Shown: one piece after another, positions 1-64,000 of the stretch
How the letters are laid out: every line of letters starts with the position of its first letter
Numbering within the stretch: the stretch's first letter is position 1
NCBI GenBank assembly: GCA_965153355.1
Contig: OZ231126.1
Location: 33,728,001 to 33,792,000, forward strand
Direction of reading: 5' to 3'
DNA: 64,000 nucleotides
Source of the DNA: Flaccisagitta enflata
Taxonomy: Eukaryota
Made by a program: the position numbers and the translations under genes
Notes under the pieces: generated by a model
Databases searched by the model: none
Told to the model about the DNA's origin: nothing
What the model saw: only the letters and a program-made list of their open reading frames with translations

Positions 1-698
1 TAGAAGAATCTCTACAGTAGACTGGGCCATAGAACTAATCAGCTAGTACTATGAAATACGAAAAGAAATCTTAAAGCTAGGCCACAATTTAGATTTCTCT
101 TGCCTTCCAAATGATAAAGTTGTATAAACTGCATTATACATAAAGATGAAAAAAACCGTAAGTTATTTCTCATGTATGACATTTTCAGTGGGGGCGAGAG
201 AGGGGGACATCTCCATATAGTATGGGGGCCCAGGGTTCAGGGGGTACCGGGGGTCCTGAGATAGGAGAAATAAAAATTGAAAGAAAAAAGAAAGAAAAAG
301 AAGAAAAAAAGGTATAAACAAGAAACAAAAAGTTAAGAAAAAAGCTTCATTTGAGTCAAATCAAAACCAGTACATTTAGAAGTCCCAGCTTTTTGAAGAT
401 TCATTTCACTTTTAAACAAGAATGGAATCAAATCAAGATAAGGCCTCTCTAAAGATGGCAAACAATTTTTTTAATAAACTAAAAATTTATACGGATATTC
501 TAATGTGTAATTTCATTATTAGAAATTTGACCGCTAAAAACTGAATATGTGGATAGTGGAAAGGGGGGGGGAGGATTAGTGGGGGGATGGCCAAGGGGGC
601 CAGTGCAGTAGGGGGGCCTGCCATTTCTCTCGCTGTTGGATATTCCTATAACATTTCTCATTTACATGTATCCTCTCTTCCCTTTGTATCGCCATCAG

Positions 699-1004
699 GT
701 TTCCATATTCGACTTTTCCTCGGATCACAAAACGGCGTTGGCCAAGCTCTTGATGGTTTTCCTGGCTTTTTGTCGAGAGCAGCCTCGAAATCAGATCGAC
801 GAGAGATCGAAAAAAATCGATAATGCAACTCAACTCAATTCGCGAGGACCGACTCTCGCTGATGCAGGAAATGATCCATTATTCAGCGCGATGGAAAGAC
901 AAAGAATCAAAAAACTTTGGAGTCAAATTCGAAAAGATCAATGCCTCATACAAAAAGTTCTGAGGGCTTGGTTCATCGCTGCACCAGCGTTAAGGCAGAA
1001 AGTA

Positions 1005-1053
<49 letters not shown>

Positions 1054-1334
1054 ATTGTTACTGTTGTAGTTGTTGTTCTTGTTCTTGTTCCTGTTACACC
1101 CAGGCTCAGACATAGTTGTTGTTGTTGTTGTTGTTGTTGTTGTCGCTGTTGCTGTTGTTGTTATTTTTGTTGCACCCGAGCTCAGGCAAAGTTTGTTGTT
1201 GTTGTTTCTTTGTTGTTGTTTTTGTTGTTGTTGGTGTTATTTTTATTGTTGCTGTCGTCCTCGTTGTTGTTGATATAGAGGTGGCGTTTTTGTTTTGTTT
1301 TTGTTGTTTCTTTGTCTTCGTCGTCGTCGTCGTT

Positions 1335-1373
<39 letters not shown>

Positions 1374-2048
1374 GAGCTGTATCGTCGTATTGTTTCTGTT
1401 GTTGTAGTCATATTTGTTGTTGCTATTGTTACTACCTGAGGTTAATCTCTTATTGATCCGCATAAGGTGATCCTGCCAAGAAAGATCAAATCCTCGTCCT
1501 TTGTGGAAATTCTGGAATCTTCTGAATTTCTTGACCGTTTCCGTTATCTGTTCCCGCTTCTCAACGTCGTCGTCGACAAAGTCGACTTGACAGCATCAGA
1601 GAGTCTAGTCGACGCCATCATCAACTTCGACGTCGAGATTCGATCCTGTTTCGTCAACTTCCGTCACGAAGAATTTCGAGTTTTTACCGACGCCCTCGTC
1701 AGTTGTCTCCGTCAGAAGGTGCTCTCGACGCCTTCGAAAGAGAACCCAAAGAAGATGCGAGATGCGGACGCGGAGCGCCTCGTCGACGAATTAGAAGCCT
1801 TTGGAAAATTCCTGGACTTCTTGGAGGAAGCGATGGACGACCGGCTGCGGGCAATGGAGGCGAAAAGATGGCAGTGGGCGAGGCTCGTTGATGAAAAGCA
1901 GAAGCAATTTGTGGAGGATGAGCGGAAGAAGCTAGTTGTAGAGGAGGATGAGAAGGGAGAAAGCCAACGAGGAAAGAAAGACGGGAGAGGCGATCACGAA
2001 AGGGAAAATGTTAGAAAACAAGATGGAAATCGGAAAGAGCATCTGCTG

Positions 2049-2085
<37 letters not shown>

Positions 2086-4393
2086 TAGAACAGCCGCGTA
2101 ATTCTCCTAGTGATGAGATAGAAACGAAATCCAATTATAGGGAAGCGGGCCCTCTTTTACAAAAGACATCCAATGAGAATTGCAATATTAACAATGACGT
2201 AAATAGTACTGAGGCTCAGCGAAGTCAATCCGACAACGTCACCAATAACGCCATGAATCAGGACAACAACGAAAACCTCGCCGTCTTCGCCAATTACGCC
2301 AACGTGTTTGAATCGATGGAATGGGGAATGAAGAAAAAAGACTGCGGAGCAAAGGACTGTCCTAGAAATGGTCAGCAGCAGTCGCCGCAGCAGCAGCAGC
2401 AGACGTTTGAAGGAGGACCGAATGGTGGCGCCGCATCTACGGTTCCTGATGCATTTCATGGTTTCTCCGGTGCACGTCTCTGTCTAGATTTCGATGTCTT
2501 GAAAACTGCGATTGGCGATCGATTAAGAGTGGCCAGTGCGGATGTTCATGATTCAGGAGGAGGAGGAGGTGGAGCCGGGCTACGCGACAGGGTTGGAGGT
2601 ATGCATGTTTTCACTCTCGTCCATCCGTGTGTCTTTTTCCTTGAATCTAATTGTTTGTGTGCGACAAAGCACCTCTATAACTGGCTGTGTCTGTTGGTTG
2701 GTCGGTCTGTTGGTCGGGTAACGCATTCGTTCGACGATCCACATGTTGCACCTTATTGGCCTACTTGTCCTTGTTCAAGTATAGTCAAACGAAAACCTGG
2801 ATTCTTAGACAAATTAGCATTTCTTGATACAGATGACCTTCATTCGTGGACGGTGATTCCAAATCCTGCTTTGCTCCTTTGTGCCACGCGAGATGGGCAC
2901 GTTCCGGGAATGACATCCGGTGGCGTCACGAGAAGTCAAGACGGCGCCATAAATGCACCTACATCCGGTTTTGCGGGGCAAGGTCAAAAATGGTCAAGTT
3001 TCGAAGCAGATCAAGTGACGTCGGGAAACATGTTCCCTATGGCAACCAAACAGCGCCAATCCGGCAACAGCGACAGCATCTTCCTACAAGAGACCGCCAA
3101 AGACATTGTCAATGCAGCCGTTACACACGCCGTCAATCAATATGAAGGGGAACAAATTGTCGTCCAGCAACAAATGTCAGGACCATCTTGGAAACAAGAA
3201 TCATCGCAACGCGCCTCGGCTGAAAATAATCAACGACAATCATGGAACCAAGAACCACCTCAAGTGTCGAGTAGTCAATCTCCGATCGGACTCGCATCCT
3301 CGAGGGAAATGAATATGGGTCAAGAGAGGCCAAGTGACGTTGGAGTAATCGACCGAGCGCCGTCCCCACTCATCACCAAAGAGGCTACGGCCGCGAAATC
3401 AAATTCGCCGCTAACGAAGCAACCGACGAGTAGCGGAGTCTTGAAGAACACCGAAAGTGGGGCATCGCCGGGATTTCCCACCGTCCCTCCCATCACCGGC
3501 GACGCTACCAACTGCCCAGCCAGTAGCTGCAGCGCCGCAAAAGCAGAAAAGATCAAGGAGATTTTCCAAATGGTCGCCGCGGAATTGGCGGAAATCGTCT
3601 GTTCCTGTCAAACGGCGCCGACTTCAGCGCCAGCGGCGACGGCGTCTTCTTCTGCGAGGACGACCGCGTCCAGCGCCGCCGTGAATGAAGAATTTGATAG
3701 AACTCTGAATAGACAAGTGAGTTTCGGACGAGATGTTCGAGGTCTGTCCTGGGAAGAAGTGAATAGAGAAGCGAAGAATCCATCTGGTGGCGGGATGGTT
3801 GGTAATAACCGATCGAGAAATTCGAGCGGAGCGATGGGGGAAAATTTGGAGGAAGATATGATTGGAGGAAGGCGTTATGACCAGAATTGGAACGAAAATG
3901 CGACAGCGTTTGATTCTGTGGGGAGAATAAAGAAAATGGATGGAGATCGGAGAAATGCGGGGAAAGAGGGAAGGAAAAAAGATAACGCGACAACGAGAGT
4001 AAGAGATTCGAGACAAGCGTCGGCTCGCGCAGCGGCTCGCGATGAGTCACGTGACACTCACGTCAAGGAATCAACAAAAGTAGAAGATGAAAACGTGACG
4101 ACAGAAAAAGAAAGAAAACTTGGAATAGAAGAAGAGAGTCAGGCAGAAAAGGCGGATGAAAGTCAAGCGGACGAATTCTTCGCGTCGCTTTTTGACATTT
4201 ACATGAAGAAAATGAAAAAGACGGAAAAAGAAAAGTTGTTGGACAGAGGGAAAAACGCAGGTGAGGAATGGAGGAGGAGATGAGTGAAAACGCACACAAA
4301 GAAAGGAGGAGAAGAGTGAAAACGCACACAAAGAAAGGAGAAGAAGAATAAAAACTCACACAAAACCAACCTCCCTCACACACACACACACAC

Positions 4394-4481
<88 letters not shown>

Positions 4482-5462
4482 GAATTTGGATAGTGAAAAG
4501 GGAAAACCGTTCGCACCAAGTTTTTTGATCTCATAAATGTCTCATATGAATAATTCATGTTCACTATTGATATTTTTGTATTTCCATGAAATGTCATTCA
4601 AAAACCGCCATCATCTTTTTGCTCCCGCGGCGTGACAAAGATTCAGCGGAGATCAAAGGCGAGGCCAACGACCGCAGATGCAAAGCAAAAGGGAAGAATA
4701 ACAACCATGGAAATCAAGGAAGGGATCATCGTCTTCGTCGTCGTCGTCGTCGTCATGGTGGCGAGAGCGAAGGAAACACCCGCGGAGATGTGAACAAAAA
4801 TAACAACAGCGCCGATTGTTGCGTTTGTCCACCTGGTGAGGTCACGTTTTATTTCTTTCTTTTATCTTTTATGCGCGTCCCCGCCTTCCTGTTATGTCTG
4901 TCCAGCCGTTAGTTGGTCTGTCGGTCGCCGGTCGGTCCGTCCTTTTATTTCTCTTGCCCCCTGTTCATTCACTCTTTCAGCTTCTTACCTATCGCTAGAG
5001 GCGATGAATCATGATGTATACACTGTATGTGACTAGTTTTTGGTTGTAATAAATACATTGAAATGTGAGAAGCATGTCAAAATTATATTGGATTTTAATA
5101 TTGTAGCTGTGCGCAATTCTTGCCAATGCAAGCCGCCGACGCCGCCGGTGCCGGATACGCATCCGTGCTGCTGCCTGGAGGCGGAATGCGGATGTCCAAC
5201 GGACGACACTGATTGGATGCCGCCAGAAGATGAGTACGCCAGCGACGTCATCGACGGCGCTGCAGCGGCGCCTGAATGCCGCTGCGACGACGATTGCGAC
5301 TGCGACAACGCCGTCCTTCGGAGTGGCAAAGACTCGGCGTCATCGGATTGTCAATGCGGTCCTCAATGCGAATGCGACGGGGAAGAGGAGGTGGAGGGAG
5401 GAGAAGGAAGAGCCACTACGGGAGGAGACGTCTCTTCGAAAATTATGATGATGGTAATCTGA
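699..5462 (+). CDS. Partial (5'-truncated) spliced gene: degenerate globin-like domain(s), a long disordered Q/S/E/K-rich region and a Cys-rich acidic C-terminus. Exons 699-1001, 1467-2598, 2833-4260, 4641(or 4647)-4835, 5107-5462
   Basis: Splice sites are phase-compatible: catcag|699; 1001|gtatgt...taag|1467 (phase 0); 2598|gtatgc...atacag|2833 (phase 1); 4260|gtgagg...aaag|4641 (phase 1); 4835|gtgagg...ttgtag|5107 (phase 1); TGA at 5460-5462. Helical motifs FSAMERQRIKKLWSQI, WFIAAPAL, FRHEEFRVFTDALVSCL and ELEAFGKFLDFLEEAM resemble globin A, B/C, G and H helices. The exon structure is better supported than the globin call. Confidence 0.65.
1004..1432. repeat. Compound (GTT)n/(TTG)n microsatellite filling the intron
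   Basis: Long runs of tgttgttgt; these explain the poly-C, poly-V and poly-N ORFs in the track. Confidence 0.95.
2655..2775 (+). mobile_element. Short Helentron/DINE-like non-autonomous element inside a 234-bp intron
   Basis: The sequence ...cctctataactggc...gtaacgcattcgttcgacgatccaca...caccttattggcctactt..ccttgtt recurs at about 43862-43985. Confidence 0.7.
4377..4480. repeat. (CA)n microsatellite
   Basis: Read directly from the sequence. Confidence 0.95.
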
Positions 5463-6096
5463 TCTTTGTAGATGAGTGATTTCTATCATTTCTTCTATTC
5501 TTCGTAACTATAAGCGAGAGGTTAGCTCATTTGTACCTAATGTCTTTCTTCCTCGTCCCTCTCTGCCCACTACTACTGTATGCCCGCAGAGGCTTGTTGG
5601 TGTTTTTTTTTAACTTTTTTTCATCACCGACAAGAATAGCCGATTGACATTTTGTGTGCTCTACATGATTGTAGGAATTGGTCAATGCCTTTTACTCGAA
5701 TATGTTGGCGGTTCAAAGTGGGGAAGTGGATCCAAAACGAAGTTACGATTTAGAAGACTATTTCAAGAATGAAAACAAACTCTTTCTTGGTTAACTAATA
5801 ACCAGCGCTATCAGTAAATGCCATGGATGTTAAAATAGCAAAGACAAAAAAAATAATAGACGATAGAATTTAATTTCATTGTAATAGCAGTAAATAACGC
5901 ATGGAGTAGGATGAAATTGGTAATGTAAGTAGAGTAGATGTTAATCGTAACCGGATAAAAGGCGCGAGCCAGGCTGTGAACTGTATTTTCACCCTTGACC
6001 TTTGTCGATATCCGATTACGGATTTTATATAAATGCAATAAAGAATTTAGAACGATTCTTCTCAATTTTTTCTTTGGCGTTAAGACAAAGGAGGTT

Positions 6097-10884
<4,788 letters not shown>

Positions 10885-11157
10885 CAATAATCCGACAGAT
10901 AATGCCTTGTCATTCTGTTTTTTGTACCTTACGACTTTTCTTATTGATAAAGGATAGTTGTGAGGGATCCGAATTAAGCACCATTGAGACTGAGAGTTCC
11001 CAAGACCCTCATCCTTTGTTTTTGATCTACTTTTTTTAAAAAAAGCAATGTTGTCCCAAGTCATGTACATCATGATGAACCGCAAAAGCTTTGTTTCTTT
11101 GTTTTTCTCGAGGGCAAGCGATCGAGTGTAGTCAGGTGTCATACTCGTGTTTCTCCT

Positions 11158-11870
11158 TTTGGGCAGCGGCCCCGAAGGGGCCGATGACCTATGCTTTCAC
11201 ACAGGGGAAATTTCTCCTTCTCCTTCATCTTCTTCTCCTACGTCCCCCCCCCCCGGCCTTGGGACCCAAATCCTAGCTTCAAGACCCAAATCCTAGCTTC
11301 AAGGCTCAAATCCTAGTCTCGAGGCTCAAATCCCAGTCTCGAGGCTCAAATCCCAGTCTCGAGGCTCAAATCCCAGTCTTGAGGATCAAATCCCAGCCTT
11401 GAGGCTCAAATCCCAGTCTTGAGGCTCAAATCCCAGCCTGGGGCTCCAACCCCAGTCTTGAGGCTCAAATCCCAGCCTCAAGGCCCAAATCCCAGCCTCG
11501 AGGCCCAAATCCCAGCCTCTTGGCTCAAATCCCAGCCTCTTGGCTCAAATCCCAGCCTCTTGGCTCAATTCCCAGCCTTGAGGCTCAAATTCCAGCCTTG
11601 AGTCTCAAATCCTAGTCTTAAGGCCCAAATCCTAGTGTCGAGCCTCAAATCCCAGCCTCAAAGCTCAAATCCCAGCCTCAAGGCTCAAATCCCAGTCTCA
11701 AGGCCCCAATTACAGCCTCCAGACCCTAATCCCAGCCTTGAGGCTCAAATAAAAACAGCATAGGTCATCGGCCCCTTCGGGGCCGCTGCCCCTCTAACCA
11801 CCACACACCCACACACTCTCATAGGGGCAACGGGTACCGCTGACCATCTAACGCTTTTGCGACTATTCTC
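11158..11870 (+). mobile_element. Non-autonomous element with inverted subterminal repeats and a 21-bp tandem array (GAGGCTCAAATCCCAGYCTY-like). Family members also at ~17540-17845, ~19620-20052, ~22284-22805, ~47366-48412, ~55222-55740
   Basis: gggcagcggccccgaaggggccgatgacctatgct (11161) is inverted to agcataggtcatcggccccttcggggccgctgccc (11757). About 23 tandem units lie between 11260 and 11750, and copies share the tail ggtaccgctgaccat. Confidence 0.75.
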
Positions 11871-12155
11871 TAAGCGCTGTATGGCTGAGCGACTTTTGTT
11901 TTTGCTACTCTTTTCAGTTAATAAGGACCAGTAAAATTTATCTAAGGCTGGGACCTCCTGAATTTTTTGCAGATTTAAGGCTGAAGTATGTCTTTAATAA
12001 AGAGGAAAAAAGTTGTTAATGCTGAGAGAAAGAGAATACATAGATTTCAAGAATCATCACCAGGTGCAAAGTTCTGGGTAAATTGTTCATTTCTCCAGAG
12101 GAGCGCCTGTCCTTATAGAAGATTAATGTTTCTGGTTTATCTTTGGATTTGCTCT

Positions 12156-13020
12156 TTATCTTCTTCTCAGTACATCTTGTAGGATTCTTGTTGATCCAAG
12201 CAGGCAGATTTTTTGCCACATAAATTGGTCGGGGCACCCAGGAATTTTTGTCAGTCTGTCAGATAGATTCATAGTGACAGCGCCAAGTCCCCCAATCACC
12301 ACCGGGATAATATCTGCATTTGTGCCCCACATCTTCTCAAGATCAACTTGGAGGGGGACCATATTTCGATATTTTTTCCATTCTCCTTCTTCCCAACATT
12401 TGTGTCCACTGGACAGGATATATCTGTTATGAACATTTTTTTGTTGATTTTGCCCTTGATTATGATGACAGGTCTATTGGCTCCAACAGGTCTCGCTGTT
12501 ACTATGGTTTGGTTGTACACAATTTCACATTTTTCAGATATGGTTACTTCAGGTGGATTGTGCATAAACCAATTCTCGTCCACTTGCAGTCCCAAGTGCT
12601 GGGAAGCCATGTAGTTTATGCACCTACAGATGTTGTTGTGTCTCGTGAAGTATTCACGTTTAACCAATACATCACATGCACCTAGAATATGGAAGATTGT
12701 TTCTGGGTCTTTTTTGCACATGCGACATCTGTCATCACTGCTTTTCAAAATATGTTTTTCGTGGAACTTAGTAATTAAAGCCAATTCCTGTGCCCCACAG
12801 ACGCAACTTTCAGTGTGCGGGCTGAGGTGACATTTTTTTAACCAAGCCATGGATTGCTTCATATCTGCATCGCCCTCTTGGAGTTTATGGGTAAATGCAC
12901 TGTGTAGTGGTTTGGCAAGGTATGCATGGGATTGTGACTTCGTTATGGCATCTGACTGTTTTGGCTAACACTCTTGCCTGGGCCATAACGGATATATCAA
13001 AGAAATTTTTTGGGATTTCG
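12156..13020 (-). mobile_element. Degenerate, 5'-truncated non-LTR retrotransposon of the RLE type (R4/Dong-like): CCHC zinc knuckle plus restriction-like endonuclease, frameshifted
   Basis: CRMCKKDPETIFHILGAC knuckle, RHN motif, a degenerate RPD motif (NRPVIII), ITDISCP, then a frameshift into DIIPVVIGGLGAV...QKICLLGSTRILQDVL*. Confidence 0.85.
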
Positions 13021-13024
13021 AGGT

Positions 13025-13127
<103 letters not shown>

Positions 13128-13710
13128 TCATCATAAACAAGCTGGATGAAAAGCTAGCATCACAAAAGTAAGAGTCAATATGCATAACATGTTGACTTAT
13201 CTTTTTCGTTACAGAGGGCCCTAAAAAAGGGATGAAAAATATTGATCTTCGGGAAAAATGCAAGAGATGCGGAAAAATAAACGCAAAGCACTATTTCGCC
13301 CCAAAAAATGACCAATTTTCTCAAACTTTCTCCATCATGAGAAAAAAAGAAATCCAAAAAGCTCTGCAGGTCTCAAAAAGCCAAAAGAAACTTTGTTCCT
13401 TCAACTTTATTCCAAATTATCCTTTTTTTTTAAAGATATATTTTTTAAATAAATTTTACAGAAATAATGAAAATCTGGAATACAAAACAAAATTTCCTCT
13501 GAATTCAAGGCTGGGGCTTATCCTTAAAATGTCATTAAATTTTATCAAAATTTCAGCCTCATGTCCTTTTAAACTTTGTCCTAATTTAATAAAAAGAATT
13601 TAAAATGACAACTTTAGTCACAGACAGATGGGTGAGAAAGATAGAAACAAACAAACAAACAAACAAACGAACTAGGAAGAAAAACAGATAGAAAGAAGGA
13701 AAGATAGAAA

Positions 13711-13868
13711 TACACTTTTTATTTTTTATAAGAACTTAGTTTATAAGAACATCAAGCCTTGAAATTGCTCAAAAATTAAGAACGTTGTAGTTATTTTACT
13801 AATAGCTATCTCTATCTCTTTTGAAGGCTTCAGAAAAAAAAATGACGTTCTTATAAAAAAAAGTGTTA
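13711..13868. mobile_element. Small TA-flanked MITE; related copy at 55797-56231
   Basis: tacactttttatt...ataagaac and gttcttataaaaaaaagtg form inverted ends; the same end motif occurs at 55797 and 56231. Confidence 0.6.
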
Positions 13869-16183
13869 CTGATAAAAAGGTAGAATGGAAGAAAACAAGG
13901 CCGGATACACGATGACCTTAGTCACGGACAGGTGGGCAGGGGTAAGTAGAGCACTTTGGTAGGACGGTCAGGATCCCCCGTTAAAGATATTCTAATTTTT
14001 TTACACAGGGGTTCCAAAAAGGATGTAGAATCAGAATATGATATTCATTTTTATCAAAACGGAGCCAAGATTATTAGAAACATTTTTTTGTGCTAAAAAA
14101 TGTTATCTTTGCAATGAGTCGGGGAAAAAGTCGAAGTCAGTCTTCGACTTTTTGACATATTCGAGAAAAAACATGGTGTTCATTTTCTTCTGCAAAAGTT
14201 GAGTTGGTCCTACAAATAGTATAGGAAATATGGAACCGGGGGACATGAAAATAAAATTTGTTTCAATTTCAAGTGAACGACATGCTTCAGCCCTTGGTTT
14301 TTTCGCTAATCAAGCAAGCATAATGCTTGATGATACCTACACATATGATATATCAACCAAATGCCACGAGGGTAAGTCAAAAGCATGCAAAAAACGGTCT
14401 AAAAAGTCTTTTTTGGTTCTAGCGAGAGCTATGATATTTGTATGTTACCCAATCTAATATTGCGTAACTCTAAGAAGACATAGGAAGATTCCGAATTGAT
14501 AGAATATGTGATTTTGGAATTTGGACCAAAAAACCGCATAAAAATCGGATGTTGCGCACTGCTGCGCATTGCGTACATGTGTTAACTTTGCCGATTGAAA
14601 ATTCTATGCTTGCGCAGTGGCGAACTTTTATCGCGCGCGCAGACAATTCTTGCGTTTCATTCATGAAACTTGCGCTGATATACTTTTTATGAAATTACCA
14701 GTAATTGTGAACGAAAGTATACACTCCAGCATATCATTGGAAAGCTTATCACTCGAGGAATGCAATGGTACATACCGACATGAGCGGACACCATGTAAAA
14801 ATGAGCGTGCTTGTTCATAAGTGAGCGAGCTTGTCTGTAACTGAGCACACATGTTTCATAATGAGCGTAAACAATTTTTTGAGCAACTTAACACATTTGA
14901 GAGTAAGTCGGCAAAAATTGTAATCCCATTTGCTCATCATTGAGCAAGTTTGCTCAAAAATGAGCGAGTTTACTTGAAATTATGCAAAGATTCCAAAAAA
15001 TCCTCAGAAATAGTAAAAAATGAAAACTACTTTCTTCAAGTAAGTTTAAACCGATTAGGTTTTCTTAAAATGGCTTAATTGTACACTTTGCTCAAAATGA
15101 GCGAGTAAACACAAATGAGCGAATAGGCTCAAAATATGCGCTGTGTCTGTTCTTTAAAATGAGCCCACCTCTCTCTCTCAATCTTCCTCTCTCTCTCTTT
15201 TTTTTTTTTTTTTTTTTTTCTCCCTCACCACCCCCCTGTTTGTAAGCACACATTTTCTAAACAAATTAAGCTAATGACCTGAACTCTGCAAAAATACAAA
15301 AAACCGCATGGTAATATCATTCTTGTCTCAAACCTTTTATGAGACAGTAGTGCGGTAAAAAAAGAAAAGGGATAGAAGGATGTGACAGCAAGCCTGTTGC
15401 ACTCAGGTGTGAAGACAAAGATATTTTTCTTATTTTGTAGCCAAACAATTCGAGAGTTTCGAATAATATCCTCGTCAGCTTAACCGTCTTAGGACGAAGC
15501 AGCGTGTCAAGGCCTAAGGGAGTCCGACCAGATTGAACCGATTAGATTGAATTCCGGATCCCGCTGACAGGATCCGTTGGTCTTGGATGACATTCTCAGT
15601 TGAGGTACTTTTTGAATGTTTATGGGTATCAGACGAGGATGTGTAGATGAGGTCGGTGGTCACGTAGAAGTGAGAAAGCAATCGATTCTTATGAATCGAA
15701 TCCATCGACTGTTAATTTGATGTTTCCCATTTAGTGAGCGGGATAGTTTCATATTAAAGGCAAATTGGAAGCGGAAGCGGTGGAAGCGACATGAAAATTG
15801 AATTGAGGTCAATGAGAACAAGTCAGGGGAAATGATCGAGACTGGGTTAATTCTTCGACTTATATCGCCTATTACTCAAACAGCGGAGGAGGAAAAACCT
15901 GCTACTTGACATTCTGCGGGCAAAGCCGTTCGACCAGTCTTTCGTAATGGGAATTATACAAAAGAGAGAGAAAGAACGCATTTTTAGAGCATGCGTCTTC
16001 ATTCAATGGAAAATTTTCAAGGTTCAAGGTTCGAGATTTACAACCGAGGAAAATTTCATGGATCAAAATCGCGGCGTTTGTAACAAAGATAAAAGAATTA
16101 TAAGAATGCGAAGAGAATTGATAAATTTTCATCGGATATACAGTTGAAGTCAAAATAAGTAGAAAAAGCAAAGAAAAAGAAAT

Positions 16184-19100
16184 ATGTCTACCATGAAAAG
16201 AAGAAGGCGATTGATATCCCTCTCATATTCTACGGAAAAGAATGATGAGCCGGAGGAGGAAGAGGAAGTTGAGGCGACTCTCCAACAGTCTACAACGTCG
16301 GAAAATCTCGTCGTCGACGTCGACAGCAACGACAGCAGTAGCAGCAGCCTGCCGCGACGCAGCACGATCCCGAAGGCGGAACGCGTCGTCGACCGGAGTC
16401 TGTGGCTGCGCATCGGCGACATCCGCTTCAATCCAACGGTGACGTTCGCCTCCATCATCTTCGTCTGGCTATTCGTTGCTTGGTGCATCGTATCACCGGA
16501 AGGGGCGCAAGTGCGTATCTCCGCCACCAGGGATTGGATATCCCATCACTTCACCTGGATGTACGTGGCAATCATGAACGGCTGGATCTTGTTTTGGATA
16601 TGGGTTTATTTCTCGAAATATTCCTCGATCAAGTTGGGCCGCGACGACGAAGAGCCCGAATTTAACGACGCGAGTTGGTTCATGATGTTTTTCTCCTGCG
16701 GCGTTAGCATTGGATTATTTTTCTACAGCGTTTCGGAACCTATGGCGCATTACACTCAGGTTTTTATTCTAAAATACCATTCGCAACCTTGTATGGTATG
16801 CGAATGATTTCTTCAAGCAATGATATTATAACATTGACTATTAAACAATTCATTACACATAGCTCACTTGCGACGGATAAGGATGGGCATTGATAGCCAC
16901 CGGGAGCGGGATTGATTTGATTGCGTTAATTTTTTGTCAACCAAAACCTTAATATTCCAGTAAGTGTCTGGAATTTTTTCCTAAGAAACAAAATTGGTGA
17001 TGTGATTGAATGCCGTTTTCCTTATTGATTTTCTCTTTGCGGCTCATTGCGGCACACCTTTTAAAGGTTGTCTTTTCATATGCAAATTAGTGTGAGTGAC
17101 TAATTTGCATAAGAAAATGTTTCTTAGCGACTTCCAAGTTTCATAGAATTTTAAGGGATGGTGGTAGATGTTGTTTGGAAGCTATGGCCCTAATTTCAAT
17201 CCAAATTTCGCATTTCTAAAGCAGGAAAATGGCGATTTGAGCAAAAACAAAAATGAAAAGACGAATTGACGTTTAATTTGATCATATTTGCCAACATCCA
17301 CTAGAAAAAAAATTGCTTGATAACATCTTGCTAGACGCATATGACTATAACGCAACCAGAACAAGTCATCCAAGGATCGCACATGGTCAGTACTGCCGAT
17401 GCTTGACTATGAGTTGAGTGAAAAATTGCAAAGGCCATGTCACAGCTCTAGGGGCCGATGTTTGTGGACACCTGAGGGCAATTTAATTTTCCGCTGATTC
17501 ATTGGGAATGGTGGATTCTATCCTGGGGATTCATTGGAAATTCACCGAGAGGCTGGATTTTTCCTGCCCAAGAGGTCTATGATTTGATTTGACCCTGGAG
17601 GCCTGGTTTCTCTCTCTTTCCTTTTTGAGGCCTGAGAGGTTGATTGGAGGCCTGAGGTTGATTTGAGGCCTGAGAGGCAGATTTGAGGCCTAAGACGAGG
17701 TTGAGGCCTGAGAGGCTGGATTTGAGGCCTGAAAGGCAGAAGCTGGGAGGGGACGACACGCACGGACGGACGCCGGACGGACGTATGGAAATTCACCCCT
17801 GTGTCCTACAGGACATCGGCCCTATGGGGCCGCTGCCCAAAAAGGGTAAAAAATACTTATTTGATTTTTGACCACTCCATACTAGCAATGACTACTGCCA
17901 TGTTATGACATCTTACAGAGCATTGTATTTGGTTAAAATATTCCAGCGGGCTTACTTTAAGGATTCACATTACAGCATAACCGATATGGGGCCGATCAAT
18001 TTGCTCCGGACAACCTGTTGGCGCAACAATCGATTAACTTGGCGCTGTTTCATTGGGGAATACACGGATGGATCGTCTACTCCATGGTTGGATGCCTCAT
18101 CGGAATCATCTCTTACCGAAAAGGTCATTGGATTTTTCCTGCTGTCGGTCAATCTGTCTATCTATCTGTATCTCTCTCTCTCTCTCTCTCACCCTCACTC
18201 TCTCCCTCACGACCTCACCCTCTCTCTTCCTTATTACTCAAATTCCATTTCTATCCTAAGGTCTTCCAATGTCGTTAAAAAGTTGTTTTTGGCCCCTGAT
18301 TGGTGACAAGATTTTTGGTTTACTCGGAGATGTCGTCGATATTCTGTCAATCTTTACAACACTCTTTGGCGTTTGCACCGCTTTTGGATTAGGTGCTCGG
18401 CAAATCAACCAAGGTTTGTTGGTGCCGAGCAAGGACGAATATGTTTGGGCGGGCAACAGTAAAGCCCATTTTTTTAGCTGAAATAAGCCATGACTTTTTG
18501 CTTAAACCGTAAATCATCGGCAATTTGAATACAATGAATAACTAGTCATCCAAGGATCGCACATGGTCAGCGGTACCCGATGCCCTGCTTTATTGCTTTT
18601 TCAAAGTACTATCCTGGAAAAAATAAAAGTCCAAGCTGAATAAAAGAATGATTTGATTTTAAATCTGATAAGATAATGACCATTTTCATAAGCCCAGTGT
18701 TTAGAATAACGTTTTTAGATTTTAGAAACCACTTGCATCTGTAAGGGTATGTCTTGGTAAAGAGTATGATGCCATTTTGAAGTAAACTACTTGATTAAAA
18801 AAAAACAACCGCACCCTATTTTGAGTTAAAGAATAAGAAAAACATATAATTTGAACATTTTTTTGTTGAGGTGATTTGAAAGATTTTCAAATTTTCTTTC
18901 ATTCTAGACCAATCTCAAAACTGTATCTCAAACGGTTTAGGAGCTAGAGCTTGTCAAAGTTATCTTCTAATTTGTAAAGATACTCATTTTTCAATTGGAT
19001 TGCAAACTGAAAATGGCAATGTTTTTACTTATTCTTATGCCATTTCTAAACGAATAAAGCTAGAATTTCCAGATTGGAACCAAATAAAAGATCTTTTCAA

Positions 19101-21651
19101 GAGCTTTCTTACAGTCTAAGATCTTATTAGTTATTTTGAAATTCAGTATGACAATTTGCCATTTAAAAGTGCGGCTTTTTTTATGAGTTGAGTAGTAATG
19201 CCCCCACACATTTTTTTACAATTTCTAAGAATGAACGTTCTCACTCTTTTTGATGTAGAATCCAAATGAATAGAGCTATGAATCTCTGCTTGGCGGCAAT
19301 AGATAGCCCTGATCAAGAGCTTCAAAATGGTCACTGATTTTCCTTTCAAATATATCAAAGCGACACTGTAACAAAACCTCATGCATTTATAATCTATTCA
19401 AGTTTTGTGTCGATTTCCTAAGATCAACACTTCCACTTATTTTGATGTAAAATCTAAACGAACAACGCAATGAGTCTCAGCTTGGCACCATTTGCTAGCC
19501 CTGTTTATTAGCTGCATTTTGGTCACCAATTTTTATGTCAAATCATGTATATCAAAGCTATAATATGACAAAACGTCCTGGACTTTTATTTTTTCCTAGA
19601 TAGTAGTGAGGTGGAAGCAGAGCAGCGGCCTCAAACAGCTGATGTCCTGCAGAACACAGGGGTGAATCATTACATCCTTCCCTCTCTGACTGATTTGGGA
19701 GGGTTGACTTATTTTAGGCCTGTGATGATTGGTTTTGGATTCGAGTTATTTAGGTGTGATTAAGCAGGGGTTTTGTTTCACAGGCTAGGATTTGGGCTTG
19801 AATGCTGAGATGAGAGCCTCATGGCTGGGATTAGGGCCTCAATGCTAGAATTTGGGTCTTCAAGCTGGGATTTAGACTTTTAGGCTGAGATTTGGGCCAT
19901 CAGGCTCGGATTTGGGCCATCAGTCTGGGACTTGAGTCTTGAAGACATTTGGGTCTAAGGTCCTCGGGGGAGGGGGAACATATGGACGGATGGTCATAAT
20001 AGTTCACCCCTGTGTTCTACAGGACATCGGCACTTTGGGGCCGCTGCCCAAAAAGGGCTATGAAATGGTAGGCGCATCTTTCGCACCTGAGGGGGTTCAA
20101 GCCACACAGTAGTTTATACTAATTATTTTTGGTCTGAGACGAGGATTGTTGCGTTTTCTAGCCTTTATTCGCAGTAAAAACTCTACTAACAATTCTTATG
20201 AAGGATTCCACATATTGAACCCGGAAATCGACATCAAGATGACGACTCAAGTGATGATCATATGGGTGACAACGTTCATCGCCACGATTTCAACCGTCAC
20301 CGGCATTGCCGTCGGCATAAGACGAATCTCAGAGTTCTGCATGGGAGTCGGATTTTTCATTCTCGGATGCTCGTTTTATCTAGATGATCCTGTCTTTACC
20401 CTCAATTCCTTTGTACAGGTATTTCGAATGTCCTCAACTGACCTTATAATTTACCAGATCAAAACAAGTGACTGATTTATGTCATTGTAAATTCAAAAGG
20501 GCATCCATCATTGTTAATAAAGGCCCTGTCCACCATTTTAATTCCATTTATGCAAATGGTGAGATATTTATGAAGGGATGATGATCATTTCCGCAGAACA
20601 TCGGGTTTTACCTCTCCACGTTGGTCCAACTTGGCTGTCACACCGACTCGTGGGAGCAATCGGGTCCTTCCCATGGAGGCGTGGATCGCGGCCGCGCCTA
20701 CGACGACGGCAAAGCCGACGGCCCAAAGGAATGGATGTCCATGTGGACGACCTTCTTCTGGGGCTTTTGGTATTCCTACGCGCCCTTCGTCGGCATCTTC
20801 TTGGCCAAGATCTCGAGAGGGCGGACGATTCGCGAGTTTATCAACGGCTCCATGACCACGCCCATCATCTTCGTCTTCTTCTGGGTGACGAATTTCGGCG
20901 GCTCCGGTCTCAAAATGGAAAGAGAAGCCGCTGGATTGAGTCTCTGCTGCGATCACAGACTCAATCTCTCCGCGGTCGCGCTGAGAGCGTCGGAATATCA
21001 CAACGCGGCATTCAATCGTTCCGTCGTTTTTGAAAACGACGATTTGAACCAACCTCCAGTGAAACTTCCCGTTGTAGACCACAGTCTTTGCGACCAATCG
21101 AAAGGGTGCGACCAGTGCTCCGATTCGTTTTGGAAAAGATATGCGCCGAAACTTTCGGAAGTCGAGTCTGCGTCTCCCGTTACGTCGGAGCCGGATGTCA
21201 AAACTTTTCCTCTTCCTCCTCCATCTTCCTACGCGACGATGGCGTCTTTCCTGACCTCGATCGCCAACGGAAGTCTTCACGCCAACATGCCGACTCCGTT
21301 TCGTGACGGCCGGCGCGAGATCGTCCGTTTATCTTGTCTGGAAGTGGAGCATCAGTGGTTCGCGTTGCTACGTTCTTACGGCGGACTCGGACAATTCCTA
21401 TCCGTCATCTCGATGGGCGCCATCGTGCTCTATTTCGTCACTTCCGCCGACTCGGCGGCTCTCGTCATCGACAGTCTTTCGGCCAATGGATCGGAAACGA
21501 CGCCCAGAGTGCAGAGAGCATTTTGGTCCCTCATGGTAAGATTGTTGTAGCAAGAGAGGTTGTAAATTTGCACAATGAAAATGTGAAATGAATTTCTCGT
21601 TTCCCCAGTGTCTTGCCTTTCTTGACTTTCTATCAGTCTGCCTCTCTTTTT

Positions 21652-21687
<36 letters not shown>

Positions 21688-21807
21688 CGTCGCAGCAGGG
21701 GAGAGGAAAGCCATATTTCTTCATTGTCGGGGTCTTCATATGAGTTAGTGGGTTACCCCTTTTGTTTTTTCTTTTTTCTTTTCTTACTTTTTTTCCCTCC
21801 TTGTGTC

Positions 21808-21858
<51 letters not shown>

Positions 21859-22120
21859 TTTTCTTTTTTCTTTCATTCTATGGTTTTAATAATCCATTCA
21901 TTCATGCCTTTATTTGCTCATTCATTGATTCATTCACTTATTCTCTTATTCTTTGTTTCTTTGTTTCTTTATTTTTTAATTTCTCTTTTTCTCTCTCTTC
22001 TTTCTTTTTTTCTTTGTTTATTTCTTCCTTTGTTTCCTTGTCTCTTTTTTGTTTCTTTCTCTCTCTCTTGCTGTCTGATTTTCATCCTCTCTTTCCTTCT
22101 TTCTTTCTTCTTTCTCTTTT

Positions 22121-22184
<64 letters not shown>

Positions 22185-22208
22185 TTTTTCTTTCTTTCTT
22201 TCTTTATT

Positions 22209-22241
<33 letters not shown>

Positions 22242-25200
22242 GTTTCTTTCTTTGTTTCTTTCTTCTTTCTTTTACTCCCCTTTTTGGGCAGCGGCCCCAA
22301 AGGGCTGATGTCCTGTAGAACACAGGGGGGAATTTCCAGATGTCCACCTTTCGTCCGTCCGTCCCCGTTGGCCATCAAGACCTCAGATCTGCCCTCCCAG
22401 CCCTCAATTTAGCCTTCGAGGCCTCAAATCAGCCTTCCAGGCTTATAATCAGCCCCCTCAGCTTCAGATCTGCCCTCCAGACCTCAAATCTGCCCTCCAG
22501 ACCTTCAATTAGCCTCTAAAGCATCAAACCAGCTGTCCGTGGCGCAAATTTGCCCTCAAAACCTCAAATCAGCTCTCCAAGCCTTAATTCTGCCCTCCAG
22601 ACTTCAAATATGCCTTCAGTGGCCTAAATTAGTTTTCTAAGGCCTGAAATATGCCCCCTCAGGACATCTGGAAATTCCCCCCTGTGTTCTATAGGACATC
22701 GGTCCTTTGGGGCCGCTGCCCTGCTCTCACTCCACTTCATGACTGAATCACTCCCAGCAGGGCATTGGGTACCGCTGACCATGTGCGATCCTTGGCTGAC
22801 TAGTTTTCTCGTTCCCACACTCTTAGTCCAGTCTGTTGATGCAAGAAATTAAGCAAACTGGGCTTTTCTGGCACAAAGCTTAAAAATTTGCACACAAGTC
22901 TTTAAAGTCATATAGATCATGATAATGAAAGGTGCAGGTCAAAAAAATTTGTGAACCTATCTTAAAGATTCATTAAACATTTTTAAAATCATGCAATCGC
23001 CAAACCATTTGCCTCAGGGCAATAGAATTTTATAAGCTGGAAAACGTTTTATACATGTCCATACCAAATTTCAACTCAATAGCTTTTTTAGAAGCAGAGA
23101 TATAGCCAATTTACTTTGGGATGTATTTTTCTCAAAAAAGCCCTTTTTTAAAAAAAAAGCGCAATTTTTATATACAAAAATAAATTGGCTAGGTACAATT
23201 GTACAATCATCTGTGATCTTTTGTTTTTAAGACTTTTTAAGCGTATAATTTAAAATCAGGGTTAGGGGTGGGTTTAGGGTTAGGGATAGTTTTAGGGTTA
23301 GGGTTAGGGACAGGGTTAGCTTTAGGGCTGAGGGTTTGCTGGGTTTTATGTATTACGGCCCAAAGCTATTCGAATTAAAGCTTCGGCTCTGGCGGAGGAT
23401 TTGGAAAGGAAAACAAAATCGTGCAGAGAATCATTCATTTTGTCCATTGGCTATATCTCTGCTTTGAATAAAGATAAAGAGCTGAAATTAAGTGTGCATA
23501 TGTACAAAATGCATAATTCTTAGCTCTCTAAATGCATACATGGCCAAAAGATATTCGTTATTCGTTATCTTCAGTTATTCGAATAAAAATGGTGATTATC
23601 TTCATCTTATCTTTTTGTTATTTTGAGAGCTCGAATAATCATCTTATCTTTATCTTATCTTTTCGATTTTGGGAGATAATCTTATTCAAAAAAATTCCAA
23701 TAACCTCGAATAATGCTTTTTTACCAGAATACGCGTAAAGTCATAGCCTCATAGGAAGTTCTTATAATTGTATTTTTCAGCAGTGGCAGCACGATAGAGG
23801 GACCCAGACAAAGGAAAAAAAATGTTTTTTTTACTCAAACTAATGCCTTTTCTAACATCTCTGAATTTTTGTTGGTTTTCAAGAGCTAAATAAGCCATTC
23901 TAGGGAGCGTCTTTTTCAGTGAACTCATGATTTTAAGAAGTACTTTGCACATCTTTTTTAGTATATTTCAACCTTATATGGGAACGAGGGCCCACTGGTC
24001 AAATGTTGGTCATTGAAGGCTGATTAGGGGGTGTATATGCAAACAAGTTACAAAAAACAGGGTGCACTTTAAATTCACGATATCAGCCTAATCAGGGTAT
24101 GCATAATTGCATAATTGTCTATTGTATTGGTTATTCTCATGGTTTATCCTTCTCTAGCTCTCTTAGAGTCGTATGTCAGGGATTCATCCTCAATGATTTG
24201 TCAGCGCATTGTTATTCGAAAAGTTATTCGAAAAACGAATAAAAGATCATCATCTTATCTTATCTTCATCTTTGGCAAAATGATGCTTTATCTTATCTTA
24301 TTTTATCTTTTTGAAAATTTAGTGGTTTTATCTTTTATCTTATTCAAATAATCAAGGTGAGTTATCTTGGACAATGGACATGTATGTTTAAATGTCATTG
24401 CTGTCACTCAAGCGGTTTGGCAATGGCATAATATGAAAATTTTAAATGAATTTCTAAGATAGGTGCTCAAATTTTTTTGATGTGCACCTATCGTATTCAT
24501 GATCTACATGGCTTAAAATTTTATTTTCCAAATTTCAATGCTTTGTGCTGGAAAAGCCGAGTCCTTTCTTCAATAACCTGGACTATCTGCCCATCTTCCG
24601 TTCTCGCCTCCTTCATTTCTATATTTCCCTCCTCTCCACTCCCTTCTACAGGTTGGTCTTACCGCGACAGCCATCTTAGTAACCACGGGAGAGACCGGCT
24701 TACGAACTTTACAATCCGTTCCTCTCATCATGGGCTTCCCGTACGCCTTCATTATCTGCTTTATGTGTTTCTCACTTTACTTCCTGTTACGTCACGAGAA
24801 GAACGAGATCAACTTGATGACGGATCGACGATTTCGACTCCACATTCTCGATCCCGTCACTCGACTCAAACCCAAATCTCTCGTCAACTTTGTCTTCAAC
24901 TTCATCGCGGCGCCGTGGACGATCGCCAGTGCCGGCGCCCAGCTGCTCGACGTCGCCTTCTGGCAGTTGCTGCTGCTTCTCGGCGTCACATGGGGCGGCG
25001 CCGTCGGGTTGGCGTTGGCCTCGATCGTGGCGCCGGATGTGATGGCGTTATCTTTAATCTTTTACGTCACGTTCGCCGTTTCCGTGGCGACGATTCGCTA
25101 CGCCATTCGTGGCGTGTGTGGCGTGGCCGGTGGCGTGATGTGTGACGGTTTCGTCGGATTTTGTTTGTTTCCGGCGTTTGCCATGCAAATTCAGGCCGAA

Positions 25201-25317
25201 GTGAGGACCGATGAGGAGAGTGAGAAGGGTGACAACGACGACGACAACGACGACGACGACGACGATGGTGATGTCGATGATGACGAGGAGAAGGAAATGA
25301 AAATGCGGAAGATTTAG
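16184..25317 (+). CDS. BCCT-family (betaine/carnitine/choline) transporter, 898 aa. Exons 16184-16759, 17976-18123, 18261-18413, 20204-20418, 20597-21535, 24652-25317
   Basis: Family motifs IKLGRDDEEPEFNDASWFMMFFSCGVSIGLFFYSVSEP, FHWGIHGWIVY, YRKGLP, WTTFFWGFWYSYAPFVGIFLAKISRGRTIREF and YFVTSADS. All five introns are GT-AG with compatible phases (0,1,1,0,0); a TACTAAC branch point precedes exon 4; spliced length is 2697 nt ending in TAG. Confidence 0.92.
18609..19603. mobile_element. Tc1/mariner-type MITE (TA TSD) in BCCT intron 3
   Basis: TA|ctatcctggaaaaaataaaagtcca ... tggacttttattttttcctagatag|TA. Confidence 0.75.
21760..22275. repeat. (TTTC)n pyrimidine-rich microsatellite
   Basis: Read directly from the sequence. 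Confidence 0.9.
22824..24585. mobile_element. Non-autonomous DNA transposon with TAG...CTA termini and 3-bp TSD TCT (Academ-like) in BCCT intron 5
   Basis: tct|tagtccag...ggcttttctggcacaaagc is inverted to gctttgtgctggaaaagcc...ctggacta|tct. Confidence 0.65.
23256..23345 (+). repeat. Degenerate interstitial (TTAGGG)n-like tract
   Basis: ttagggttagggatagttttagggttagggttagggacagggttag. Confidence 0.75.
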
Positions 25318-25784
25318 AAAGGGATTGGATAAGAGTGGGATTGGAAGTGTGGAATTTGCCGGGGGCGGAAAAGAAGTTGTTTTTTTTTCTCTCTGTCTTT
25401 GCTTTTGCTGATAATCGAGAAAATGTTTTGTGCGTAAATATTTGGTGTACGAAGTAAATCATATTTGCTTCTTTGTTTTCACGTTATTAGAAATGTAATT
25501 GGACCTGTCACGCATTTCTTGATCGTTCTATTTCGTTGTTTTGAATTTGGTTCATAAATTGTAACATTGAGTAAACATTGATCTAACCATAAAATTACCT
25601 GTGTTCATACTAAGTTCTTACTCACCATGATGAATGAAAAATTGATAGCTTGCCCAGTGCATGTGGTACCCGGCGTTAATGGTTTAGGGCAGGATCAAAA
25701 CGAGAGTAAAATTGAGAGCGTAGGTTTTGAATATGTATTATTTTAAAAAAAGGAACATGAGGAGGGATCTTTTCTCCTAATCTA

Positions 25785-27320
25785 CAGTGCGGCGCATGAA
25801 AAAGTTTCCATCAGTTTAGAAGCTAGTTAATCCAGTTGTAATACTTTAAACAATTAAAATCTACAAGATTTTATAACTTTTTCAAAAACTCTACATATCT
25901 AGTCCAATCCCATTCATGTGACTAAAATCGTTAGAAATACCATAAAGGTTCAAAAATGATGAGCAATTTACTCATGTTTGAAAGCGAACAGCCTTTGATA
26001 GAACACAAAGTTGATTTTGTTTTCTTTAAATACATTGAAAACGGTCTATGATTCATACATCATATCCATGTTCATTTTAAAGAGCTTCAAAAACTCTACA
26101 AATCTTGACCAAGCAGAACTTTGTGGCTTGGTTTGTTTTGAAATGACATTAGTTTAAAGAAAAATGGTCATGTTTTCTATCAAGCAAAATATCACATTTT
26201 TTCACTCCTTTTTTTCAAGGTAATTTTGATATGCACAGGCCTGAAAATAGAGCGTGCCCGCGTGCCCGCGTGCCCGGTGCACGCAGTTCTGCTGTCGGGC
26301 ACGCAGCATTTACTAGCTGCGTGCCCGGCGTGCACGCTCTTGTGTCTCTTTTATTTTTTTCATCTCTCATGCTTAAAAAAAAAAAACAGAAAAAAATGAG
26401 CAAAATGGCCACTCTCGGCCTTCTTTTCACCTTCTCGCATTCAATCCTTCAACCAATCACTCATTCATTTATTCATTCATCCATCCATTTATTCTTTCAT
26501 TCACTCATTCATTCATTCATTCATTCATTCATTCATTCATTCATTCATTCTTTCTTTCTTTCTTTCTTTCTTTCTTAGATTGCGAGGCACAAGTATTTGT
26601 GTAAACTCGGCCTTTTTTTCATCTTTTACTTTGTGCGTTTAAAAGTGTGACACTGGAATTTCATCCTTTTTTGTTTTCAACTGAGAAAAAAAGGTGGATA
26701 CGTGTACCTGGCTGATTAGGCATGTATGAATGAACGTTTTTGATGAATGAACATTTTAATGAAAGTGAATGAAGGTGAGTGAAGGTGAGTGAAAGTGAAA
26801 GTGGGAAGGAGATAAGAAGAAAGATTGAAGCCAGGATTGGCAGTTTTGCGCGGTTTTGACATTTGCGCAATAGACTGACAGACCAACCAACCGACCAATT
26901 GAGGGACAGGCATGACTTCTTATACACACATAAAGATAAAGTCAAATTAAGCTTAGCCTAACTTTTTTTCTAATCAATGCATCAAAACGCTCCAAAATTA
27001 AGAACGTTGTAATTATTTCACTAGTAGCTATCTTTATCTCATTTGAAGGCTTCAGAAAAAACATGTGTGGTTAGAAGTTTGGTAAAACAACGTTTTTTAC
27101 CGGGCACGCTCTTTTCCTGTCGGGCTCGCTAAAATTTTGGGGTGCGTGCCCGGCGTGCACGCTTAGAAGAAATACTAATTTCAGGCCTGGATATGTACTA
27201 CTTCAAATCAATATCACGCCTAAATGAAAAGAGCTAGAATCAAATCAATGTCACGCCTAAACAAAAAGAGCTAGAAATCTGAGATTGACAAAATTGGAAA
27301 CTTTTTTATGCGCCCCACTG
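25785..27320. mobile_element. Tc1/mariner-type MITE (TA TSD) hosting nested insertions
   Basis: TA|cagtgcggcgcatgaaaaagtttcca ... tggaaacttttttatgcgccccactg|TA. Confidence 0.8.
26236..27189. mobile_element. hAT-type MITE nested in the Tc1 MITE
   Basis: TIRs caggcctgaaaatag and ctaatttcaggcctg; 8-bp TSD gatatgca/gatatgta; subterminal cgtgcccg motifs. Confidence 0.75.
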
Positions 27321-27733
27321 TACTGCAGTGCTTATAGAAATGAGGAATAATTTTTCAGTCATATTCACGCGACTCTTTTGCCCGCTTTTTTGGTCGATCG
27401 GTTGGTCCATCCATCCGTCGGACTGTAAATCCATTGTTCTGTTTAAGTTTCCAAACGCTTGTTAAGCCTTTATCATTACAGCCTCTGCCTGCCTGCACAC
27501 CTTGTTTTTATTTCCCTGATTTGTGAATCCCAACTACAGTGAAAAACTTTTCCTCAGAAATGCGAAATTTGCGCCACAAAGGTTATTCCATTCATGTAGA
27601 GCGTGAACTCAGTTTTACGAGTAAATTTGGCAAATGAAATTAGCCTGTCAGAATATTTCTTAAACAAACAGAACTAACGAAATAACGTCTTGTTCCAGTG
27701 ATTTCCTGGTAATCACCAAATTTTCACCGTGAT

Positions 27734-27786
27734 TATAAAAAGTGAGCAACTGCGTTTTTCCTCACTTCGATCTTTCTTATCCCACG
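27734..27786 (+). promoter_or_regulatory. TATA box + initiator + 23-nt non-coding exon 1 of the peptide-precursor gene
   Basis: TATAAAA at 27734-27740; TCACTT initiator with its A at 27764 (30 nt downstream); donor cacg|gtaagt at 27787; matching acceptor ttttcttcag at 29303, 28 nt before the ATG. Confidence 0.65.
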
Positions 27787-27840
27787 GTAAGTTCCTCACT
27801 TCGTCCATGATTTTTTTTAGTAGGCCTTTTTTTAACTCGT

Positions 27841-28860
27841 AACAAGGCCAAGAGATGTCCAATAGATGCGTCCTCTTTAGATGTAAGATATTATCATAGA
27901 AATTATTAAGATATAAAGATATTAAGATATAAAGATATGAAGATATAATAGTATGAAAATATAAAGATTCTGAGATAAAGAGAAAAACATACTGATTCCT
28001 CTCTACCCTCCCCCCCACGCCTCCCCCCGCGCCTCCCCACCCCTCCCCCCACCCCCCACGCCTCCCCCACGCCTCCCCACCCCTCCCCCCCACGCCTCCC
28101 TACGCCTCCCCCCACGCCTCCCAACCCCTCCCCCCACGCCCCCACGCCTCCCCACCCCTCCCCCCCACGCCTCCCTCCACGCCTCCCCCCACGCCTCCCC
28201 CCACGCCCCCCACGCCTCCCCACCCCTCCCCCCGCCTCATCCTCATGAAGAGACATGAAGAGACATGAAGGGACTTGGAGAGACATAGAGAGATATGGAG
28301 AGACATTTAGAGATACGGAGAGACATGTAGAGACATGAGGAAACATAAGGAGACATATAAGAGACATGAAGAGACATACAAGACATAAGAGACATAAGAG
28401 ACCTAAGAGATACAAGAGACATAAGAGATATAGGAGACATAAGAGATATAAGAGATAAAAGAGATACAAGAGATACAAGAGATACGAGATATGAGAGATA
28501 TAAGAGACAAAGGAGACGTATGAGACAAATAGGAGACATAAGAGACATATGGGAGACATATAGGAGACAAAAGAGACAACGAGACATAAGAGACATAAGA
28601 GACATAAGAGACCTAAGATACATAAGAGAAATAAGAGACATAAGAGATATAAGAGACATATAGGAGACAAAAGAGACAAAAGAGACGAAAGAGATGAAAG
28701 AGACATAAGAAATATTAGAGACAAGAAGAGACATGAAGAGAAATAAAGAGAAAACCTTGAAAATCGCGTTTTAGAATTTTCGCGTGACACTCAGACAGAC
28801 ACACAGACAGACCTACCAAGGGACAGACCCTCTTATAGAGATGCGAGGACGCATCTAAAA
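27841..28860 (-). mobile_element. Helentron/DINE-like element inflated by a C-rich (CCCCCACGCCT)n tract (28005-28235) and an (AGAGACATA)n satellite (28245-28740)
   Basis: Ends acaaggcc...tagatgcgtcctc and cagaccctcttatagagatgcgaggacgcatctaaaa are shared with other copies (42760, 54886, 59595). Confidence 0.65.
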
Positions 28861-29331
28861 ACATATGTAACCGAGGGATGGGCAGCCAGTTGGATAGGAA
28901 GTCGGACACGACTATCTTTCAGCCGCGATCAAGTGACTTGAAAATGAACCTAAAAAGTAACCCGGGGTTTTGATATCGTCGCAGACGGGTGTGTGTGGTT
29001 TTACTACTCCAACCCCAATCCCCTCCTCAGACACATACCCCACACATGTTCTCACACTTTTGTGGCTCGACCAATCGACGGGCGGGCGGACGGACCGACA
29101 AACAGACAGTTAAACACAGACTGAAAGACAGAAAGACAGACGGACAGATAGACAGTCGGACGGAAGGAAGGAAAAATCATCTCAAAGAGTCCACGACTAT
29201 AAATGATGAATCCTTATACGGTAACAAAAAGTTTCTTATCGTCATTACCTTGAGAAATACTCGCATAAAACATTTTACAACATCTCTTATCATTTTTCTT
29301 CAGGATCGGTCACCCTTCAAAAAAACTAAAA

Positions 29332-32300
29332 ATGTTGGCAAACTTGTTTCTCCTACTCATCGTTGGTCTTCAGTTCGTCGTTGGTAAGCGTAAAATAATA
29401 ATTTTCCACCTATCTTACGTAGTGCAAACTTGCACATGCGCAAGATGTCCGTCGTACAACTGAAGCATGTCATGTTTCCATCTCATTATCTTTACTTTAT
29501 GTACCCATGCCAAAAACGTGGTGTCAGAAAGTTTAAGCTCAAAAACGTAAAAAGGTACTAAAATTTTAAGTTATTATATCAATATTTCGAATTGCCAGGA
29601 AATTCATTGTCAAAAATTCTCATTGTTTTCTTTGTATATCGTTAATATTTACTCGAATGACAAAAAAATTCATGACGAAAAAAAATTAGGAAAATTTTCT
29701 TCAAAATGCCGCCAAGCAGAAATTTGTAGCTTAATTCGTTTAGAAATTATGATCAAATAAAAGTGAGAGATATAGCTCAGAGAGTCAAATGAATATGCTA
29801 TTTCCAGCAATTGAGATATTGACATTTTGAGTTTTAATTGTTGTAACTTTTAACGTTTTTGAGCTAGACCTTTCTGACACCACTCAAATGATAGATTTTT
29901 TGAAACTTTTTAAAAATGCTCATGCTCAAGTTTTGTCTCTTACTAACAAGCCAAGCAAGTCAAAACGATGTACCCTGTCATCAGATACAACTGCAACCAG
30001 CAAAACCTTTATTGTGCCCAAAGTAATCTTTTTGAAAGATTCAGATTTGTTTCATCTTGAAGCATATAACCTACCATTTTTTCATGCAAAATTCCACATC
30101 TCTGGCTTTAGCGGTTTGGCTTCCACATGATTTTAAAATTTGGTGAAATTTGATGTAATTTTGATCAAAAATAGCTTTTTTCAGCAGTTTTTGATGGTTA
30201 AATCTCTCTTATATTGGTTTAGGTTGAGCTTTATTGGTCATATTGGTCATAAATGAACACTATTTGATCATCCCCTTGAATTCTTGTGGATTTTTTTAGT
30301 AACTTTATAGAATATCTGGCCTAAAATGAAGAGCGATCTGACAAAAAACAAAGAAAACCTTTCAAAATTAGACGAAACTACTGTTTTGCCACATTAAATT
30401 CATCAATCTGATGAGTATTTCTAAAAATTCATAAACTGTGACATATTTTCTTTCATTCAAGACCAGTGTGACGATTTTAGCTTCTTTTGTTTAGAAATAA
30501 GGTTGATTTAAAGTTACATGTCTGCTCATGCGTTTTTTTACAAAGCCTTTCTTGGTGCTGACCACATTTTCACTCAAAATGATGTGTAGGCCAAACCGCT
30601 TGAGCCAGTGCTATGAAATTTTGCATGAATAAATGGTAGGTTATGTGCTTGCAGATAGCACCAATCAGAATTTCTCAAAATGAATACTCTAAGCACAATA
30701 AAGGTTCTGCTGGTTGCAGTCGTAATTGATGACAGGGTACATTTCTTTTCTTTGGGCATGGTTATGTATAAAGCAACCCTAGAAATCAATACTACATCCA
30801 ACCATGATACCACTAGTAATTAATCCGGTGCCATGTTGCTGTAGGAACCCCACTCGCGGAAGAGAAAAAAGGATGGGGTGATGGACAAGCCGCGTCAAAC
30901 TCTGGAGCCTCCAATTCTAACAACATAGATCTTGGTATGTTGCTCTGAGACGGTGACTTTAAAAAAATAAATGTAAATACCGTATTTCCTCTAATCTCAC
31001 TCAGTGGGAATTTTTTTGATACCCAATTTTAAAAAAAATCCTAAAAAACTTTAAACAAGGCCGGACACGCGACTAAATGTGTATCCGCGAGAGCAGCAAA
31101 ATAAAATAAGCTGACGATGGCAACAAAGTAAGCTGACGATAACAAGCCCAAGTATTTTGGCAGAACCAGTGATGCCCATAAATGACGAAAAGCTGAGTGT
31201 GACAGACAGACTCTTCGGCATAGGTAATTAAGTTGCGTGCACGCGACTAAAAATCAAAGCTTCAATTATGATTTATATGCTAAATAACACTCATCATTTG
31301 CTTGTCCTCTCCAAATATTAGGAAAGAAGGCGGAGGAAGAGAAGAGATGGTGGGATGGTAATGCTGCCTCCAACTCTGGCGCCAGCAACACTAACAACAT
31401 CAGATTGAAGAAGCAGAAGGAGGAAAAGAGATGGTGGGATGGAAATGCAGCTTCTAACTCTGGGGCTTCTAACACCAACAACATCAGTCTGAAAAAGAAA
31501 GAAGAAGAAAAGAGGTTGTGGGGTGGCGGAAACGGAGCATCTAACTCTGGCGCATCTAACACCAATAACATCAGCTTGAAAAAGAAGGAGGAAATGGAGA
31601 AAAGAAGGAGAGGTGGAAGAAAAGGTGGAATGAATGGAAATTCCGCATCAAACTCAGAAGCATCTAATGTCAACAACATTCATATTGGCAAAAAGCAGGA
31701 GGAGGAAAAAAGATTTTGGGGAAGCGGAGCAGCTGCCTCCAACAGTGAAGCCTCAAATGTCAACAACATCCTGAAGGGCAAAAGAGAGGAGAAAGAAAAA
31801 AGATGGTGGAATGGAAACGCAGCTTCGAACTCAGGTGCAAGCAACGCCAACAACATCAGATTGAAGAAGGGTGAGGAGGAAAAAAGATATTGGGGTGGCG
31901 GAGCAGCTGCTTCCAACAGTGAAGCCTCAAATGTAAACAACATCATGAAGGGCAAAAGAGAAGAGGAAGAAAAAAGATGGTGGAATGGAAATGCAGCCTC
32001 TAATTCTGGTGCAAGCAACGCCAACAACATTAGATTGAAGAAGGAGGAGGAAGAGAAAAGATATTGGGGTGGTGGAGCAGCTGCCTCCAACAGTGAAGCC
32101 TCAAATGTAAACAACATCATGAAGGGCAAAAGAGAAGAGGAAGAAAAAAGATGGTGGAATGGAAATGCAGCCTCTAATTCTGGTGCAAGCAACGCCAACA
32201 ACATTAGATTGAAGAAGGAGGAGGAAGAGAAAAGATATTGGGGTGGCGGAGCAGCTGCTTCCAACAGTGAAGCCTCAAATGTCAACAACATCATGAAGGG

Positions 32301-34278
32301 CAAAAGAGAAGAGGAAGAAAAAAGATGGTGGAATGGAAATGCAGCCTCTAATTCTGGTGCAAGCAACGCCAACAACATTAGATTGAAGAAGGAGGAGGAA
32401 GAGAAAAGATATTGGGGTGGCGGAGCAGCTGCTTCCAACAGTGAAGCCTCAAATGTAAACAACATCATGAAGGGCAAAAGAGAAGAGGAAGAAAAAAGAT
32501 GGTGGAATGGAAATGCAGCCTCTAATTCTGGTGCAAGCAACGCCAACAACATTAGATTGAAGAAGGAGGAGGAGGAGAAAAGATATTGGGGTGGTGGAGC
32601 AGCTGCCTCCAACAGTGAAGCCTCAAATGTCAACAACATCTTGAAGGGCAAAAGAGAAGAGGAAAAGAGGTTCTGGGGTGGAAACGCCGCCTCTAACAGT
32701 GGTGCATCTAACCAGAATAACATCGATTTGGGCAAAAGATGGGGTGGAAATGCTGCCACCAACAGTGAAGCTTCCAACCAAAACAACATCAATTTAGGAA
32801 AGAGATGGGGAGGTAATGCAGCCAGCAACAGTGAAGCTTCCAACCAGAACAACATCGATCTGGGAAAGAGATGGGGAGGAAATGCAGCTACCAACAGTGA
32901 AGCTTCCAACCAGAACAACATCAATTTGGGAAAGAGATGGGGAGGAAATGCAGCCACCAACAGTGAGGCTTCCAACCAGAACAACATCAATTTGGGAAAG
33001 AGATGGGGAGGAAATGCAGCCACCAACAGTGAGGCTTCCAACCAGAACAACATCAATTTGGGAAAGAGATGGGGAGGAAATGCAGCCACCAACAGTGAAG
33101 CTTCCAACCAGAACAACATCAATTTGGGAAAGAGATGGGGAGGAAATGCAGCCACCAACAGTGAGGCTTCCAACCAGAACAACATCAATTTGGGAAAGAG
33201 ATGGGGAGGAAATGCAGCCACCAACAGTGAAGCTTCCAACCAGAACAACATCAATTTGGGAAAGAGATGGGGAGGAAACGCTGCAACCAATAGTGAGGCT
33301 TCCAACCAGAACAACATTAATCTGGGGAAAAGAGGTGGCAATGCAGCTGCAAATAGTGGCGCTTGCAATGGTAACTTCATTATGAAAGGAAAGAGAGAGG
33401 AGCAGGCAAAGAGATTCTGGGGAGGTAATGCAGCATCCAACAGCGGAGCCTCCAACAAAAACAACATTAACCTGGGTAAGAAGGAAGAGGAGGAGAAGAG
33501 ATGGTGGGGTGGAAATGCTGCTTCCAACTCAGGTGCTAGTAACGCAAATAACATCCGATTGAAAAAGGATGAGGAGGAAAAAAGATATTGGGGTGGTGGA
33601 GCAGCTGCTTCAAACAGTGGAGCTTCAAATGTCAACAACATCATGAAGGGCAAGAGAGAGGAAGAAGAAAAGAGATTCTGGGGTGGAAACGCCGCCTCTA
33701 ACAGTGGTGCATCCAACCAAAATAATATCAACTTGGGCAAAAGAGGAGGAGCAGCGGCTTCAAACAGTGAAGCACACAATCAGAACAACATCATGCTTGG
33801 CAAAAGATGGGGCGGAAACGCAGCAACAAACAGTGAAGCCTCCAATCGGAACAACATCAATCTCGGTAAAAAGGAGGAGGAGGAGAAAAGATATTGGGGT
33901 GGTGGAGCAGCAGCTTCAAACAGTGAAGCTTCAAATGTCAACAACATTATGAAGGGCAAAAGAGATGAAGAAGAAAAGAGATGGTGGGACGGTAATGCTG
34001 CTTCCAATTCTGGTGCCAGCAATGTTAATAACATCAGTTTAAAGAAAAAGGAAGAAGAGAGGAGATGGTGGGGAGGCAATGCAGCTTCTAACAGTGGAGC
34101 ATCCAACCAGAATAACATCAGCTTGAAGAAAAAAGAGGAGAAAAGATTGTGGGGTGGTAATGCAGCTTCTAACAGCGGAGCATCAAATCAAAATAACATC
34201 AGCTTGAAGAAGAGAATGGGTGGAGCTGGTGCATCCAACAGTGAAGCCCACAACCAAAACAACATCATGCTCGGCTAG
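29332..34278 (+). CDS. Secreted multi-copy peptide (neuropeptide-like) precursor, 1032 aa, 38 related peptides. Coding exons 29332-29383, 30845-30934, 31322-34278
   Basis: Signal peptide MLANLFLLLIVGLQFVVG. Phase-1 introns 29384(gtaagc)-30844(tgtag) and 30935(gtatgt)-31321(attag). Exon 30845-30934 encodes the same repeat (GWGDGQAASNSGASNSNNIDLG). Repeats are flanked by KR/KK, acidic EEEE spacers and GKR/GKK amidation signals; the CDS ends ...NNIMLG-TAG. Repeat copies differ mostly at synonymous positions. Confidence 0.93.
29500..30765. mobile_element. Compound foldback/MITE sequence in the precursor intron
   Basis: Inverted pairs 29518-29560 vs 29843-29883 and 29968-30130 vs 30575-30742; outer ccatgcc/ggcatgg ends. 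Confidence 0.55.
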
Positions 34279-34671
34279 AAACGATATGTTATTTTCCTTG
34301 TTCTCATGAAGCGCATGAAACATTTTTATCTAAGTTGTTTTGTGTCAAACTATCATAAGTTATGTAATGTTAAATCATCTAAACGGTTTCCGTGGCCGTT
34401 TCATTGCCCGTTGTATTTTTTTTCTTTTAACTTCTTGTGTTTACATAAAACAAGCGTGAACATTATCATCAATTTTTCTTTGCCAGTGAAAACCAGTTGA
34501 CGAGCAAGACCAACCAGTGGCAGTGTCGATCAAAATTCTCGATAAGTGTCTCTTATTTTCCACTGAACTAGGGTCTTAGGGAGTTAAAAAAAGTGTGTTT
34601 GTGAAATTGTTTTTTTGTGTGTGATGTTTGCTCGCGCGCGTGCGTACGTGTGTGTGTGTGTGTGTGCGTGC

Positions 34672-34703
<32 letters not shown>

Positions 34704-34737
34704 CTCGTCTGTCTGTCTGTCTCTCTCTCTCTCTGTC

Positions 34738-34774
<37 letters not shown>

Positions 34775-34869
34775 GTCTGTCTGTCTGTCTCTCTCTCTCT
34801 TCTCTCTTTCTCTCCATTCATCACTTACAACTCAAATTGAATCGTTATTTTGTTAAAAGGGATCCCGGG

Positions 34870-35110
34870 CGCCGTTTACGTCACGCCGGGAAAAGGAGAG
34901 AGAGAGAGAGAGGGACGGTAAAAAGATTCATTCACACGCGATTTTACGGCCAACCAGAGGCCTTCCTGTCGTCCTTTTAGCACGTTAGCCAATCAGAAGG
35001 CTTCCTTTTCAAAGAGCCAATCAGACACTGAGAATCGAGGCCCCGGTGACGCGCCGGAAGTCAAGTGACGAGAAATGTTTCGTTCGTCTTTTCGTCAGTC
35101 ACGTGGTGCG
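34870..35110. promoter_or_regulatory. CpG-rich, TATA-less promoter-like cluster (CCAAT boxes, ETS, CRE/E-box-like sites)
   Basis: AGCCAATCAG at ~34987 and ~35015, a variant GGCCAACCAG at ~34948, CCGGAAGT at ~35054, TTACGTCA at ~34876, GTCACGTG at ~35098. Confidence 0.6.
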
Positions 35111-36126
35111 GGATTTCCCTTCATACTTTCTTTGACTCGCCCAGTGTCAGCCCAACAATTTTCTCCCTCGACGATTTTTTTTTCGTTCTTCGCGGACGAT
35201 TCAAGCTGCGCTTGGCAGAAGATCAGAGACCGACTGACCTTTTTGTCGAGTGGAGGGGTTGACTTAAAGGTAGATAATCGAGGGGAAAGCATCGGTCATT
35301 TTGTGTTGATTCAATCTGGTCATTCTGGTGATCGAATTTTTCCAAGTTACTTCTGTTATCTAGCAGAAACATGACCGTCCTTAATAAAACTACTTTTTGT
35401 ATACATTTGACAAACTCTCTGGTGGAGGAAGAGGAGCGCACATGTAGTCGTAGAGGAGTGAAAACGGAGGAGTAGGAGGAAGAGAAGGGGTTGTGGAGGA
35501 TGAGAAAGATGGGAAAGAGGATGAAGAAGGGGAAATAAGGAACGATAAAAGTAATCAACCGAAACCAACGTAAAGAAATGCGTGACTAACTTTTCAGATT
35601 TTACAATTTTATCTCCATTCGAAAATATTCATCTTTTGAGGATGAAATTTATTTTTACTTCAGCTAAAATCATGGAAACAAAACGAAAAAAATGTCGCCA
35701 TGCCAGGGAAACGGTATTAAAAGAAACACTGCAAGAATGAGAGAAAAAAAAAGATCAACTAAAAACAACACAGGTGTGAAAGAAGCTATGAGAACCCACC
35801 CGGGGTTGAAATTCGCGATGGAGTTTTTTTTTTTCTGCTCTTTCAACTTCAAAAACACTCGGCGCTTTTTACTTTCAGCTACAACTAGTCGCAGTCGCGA
35901 GTGCGGCAACGAGCAACCCGCAGCGATTTGGAAAACGTCATGGCATCTCCATAATGAAGTCTGTCCGTCCCTCCGTCTGAGTTGGAATCCGTACACTCTT
36001 ATATTTGATAAACAAGCACCTTTTTGGGCTTGGGCCGGGCATGTTACGCAAAATTATTCTTTTTGAGGCCTGAACGTGGTTAAGAGCGTGCTTGTCATAT
36101 AAAAAAACCGTATTACATTGGAATAT

Positions 36127-36755
36127 ACAACCTTGGAAATAAGTTTATCGCATCACTTAAAGCCTCATATCTCCTTTACAAATAAAAAAATCTAAGAAAA
36201 ATTGGTGAGGTTCTGAAACATCTTTAATTTTTCTAGCAGTTGGCGCCAACTGCGTTACTGTGCATCTAACCGTTTAGAAATGAGAGCTGAACGAAGTTAG
36301 GTACCTCATTAGAAAAATGGCATAAAAATGGCATTTTTAAAACGTGGTTCATGGGAGATTGTGCACCCGCTCATCAGGCTGTTTCAACGAAGCAATGGCA
36401 TCAAAGGCGCAGTGTCAAAGGTCAAACACTTCTCCAGTTAGCCCAGGAACAGCCCAAAACTCAAGCTGATACAATCTCTATGAGTCTATGGTCCCAATTG
36501 AGGCGATGGCAAAGACAAGAATGTGCAACACGGATGGCAGGACTGAAAAAAATCGCGCTAAAGTCTGGAGGAAGATCACACTATCATACCTTTAGTCGCA
36601 GTACAAAAGCATGCAAAGACGCAGGGAAGCGTTTGAAAAGGTCAAGGAGGGCAAGACCAAGTATCAAGCTTGTCACAGACACATTAATTGTACTATCTTA
36701 TCCATAAAATGCCCCTTGATCAATAATGCGATAAACTTTTTTCTCAAGATAGTAG
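36127..36755 (+). mobile_element. Decayed Tc1/mariner transposon with a C-terminal transposase remnant
   Basis: GDCAPAH (QDxAPxH-like), PRNSPKLKLIQ (WPxNSPDLNPIE-like) and KVWRKI...YKSMQRRREA...GKTKY across frameshifts and stops; inverted ends ataagtttatcgcat and atgcgataaactttt. Confidence 0.7.
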
Positions 36756-37348
36756 TATAGTATACAACAAAGAAATACAGCATCAAATGCCCGTCAACAT
36801 AGCCGTGCTCTTACTCCAGCGGGGTTTTAAAAGTCTGCATTAGCTTTTGACTGGAGCTTTCCATGTAACAAGAGCAATTCAATGGGAGTATTTTTCAATC
36901 CTCCAGGATTAAAACCTGGGACCTGGGATTCATTTGGCATGATTTCTATGTTCTCTCCAGACCCTGTAATAAAATTTGTGATCTGAAAAGTTTACTGTGT
37001 AAACATACGAACAAACGCAAACACACACGCATTAACGCAAACACGCACACACACACACACGCACACACGCACAACACAACAAAGCAAGATGTATAGTGCA
37101 ACAACTTAACATGGATTTGGGTGAGAACTATTATTGATATACAATAAGATTTAACTTAGATTATAACGAGGTTCATTGTAAGGTTTGTATCGGTTTTAAA
37201 TCGCGTGCCTGCGACTCTAAACCTTGATCTGTCGGTCCGTTGGTCCGTCTGTCCGGAGCATGCGACTGTTGCCTTGTTGGGCTTGTTTCATCTGGTTATA
37301 CAAATCCCCACTAATACAACGTGATGGGATTGTTTTTGTTGGGAATAG

Positions 37349-37464
<116 letters not shown>

Positions 37465-38688
37465 GCGCGCGCTCACAGACACACAGAAAGAAAAAGTGAC
37501 AGAAACACCGACACAGAAAAAAAGAGGCATACACAGAGACAAGGAGAGAGGGACATAGAAACAGAAGAAATGTAATCCTCGGCCTAAGAAGGGAAAAATA
37601 GATGTGACGTGCGTGGTTTATCACTCATTTTCATTTTCATTCTTTCCCTTTTGCTCACTATCCATATGACCAAACGTCCGTATTTTCTCTATTTAGCGCT
37701 CAGGAGCTTTTGTAATGAACAAGGCCGGATACACGCCTACCCCAGTCATAGGCGTGTGGGCAAGGGCCGTATTCGAGGTCACTAGTGTACGTGGGCAGGA
37801 TCAGTGAGGCCAAAGACCGCAAAAAAACATAAGGTAAAATGTGACAGACTGACCAACGGACAGATGGGTGGACAAAGCGGGGTGCCACTGTAGAGTACGC
37901 GAATAAAAATGTTTTACTCTCTAATAAACGGCGCCTTATACACGATGGAAAAATTTTCATTTGGTAGATTCAACTACTGGTATTGCTTTTCTTTTGAAAA
38001 TTAACCTAGACAAATAGGAGCAAAATTCTCAGATTCATTTACAAGTAAATTTTTTTCGAGCTAAACAATTTCAACCTTGTCAGTGTTTTCCTCATCGGCC
38101 ATGAACTTTTGAGATTCTTCTGTTCATTCTTTCAGGCGTGTATCAAGTTGATTGGGAATAGAATCAGAGGGTTTGGAGATGGGGAAAAAAATCAATGGCT
38201 TGAAAAGAGGAAAAAATTTTTTTTTGAAGATTTATCAATTTTGGTAGTCAAGAAGTAGTTACTCTATGGGGTAGAAAATCCAAAAACGCTTCGACCAGCC
38301 GGGGAAGGATATCAAAGACCAGGGGGGGGGGGAAAAGAAATCAAAAGCCGCTCAACTTTATACACCCCTGCATTCTCTTCTCTCATTCAAAGTCCGTCGC
38401 ATCATCATGACCATCCGTGACATCCGTGTGTATGACTTACTGTCTCCGCTTTCACCACAGGACTCGTCACGGTCTTTATCGCCGCGATGGTCGTAATCCT
38501 CTTTTATGTCACGATCCTAGTGTAGACCGAAAGAAAGGTCGTTACTCATACATATGCAATCCACTGCCTCCACCGTGACTGTCTTCATTCTTGTCCACCA
38601 CTGCTTCTAACGTCGTGTCTTTGCGTGGCTGGATTGCCACCGCCGTTCCACGCCTTTCAACCACCATTTTGTCTTTTATTCACCACAA

Positions 38689-39672
38689 CCGCCACCTGCA
38701 CAAGTTGGGCTATGATGAAAAAAAAAAAAAAAAAAATTTAGTAAGGAGGCTAAAAAAGGATCAATCTTGTGTAAAAATCCTGGGGAATCCAACCGTGACC
38801 TTTTTAGAGCCCTATGCGGGGGCGTTTGGAAACGGCCCCCAAAAAACACAAAAAAATGGCTATTTTTGGGTATTTTTGGCTAAAATTTTTTACTTCAATG
38901 GAGGCCAAGTGTTTAAATTCATAGTTGGGGATACTTCAAGATGTAAGAGACTAGTAAAACAAGAATCATGATGATGGGGCTATTGTGGGGTACCTAAAAA
39001 GGCTCAAAAAGGGCCCCTAAAGTGAAAACTTAATACAGTTAAGCTTCACTAGAAGGCATTTGAAGGGACTGACTCATTTTATGCCTTCAAGGCGGGATGC
39101 CTTATTGCCGAGCATGACTTTATTTATGGTTTACATTGATAATTGTTTCTTTGCTAGAACATGTCAGCTTGATTTAGCCATGCCACATGGTAGGAAACAA
39201 CTTAGAAACAAAGAGATGGAAGAGACAGACAGACTGACTAACATATAGAGGACACTTCAGGTTAAATAGATGCCAAATGACGGACAACTGAGGGTAGATA
39301 GACGCAGCACATGAGAAATGCAGTCAAGTTTTTTTTCTGAAATCAAGAACAAGGGTTTTTATAGCGTCAACATCTCGTTCTAACTTCTTATACAAAACCG
39401 AGTTTAGATAGTGAATAATAACTGGTAGCTGAAGGCGGCATTCTTTCTCTCACTTAAATTTCGTCATCATCGTCATTTGCAGTCGATGATTTCTGCATTT
39501 CTTGTTTTTAACCTGATCATCATCGTCATCGCGATGCATCGGAATCGGGATCAGGATCATCGTCGAATCTTGGAAATCATCGATATCCTCATCAAAATCA
39601 TCTTGATAATTGCGACCCTTCTTCATCTCCTCCTCCTCCTCCTTCATCTTTTTCTTTTTTCTTTTTTTTTCT

Positions 39673-39704
<32 letters not shown>

Positions 39705-42267
39705 TTCTTCTTCTTCTTCTTCTTCTTCTTCTTCTTCTTCTTTTTCTTCTTCTTCTTCTTCTTCATGCCTTCTAAGCGAGCACGAAAAACCTTATCTCCC
39801 TAGTATTCCATGCCCTCTAGTGAAATTTGCCTTGTAGGCGGGTGCGCTAAAGACGGGTTTCCTCAACAATAAAACAAAGGCAAAAAAGTTGGGACTTTTA
39901 AAATCATGCCATCTAGCGAGGGATGCCTTATTTGCGGGTGCGCTCTAGTGAAGCTCGACTGTAGTTTTTTTTTCATTGTGGCTACAAAAATGATTGGAAT
40001 GCCTTCAAATTTGAAATGGAAGTCCCTAATAAATGCAACTACCATCATGCAAAAAATTGTGGCCCTCTTTAAATGACTTCATAGGAAAATTTGGCCACAA
40101 AAACCTAAATTCGCTCCAAAAAAATCAAGTTTTTGATTTCATTGACCTAAAAACAACATTTAAAGGTCAGGGTCCCCCAATTTTTTTTTCTCTTTTGCTA
40201 ATATAAGATGTTTGGAGGTTCCAAAAAAAATTTCAGGTCATATTTCCAAGAACTGACTGAGATATGACCATTTGAAGTGACATGGTAAAATTGAAAAAGG
40301 GGTCCCAATAATATTAATTCATGATTGGGGACACTAAAAAGGCCCAAAAAGGGCCCCTAAAGTGAAAAAAAGTTTTTTTTTACATTGGCTACAAAAATGA
40401 TTGGAATGCCTTCAAATTTGAAATGGAAGTTCCTAATAGATGCAACTACCATCATACAAAAATTGTGGCCCCCCTTAGATGACTTCATAAGAAAATTTGG
40501 CAAAAAAAAAAAAATTGCTCCAAAAAAAATCAGGTTTTTGAGTTTGAGTTTGAGTTTGAGTTAAAAACAACATTGAAAGGTCAGGGTACCCCATTTTTTT
40601 TTCTATTTTGCTGAAATAACATGTTTGGAGGTTGCAAAAAAAATTTCAGGCAATATTATAAAAAAATGGCTAAGATATGACTATTTGAAGTGACGTGGTA
40701 AAACTGAAAAACAGCGAAAATAACCATTTTTTGAGATTCTTTGAAAATTTTCAGTACAAAAATAGGTCCCAATAGTTTTAATTTATATTTGGGATCACTT
40801 AAAGTTATAGGAAAATAAGGGGGTACCTAAAAAGCCCAAAAAGGGCCCCTAAAACAAAAAAAATATATTTTTTTTTCATTACGGTTACAAAAATGATTGG
40901 AATACCTTCAAATTTGAAATAGAAGTTCCTAATTAATGCATTCTTGTTTTCCTTGTCTCTTACATCTTGGAGTTTCCCTAACTATGAATTAAAACTATTG
41001 GGCCCTTTTTTGTACCAAATATTTTCAAAGAATCCCAAAAAATGACCATTTTCGCCAGTTTTCAGTTTTACCACTTTACTTCAAATGGTCATATCTAAGC
41101 CACTTTTTTTAAATATGGCCCAAAATTTTTTTTGGAACCTCCAAAGATGTTATATTAGCAAAAAAGAAAAAAAATTGGGGTACCCTGACCTTTAGATATT
41201 GTTTTTAGGTCAATGAACTCAAAAACCTTATTTATTTTGAGCGTTTTTTTATTTTGGTGGCCAAATTTCCCTATGAAGCCATTTAAAGAGGGCCACAAAT
41301 TTTCACATGATGGTAGTTGCATTTATTAGGAACTTTTTTTTTCAAATTTGAGGACATTCCAATCATTTTTTTAGCCATAATGAAAAAAAGAACTTTTTTT
41401 TTCGCTTTAGGGGCCCTTTTTGGGCCTTTTTAGGTACCCCACAATAGCCCCACCATTATGATTCTTGTTTTCCAAATCTCTCACATCTTTAAGTGTCCCC
41501 AATCATGAATTAAAACTGTTGGTACCCCTTTTTGCACTTAATTTCTTCTAAGAATCCCCAAAAATAGTCATGTTCGCCATTTTTTAATTTTACCACGTCA
41601 CTTCAAATAGTCATATCTCAGTCAGTTCTTGGAAACATGACCTGAAATTTTTTTTGGAACCTCCAAACATCTTATATTAGCAAAAAAGAAAAAAAAATTG
41701 GGGGACCCTGACCTTTAAATGTTGTTTTTAGGTCAATGAACTCAAAAACCCAATTTTTTTGGAGCGATTTTTGTTTTTTGTGGCTAAATTTTCCTATGAA
41801 GTCATTTAAGGAGGGCCACAATTTTTTGCATGATAGTAGTTACATTTATTAGGAACTTCCATTTCAAATTTAAAAGCATTCCAATAATTTTTGTAGCCAC
41901 AATGAAAAAAAAACCATCAAGTTTTTGTTTTAGGGGCCCTTTTTTAGCCTTTTTAGGTACCCCACAATAGCCCCATCATCATGATTCTTGTTTTACTAGT
42001 CTCTTACATCTTGAAGTATCCCCAACAATGAATTTAAACACTTGGCCTACATTTAAGTACAAAATTTTGGCTAAAAATACCCAAAAATAACCATTTTTTG
42101 GTGTTTTTTTTGGGCCGTTTCTAAACGCCCCCGCGTAGGGCTCTAAAAAGGTCACGGTTGGATTCCCCAGGTTTTTTTACACAAGATTGACCTTTTTTTA
42201 GCCTCCTTACTCAATTTTTTTTTGCGACTAGAAATAATGCAGCTAGCTCAACTTGTGCAGGTGGCGG
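38689..42267. mobile_element. 3.6-kb foldback DNA transposon with internally repeated arms (subunits of roughly 0.4-0.5 kb) and 4-bp TSD ACAA
   Basis: acaa|ccgccacctgcacaagttg ... caacttgtgcaggtggcgg|acaa; 38737-39030 and 39964-40940 are mirrored by 40940-42215. Confidence 0.85.
39036..39961. mobile_element. Tc1/mariner-type MITE nested in the foldback arm; contains a (TTC)n tract
   Basis: TA|cagttaagcttcactaga ... tctagtgaagctcgactg|TA; removing it restores continuity with the opposite arm. Confidence 0.8.
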
Positions 42268-42786
42268 ACAAAGAACCATCATCGTGTCATCACCACCATC
42301 AAGTGTCTTCTATTTCTCATGCAGTTGTAATTGCCACAACAGCAAAAACATCGCATGATGGTATCATTATTATTGATTAGTGATCACACCCACTTTCATC
42401 TGCATCACTGGCGTGCTCATGTTCCTTTTAAAAAAAAAAGTGCCACCAGAGCTACAGTATTCATCTTAATCTAGAACCCGATCACTACCGCTATCATGGC
42501 ATTTAATGCGTAATATCAACCGTCGAAAACATGACAACTCGGATGTACCAATTTGGCACTACTAACTATTTCAATTCAATTTAGAAAAGTGGACATCGCC
42601 ATTGTTATCATGATACATATCATGAACAATTGGATAAAAACCATAACTAATGGCATGAATGATTTCCCACCAACCTTTAAGTTTAACTATTGCTTGACAA
42701 AACCACCGACCAATCTGTCTCACACGCGGTTTTACGTTCCCCATTTTCCCTCTTCTTTTTAGATGCGTCCTCGCATCTCTATTATA

Positions 42787-43783
42787 CAGTGCGACTCATA
42801 AAAAAAGAAACAACTTTCATTCTAATTTTACATAGTTTAAATTCCACAAATCAAATTGTTATTCATGAGCGTTTTAAAGAGCTTCAAAAAATGAACAATT
42901 TGTCACCAGTCCCATCGAATTTGATCAATTCCTTTGGATTCTATGTTAAAAGGAAGACAAATGTATCAAAACCTAAGTGGGAAAACAATAGATTTTCTTT
43001 CATAGTTTTTAGAGGAGAAATTTTAGTAAATCAATTGTAATTTCTTAACAAATTTAGCCAGTAACTTGAGAAACAGCTCAAATTACAGATTTTTTTAAGG
43101 GCTTTTGCAATGTCATGGATTTTGATAGGTTTTCACTTGACTTAAACCTTTTATGATTGACAAAAGAAAGAATTTTTTCATCACACAAATTTATAGAAAA
43201 AGGGATCTTTTTCCCATCTTATAATATCCATGTTTGAATAGAAAAAAAGTAAACAAAATCAGTGACCATTTGAAAGATCTTCAAAAGATCTTTCATTCTA
43301 GACCAATCCCAGCCTCCTAGCTTCACTCGTTTGGAAATGGCATTAGTTAAAAGTTAAATGGATACATTTTGGCTATGCGCCATTTCAAACTTGATAATCA
43401 ATACTGTCCAGTCTTTTCTTCACTGTGTCTAAACGAATTGATCTAAAACTGTAAGATTGGCGGCAAATGAAAGCTCTTTTGAATATCTTTCAAATGGTCT
43501 ATGATATCAAGTGATTTCCTGTACTGCAAAGAATAAAAATCAAATAAAAAAGGTCCCTTTCATTACATCTTTTGAAGAATTCACTGTTCACACACAGATT
43601 ATGACACCATATCTTCTTTTTACAATAAAATCTAAAATAATTGATTTAACCTTGTGGGATTTGTGATATTGGCTTCATTTGATGACACTCTTTCTATATC
43701 TCATAAAGAAAATATCAAAAAGTCATTTTTTTCATGAGAAATATCTTATTGAACAGCTGTTTCCTTTTTTATGGTTCGCAGTG
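42787..43783. mobile_element. Tc1/mariner-type MITE inserted into a Helentron-like element
   Basis: TA|cagtgcgactcataaaaaaagaaac ... gtttcctttttatggttcgcagtg|TA; it splits tagatgcgtcctcgcatctctat from ggctgtgtccgttggtcgg. Confidence 0.75.
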
Positions 43784-45479
43784 TAGGCTGTGTCCGTTGG
43801 TCGGTTGGTTGGTCGGTTTGACGGTAACGCATTCATTAAAAACATCAAAATCAAGCATTTTTAGGTGCGCCAACGCTCCTCTATAACTAGCTTTGTCCGT
43901 TGGTCTGTCAGTTGGTCAGTCTGTCAGTAACGCATTCGTTCGACGATCCACACGGCGCACCTTATTGGCCTACTTGGCCTTGTTTTCAAATGAAAAGTTG
44001 TTCTACCCCAGTAAAAGAAGCATACATCAAGTAATTCAATCATTCATTCATTTATTCATAAATGATATTCATTCATGAAATAAACATTCATTCATAAAAA
44101 ACGTTCATTCAAAGAGAACGCATCGTTGGCCTACTTGGCCTTGTTTTCCCTGGCTCGAGCTTGCGATCCTGTATTTGGACGGAATTGGTAATTTCCTTTC
44201 TTATCTCAGGACATGTTCCACCACACCCCCGTTACCCGGGACCCGCGTCCCATTCTCACGCTCACAGGTCCGCAATGGGAATTTAACATCTCATTTTAGA
44301 ATAGATTTTTTCTCTTTCTCGCCTTTTCAGAGCGACGTCCAATTGATGCGCCCTTTTTTGTCGCTTGCTAAGCCACTCTATAAGAGGATGTGTCCGTAGG
44401 TTGGTAACGCGAAATTTTGGATGACGCCAAATTAACTGAAACAGCGACTTCTGAGTATTACTGCTCCTGCCCAGCCATGCCAGAGCCCCAGTCCACCAAC
44501 CAACTGCCCTTTCCCACCTGTATTATGCCCCTGCCCACCCGCGAGCGAGTAGCCTTGTAAGCCCTTGTTAGATAAGATATTAGAATAAGATGTTAAAATG
44601 AGGAAATAAGAATGTATATATCCCCTCCCCGAGCTGCAAGTTGCGTGATGTGAAATTTGTTTTATATTTTGAGATAAAGATGGAAACAGATGGAGAGAAA
44701 AAATTGTTTAAAAAAGTTGCATTAGTTACCGTCGGACCTACCGTCGGACCGACAGACCAATATACACATCGTCTAATAGAAAAGCGAGGACGCACCTAAA
44801 AAAAAGAGGATATTCTTATCAATTTTGAGCTAAGGCTTCCTTGAGATTTGAATTTCTGTTTCCAAGGAATTCACGTGAGTGTCTTATCGCAAAAATAACA
44901 AGACCCGTTTTTAGGTGCGCCAACGTACCTCCATAACCTGTCGTGTCTGTCCGTTTGTCGGTTGATCGCGCACCTATTTGCCTAATTGGCCTTGTTTTCT
45001 GTGTTTATTTAATTCGTCATCATTAATGCGATATCATTCATAATGCGAAATTTACACGGAGGAACGACTCGGAGACTGCACTCTGAGACTGTGCACGGGA
45101 TGGTTGCAATAGCTGATGAGACCTGGAAAAAAGAACATCTGAGACTCACTCTCAAAATGCCATTAGAACTACAATTTAATGGGCAGAAAGGGAAGAAGCG
45201 CGACGCGAGTCGCCAGGGCGTCACAGGCCTCACAGGCGTCAGAAGCGCCGTTACGTTTTCATTTGCATGAACTGATCGAGACAAGATACAGCTGCGACTG
45301 GGCAAAAAAACAAGGTAGCTGACATGACCAATAGATGCCGCCTCACTTAGTCTCGCAAATGTCCTCGACTCGAACACTACGCACCGACGGATGGACCGAC
45401 GGACAAAGCCTCTGCGTGTCCGCAACTAAACATAACTCAAAAAATATTGAGACATATGTACAAACAGATGGTTCGACAT

Positions 45480-45818
45480 TAGGGTGACCAAAAGTATGGT
45501 CGAATTCGAATTTCATCTTTCTCGCGGGAGAAACGTGACCATTTCCATCACAGATGATGACCCTAAAATCTGGTGATGATCAGATAAAGTCTACTCATGA
45601 CCGCCACTCCCATTATATCCCATAGAAACTGCACAGAAGAAGTTCTGGTCTTATTCCAGCCCTATATTTTATAATGGGAAAAGGGGTGGGGTGGCGGTCA
45701 TGAGTAAATTTTACCTGATCATCACCAGATTTTAGAGTCATCATCTGTGGTGGAAATGGACACATTTCTCCCGCAAGGAACACTAAATTCGGATTTGACC
45801 ATACTTTCAGTCACCCTA
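45480..45818. mobile_element. Palindromic hAT-type MITE with a perfect 8-bp TSD
   Basis: TTCGACAT|tagggtgacc...gtcacccta|TTCGACAT; arms about 140 bp. Confidence 0.88.
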
Positions 45819-46683
45819 TTCGACATACGTTATACGCATGTCGATCGATCTGTATGTATGTTTCATTGTTTGTCTTCGCGATTGAAAATGAGCCAAGTAT
45901 AGATGGATCGACATATATGTATCTAAACAGATGGATCGACATACATATAATGTATGGACACTGGCCCAGAATTACTTTTCTCAACATTCACCACCCCTAA
46001 TCACCATACGTACGTGTACTTCAATCCATCTATATTTAGTTCATTTTCGATCGCAGACCTTTTTTCCCTAAACTGGCTTGTTTTAAATGTCAAATCATCA
46101 ATCTGCTGATCTCCTATGGCAATCACAGAAGCTTTTTTGATGTTAAAGCGTTCATCTCATGGCTTATACTATGAATTCTTTCTCGAGATCTAATTTTAGC
46201 GTTTTAAATGTCGTTTAGAAGTCTTCTATTTCCTTCGAGTTCTCTTTTGTCTCATCAATTTGACTTACAAATTATATGATAGTAAAAATCCGTTTGAGTT
46301 ATTATCCTTTTTTTTCGTCACGTAACTACGCCAACGTCATCGTCGTCATCGTCGTAATCGTCATTTGCTCATCGTCGTCATTGTCGTCGTTAATGTCATC
46401 GTCGTCCACATTAACAGAATCATCCCTTTTTCACTTCATTGACATGCATCGGAAAGAGTTACGAAGGGGGACACTCTGGCGTCCCTCTCTCCAGGGAAGC
46501 TCGAAAACAGATTTCTCTCAGTCTCTTGTCTCTCTGTCCGACAGAGTCTGTCGAGGGATTTATTTTTCTATGTATACCTCTCTGTCTGTATTTTTGCGTC
46601 TGTATTTGAGTGTCCTCACCGTTGTCTCTCAGTGTATCTGTATCTGTCCGTCTTCCACTAGAATTGTCCCTTCTAGGTAGCTC

Positions 46684-46772
<89 letters not shown>

Positions 46773-47287
46773 CTCTTTGTCTCGCCTTTTTTCTAGGTGT
46801 TGTACTCTTGGAGGGCGGAGTTGGACAGGCAAAATGATAGTCAGGAGAGTTGAATGGTGTAAATTCAAAGGGATGACTCTCGTTAAGCGGAGGTGTGGAT
46901 TGTCGGGGTGCCGTCGGAGCGACTCCAATGGTACTTTCACTGAAGTCATCGCTGTATAAATATTTATACCGGGACCCTGTTTTTCACGTTGCCGCTCCAC
47001 GTTGCCGGTCGTTTGGTCTGTACGTCGGCCCCGCGGCGCGTCGGCCAATATCACACCGGTTTTCTCAATTCTGCACTACCGTAATGGGGAAATAAAACGA
47101 AATGAGCGTCGAAAACGGGCGTTCTAAAAAAAAAGAAAAACGAAAGGAAAAAATTAATGAGAAAAATGTGCAAAATCAGAACCTCTACTCATCAAACAGT
47201 GAAGCTGACGGAGCAAATGTGCGGAAAAATGAAAGTGAGTTCGTGCGTCACTTAGCACACAAGTGAGCCGACGGCTGAGTGAGAGCG

Positions 47288-47339
<52 letters not shown>

Positions 47340-47639
47340 TGACAGTCAAGCAGGCAAACAGGGATAGAACAGGCCGCGCAAGGGCAATATGTGGTCAGCG
47401 ATACCCATTGCCCTGCTTTGCATGATTTTGAATTTGAGTGAGTGGAAAAAGGCAGCGGCCTCAAAGGGGACGAAGTTCTGTAGATACCAGGGGGACTTCC
47501 GTTTGTTTGTTTATCCGTCCATCCGTCCGTCCCCCCCAGGCCCTCTCAGCCCTCTCAGGCTCGAAATCTTCCCTCTCATGCCTTGAATCTAAGAGGGGAG
47601 ATTTAGGGCCTAAGAGAACAGATTTCAGGCCTTAGAGGA

Positions 47640-48257
47640 TATGACGGCTTCCCTCCGAAGGCAACATTCGTGTTTCAAAGAAGATCAAAATAGAAAAAAT
47701 GTATATATGAAAATGCAGAAATAAGTGAATAAAGATGATTGAGATGGCTCAGATATGATATTTAAATGAAAAATTTGCATTGATTCAACAAAAGGACCAA
47801 GTTTAGCAAATGTTACAAAAAAAAAATTACTTTGAAAATTTGTACTTATTTTATTTTTGGTCACTGACAGGGGGTTGGTTGAAATTCTGAATTTGTATAG
47901 GAAATGAAAAAATGAAAAAACAAAGAACATAGTTCTCTTCCTAAATCGATTACAGAGAGAACTATGTTTTTCAAAATGCAAAATTTCCCTGTATTTGGCT
48001 TTCTTAGAATTTCAACCTCAGAAAATGAAAAAAAGTGTAAGCAGAAAATCACTAAAAATCATCAATTTCTTGCTTGTTTTCATGTGAATCGCATGGTTCA
48101 AATTGTATTTTAAGTCAGAATATGATAAAAATGTATGCACCAAGTATCCTTAGAGACAATTTGTCCACTAAAAGCATTCCAGCTTCATTATTGTCCTGAT
48201 AATGATGCAAAAAGTATTGTGAAACACTTCATTTTCCTTCATAAATTTTCCGTCATA
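47640..48257. mobile_element. Dispersed element of about 600 bp; second copy at ~61206-61822
   Basis: Shared core aaagaacatagttctcttcctaaatcg..agagagaactatgtttt and ends tatgac...gtcata. Confidence 0.65.
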
Positions 48258-50021
48258 TATTCAAGGCCTGAGAGGGCAGATTTCAGGGCTGAGAGGGCAG
48301 ATTTCAGGGCTGAGAGGGCCGGGGGGGGGGACAAATGAATGAATGGAAAAACGAACGAACGGAAGTCCCCCTGTGTTCTACAGGACTTTGTCCCCTTTGG
48401 GGCTGCTGCCCAAAAAACCAATAGAAAGGATCGCATATGATCAGCAATACCCGATGCCCTCTTCAAAGTGATCAAGTGATCAAGTAATAGCAGGACAGGG
48501 ACCCCAAAGGGTCAATGTCCTGTAGGACATAGGGGTTAATTTCCAGACATCCTGAGGGGGAATATGTAAGGTCTTGGGAGACTGATTTACATTATTGATG
48601 ACAGATTTGAGGTCTGGAGGGTAGATTAGAACTAATAAAGAAAGGAAACAGCAGAAGTCTAGCTACATAGGAAAAACTGTACTGAGACAGATCATGAGGA
48701 AGCATTAAACAGAACGGGGGCGTTAAAGAAGGGAGTATTGAAGTGTGAAATTAAGATATTCATAAGTCTCAATGATGAAAATACGTGACGGCCGAGGAGT
48801 CGGAATGTTCTCTGCCGCTTGAATGGACTTTCTTTATAGTGCAATGATGGATGTAATTCAAGTATTATTATAAATGTTCCTCTGTGTCGGGCGATGATAC
48901 GTAACGCAATTGATACATAAAAAGTGACGCGGGGTCACAATATCGTTGCGGGCGGGTGGGCAGGGGCAGCCAATCCCCATCAACACCCAAAGCCCCATCC
49001 AACCCCCTTCTAACACAGACACATTCACGAAAAGCTTCTAAAACGTCTGTTTTCCCACTTTTCCACTCATGCTCATGGACGGACGGACGGACGGACGGAC
49101 GGACGGACGGACGGACGGATGGACGGACGGACGGACGGACGGACGGACGGATGGACGGACAGATGGACGGACAGATGGACACGGACGAACGGACTGATGG
49201 ACGGACGGACGGACGAACGGACGCGCGGATGGACGGATGGACATAGAGTTTCGTGTCCGCAACTAAAAACAAGAGAGAGAAATGTAATGAAATGAAATGA
49301 AAGACATTTATTGTAAATGAAAGAAAGCATACATGGCGATCAAGAAAAGAGAGAGAGGGAGTGGATAAAATAGTGTTTTTCATGATTCAAGCAAATGTTT
49401 TACAGTGGGTGGCATGCCTCATGGGTAAATGCTTTAGAGCAGTAAAAGCTTTACCACTGTAAAGTATTTACAGCGGTAAAATTTTTACTGCGGTAAAATC
49501 TCTACCGGACTCGAGAACGCATTTAACAGAGCTTTTGCATTGTAAATCCGATACTTACCTTACATTGACGTCTTTATCGATTTCATTTCGATTTTCCTTA
49601 GTTTATAGGAAAAATCGAAAAATGAACAGCACCGAACAATAGCCCCAAAACCGATAACCAACAAACTGGCCTCAACCTGAAGACCAACCACCTAACTCAG
49701 CACGACCCCACACCGCCACACGACTAACCACAACCAACCCGCAACCACAACCGGCCAAATGACCACATACACCGGGTAATCTGTGGCATCAACTAATGAA
49801 ATTTAGTTCCGATGTTGCTTGGGGTTTGCTTGTGGTTGATGTTATCATTTGTGTTTTAATGTAGTATTTAAACAATTCAACCCCAAGCATCACCAAACAA
49901 ACCCAAACAGACCCCGGGGTTTAACCTCACTTCCATAGAATCAATTGAAACCAAAAGACCAAGAATAAACAAATAACGCGTTTGGATGCTTCGCATAGGA
50001 AAAATTGGGAGTATCCCTTCG

Positions 50022-50118
<97 letters not shown>

Positions 50119-51814
50119 AACGCAAACACACACACAAACACACACACAAACACACACACAAACACACACAGAATAGGATGCAAGAAACGATTGACAGAGT
50201 ACCAAACATAATCTTTTACTGGAATAACTAATACAGAACGATTGTCACATTATAGATGGTAATATCACAATACATAAGACACACAAGTTTTCATCATCAT
50301 CTCAAGCGGGGGGGGGGGGGAGAAGAGCCGAAATTCACATTTTCACACTTGATTTACAATAATTTAATGATAACTCGATGATTAGCTTGATGATTACTCA
50401 ATAATCAACAGAATCCAAAACGACGTCGAACTTTTCCTCAGGCTTTTGGCAGTCGTTGAAAGTTGTAGGGATGAAATCATCACTGAAAGCATAAGAGGAA
50501 TAAGTAAATGAAATTGAGACAATGAGGATAGCAAATGATTCAAATGGACCATTTGGGTGCTTCACAAAGCGAAGGGCGGGAATTTTTTTTTCACCCTTTT
50601 TATTATATCTGGAGTGACTAATATTAATACCATAACCATTTTTGTTTTATTAACAAGGCCAGATACACGGCTACCCCAGTCGCGTATGGGTGGGCAGGGG
50701 CCGTAATTGAGGTCACCAGATCATTTGGGTAGGAGCAGTGGAGCCAAAAACCCAAAAAAGTAAAGTGTGATGGACGGACCAATAGATGGACGGACGGATG
50801 AACCGACCGATAAAGTGGGGTGTAGTCGTGTAGCACGCAACTAAAAACTTGCTCCAAAAGCAAAATTTTTTGCAAGACGTAAATTGCATATGACACACGG
50901 CGGTCTGCTACTCCGCATAAGCTAGGGATGAGTGTCCAAAGACCTGAGTGGTGGAGAAGTGTTCCATGTCGCTTAGGGAACACAAATCACCCCTCCGTAA
51001 GTTTTTACTAAAGCAAATTTTTTGTCAAAATCACTTCCTCAATGGGAATGAAAATGACAGTTATTTGCTCAAAACGATCGAAATTTTTTAATCTTAAGAA
51101 AATCGTTTATCCTCTTCTAGTAACGCCATAATGCTGGGATTGGGCTCATTCGACGGCATTTTTAGTCGCGTGCACGGACTCTACACCTTGGTCTGTCGGT
51201 CGGTCGATCCGTCGGTCGGTCCGTCCGTCCTGTAACGTTTCTAAATTTTCAACGTTTTTAAATTTTTTAACATTTTTTAACATTTTTTAACATTTTTTAA
51301 CATTTTTTAACATTCTTTAACATTTTTGAACATCTTTTAACATCTTTTAACATTTTTCAACATTTTCTAACATTTTTAATAATTTTTAACATTTTTAAAC
51401 ATTTTTTAACATTTTTAACATTTCTTAACATTTCTTAACATTACAACATTTCGTAACATTTTGTTTGTCATTTCCAGACGCACGCGACTGTTGCCCTCTT
51501 GGGCTTGTTTAAGTAGTTTCTCTGTGTCATTCCAATCGGTCAAACGATCAAACGATCAAAATTGAATTTTCATTTCAAAAATGGCAAAACAATTGTATTC
51601 TTTTTTCATGGAGATTTCGATATATCTTCAACCGTTCCATGCAATGAAAAATTTAGTGATAGGTGGATGGACAGACAGACTGCAACTGACCGACAGGGCA
51701 GTCTACCAAAAAGTGGCTCAAAAAGGCTGCTGTATGCATGCGACTAAAAACACAGTGGCATTGACGCAGACGTGTCGATTACTAAGCTGAGTATCTTTAC
51801 CAAAGATATGTGCT

Positions 51815-54178
<2,364 letters not shown>

Positions 54179-54306
54179 TACAATGAAATGTAGCTTGCGA
54201 GAGCGAGAGTGAGACAGACAGACACAGACAGACAGAACAATAGATTGAAACAGACTAATACAGCAGAGCAGACTGGCACAGCTCAGACGGAAAAACAGAC
54301 TGACGG

Positions 54307-54380
<74 letters not shown>

Positions 54381-54944
54381 GGGAGAGAGAGGGAGAGAGA
54401 GGGAGAGAGAGATGTGGATGGGGGTTGGATGCCCCTGCCCACTCATCCGCAACGATATTGTGACCCTGCGTCACTTGTTCTATTTGCTCTTGAGAACTAC
54501 AAAAGGTTCCAAGCAACGAGACAAAGATGCTTGCACCGCTTACTCCACTCAGTCGCTTTGCCACTCTCTCCGTTTATGGGCCTGCTCACTTACTTTGCTC
54601 AATCCCTTGTAGGATGGTTGCTATTCATGAACATGTGTTCACGCTGTAATCGTGTTTCACAGAAAATAACGCGATCGTTGTCCTCAGTAGAAACACGCTC
54701 TAACTGAATTAGGTGTACTTAGCACTAATTAGGTGGGCTTTTGAAAAAATTGATATATTTGTTTGCAGTCTTTTTTCGTTACCTGAGTTACCAGATTTGG
54801 GGGAAAGCATTTGTATATTGCTGGGATATTGCTCTACTATTACATTGATATTTACATTTAGTAATACATAAAAAAAAAGTATTTTTAGATGCGTCCTCGC
54901 ATCTCTATGTAAGATTGAGCCAAATCCGGCAAGATCGAGCAAGA

Positions 54945-55020
<76 letters not shown>

Positions 55021-56947
55021 TCATGCGCGCGCTCGAAATAAAGCTTAGACGCAGGAAAAAACGGATCTATGGGTCGAATTTCGGCCATGTTAGTCGCGTG
55101 CACGCGGTTCTACAACCTGCTTTGTCCGTCGGTCGGTCTCACTTTTTTGGCGGTAGCTTTTTCGGCGTAACAGGTGGTTTTTGTATTGCTGCTCCTGCCC
55201 AAAAGCTTGGGTTAACCTTTTTTGGGCAGTGGCCCCGAAGGGGTAGATGACCTATGCTTTCACACACATGGGGGATTTTCTACTCCTTCTCGTCCGTCCT
55301 TCCCCCCTCTGACTCAGATGCTAGCTTCAAGGCCCAAATCCCAACCTCGAGGCCCAAATCCCAGCTTCGAGGCCCAAATCCCAGCCTCGAGGCCCAAATC
55401 CCAACCTTGTGGCCCAAATCCCAACCTTGAGGCCCAAATTCCAGCCTTGAGGCCCAAATCTCAGCCTCGAGGCTCAAATCCCATCCTTGAAGCCCCAAGA
55501 CTGGGATTTGGGCCTCAGGGCTGGGATTTGGGCCTCGAGATTGGGATTTGGGCCTTCAGGCTAGGATCTGAGTCAGAGGGGGGATGGACGGACGAGAAGG
55601 AGGAGAAAATCCCCCAAATGTGTGAAAGCATAGGTCATCAACCCCTTTGGGGCCGCTGCCCTGCTCCCCCATCAACTTCAACCACAACCTACTTAGGCAG
55701 GGCATGGGAACCGCTGACCATCTAACGCTTTTGCGACTATTATCACTGCCCCTGCCCACTTGCGCGCAACTTCGGTAGCCGTGTATCCGGAATTGGTACA
55801 CTTTTTTTTTATAAGAGACCAGTTTATAAGAGACATGAGCCTGAGATTTGCCAAAATTTTAAGAACAAAATAAGAGAATGCACAGGCTGAGATTCAGCTT
55901 CGGTCATTTTTGAAAACAATTTTATTCAAGTTTCTTATCTAAAAAATGAGTTTAATTCAAATTTTTCTGAAATATAGGTTGTTTATCTTAAAAAATAACT
56001 TCTTTTCTTAGTTTGCCTACAAAATCAGGCATTATATAAAAAGAAATATAACAATTATCAAGTTTAAGATACAACTGCTCTAAATAAGGTATTTTTATAC
56101 AATCTATACATTTATGAACGTCAAACAAATTAAAAAATCTTTAAGAGAATTTCAGGCTGAAAACAGACAAAAATTTAAGAACACCCAGGCTGAGTTCAAA
56201 AAAGCTGTCTCTTATATAAAAAAAAAGTGTATTGAACATATAGATGAATAAATGAACAAAAAGAGATATGAATGAATTAATGGATGAATGAGTGCCTAGA
56301 AAGTCACGAAAATGAAAGTTGTAAGGCACGCGCACAAGAGGAAAATAACAGAAATGAAGAAATCATCCATTTTACGCAATTTTACATAAGCGTGATGGAC
56401 AGGCAGACCAACAGACAGACATGAATTGTTATGGATGTGCGGTTAATACATACTACAGACTGATCATGACCGTAGCAGTTAGAAATCAAGTTCATTTGCA
56501 TTTGTAGTATGTTCCTAAATGAGCCACTAAAAAAACAATTAAATTCAATTTCCTTTTATCACAAAGAAACTCCATTTTCTCCGCGACCCCTTGACCGATC
56601 GAGTTGAAACTTTACACAGAGACACTACTTAAAAAATGCCGTCGAATGAGCTCGCGCTCAATCCCAGCATTATGGCTTAATTAAAAGAAGAGATATGATT
56701 TTGTAACAATTTAAAAAATGCGACGATTTGAACCAAGAGCTAGTATTTTCTTTCTCTTTGTCAGAATGATTTTAAAAGAAAATTTGCTTTAGTCGGGAAA
56801 CAAGGCCGGATACACCAGTTGCGGACGGGTGGGCAGGAGCGGAAATGTGCGTTTTCAAACTTTTCGACTCGTGCTCACCGACCGACCGACCGACCGACCG
56901 ACCGACGGACGGACAAAGCCTCTTATAGAGTTGCGTGTCCGCAACTA

Positions 56948-57752
56948 AAAAGTCGAAGTCAGTCTTTGACTATTTGACATATTCGAGAGAAACAGGGTTT
57001 TCATTTTCTTATGCGAAAGATGGGAATCTCCTAGGGCTGATTGGGGCCTCCTATGAAATTGATAGGGTAAGTAAATTTGATAATTCTCTTTCATTTGGCG
57101 CCAAGCAGAATGCTCTACAACAAATATTTTTCGCGTTATGATTTTTTAAAGATTTATTTATGAAAATTGCGAATTGAATTTTTTTAAATTTTTTTATATT
57201 TTAAGTAGGATCAAAAAAGGAGTGTACTTACGTATGTTTGTTTGAGCATGCAAATACAAAAAAACATGTTTATGAGCATAGCTACTCATCTGTGAGGGTG
57301 TTTTTGAGGATTCTAGCTCATTTAGCTCATTAAGCTCAGTTTTTTTTTTTAAATGTGATAAAAGAACAGATATTTTGATACATGTTTAAAAAAGCAGATA
57401 CAAAAAAGTATATCAGTGAGCATAACTGCTCATCTGTGAGGGTGTTTTTAAGCATTTTAGCTCACTTAGCTCATTTAGCTCAGTTTTTTTTCTGATTTTT
57501 AATGAGATAAATAAGTGTTTTGATGGGAGCATGTGAATACAAGAAAGCATGTCAGTGAGCATAGCTGATTGTCTGGTTAAGTGATTTTGAGCATTTTAGC
57601 TCATCTAGCTCATTTGCCTCAGTCCTATTTTTCTCTGATTTTCACTGTAATCAGTATATACAATTGCTCTTGATTTGATCTAATAGAAAAAAAGATTTGC
57701 AGTGACTAAAGACAAAAGCTTGGTGAGAAGTGACCAATGCTTACGACTTTTT
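56948..57752. mobile_element. Dispersed DNA element with gagc/agctca subrepeats; related end at ~14127
   Basis: aaaagtcgaagtcagtctt.gact.tttgacatattcgaga is shared with 14127; inverted end cgactttt at ~57744. Confidence 0.5.
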
Positions 57753-58082
57753 TCCTCACGGCGAAAGCCGCCAGGACTAGTAAAAACTCACCGAAGGGTG
57801 ATTTGTGTTCCCTGGGTGACATGAAACACTAATCCAACACTCAGATCTATCGACACTCACCCCTACCTTATGCGGAGTAACAGACCGCCGTGCGACAAGC
57901 TTCATTCGAGCACGCGATTTTCTTGCCAGTACAGTTGACATACAGTGAATGTCGTCTAGACTTGGAAATACGCTGGAATTAATTACAGGAAGATAAACAA
58001 ACTTAAGATATTTGGAATATAAACTAATAAAAGGATGCTTTATTGCCCATGAGTGTTGGTTGCCATGGAAACACATTTCTAT

Positions 58083-58364
58083 GTATTCACGCTAAAGTAT
58101 CAATATTTTGAGAAATTTTTTGAGGGAACATTGTTTAAAATAAAATTTGCTACAACTTTCCCACGATATGTTCTGTAAGAATATCGTTCGTACGGCAGTT
58201 GCTAGGGAGCATCACAGGGCTGTCACATATAGTTACGCTCCCTAGCAATGGCTAAACGAGCAATATTCTTACAGACTATATTGTGGGAAAGTTGTAGCAA
58301 ATTTTATTTTTAACAATGTTCCCTCAGAAAATTTCTCAAAATATTGATACTTTATCGTGAATAC
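58083..58364. mobile_element. Palindromic MITE with arms of about 125 bp
   Basis: gtattcacgctaaagtatcaatattttgagaaatt... is mirrored by ...aatttctcaaaatattgatactttatcgtgaatac. Confidence 0.8.
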
Positions 58365-58382
58365 GCCTTCCTCCATCGCTAC

Positions 58383-58711
58383 TTACACGACGGGAGTCGC
58401 TTTCCGCCCCGCCGTCATCTTCGGTGTGCCCGTCGGAATTGGCGGCGTCGTCGTTAGCGGCGGCGTCGTCGTCAGCGGCGGCGCCATCGTCGCCGTCGTT
58501 GGCCGTGGCAGTGTCGCCGTGGCGTCTTCGGAATCGCCGGCGTCACTTTCTCGCTCATCACTGGCGTCCCCAACGGCATCCACTTCCTCGACGTCGTCGA
58601 CATTAAAGACTATCCCACTGTTGGAGCCGTCGTCGTCGCCGTCGTTGTCGCAGCTGCTGCCACCACCATCATCATCCGATTCTTCGTCGTCCTCTTGCGA
58701 CGACGACGACG

Positions 58712-58782
<71 letters not shown>

Positions 58783-59500
58783 CGTTGTTGTTGTTGCCTG
58801 ATGATGATTGGCGAGGGCAGTCTGTCGTCTTTTAAGACATCATTAAGTTCCTCTTTCAGCTTCCTTATCTTTCTTTTTTCATTATCGCGCCAGTTTTCCG
58901 CGTCCACACGTCGTTCTTCCACGCGTCGACGATGATCTTCCAACTGCCTTTCCGCAGCCGTGATTTTCTCGATCAAGTCTTTCTCAGTTTCATCTTCCTC
59001 CTGTTTTCTTTCTTTCTCTCCTTCCTCCCACTCCTTGAGGCCGCAGACTGACTCTTCCATCTCACTCTTCTTTCCTTCCACGTTCTCCTTTTCTTTCCTT
59101 TCTTCCTCCCTTTTTCTTTCCTCCTCTTCCTTTCTTCTCCGTTGCTCTTCTTTTCTTTTCCGCTCCTATTCCTTTCTTTTTTGTTCCTCTACTTCCTTTC
59201 TTATTCGTTCCTCTTCTTCCTTTCTTTTCTTTTCTTCCTTCCTTTTTTCTTCCGCCTTTTTCTTCTCCTCTTCCTTTTGTTTCTACTCCTTTTTCTTCTC
59301 CTCTTTTGCTTTTTTCTGTCGAGAGATCGCCTGTTTGACCTGTAGCTTGTACTTGTCGATGATGGCTTGCAGCTGGCTGCAGACCAGGAGCTTTTCTTCC
59401 TCCTTTTCCCGACGTTCCTCTTCCTTTTCCCGCATTCGTCTTTCAACTGCAGGATTCGAAGCCGGTTTTTCGATTTCCTCAGCCACTTCTGCGTCATGAA
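58383..59500 (-). pseudogene. E/K/R-rich coiled-coil plus polyQ/acidic low-complexity frame, interrupted by two in-frame TAG codons
   Basis: ORFs 59283-59486 and 58383-59081 are in the same frame, separated by TAG at 59283-59285 and 59166-59168 within Glu-rich runs. A DINE-like insertion (59505-59626) abuts the 5' side; there is a possible gtaagt donor at 58386. Confidence 0.5.
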
Positions 59501-60897
59501 GAATAACAAGCCCGATCGGGCAACTAGATGCGTCATCTGCGTGATATTAGCAGAGGCGTAACGGACGGACGGACCGACCGACGGACGGACAGACCCTCTT
59601 ATAGAGATGTGATGACGCATCTAAAAACGAGACTTTGCGTGAATACACTTTGACATCCTTCATGATAAACTAATGTCCGAATTTATGGATGCAATAATTC
59701 CCGTATGACAGAGTTGAATCCGTAAATTCATCCAGTTGGGCGAAGAAGAGCGAAGGTTAATTTCTAACTTACGTCGTTGTTTAATCCGCAACGCGCAGTT
59801 TCGTTTCGAAGTCAACGAATCGACGATACATTAATGGTTCTATAAGTAATAAACAGGCATGGATATTATGAATTAATTTGCTATTTCTCCTTCCTTGCTG
59901 CGTTGGTAGATATGTTCATGGATCTCTCTCGCTCGCGCGCGCAACTCAATTCAACCACCCGCTATGTTGCTCGGTCTGTTGGTTGGTATGGGAGTCGGTT
60001 GGTCGGACTGCACCACCGCGCGCGTGCGCGTGCGTGTGAGCGTGTGTATGTGCGTGCGTGCGTGTATGCATGCGTGCGTGCCTGTGTGCGTGCGTGCTTG
60101 CGTGTGTGTGTGAGCACATGCGTGTACGTGGAACGACATCCCCATCCTCGACGATATTGTGACTCTGTTATTAGTATTTTCTCCCTCTTCATACCAAGTG
60201 AAGTTCTTCCTTGTGAAGATTCTTTGTAGCTTTTCCTCCTGTTCCTTCTTATTCGCGTTCGTATTTGTATTTGCCAAATATTGCCAACTTGTTATGAGGA
60301 AACATTCATGAGTCACGTTTTGGCTGTACGATGTAGTATCATAGTTCGATTTTGGTCCAATTAGCAAACGAATACCAAACTGAGACAGCTTAACTTAAAA
60401 TCCATGAGAGAAAGAAAAAAAATTCTTCTGACTTGAGTAAAGAAGGACATCTGCGCTATTGGCATTTTGTAAGTGGAAATTGTTCATGAAAAGAATGTCT
60501 CGAGCCCGGTAGAGATTTTACCCACCCTAAAACTTTTACCGCTGTAAAAATTTTACCGCAGTAAATACTTTACAGTGGTAAAGCTTTTACTGCAGTAAAG
60601 CATTTACCCATGAGGCATGTCGCCCACTGTTTAAAGTTGCTTGGTATTTTCTTTGTCTGTGGAACTAATTGATCCAGGATTCTATCTTTTTGATAACATC
60701 TTAAAAGCACATTGGATAGTATTATGGACCCCAATAGCGTGATCTTTTAGTTTAGTGTCATAGTTGGATTTCCAGCTCAAAGCAAGGTCAGGTCGGTTTG
60801 CACCAATCTCCAAATGAGGTAGGTATAACTTTAAGGATATCAACAGTTTTATAAGAAATGACCTCTTTTGGTTCATGGCATTTCCACTCTTTCCCAC

Positions 60898-60971
<74 letters not shown>

Positions 60972-63224
60972 AACAAAGTTTGTCCAGAGGTCAAACTATG
61001 CGTAACTCGGTCCATTGGACTCAAATTTTTTGTTGCCTTCAATTTTGTCACATTCATAATTTTTTTCGGTTTTATCATGACTGCGGCTGCATTTGGCCTT
61101 TCGGTGATCGATAGTCGATTAACTTTTGCCTTTCTCGAGTCGAGTCCTGCTAAACGACATCAATCAAGCAACAACATTCTTTCCTCCTAACTCACATTCT
61201 CTCCATATGACAGCGTGCCCACGAAGCCAACATTTAGGGAATCAAAATTGGTAAAAATAGAAAAAGTACACGAGTGAAAGTAGAAAAACAAGTGAATGAC
61301 AGTGATTGAGATTAGACATGCATGATATTTGAAAGCAAAATTTGCATCCATTTAGCAAGAGATTCTGATTTAGCTTACACTATTGAAGAAGATTTACTGG
61401 AAATTTCTACAAATTTTTTTTTGTCACTGACAAGGGGTTGGTCGAAATTATAAGTTTGCATAGAAAATGAAAAAATGAAAAAACAAAGAACATAGTTCTC
61501 TTCCTAAATCGTTTCTAGAGAGAACTATGTTTTTGAAAATGCAAAATTCTTCTAGGTGTGGCTTGCTTATAATTTCGACCTCAGAAAATAGAAAAAAATG
61601 TCAACAAGATTTCCCTAAAAATCTTCATTTTCTTCCCATTCTCCGTGAGAATTGCTTTTCAAAAGGCGACTAGAAGTGTAGAATATGAAGCAGACATACA
61701 TATCAAGTGTATCAAGTGACAACTTGAGCAAAGAAAACATTTGTGGATGGATAATTAATCCATTATTGATGCAAAAATGGGGTGAAGCACCTCATTTTTT
61801 TCTGGCAGATTTGACGTCATATTTAGGTTCGTTATTCTTCCTTTTCTCCCATTACCCTCTCCTTTCTTTTCTCTCTTTTTTTCATCCCCTTTTTCTGCTT
61901 CTGCACCCACTTTCCCGACTTCTTTCACTGTTTCATCTGTCTCTCCTTCTCTTTTTAAACTCCCTTTTTGCCTTTCTCAGTCTCATACAGACGGACGGAC
62001 CGACATAGTAAAATGAAGTGAACGCGACTAGAATATTTTTAACAATTAACGAATTTCTCTCTGTCGATCTATCTGCCCGATTGGCTGCGACATCTCTCGA
62101 GACAGGTTGCCCATTGGACCAACTTAATCGTGTTTGTGTGAGAGTGACTGTCAGTGTGAGAGTGTGTAAATAAGTAGCTCGCCACAATTCCCAATGTAGG
62201 GGACAGGAGGTCAAGTTGATTTACCAAAACCTCCACCTTGTTTTTGGGCTCTAGTCAGTGTACGGTAGTGAATTGTATCTAAAATCAAATTCCACCATGT
62301 TGCAACATAGTATGAAGGATATTGTTCCACTTGTCATACTGCCCCTGCTCACGCGCATAATTGCCCTTGTCCACCCAAATTACTGCCCCTGCCCACCCAA
62401 AAGCGGCTACTTATTTGACGTGTGTTCGGACTTGTTGTCTTATCTTTCACCGCCAAAAAATAGTTATACGTCTGCGGAAAATGGCGAAAAAGTTATAATG
62501 CGATCGACCTGAAGGCGAAAAAAATAATTCTTTAACAGCGATTTGACTGCCTGAAGTGAAAAAGAACATTTTTTTTTATTGAAGAGCAATCTCCAATGAT
62601 TTTTTTCAAATCTGATCTAATACGTCAATCCGCCGAAAAGTCGTCCCAAACAGAACGAATTAGCGCGAACAAAACAAGAACGACGACGACGGCACAAACG
62701 ACAACGAGAGAACTGCTGCAGCAGCAGAAGGAAACAAACGAAAATTGAACAAGTAACCATGAGTTACAATATCGTTGCGGACGGGTGGGCAGGGGCTTAC
62801 AACCCCCATTCCCCCATCCTATGCTCACTTACACATATATTCATAACTGCAGCATCATAAATGTGTGTTTCCACACTTATTTACTCGATCACCACGGGCC
62901 AATGGACGGACAGACGGACTTACAAAGCTTCTTATAGAACTGCGTGTCCGCACCTTAAAAAAGAAGAAAGTATAGCAAGAAATTGAAGAAAGAATGGAAC
63001 AAACAAACAAACAAACAAACAAACAAACAAACAAACCAAGAAAAAGAGGCAGAAAAGAACTGAGACACAAAAAAAATTGAACACAAGTGGTGGATTTGGC
63101 GTTGTCATCTGCAGTGTTCTCTTCGCATTTGTGACAGCTCTTTTCCTCACATTCGAGCCTCGACGACGACAAGGCGAAGACGGCGGAAACTCCTCCCACT
63201 TCTTCCTTTTCCATTCCGTTTGAC

Positions 63225-63870
63225 AATGGATGGTAAAATGACGATCTAATGGCACAAACACACACTATGCTGAACTGAATGGAAAATGGTAACATGACTA
63301 TCTTATGGCACAAACACACACTAAGCTGAACTGAATGGAAAATGGCAAAATGACTATCTAATGACACACAACACTAAACTGAACTGAATGGAAAATGGTA
63401 AAATGACTATCTAATGGCACAGACACACACTAAGCTGAACTGAATGGAAAATGGTACAATGACAATCTAATGGCACAAACATACATTAAGCTAAATTGAA
63501 TGGAAATGGTACAATGACGATTTAATGGCACAGACGCACAGATTACTTAACTAAATGGTAAATGGTAAAATAACGATCTAATGGCACAAACAAACAAGCT
63601 GAACTGAATGGAAATTGACGCAATAAGGATCTTATGGCTCAGGCACACAGATGGCTACACTGAATGGAAAATGGTTCAATGACGATCTAATGGCACTGAC
63701 ACACAGTAAGCTAAATCAAATGGAAAACATTGAAATGACAATCTAAAGGCACTGACTCACAGTAAGCTGAACAGAATGGCAAATAGTAAAATGACTACCT
63801 AATAGCACAGACACAGAATGAGTTAAAGATGCTAGGGGACGATCTAATGGCATAGACTGAACTGAATAGC
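63225..63870. repeat. Minisatellite, unit of about 56-58 bp, about 11 degenerate copies
   Basis: Recurring aactgaatggaaaatggtaaaatgacgatctaatggcacaaacacacactaagctg. Confidence 0.85.
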
Positions 63871-64000
63871 AAAAGGCAAAGATGATAGTATAATGACCCG
63901 GGCACACCCTTAAAGTTACAACAAAAACATTTCTTTATAATGCATATTTGTCAAACACCTGTACAAAGAATTTGAGTGACTAATATAATCAAACAACGTT

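What the first reader, a model, noticed from the sequence alone, without database searches (positions are those of the whole stretch)
27734..34278. Complete gene for a 1032-aa secreted precursor releasing 38 related Trp/Asn-rich peptides, from a family I do not recognise
Seen: the 957-aa ORF lacks a true start. Two upstream coding exons supply a signal peptide (MLANLFLLLIVGLQFVVG) and a first repeat, and a TATA/Inr non-coding exon lies further upstream. The product has 38 peptides with consensus [W/F/Y/L]W[G/N/D]G-x-AA[S/T]NS[G/E]ASNxNNIx[L/K/I], bounded by KR/KK and acidic spacers. These include 8 identical copies of WGGNAATNSEASNQNNINL-GKR and 5 identical copies of WWNGNAASNSGASNANNIRL. Established: signal peptide + dibasic sites + terminal Gly is the prohormone convertase / carboxypeptidase E / PAM processing grammar. 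Inference: the peptides do not match the RFamide, Wamide/MIP, pedal peptide/orcokinin or other neuropeptide families I know. They could be a new signalling, pheromone, defensive or structural peptide system.
Basis: partly seen in the sequence, partly recalled or inferred. Interest (0 to 1): 0.92.

Follow-up and report, generated by a model that had tools for sequence, protein, structure and literature searches.

The report
New 38-copy secreted peptide precursor
A spliced, expressed gene of an unidentified marine eukaryote encodes a secreted protein made of 38 copies of a conserved 20-residue Trp/Asn-rich peptide framed by hormone-type cleavage sites, and this peptide family has no described relative.

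Summary
A four-exon gene on the + strand (5'UTR exon ~27764-27786, 29304-29383, 30845-30934, 31322-34278) encodes 1032 aa: a signal peptide, then 38 units of 18-21 aa. Marine metatranscriptome contigs show two GT..AG junctions directly. An independent transcript-derived ORF, P0025, matches the spliced model over 87 residues spanning all three junctions. Units are bounded by KR (33 of 38), and 26 of 38 end in Gly. The 17-residue core is under purifying selection: pooled pN/pS is 0.32, and invariant Ser uses both TCN and AGY codons. At least five diverged relatives share the signal peptide, the KR-W start and the core, with spacers of variable length. All are unnamed marine metatranscriptome fragments. 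There was no match in Pfam, the ESM Atlas or the searched literature. The best reading is a multi-copy, convertase-processed and partly amidated secretory peptide precursor of a new family. Cleavage itself is inferred, not shown. An unconsidered rival is an intact beta-solenoid: AlphaFold gives a low-confidence beta-helix, and there is a weak in-register match to curlin CsgA. The phylum is unresolved. Interest is moderate to high.

The parts
27734..27741 (+). TATA box (TATAAAAA), 30 nt upstream of the inferred transcript start
   Evidence: Read directly. Its role as a promoter is inferred from position only.
27764..27786 (+). Exon 1, non-coding 5'UTR. It starts in an initiator-like TCA(+1)CTTC, holds no ATG, and has the donor CG|GTAAGT.
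   Evidence: P0025, P0002 and P0026 read TSIFLIPR|IGHPSKKLKM after a leading MG. That equals exon 1 joined to exon 2 in the frame of the 5'UTR. The junction was not seen among the laid contigs.
29304..29383 (+). Exon 2: the rest of the 5'UTR, the ATG at 29332-29334 (A at -3), and the signal peptide MLANLFLLLIVGLQFVV plus the first base of a Gly codon (phase-1 intron).
   Evidence: Sequence. The joint 29383/30845 is GT..AG in 1 contig of run X2. The hydrophobic core and the V-x-G cleavage motif are conserved in relatives.
30845..30934 (+). Exon 3: a short acidic propeptide (TPLAEE), KK, and the first unit GWGDGQAASNSGASNSNNIDL followed by a split Gly codon.
   Evidence: The joint 30934/31322 is GT..AG in X2 (90 letters on the shorter side) and X1 (depth 101).
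31322..34278 (+). Exon 4, coding part: 37 further units with their KR/KK sites and acidic spacers. The protein ends ...NNIMLG, then the TAG stop at 34276-34278.
   Evidence: Metatranscriptome contigs tile 31384-34465.
31671..32664 (+). Array of a 174-bp double unit (WWNGNAASNSGASNANNIRL-KKEEEEKR plus YWGGGAAASNSEASNVNNIMKG-KREEEEKR), 5.7 copies, 95% matches
32674..33333 (+). Array of a 66-bp unit (WGGNAATNSEASNQNNINL-GKR) with no acidic spacer, 10.0 copies, 93% matches
   Evidence: The 8 identical peptide cores are written by 5 different nucleotide sequences.
34279..34465 (+). 3'UTR, approximate end
   Evidence: Contig record 8 of run X1 lies on 33690-34465. Depth falls to 0 from the bin 34668-34951 onward. 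No canonical AATAAA was seen, so the end is approximate.

Best explanation
This is a multi-copy secretory peptide precursor of a previously undescribed family. The 1032-aa product would enter the ER through an 18-residue signal peptide. In a regulated secretory pathway, a Kex2/PC2-type convertase would cut it after the KR (and KK) pairs and a carboxypeptidase would trim the basic residues. Where a Gly is exposed (26 of 38 units), a PAM-type enzyme would amidate the peptide. The result would be 38 peptides of 18-21 residues in 23 distinct forms, for example 8 copies of WGGNAATNSEASNQNNINL-NH2, plus short acidic spacer fragments. I think the released peptides most likely act as extracellular signalling peptides (neuropeptide or hormone-like). 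Shown: the gene structure, splicing, expression, the repeat grammar, purifying selection on the core, and conservation in relatives. Inferred: signal-peptide cleavage, convertase cleavage, amidation, and the signalling role.
For: (1) Transcript: spliced contigs and independent ORFs cover all three junctions.
(2) Grammar: the residues just before a unit are KR in 33 of 38 units; the other 5 are KKK (2), KK, RK and KKR. After the unit, Gly plus basic residues follows in 26 of 38 (17 L/I-Gly, 9 K-Gly). The protein stops exactly after a unit's Gly. Of 37 unit junctions, 24 carry an acidic spacer (EEEE 11 times) and 13 are a bare GKR.
(3) Selection: eight core positions are invariant in 38 of 38 units (G-5, A-2, N0, S1, A3, N5, N7, I9), while their codons vary. 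Ser+1 uses TCT 9, TCA 3, AGT 24 and AGC 2. Pooled pN/pS is 0.32 over 31 distinct nucleotide cores.
(4) Relatives: 16 of 16 hits and 7 of the 10 sequences inspected share a signal peptide, EEKR then W (or QWW, a possible pyroglutamate start), and the core AASNSxASNxNNIx[IL]G[KR]. Their spacers vary from 0 to about 20 residues. This is the pattern expected if the peptide, not the polyprotein, is the selected unit.
(5) N-x-S/T sequons: 5 observed against 23.3 +/- 4.0 in 2000 shuffles, none of which reached 5 or fewer. The repeats are not independent, so this is weak.
(6) These are the criteria the field uses to call proneuropeptides: signal peptide, mono- or dibasic sites, C-terminal Gly, N-terminal Gln, conserved motif (passage in section 6 of PMC3890597).
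Against: No mature peptide has been observed. PC2, CPE and PAM could not be sought because no genome is held, and the phylum is unknown. The neighbouring BCCT gene is about 40% identical to both a ctenophore and a cnidarian protein. Conservation runs through the whole 17-residue core with an alternating pattern (A3, N5, N7, I9, L11). Conservation is not confined to a C-terminal receptor motif, which is unusual for a GPCR ligand and suggests a structural constraint. 12 of 38 units have L-KK without Gly, and KK is a weaker site (established knowledge). AlphaFold stacks the uncut repeats into a beta-helix, at low confidence. phmmer finds curlin CsgA in register. In run X10 (polyA RNA of 'organism A', about 6 in 100 of the run read, 12.2 million records), essentially nothing lay on the exons. 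Contig depths of roughly 40-100 in whole-community RNA could fit an abundant gland product better than a neuropeptide, but depth there is a poor measure.
Confidence: 0.45

Rival explanations
1. The processing is the same, but the peptides are a secreted material or defence product rather than signals. An exocrine cell would release large amounts of about 20-residue Asn/Ala/Ser/Gly-rich peptides, each one strand-turn-strand unit. These would self-assemble (amyloid-like, as curlin repeats do) into an adhesive, mucus, net or coat, or would act on other organisms.
For: Conservation runs through the whole core with alternating conserved positions typical of a beta-strand face. AlphaFold puts two to three strands in every unit. 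The 22-residue register matches CsgA repeats: GGN.A aligned with GGN.A, and I.L with I/V.L/V. The peptides are near-neutral and polar with hydrophobic ends, with net charge -1 to +2. Contig depths in community RNA are high, and a polyA run of organism A showed none. The copy number of 38 is very high.
Against: The CsgA match is weak: 22.1 bits, bias 16.7, E 4.2e-4 against 177,635 sequences. Pfam's curlin repeat did not match at E <= 1. Amidation signals and a possible pyroglutamate start in relatives are classic features of signalling peptides. No assembly data exist. The peptides are not cationic and amphipathic like most antimicrobial peptides, nor Cys-rich like most toxins.
Confidence: 0.25
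2. The protein is not cut. It would be a secreted, intact, roughly 110-kDa parallel beta-helix (solenoid), with one coil per 22-29-residue unit, Asn ladders inside, and the charged KKEEEEKR stretches as external loops. It would work as an adhesin, a surface-binding or ice-binding protein, or a structural protein.
For: AlphaFold (single sequence) builds a regular beta-helix from the 22-residue block: pLDDT 58.5, pTM 0.53, three strands per unit. It builds a similar stack from the 29-residue block with the spacers as loops below pLDDT 50. VIA-align gives Z 18.4, rmsd 2.6 over 234 residues to the EtpA adhesin, and Z 17.2 to a beta-helical antifreeze protein. The invariant G, A, N, I and L positions could be turn and ladder residues.
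Against: The five models range down to 37.9 and 27.6. Foldseek found nothing at E <= 0.001. The tool notes that repeats commonly reach a middling Z, and the Z values fall smoothly to 13 at rank 50, so no one hit stands out. A solenoid does not explain several features: the basic pair is specifically K-R in 33 of 38 units; spacer length varies from 0 to about 20 residues between relatives around an unchanged unit; the reading frame ends on a unit's Gly; and the mature N-terminus is a six-residue acidic propeptide followed by KK.
Confidence: 0.2
3. The gene is a recently expanded, functionally neutral coding microsatellite-like array or a mis-assembled repeat with no selected product.
For: The window is very rich in simple repeats. 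Two arrays are 93-95% identical and therefore young. Short-read transcript contigs collapse across the repeats.
Against: An open frame of 996 codons is kept. Synonymous change exceeds non-synonymous change. The gene is spliced and expressed. The family is conserved with a signal peptide in at least five diverged lineages.
Confidence: 0.03

Closest known systems
Multi-copy invertebrate proneuropeptides (FMRFamide/Antho-RFamide, GLWamide/Wamide-MIP type precursors)
   Same: Signal peptide, tandem peptide copies bounded by KR/KK, Gly as amide donor, acidic spacers between basic pairs, and tens of copies per precursor. The architecture is established knowledge, and the criteria are quoted in PMC3890597.
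   Different: There is no sequence relation. The units do not end in RF, W or any other known amide motif; they end NNIx[L/I/K]. The Trp is N-terminal. The units are long (18-21 aa) and conserved along their whole length. 12 of 38 lack the Gly.
Orcokinin / pedal-peptide type precursors
   Same: Many copies of a mid-length (about 13-20 aa) peptide, conserved along its length and separated by KR. This rests on my recollection of the family.
   Different: No shared motif was found in any search: Pfam found no family and no named homologue appeared. Those peptides are not amidated as a rule (recalled), whereas most of these would be.
Curlin CsgA (bacterial functional amyloid, PDB 8enq) and its 19-23-residue beta-arch repeats
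   Same: The period is 22 residues and the composition is rich in G, N, A, S and Q. The G-G-N-x-A and I/V-x-L/V-x positions align in register over five repeats. AlphaFold predicts stacked strand-turn-strand units.
   Different: CsgA is bacterial, while this is a spliced eukaryotic gene. CsgA has no KR/EEEE grammar. The match is weak and compositionally biased (22.1 bits, bias 16.7). The Pfam curlin repeat was not matched at E <= 1. This is a resemblance in how the unit might fold, not membership.
Kex2-processed repeat proteins and pheromone/RiPP precursors of fungi (alpha-factor, Rep1, UstA type)
   Same: A signal peptide followed by KR-bounded tandem peptides released in the secretory pathway (recalled knowledge).
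   Different: Introns here are 0.4-1.5 kb. The window holds LINE-like fragments and is dense in microsatellites, which is not fungus-like. The Gly-basic amidation signals are not a fungal feature (recalled).
Parallel beta-helix adhesins and beta-helical ice-binding proteins (EtpA 8vba, MpAFP 3p4g, Lolium IBP 3ult)
   Same: The low-confidence model superposes on them: Z 18.4 and 17.2, and 3ult is at Foldseek rank 30 with E 2.7. All have Asn-rich short repeats.
   Different: There is no sequence similarity (3-15% identity), the model confidence is low, and the dibasic and acidic spacer grammar is absent from those proteins.

Membership tests
Convertase-processed secretory peptide (proneuropeptide-type) precursor | N-terminal signal peptide | tested here: met
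   Sequence reading only; no SignalP was available. The peptide is M-L-A-N followed by a 13-residue hydrophobic core, with V at -3 and G at -1 before TPLAEE. The same layout occurs in relatives P0004, P0005, P0008, P0009 and P0031.
Convertase-processed secretory peptide (proneuropeptide-type) precursor | Repeated peptide units flanked by dibasic (KR/KK/RR) sites | tested here: met
   38 of 38 units are preceded by two or more basic residues: KR in 33, and other combinations in 5.
Convertase-processed secretory peptide (proneuropeptide-type) precursor | C-terminal Gly as amide donor before the basic site | tested here: met
   26 of 38 units have it, and 12 of 38 have L-KK without Gly. Nearly all units of the relatives have [IL]-G-[KR].
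Convertase-processed secretory peptide (proneuropeptide-type) precursor | Peptide conserved, spacers free to vary between copies and species | tested here: met
   Eight core positions are invariant in all 38 units and pN/pS is 0.32. Spacers in relatives range from 0 to about 20 residues.
Convertase-processed secretory peptide (proneuropeptide-type) precursor | Mature peptides actually produced | not testable with these tools
   This needs LC-MS/MS peptidomics.
Convertase-processed secretory peptide (proneuropeptide-type) precursor | Expression in neurons or endocrine cells, and presence of PC2, CPE and PAM in the genome | not testable with these tools
   No genome is held. The RNA evidence comes from whole-community samples.
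RFamide, Wamide/MIP and GLWamide peptide families | C-terminal RF-amide or W-amide motif | tested here: not met
   The predicted C-termini are L, I or K amide, or free L. None of the 23 distinct peptides ends in RF or W.
Annelid/mollusc GNXQN and GGNG peptides (considered because of the G-G-N motif) | A single short peptide per precursor (GNXQN); a C-terminal GGNG with a disulphide (GGNG, recalled) | tested here: not met
   PMC3890597 states that GNXQN-type precursors hold only one short peptide (passage). Here there are 38 copies, G-G-N is N-terminal, and the whole protein has 1 Cys.
Curlin repeat (Pfam PF07012) / CsgA | Match to the curlin repeat profile | tested here: not met
   Pfam found 0 families at E <= 1 for the 984-aa exon-4 product. 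Only a weak phmmer match to PDB 8enq exists, E 4.2e-4.
Parallel beta-helix / beta-solenoid fold | Confidently predicted or solved stacked-coil fold | tested here: inconclusive
   The models have beta-helix geometry (Z 18.4), but mean pLDDT is 58.5 and 52.9 with single-sequence input. Foldseek gave no hit at E <= 0.001.
Any Pfam-A family | Profile match | tested here: not met
   0 families at E <= 1.

The most novel reading that the evidence does not exclude
The precursor is a delivery vehicle for a eukaryotic peptide amyloid. Each excised peptide of about 20 residues would be one curlin-like strand-turn-strand unit (W-G-G-N-A-A ... N-N-I-x-L). After secretion, the 38 peptides per molecule would stack through Asn ladders into an extracellular functional amyloid or hydrogel, serving as adhesive, feeding mucus or a coat in a marine planktonic animal. 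That would be a convergent, proteolytically 'pre-cut' counterpart of bacterial curli.
Probability: 0.12. Interest if true: 0.85.

Novelty: new variant of a known kind. Interest (0 to 1): 0.58.

Why it matters
If the peptides are released, this is a new and unusually large (38-copy) peptide family. It is conserved in several lineages of marine plankton and strongly represented in community RNA, yet it is absent from annotated protein databases and from the literature I could search. It gives exact peptide sequences and masses for peptidomics, receptor deorphanisation or assembly assays. It also shows that unannotated metatranscriptome catalogues hold whole secretory-peptide families. The conservation across the whole unit and the curlin-like 22-residue register raise a testable question: are some 'neuropeptide-like' precursors really makers of self-assembling extracellular material?

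Tried and rejected
- Pfam on the exon-4 product found nothing at E <= 1.
- The word-indexed protein search at similar length found nothing among 8000 scored candidates.
- The ESM Atlas gave no usable hit for residues 1-400, nor for the neighbouring 945-aa ORF.
- JGI metagenome contigs: 397 pattern matches, none confirmed by tblastn.
- Earlier findings of this scan, by place, sequence and words: nothing in 5 look-ups.
- No whole genome is held for this window, so paralogues and processing enzymes could not be sought.
- Rfam at gathering thresholds and ARAGORN on the whole window found nothing.
- Of the 23 hits, I inspected 10. Three of them (P0006, P0014, P0015) are unrelated charged or acidic repeat proteins. 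The 13 I did not inspect have 20-32% identity and lengths of 431-1947 aa, and I assume without checking that they are also compositional.
- Literature: motif strings from the window's peptides and from relatives gave only irrelevant chance matches (1 and 2 papers).
- A search for record labels was useless.
- Concept searches listed general neuropeptide papers. I read passages only of PMC3890597. Supplements, where peptide lists usually sit, are closed, so 'not in print' holds only for main texts.
- Phylum assignment through the BCCT neighbour failed. Identity was 38-43% to Pleurobrachia bachei (EukProt label) and 42% to Nematostella.
- Pfam on 10 further ORFs of the window found nothing.
- Runs X5-X9 held small shares (0.06-0.09) and are not used as evidence. 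X5, when laid, gave only a few low-depth pieces.
- Foldseek against PDB found no match at E <= 0.001.

Full report
**1. What is there**

The + strand between about 27734 and 34465 carries a four-exon gene.
- The stop-to-stop frame 31288-34278 is 996 codons. Its 984-residue in-exon part was kept as P0001.
- Reading the three proposed junction regions and joining 29332-29383, 30845-30934 and 31322-34278 in a script gives 3099 nt, i.e. 1032 aa plus a stop.
- The donors are GTAAGT, GTAAGC and GTATGT. The acceptors are pyrimidine-rich and end in AG. The introns are 1517, 1461 and 387 nt.
- The product starts MLANLFLLLIVGLQFVVG: a hydrophobic core with V at -3 and G at -1.
- It continues with a six-residue acidic propeptide and KK.
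- Then come 38 units sharing the core G-[N/A]-A-A-[S/T]-N-S-[E/G]-A-S-N-x-N-N-I-x-[L/K].
- Tandem Repeats Finder shows two young arrays: a 174-bp double unit (5.7 copies, 95% matches) and a 66-bp unit (10.0 copies, 93% matches).
- There are also 5 copies of YWGGGAAASNSEASNVNNIMK-G, and 23 distinct predicted peptides in all.
- No further copy of the motif lies elsewhere in the 64-kb window in any frame.

**2. Is it a real, spliced, expressed gene?** Yes.

- Ten sequencing runs were listed for 27700-34500. Four marine metatranscriptome runs from one study hold 0.30-0.31 of the sampled words. That is roughly the exonic share of the stretch.
- Laying X1, X2, X5 and X10 on 27000-35500 gave GT..AG joints at 29383/30845 (X2, one contig, 32 letters on the short side). 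It also gave 30934/31322 (X2 with 90 letters, X1 at depth 101).
- Contigs tile 31384-34465. Depth is zero in the intron bins 28988-29271 and 30976-31259, and zero beyond about 34668.
- The other joints listed inside exon 4 are not GT..AG and have 21-letter sides. I read them as repeat collapse.
- The joint 27786/29304 was not among the laid contigs.
- It is covered independently, however. The exhaustive HMMER search and the word-indexed search for shorter proteins returned unnamed ORFs from marine transcript catalogues.
- After a leading 'MG', P0025 is identical to my spliced model from residue 3 to residue 89. That stretch runs across exon 1/2 (..IPR|IGH..), exon 2/3 and exon 3/4. P0002 has one difference in the same span.
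- Beyond about residue 90 these short-read contigs jump between repeats.
- All 16 catalogue ('merc') ORFs whose sequences I fetched start with MG, whatever follows. I infer that the ATGGG comes from a cDNA adapter. This rests on my recollection of template-switch oligos, not on a call.
- On that reading, the first genomic base of the transcript is about 27764. It lies in TCA(+1)CTTC, 30 nt after TATAAAAA at 27734-27741.
- The raw-read polyA run X10 ('organism A', about 6 in 100 read) put essentially nothing on the exons. Expression is therefore not ubiquitous, or that sample is of another tissue, stage or species.

**3. Is the repeat selected?**

- Eight core positions are invariant in 38 of 38 units, yet their codons differ. 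Ser+1 is TCT 9, TCA 3, AGT 24, AGC 2. Ser+4 uses five codons. The Asn positions mix AAC and AAT.
- The 38 units give 31 distinct nucleotide cores but 20 distinct peptide cores. Pooled pN/pS is 0.32. The eight identical cores of the 66-bp array are written in five ways.
- Variation concentrates at positions -4, +2, +6 and +10.

**4. Relatives**

- One search gave 23 proteins at E <= 1e-3. Of the 10 I inspected, 7 are true relatives and 3 are unrelated repeat proteins.
- One search gave 16 hits: 14 from a marine transcript catalogue and 2 from ENA. None has a name or a Pfam domain. The 7 clusters looked up hold 13 members, none of them named.
- They fall into at least five diverged groups, by signal peptide and unit: the window's own group with a close sister (P0031, P0032), P0004-like, P0005-like, P0008, and P0009-like.
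- All of these begin with a similar signal peptide (..LLIVG[LF][QH][FC]V..G) and a short acidic propeptide ending in KR or RR.
- They continue with units of the form W/WW/QWW-G-x-x-A-A-[ST]-N-S-x-A-[SA]-N-x-N-N-I-x-[IL]-G-[KR].
- Spacers range from none to about 20 residues, and one group extends a unit (..NNIKIDPALLGKL-GKR). A Gln directly after KR in the P0009 group is the usual pyroglutamate signature.
- No relative was found among proteins of similar length, in Pfam, in the ESM Atlas or in JGI metagenome contigs.
- The only solved-structure match is a weak one, described in section 6.

**5. Most likely mechanism**

The grammar is the one the field uses to call proneuropeptides: signal peptide, mono- or dibasic sites, C-terminal Gly, N-terminal Gln and a conserved motif (passage in PMC3890597).
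- K-R precedes 33 of 38 units. Gly plus basic residues follows 26 of 38.
- 24 of 37 unit junctions carry a short acidic spacer between two basic pairs, and 13 are a bare G-K-R.
- The reading frame ends exactly on a unit's Gly.
- P4 is E or L, not R. From established knowledge of convertase specificity, the sites therefore look like PC1/3-, PC2- or Kex2-type sites rather than furin sites.
- With 196 Asn, only 5 N-x-S/T sequons occur, all N-I-S. Shuffles give 23.3 +/- 4.0. This fits passage through the secretory pathway, but the units are not independent.

I therefore commit to a convertase-processed, partly amidated, multi-copy secretory peptide precursor. The predicted peptides are near-neutral and polar, with Trp at the N-terminus and I-x-L at the C-terminus. 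They are not cationic and amphipathic like typical antimicrobial peptides, and not Cys-rich like typical toxins. I rate a signalling role as the single most likely function.

**6. What argues otherwise**

- Conservation spans the whole unit, with alternating conserved positions (A3, N5, N7, I9, L11). That is a beta-strand pattern, not a short C-terminal receptor motif.
- AlphaFold2 without an alignment folds the 22-residue block (window 32671-33405) into a regular three-strand-per-unit beta-helix. Mean pLDDT is 58.5 and pTM 0.53, and the five models range from 37.9 to 58.5.
- It folds the 29-residue block (31804-32670) into a similar stack, with the charged spacers as loops below pLDDT 50. The mean is 52.9.
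- Foldseek finds nothing at E <= 0.001.
- VIA-align places the model among generic parallel beta-helices. EtpA scores Z 18.4 (rmsd 2.6, 234 residues aligned) and a beta-helical antifreeze protein scores Z 17.2. The values decline smoothly to Z 13 at rank 50. This shows the model is a beta-helix, not that the protein is one.
- phmmer against PDB sequences finds one hit, curlin CsgA (8enq): E 4.2e-4, 22.1 bits, bias 16.7.
- That alignment keeps the 22-residue register over five repeats. G-G-N-x-A aligns with G-G-N-x-A, and I-x-L with I/V-x-L/V. Pfam's curlin repeat does not match.

Two rivals follow: an intact solenoid, or processed peptides that self-assemble as material. The intact solenoid does not explain four features:
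- the specific K-R pair;
- the free spacer length around an unchanged unit;
- the frame ending on a unit's Gly;
- the minimal propeptide.

I give these four features more weight than a low-confidence single-sequence model.

**7. Context**

- The only recognisable neighbour is a multi-exon BCCT transporter gene on the + strand, about 16.2-25.3 kb. 4 of 7 ORFs tested hit PF02028.
- Its best named relatives are from Pleurobrachia bachei (EukProt label) and Nematostella, at 38-43% identity each. The phylum stays open.
- The gene structure, the LINE-like zf-RVT fragment (below Pfam's cut-off) and the microsatellite density point to a eukaryote, probably an animal, found in marine plankton samples.
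- Ten further ORFs had no Pfam family.

**8. Novelty and verdict**

The kind (a multi-copy secretory peptide precursor) is well known. The peptide family is not.
- I found no named relative in 1.84 billion representatives or in the 5.8-billion-cluster index.
- No paper main text holds the motif strings. Supplements could not be searched.
- Conservation along the whole unit and the curlin-like register make it an unusual variant.

My probabilities are:

| Reading | Probability |
|---|---|
| Processed signalling-peptide precursor | 0.45 |
| Processed material or defence peptides | 0.25 |
| Intact beta-solenoid | 0.20 |
| Neutral repeat or artefact | 0.03 |
| Other | remainder |

Noticed in passing
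window 28820-28861 (also 59586-59627, 42761-42783 on the - strand, 54887-54909 on the - strand): A dispersed element of about 42 nt with an internal hairpin (AGATGCG..CGCATCT) sits next to tetranucleotide microsatellites, and 4 copies occur in the window. It is enormously represented in every RNA run laid. Word depth is 5556 and 12930 in X2 and X1. In X10, mean depth over the 284-base bin holding it is 181 and 166 in the two read directions, and about 2500 reads cover position 28846. Loose ends differ on both sides. It looks like the conserved end of a very abundant mobile element, possibly Helitron- or MITE-like. On the minus strand it reads LDASSHLYKRVCP.
   Followed up: partly
window ~16163-25317 (+): A multi-exon BCCT (betaine/carnitine/choline) transporter gene. 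Exon-sized ORFs at 16163-16807, 20113-20475, 20585-21550 and 24577-25317 hit PF02028. It has a long, variable extracellular loop and is about 40% identical to both ctenophore and cnidarian BCCT proteins.
   Followed up: partly
window 31680-33779 (-): A 699-codon open frame lies antisense to the peptide gene, and there are several other long frames in both directions. They are by-products of the repeat. The GT..AG joints and the signal-peptide ORFs place the transcript on the + strand.
   Followed up: yes
window 1446-4283 (+): A 945-codon open frame with poly-Gln and Ser/Ala-rich tracts has no Pfam family and no Atlas look-alike. It may be a large exon of an unknown protein.
   Followed up: partly
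window 12296-12964 (-): A fragment of a retrotransposon ORF matches zf-RVT (20.5 bits, below the 27.5 cut-off). The ORF at 36291-36707 looks, by eye only, like the remnant of a mariner-type transposase.
   Followed up: no
window 28006-28751 (intron 1): Dense simple repeats lie inside intron 1: a C-rich 10-12-nt unit (CCCCACGCCT, about 21 copies), then a 9/18/27-nt AAGAGACAT array (about 27 copies of the 18-nt period). The window as a whole is unusually rich in (GT)n, (CT)n and (GACA/GACG)n tracts.
   Followed up: no
relatives P0031 and P0032 versus the window: A close sister lineage keeps the same 5'UTR reading (TSIFLIQR|IG.P) and so, apparently, the same transcript start and first intron position. 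Its signal peptide differs, and KKR replaces KKG before the first unit.
   Followed up: partly

Follow-up and report, generated by a model that had tools for sequence, protein, structure and literature searches.

Among metazoans, multi-copy precursors of amidated neuropeptides include those of the FMRFamide type and the cnidarian polyproteins of the RFamide and GLWamide types. Acidic spacers, dibasic sites and a glycine amide donor make up the standard layout of such precursors, and the Gly-dibasic amidation signal is a classical mark of bioactive secretory peptides. A multi-copy layout is also found in the precursors of insect apidaecins and of amphibian skin peptides, and amylin and calcitonin are amidated peptide hormones prone to form amyloid. 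To our knowledge, Gly-dibasic amidation signals are not a feature of the fungal KEX2-processed repeat proteins (KEPs). These KEPs are described as secreted precursors cut at KR into many similar peptides (PMC6339444, PMC9769878), and the Ustilago maydis Rep1 precursor as being processed to 11 peptides, which assemble into amyloid fibrils (PMC3133707). Amyloid has also been reported as a storage form of peptide hormones in secretory granules (PMC4804206).

The window analyzed here, the whole stretch of 64,000 nucleotides, carries on its + strand a spliced and transcribed gene of three exons that encodes a precursor of 1032 amino acids. Its parts are the following:

29278..29331, + strand, 5' untranslated region (transcript start approximate; read through by cDNA-derived proteins)
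29332..29383, + strand, coding part of exon 1: ATG, signal peptide MLANLFLLLIVGLQFVV and first base of the Gly18 codon (RNA contig joints)
29384..30844, + strand, intron 1, 1461 bases (GT..AG joint skipping 1461 bases, one contig each in runs X5 and X6)
30845..30934, + strand, exon 2: propeptide TPLAEE-KK and first peptide unit (GWGDGQAASNSGASNSNNIDL-G) (RNA joints, cDNA proteins)
30935..31321, + strand, intron 2, 387 bases (GT..AG joint skipping 387 bases, two contigs each in runs X4, X5 and X6)
31322..34278, + strand, coding part of exon 3: 37 peptide units, dibasic sites, acidic spacers and TAG stop (open frame, RNA contigs)

The splice joints were observed in RNA contigs from three runs of a single study and have canonical GT..AG ends. 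Contigs of runs X5 and X6 connect 29382/3 to 30844/5 across intron 1 (donor GTAAGC), and intron 2 has the donor GTATGT and the acceptor TTAG. Matching exon joins are present in the independent cDNA-derived proteins P0001, P0024 and P0025; the exon 2 join is seen in P0001 and P0024, and the N-terminus of P0024 is identical to the predicted product of exon 1. Five cDNA-derived proteins (P0001, P0024, P0025, P0152, P0157) share a common upstream start and read into the ATG, and the start coordinate of the 5' untranslated region is approximate because small changes separate the window from the cDNAs at this place. Another candidate start codon, at 30680, was discarded because no splice phase connects it to exon 2, the RNA joints leading to the ATG at 29332. 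The open frame that contains exon 3 extends from 31288 to 34278 (+ strand, 996 codons) and RNA contigs cover the 5' part of the exon; RNA depth does not rank expression here and uncovered stretches carry no information. The short-read contigs and the window disagree on the arrangement of the units in 31322-34278. The contigs covering the gene come from marine metatranscriptomes.

The precursor begins with a predicted N-terminal signal peptide of 18 aa (MLANLFLLLIVGLQFVVG, followed by TPLAEE), which was read from the sequence as a hydrophobic core with a small residue at -1 and whose V-x-G end is kept in the N-termini of relatives. Beyond it lie 38 peptide units. The preliminary description had this number right and placed all the copies in 31322-34278; exon 3 encodes 37 of them and the 38th is found in the upstream exon (30845-30934). 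Sites of the KR, KK or RR kind (runs of at least two K/R) flank 38/38 units, EEEE-type acidic spacers lie between many units, and a Gly amidation donor follows 26 of the 38 (21 GKR, 4 GKK and 1 Gly-stop), being missing in the other 12. Together with the signal peptide, these sites agree with the earlier proposal of a probable secreted repeat precursor for dibasic cleavage with acidic spacers. Three successive groups of units lie within exon 3:

31671..32664, + strand, sub-array of 174-base double units (WWNGNAASNSGASNANNIRL-KKEEEEKR and YWGGGAAASNSEASNVNNIMKG-KREEEEKR), 5.7 copies, 95% matches (Tandem Repeats Finder)
32674..33333, + strand, sub-array of ten 66-base units devoid of acidic spacers (WGGNAATNSEASNQNNINL-GKR), 93% matches (Tandem Repeats Finder)
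33334..34275, + strand, heterogeneous 3' units with or without spacers, the C-terminal unit ending in Gly-stop (unit listing)

Unit spacing is irregular, with 22-residue units alongside 29-residue units. About 23 distinct forms of 18-21 residues are predicted, rich in Asn, Ala, Ser and Gly (N, A, S and G make up 70% of the peptide residues), and the three main peptides are WGGNAATNSEASNQNNINL, WWNGNAASNSGASNANNIRL and YWGGGAAASNSEASNVNNIMK. The consensus is [W/F/Y][W/G]-G-G-[N/A]-A-A-S-N-S-[G/E]-A-S-N-x-N-N-I-x-[L/I/K](-NH2), and the hexapeptide SNQNNI is present 13 times. As had been noted earlier, the peptides contain no Pro and are almost uncharged (net charge -1 to +2, 0 in 16/38); a single Cys is found in the 38 peptides. 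Conservation is concentrated on the peptides, the spacers and the signal peptide lying outside it.

Our leading reading, to which we give about an even chance, is that the gene product is a prohormone-type prepropeptide and that its peptides are most likely extracellular signals (neuropeptide, hormone or pheromone-like). From the motifs we infer secretion, cleavage, amidation and a signalling role in the following way. The signal peptide of 18 residues would direct the precursor into the secretory pathway, where kexin/furin-type convertases may cleave the KR/KK/RR sites around each of the 38 units; a carboxypeptidase would then remove the basic residues, and peptidylglycine alpha-amidating monooxygenase could amidate 26 units by way of their C-terminal Gly. 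The precursor resembles those of the FMRFamide, RFamide and GLWamide types in its signal peptide, tens of near-identical copies, dibasic sites, Gly donor and short acidic spacers, and in a conservation centred on the peptides. It departs from them in that its Asn/Ser/Ala-rich peptides are long (18-21 aa) and show conservation from end to end, and in that one third of the copies lack the amidation signal. No sequence relation to described neuropeptide families was found: a Pfam search gave 0 matches, six peptide motifs sought in the main text of papers returned 4 matches, all irrelevant, and none of the six ctenophore peptide ends that PMC9525235 names corresponds to these peptides.

Several observations run against a signalling role. 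The whole 15-20 residues are conserved and not the C-terminus alone, which is unusual for short neuropeptides; this whole-length conservation fits a structural constraint. The composition and the 13 copies of SNQNNI resemble amyloid-forming segments, the Gly donor is missing in 12/38 units, and no named or characterised homologue was found.

The same layout would suit secreted peptides of defence or offence (antimicrobial, antifouling or toxin-like) released from a multi-copy precursor, a reading that shares the dibasic-flanked design, the acidic spacers and the frequent amidation and with which the covering RNA contigs in marine metatranscriptomes are compatible. However, the peptides are neither cationic nor amphipathic, as seen from their net charge, they have no Cys framework, and their polar residues are very strongly conserved across lineages whereas defence peptides usually evolve fast. 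We regard this reading as rather improbable.

The preliminary description had proposed a strict alternation of fixed and free residues in the 15-residue core of the peptides, from which it favoured an amyloid building block. Counting over the 38 copies reproduced its residue lists at positions 6, 8, 10 and 14, and the five residues it held invariant, S5, A7, N9, N11 and I13, are fixed in 38/38 copies. So are A2, N4 and the Gly directly before the core, and N12 is kept in 37/38. Position 6 is E in 20 copies and G in 18, position 8 is S in 35, H in 2 and C in 1, and positions 10 and 14 accommodate eight and seven residue types, respectively. Among the odd positions, position 1 is A in 35 copies, G in 2 and S in 1, position 3 is S in 28, T in 9 and A in 1, and position 15 is L in 28, K in 9 and I in 1; positions 3 and 15 are thus more variable than the supposedly free position 8. 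The two-residue periodicity is present at positions 5-11 and 13-14 and broken at positions 1-5 and at N12. Given that positions 1, 3 and 15, all odd, tolerate other residues and that positions 2, 4 and 12, all even, are fixed, the alternation is limited to S5-x-A7-x-N9-x-N11 plus I13-x14 and the claim of strictness has to be dropped.

The core is conserved across several other lineages (21 distinct units), in which the same four positions are variable, with entropies of 2.53, 1.45, 2.30 and 2.65 bits vs at most 0.86 elsewhere; the profiles of the window and of these units are correlated (Spearman = 0.73). The chance that the top four variable positions of 15 are all even is 35/1365 = 0.026, a post hoc figure. 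Two to four synonymous codons are used at the invariant residues (for S5, AGT 24, TCT 9, TCA 3 and AGC 2). The pattern is therefore not merely due to recent duplication, as shown by this codon diversity and by the same variable positions in other lineages, and the codon diversity indicates that selection acts on the peptide sequence: the peptide core is under purifying selection at the amino-acid level. A helix could also be read from positions 6, 10 and 14, which vary and follow one another at i, i+4, i+8. In the window alone the periodicity power is 1.90 for period 2 and 1.61 for period 4, and in the other lineages 4.57 and 2.10; because period 2 is clearly stronger in the latter, we rank a putative helix below a putative strand.

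A strand would permit the convertase-released peptides to stack as cross-beta fibrils and to form a self-assembling material (mucus, adhesive, coat or granule dense core), and the acidic spacers would hold the precursor in solution. S5, A7, N9, N11, I13 and L/I15 would then lie on one hypothetical strand face and the variable positions 6, 8, 10 and 14 opposite, both here and in other lineages. The abundance of N, A, S and G, the absence of Pro and a net charge near zero are in line with such a material, SNQNNI is one residue off SNQNNF, and 38 copies are suited to bulk production. SNQNNF is described as a fibril-forming hexapeptide of the prion protein with a solved crystal structure (PMC3372541). 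Rep1 provides a precedent: like Rep1 and the KEPs, the gene encodes a putative secreted precursor in which KR sites lie between the repeats. It differs from them in its Gly-dibasic amidation signals, in that no search detected sequence similarity, and in its introns of 0.4-1.5 kb and its microsatellite-rich, gene-poor surroundings; nothing indicates a fungus. Against self-assembly, the alternation has gaps, both faces being conserved at positions 1-5 and 11-13, and amidation signals are kept across lineages, as expected of bioactive peptides and with no obvious role in a bulk material.

Structure predictions by AF2 gave beta-rich models of low confidence with two strands drawn in each unit, which would also favour self-assembly. 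The mean pLDDT was 59.9 for the spacer-free array (32674-33333) and 44.7 for the heterogeneous 3' units (33334-34275), and the alternating segment E6-N9 was the least confident turn and not a strand. AF2 is described as over-predicting beta-solenoids on repeat sequences (PMC11795689). When the AF2 model was compared with the PDB by Foldseek, no match reached E <= 0.001, and the weaker ones were assorted solenoids. A complex prediction for the 42-residue double unit 32740-32865, taken four times, reached 0.02 vs a mark of 0.32, with no verdict and no controls folded, a value without weight either way; the mature peptide of 19-21 residues is below the 30-residue guidance of the tool. All in all we consider a self-assembling peptide material unlikely.

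The regular strand pattern of the spacer-free array, with its 22-residue period, might instead belong to an uncleaved structural repeat protein of about 1000 residues, a beta-solenoid with Asn ladders. This seems highly unlikely: the low pLDDT obtained even on a perfect array, the solenoid bias of AF2, the empty Foldseek search and the irregular spacing of the units all argue against it, as do the dibasic and Gly-dibasic motifs kept at every unit boundary, here and in relatives.

Returning to the prohormone-type reading, the earlier preference for amyloid over a GPCR ligand is not supported, given the Gly-dibasic signals after 26/38 units and the Gly found at the amidation place in 16/21 distinct units of other lineages; the remaining 5/21 are prolonged by a short stretch with LGKR at its own end. 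Moreover, given that hormones can be stored in granules as amyloid, receptor ligands may also form amyloid, and setting the two against each other is mistaken, since a peptide hormone may be both. The peptides are like amylin and calcitonin in being uncharged, Asn/Ser/Ala/Gly-rich, predicted to be amidated and close to a fibril-forming hexapeptide, and unlike them in the absence of an N-terminal disulphide ring and of sequence homology and in a precursor that is multi-copy and not single-copy. As unlikely as the self-assembling material is that the released, partly amidated peptides act as a functional amyloid in a planktonic animal of the sea, with S5-A7-N9-N11-I13-L15 as a steric zipper and with assemblies that are either secreted as a material or store a signalling peptide in granules.

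The relatives all derive from marine metatranscriptome assemblies. Searches of ~5.8 billion clustered proteins and of 1.84 billion representatives yielded no annotated homologue. In the search of the representatives, 16 of the 23 matches (P0005, P0006, P0009-P0018, P0020-P0023) were not counted as relatives: P0005, P0014, P0015 and P0016 were inspected and are unrelated repeat or low-complexity proteins, and the other 12 were judged by 20-32% identity and long length only. A near-length protein search with exon 3 gave none at E <= 0.001 among 7999 candidates, in which low-complexity words possibly crowded out relatives, an ESM Atlas search with P0151 gave no usable match, and a single-protein query of JGI metagenome contigs gave 587 pattern matches with 0 confirmed. 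The best reading is a new family of secretory peptides, putatively processed by convertases and largely amidated.

In the surroundings, a neighbouring BCCT gene matches Pleurobrachia, Nematostella and seven other entries, two of them EukProt-derived, at only 37-42% identity (summed tblastn). A Pfam search of 134 further ORFs returned BCCT exons and two sub-threshold low-complexity matches only, and Rfam and tRNA scans found nothing. There are two interstitial stretches of TTAGGG x2 and none of TTAGG x2, too weak a signal for placing the taxon.

The locus thus adds a new expressed peptide family that is conserved across lineages and found only in marine metatranscriptome assemblies. Its conservation over the whole peptide, with a one-face pattern, makes it a useful case of how structural or storage constraints shape secretory peptides. 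The peptides are simple to make synthetically, so that the signalling and amyloid readings are directly checkable. Were the functional amyloid to prove true, the fungal repellents would have a parallel in animals, encoded by a family that has so far come from ocean metatranscriptomes alone. Should the host be a planktonic animal that branches early or has been little studied, the gene would offer a concrete candidate for a peptidergic signal specific to its lineage.

The peptide gene consists of three exons on the + strand (29332-29383, 30845-30934 and 31322-34278). In one run search, at least part of 30400-35000 was contained in 20 public-run rows, including two DNA runs of the coded "organism A", marine metagenomes and eight rows recorded as RNA, one of which was marked as probably DNA. 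Contigs from four RNA runs (X4-X6 from one study, X12 from another) were aligned to 28800-31700. A GT..AG joint from 29382/3 to 30844/5 was found in one contig each of X5 and X6, and a second from 30933/4 to 31321/2 in two contigs each of X4, X5 and X6; the intron donors are GTAAGC and GTATGT. The preliminary description had started its region at 31322, which coincides precisely with where exon 3 begins. The coding sequence built from both joints is in frame over 3099 bases and encodes 1032 residues, with the N-terminus MLANLFLLLIVGLQFVVG-TPLAEEKK. Three independent cDNA-derived library proteins (P0001, P0024 and P0025) have the identical N-terminus and both joins. As five cDNA-derived sequences share one upstream starting point, the transcript start was placed near 29278; all five begin with "MG", which may derive from a template-switch oligo ending in ATGGG. 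At 28800-28896, a simple-repeat stretch adjoining (ACGG)n-like loose ends, summed contig depth in the four RNA runs ranged from 458 to 40,630, which almost certainly stems from cross-matching of low-complexity sequence of many organisms and not from expression of the locus.

The window is gene-poor and microsatellite-rich (41% G+C, CpG observed/expected 0.85), with a high density of (GT)n, (CT)n, (TGTC)n and (CATT)n microsatellites and of minisatellites of 9-27 bases. The following features were identified outside the peptide gene.

Features of the window outside the peptide gene
1446-4283, + strand: open frame of 945 codons that contains poly-Q and Ser/Asn-rich stretches and matches no Pfam family; probably a large exon of an uncharacterised gene
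12296-12964, - strand: fragment resembling zf-RVT, the zinc-binding tail of reverse transcriptase (E 7.9e-4, under the Pfam cut-off); likely a retroelement remnant
16385-25227, + strand: multi-exon BCCT-family transporter gene, upstream of the peptide gene (exon matches at about 16385-16795, 17973-18125, 18260-18436, 20200-20418, 20588-21535 and 24646-25227)
26438-26574, 28006-28751 and 34638-34814: examples of microsatellites and minisatellites

The BCCT gene is 37-42% identical to homologues of Pleurobrachia bachei (EukProt identifier), Nematostella vectensis and seven further entries (two EukProt-derived, five without a name), with no close relative among the homologues compared. That the window belongs to an animal is plausible.

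The open frame on the + strand, 31288-34278, spans 996 codons, and Tandem Repeats Finder reported arrays at three periods: 84 bases, 174 bases (5.7 copies with 95% matches) and 66 bases (10 copies with 93% matches). A motif scan found 37 core units in exon 3 and one further unit upstream of it, at about 30877-30934, giving 38 in total; no additional core unit was found elsewhere in the window on either strand. A 699-codon frame on the opposite strand (31680-33779) was rejected as a by-product of the repeats, since only the + strand accords with the splice signals, with the signal peptide and with every relative. Within 31336-31700, the unit following the first exon-3 unit differs between P0001 and the window, and in one RNA contig a joint goes back 168 bases, from 31509 to 31342; these mismatches reflect either an array that is polymorphic in copy number or one that collapsed when short reads were assembled.

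The core was numbered A1-A2-S3-N4-S5-x6-A7-x8-N9-x10-N11-N12-I13-x14-L15. Across the 38 units A2, N4, S5, A7, N9, N11, I13 and the Gly preceding the core are invariant, and N12 is kept in 37. Position 6 is E in 20 units and G in 18, position 8 is S in 35, H in two and C in one, and positions 10 and 14 accept eight and seven residues, respectively. These counts and the composition of the cleaved peptides agree with the residue table of the preliminary description. Its claim of strict alternation holds for S5-x-A7-x-N9-x-N11 and I13-x14 but not for the whole core, since variation also occurs at odd positions, namely at 1, at 3 (S in 28 units, T in nine, A in one) and at 15 (L in 28, K in nine, I in one), with 3 and 15 more variable than position 8, and since positions 2, 4 and 12, although even, are fixed. 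Calculated post hoc, the probability of finding only even positions among the four most variable of 15 is 0.026. The arrays are of recent origin (93-95% identity), yet invariant residues are encoded by several synonymous codons (four at A2, three each at A7 and I13), and S5 uses both serine codon families (AGT 24, TCT 9, TCA 3, AGC 2). This codon diversity shows that constraint acts on the amino acids of the core beyond common DNA ancestry.

Relatives display the same pattern. When all 1.84 billion representatives were searched with HMMER, 23 matches reached E <= 0.001, seven of which were accepted (P0001-P0004, P0007, P0008 and P0019); of the other 16, four were inspected and are unrelated repeat proteins, and 12 were dropped by low identity and long length only. 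Alignment A1, a profile from ten family fragments, retrieved 21 proteins from a 5.8-billion-cluster library, all from marine metatranscriptome assemblies and none of them named or an NCBI, UniRef, EukProt or MMETSP entry. Each of the roughly six groups of relatives has a signal peptide and a 5' leader of its own, and all share the unit form W-G-x-A-A-S-N-S-x-A-[S/A]-N-x-N-N-I-x-[I/L]-G-[K/R][K/R]. In 21 distinct units from groups other than that of the window, positions 6, 8, 10 and 14 are again variable (entropies 2.53, 1.45, 2.30 and 2.65 bits, with at most 0.86 in the remaining core), the profile correlates with that of the window (Spearman 0.73) and period-2 power exceeds period-4 power (4.57 against 2.10), so the site pattern is a stable property of the family. 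In two proteins of a related lineage, P0159 and P0160, the family signal peptide and some 1.5 peptide units are followed by an unrelated C-terminal part, about 75 residues long, which contains Cys and has neither a Pfam match nor a counterpart within the window; these proteins could represent an alternative isoform, a paralogue or a chimeric contig.

The protein is laid out as a signal peptide, a short propeptide and 38 units each bounded by at least two basic residues. Gly followed by basic residues or by a stop occurs after 26 of the 38 units, and a Gly donor is present in 16 of the 21 distinct units of relatives. Between the dibasic sites lie 26 short spacer pieces (11 EEEE, three EEE, two DEEE, ten others once each); spacers and signal peptides drift while the peptides are conserved. 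We read the gene as a processed precursor because of this prohormone-type layout, the Gly donors in relatives and the conservation centred on the peptides. Kexin/furin-type convertases would cut the precursor, the cut peptides would be trimmed and two thirds of the units would be amidated, giving peptides that carry almost no charge, are aromatic at the N-terminus and are hydrophobic (and amidated) at the C-terminus; the motifs suggest cleavage, amidation and secretion. Cleavage in silico yields 38 peptides of 18-21 residues in 23 distinct forms, rich in N (25.8%), A (16.9%), S (14.4%) and G (13.1%), with no Pro, one Cys and a net charge of -1 to +2. By analogy with the prohormone class, the chances that the peptides act in signalling are about even; processing of the protein into peptides, whatever their role, is clearly more probable. 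The precursor layout would also fit defence peptides, but the sequence is neutral, non-amphipathic and strongly conserved, and we consider this role unlikely.

The preliminary description had favoured an amyloid building block over a GPCR ligand. One-face conservation of the core, the N/A/S/G-rich, Pro-free and weakly charged composition and 13 copies of SNQNNI count in favour of the amyloid idea; SNQNNI differs at one residue from SNQNNF, a hexapeptide of the prion protein that forms fibrils and whose crystal structure has been solved (PMC3372541). The Ustilago maydis repellent precursor Rep1, described as processed into peptides that form amyloid fibrils (PMC3133707), provides a precedent. 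AF2, run without an alignment, modelled two strands per unit, with mean pLDDT 59.9 and pTM 0.49 for a perfect ten-unit array and mean pLDDT 44.7 for the heterogeneous 3' part. In the ten-unit model the strands are N0-S5 and x10-x14, so the alternating segment is not modelled as a strand, and E6-A7-S8-N9 is the least confident turn (pLDDT < 50). AF2 is reported to turn perfect repeats, including those of random sequence, into beta-solenoids that are unrealistic (PMC11795689), and a Foldseek search with the model returned nothing significant. An uncleaved solenoid protein is very improbable given the low model confidence, the irregular unit spacing and the cleavage and amidation motifs conserved at every unit boundary. 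Granule amyloids are reported for several peptide hormones (e.g. PMC4804206); amyloid formation and receptor signalling are thus compatible, and the opposition between them does not follow. Self-assembly as the main function of the peptides has a low probability in our estimate, and so has the most far-reaching interpretation, a functional amyloid made from convertase-released peptides in a planktonic animal.

Exon 3 has no Pfam match, and six peptide motifs sought in the main texts of papers occurred in none of relevance. The family is new to annotation, with neither a Pfam match, a named homologue nor a main text carrying the six motifs. Its overall kind is well known: a predicted multi-copy, dibasic-flanked, amidated secretory peptide precursor.
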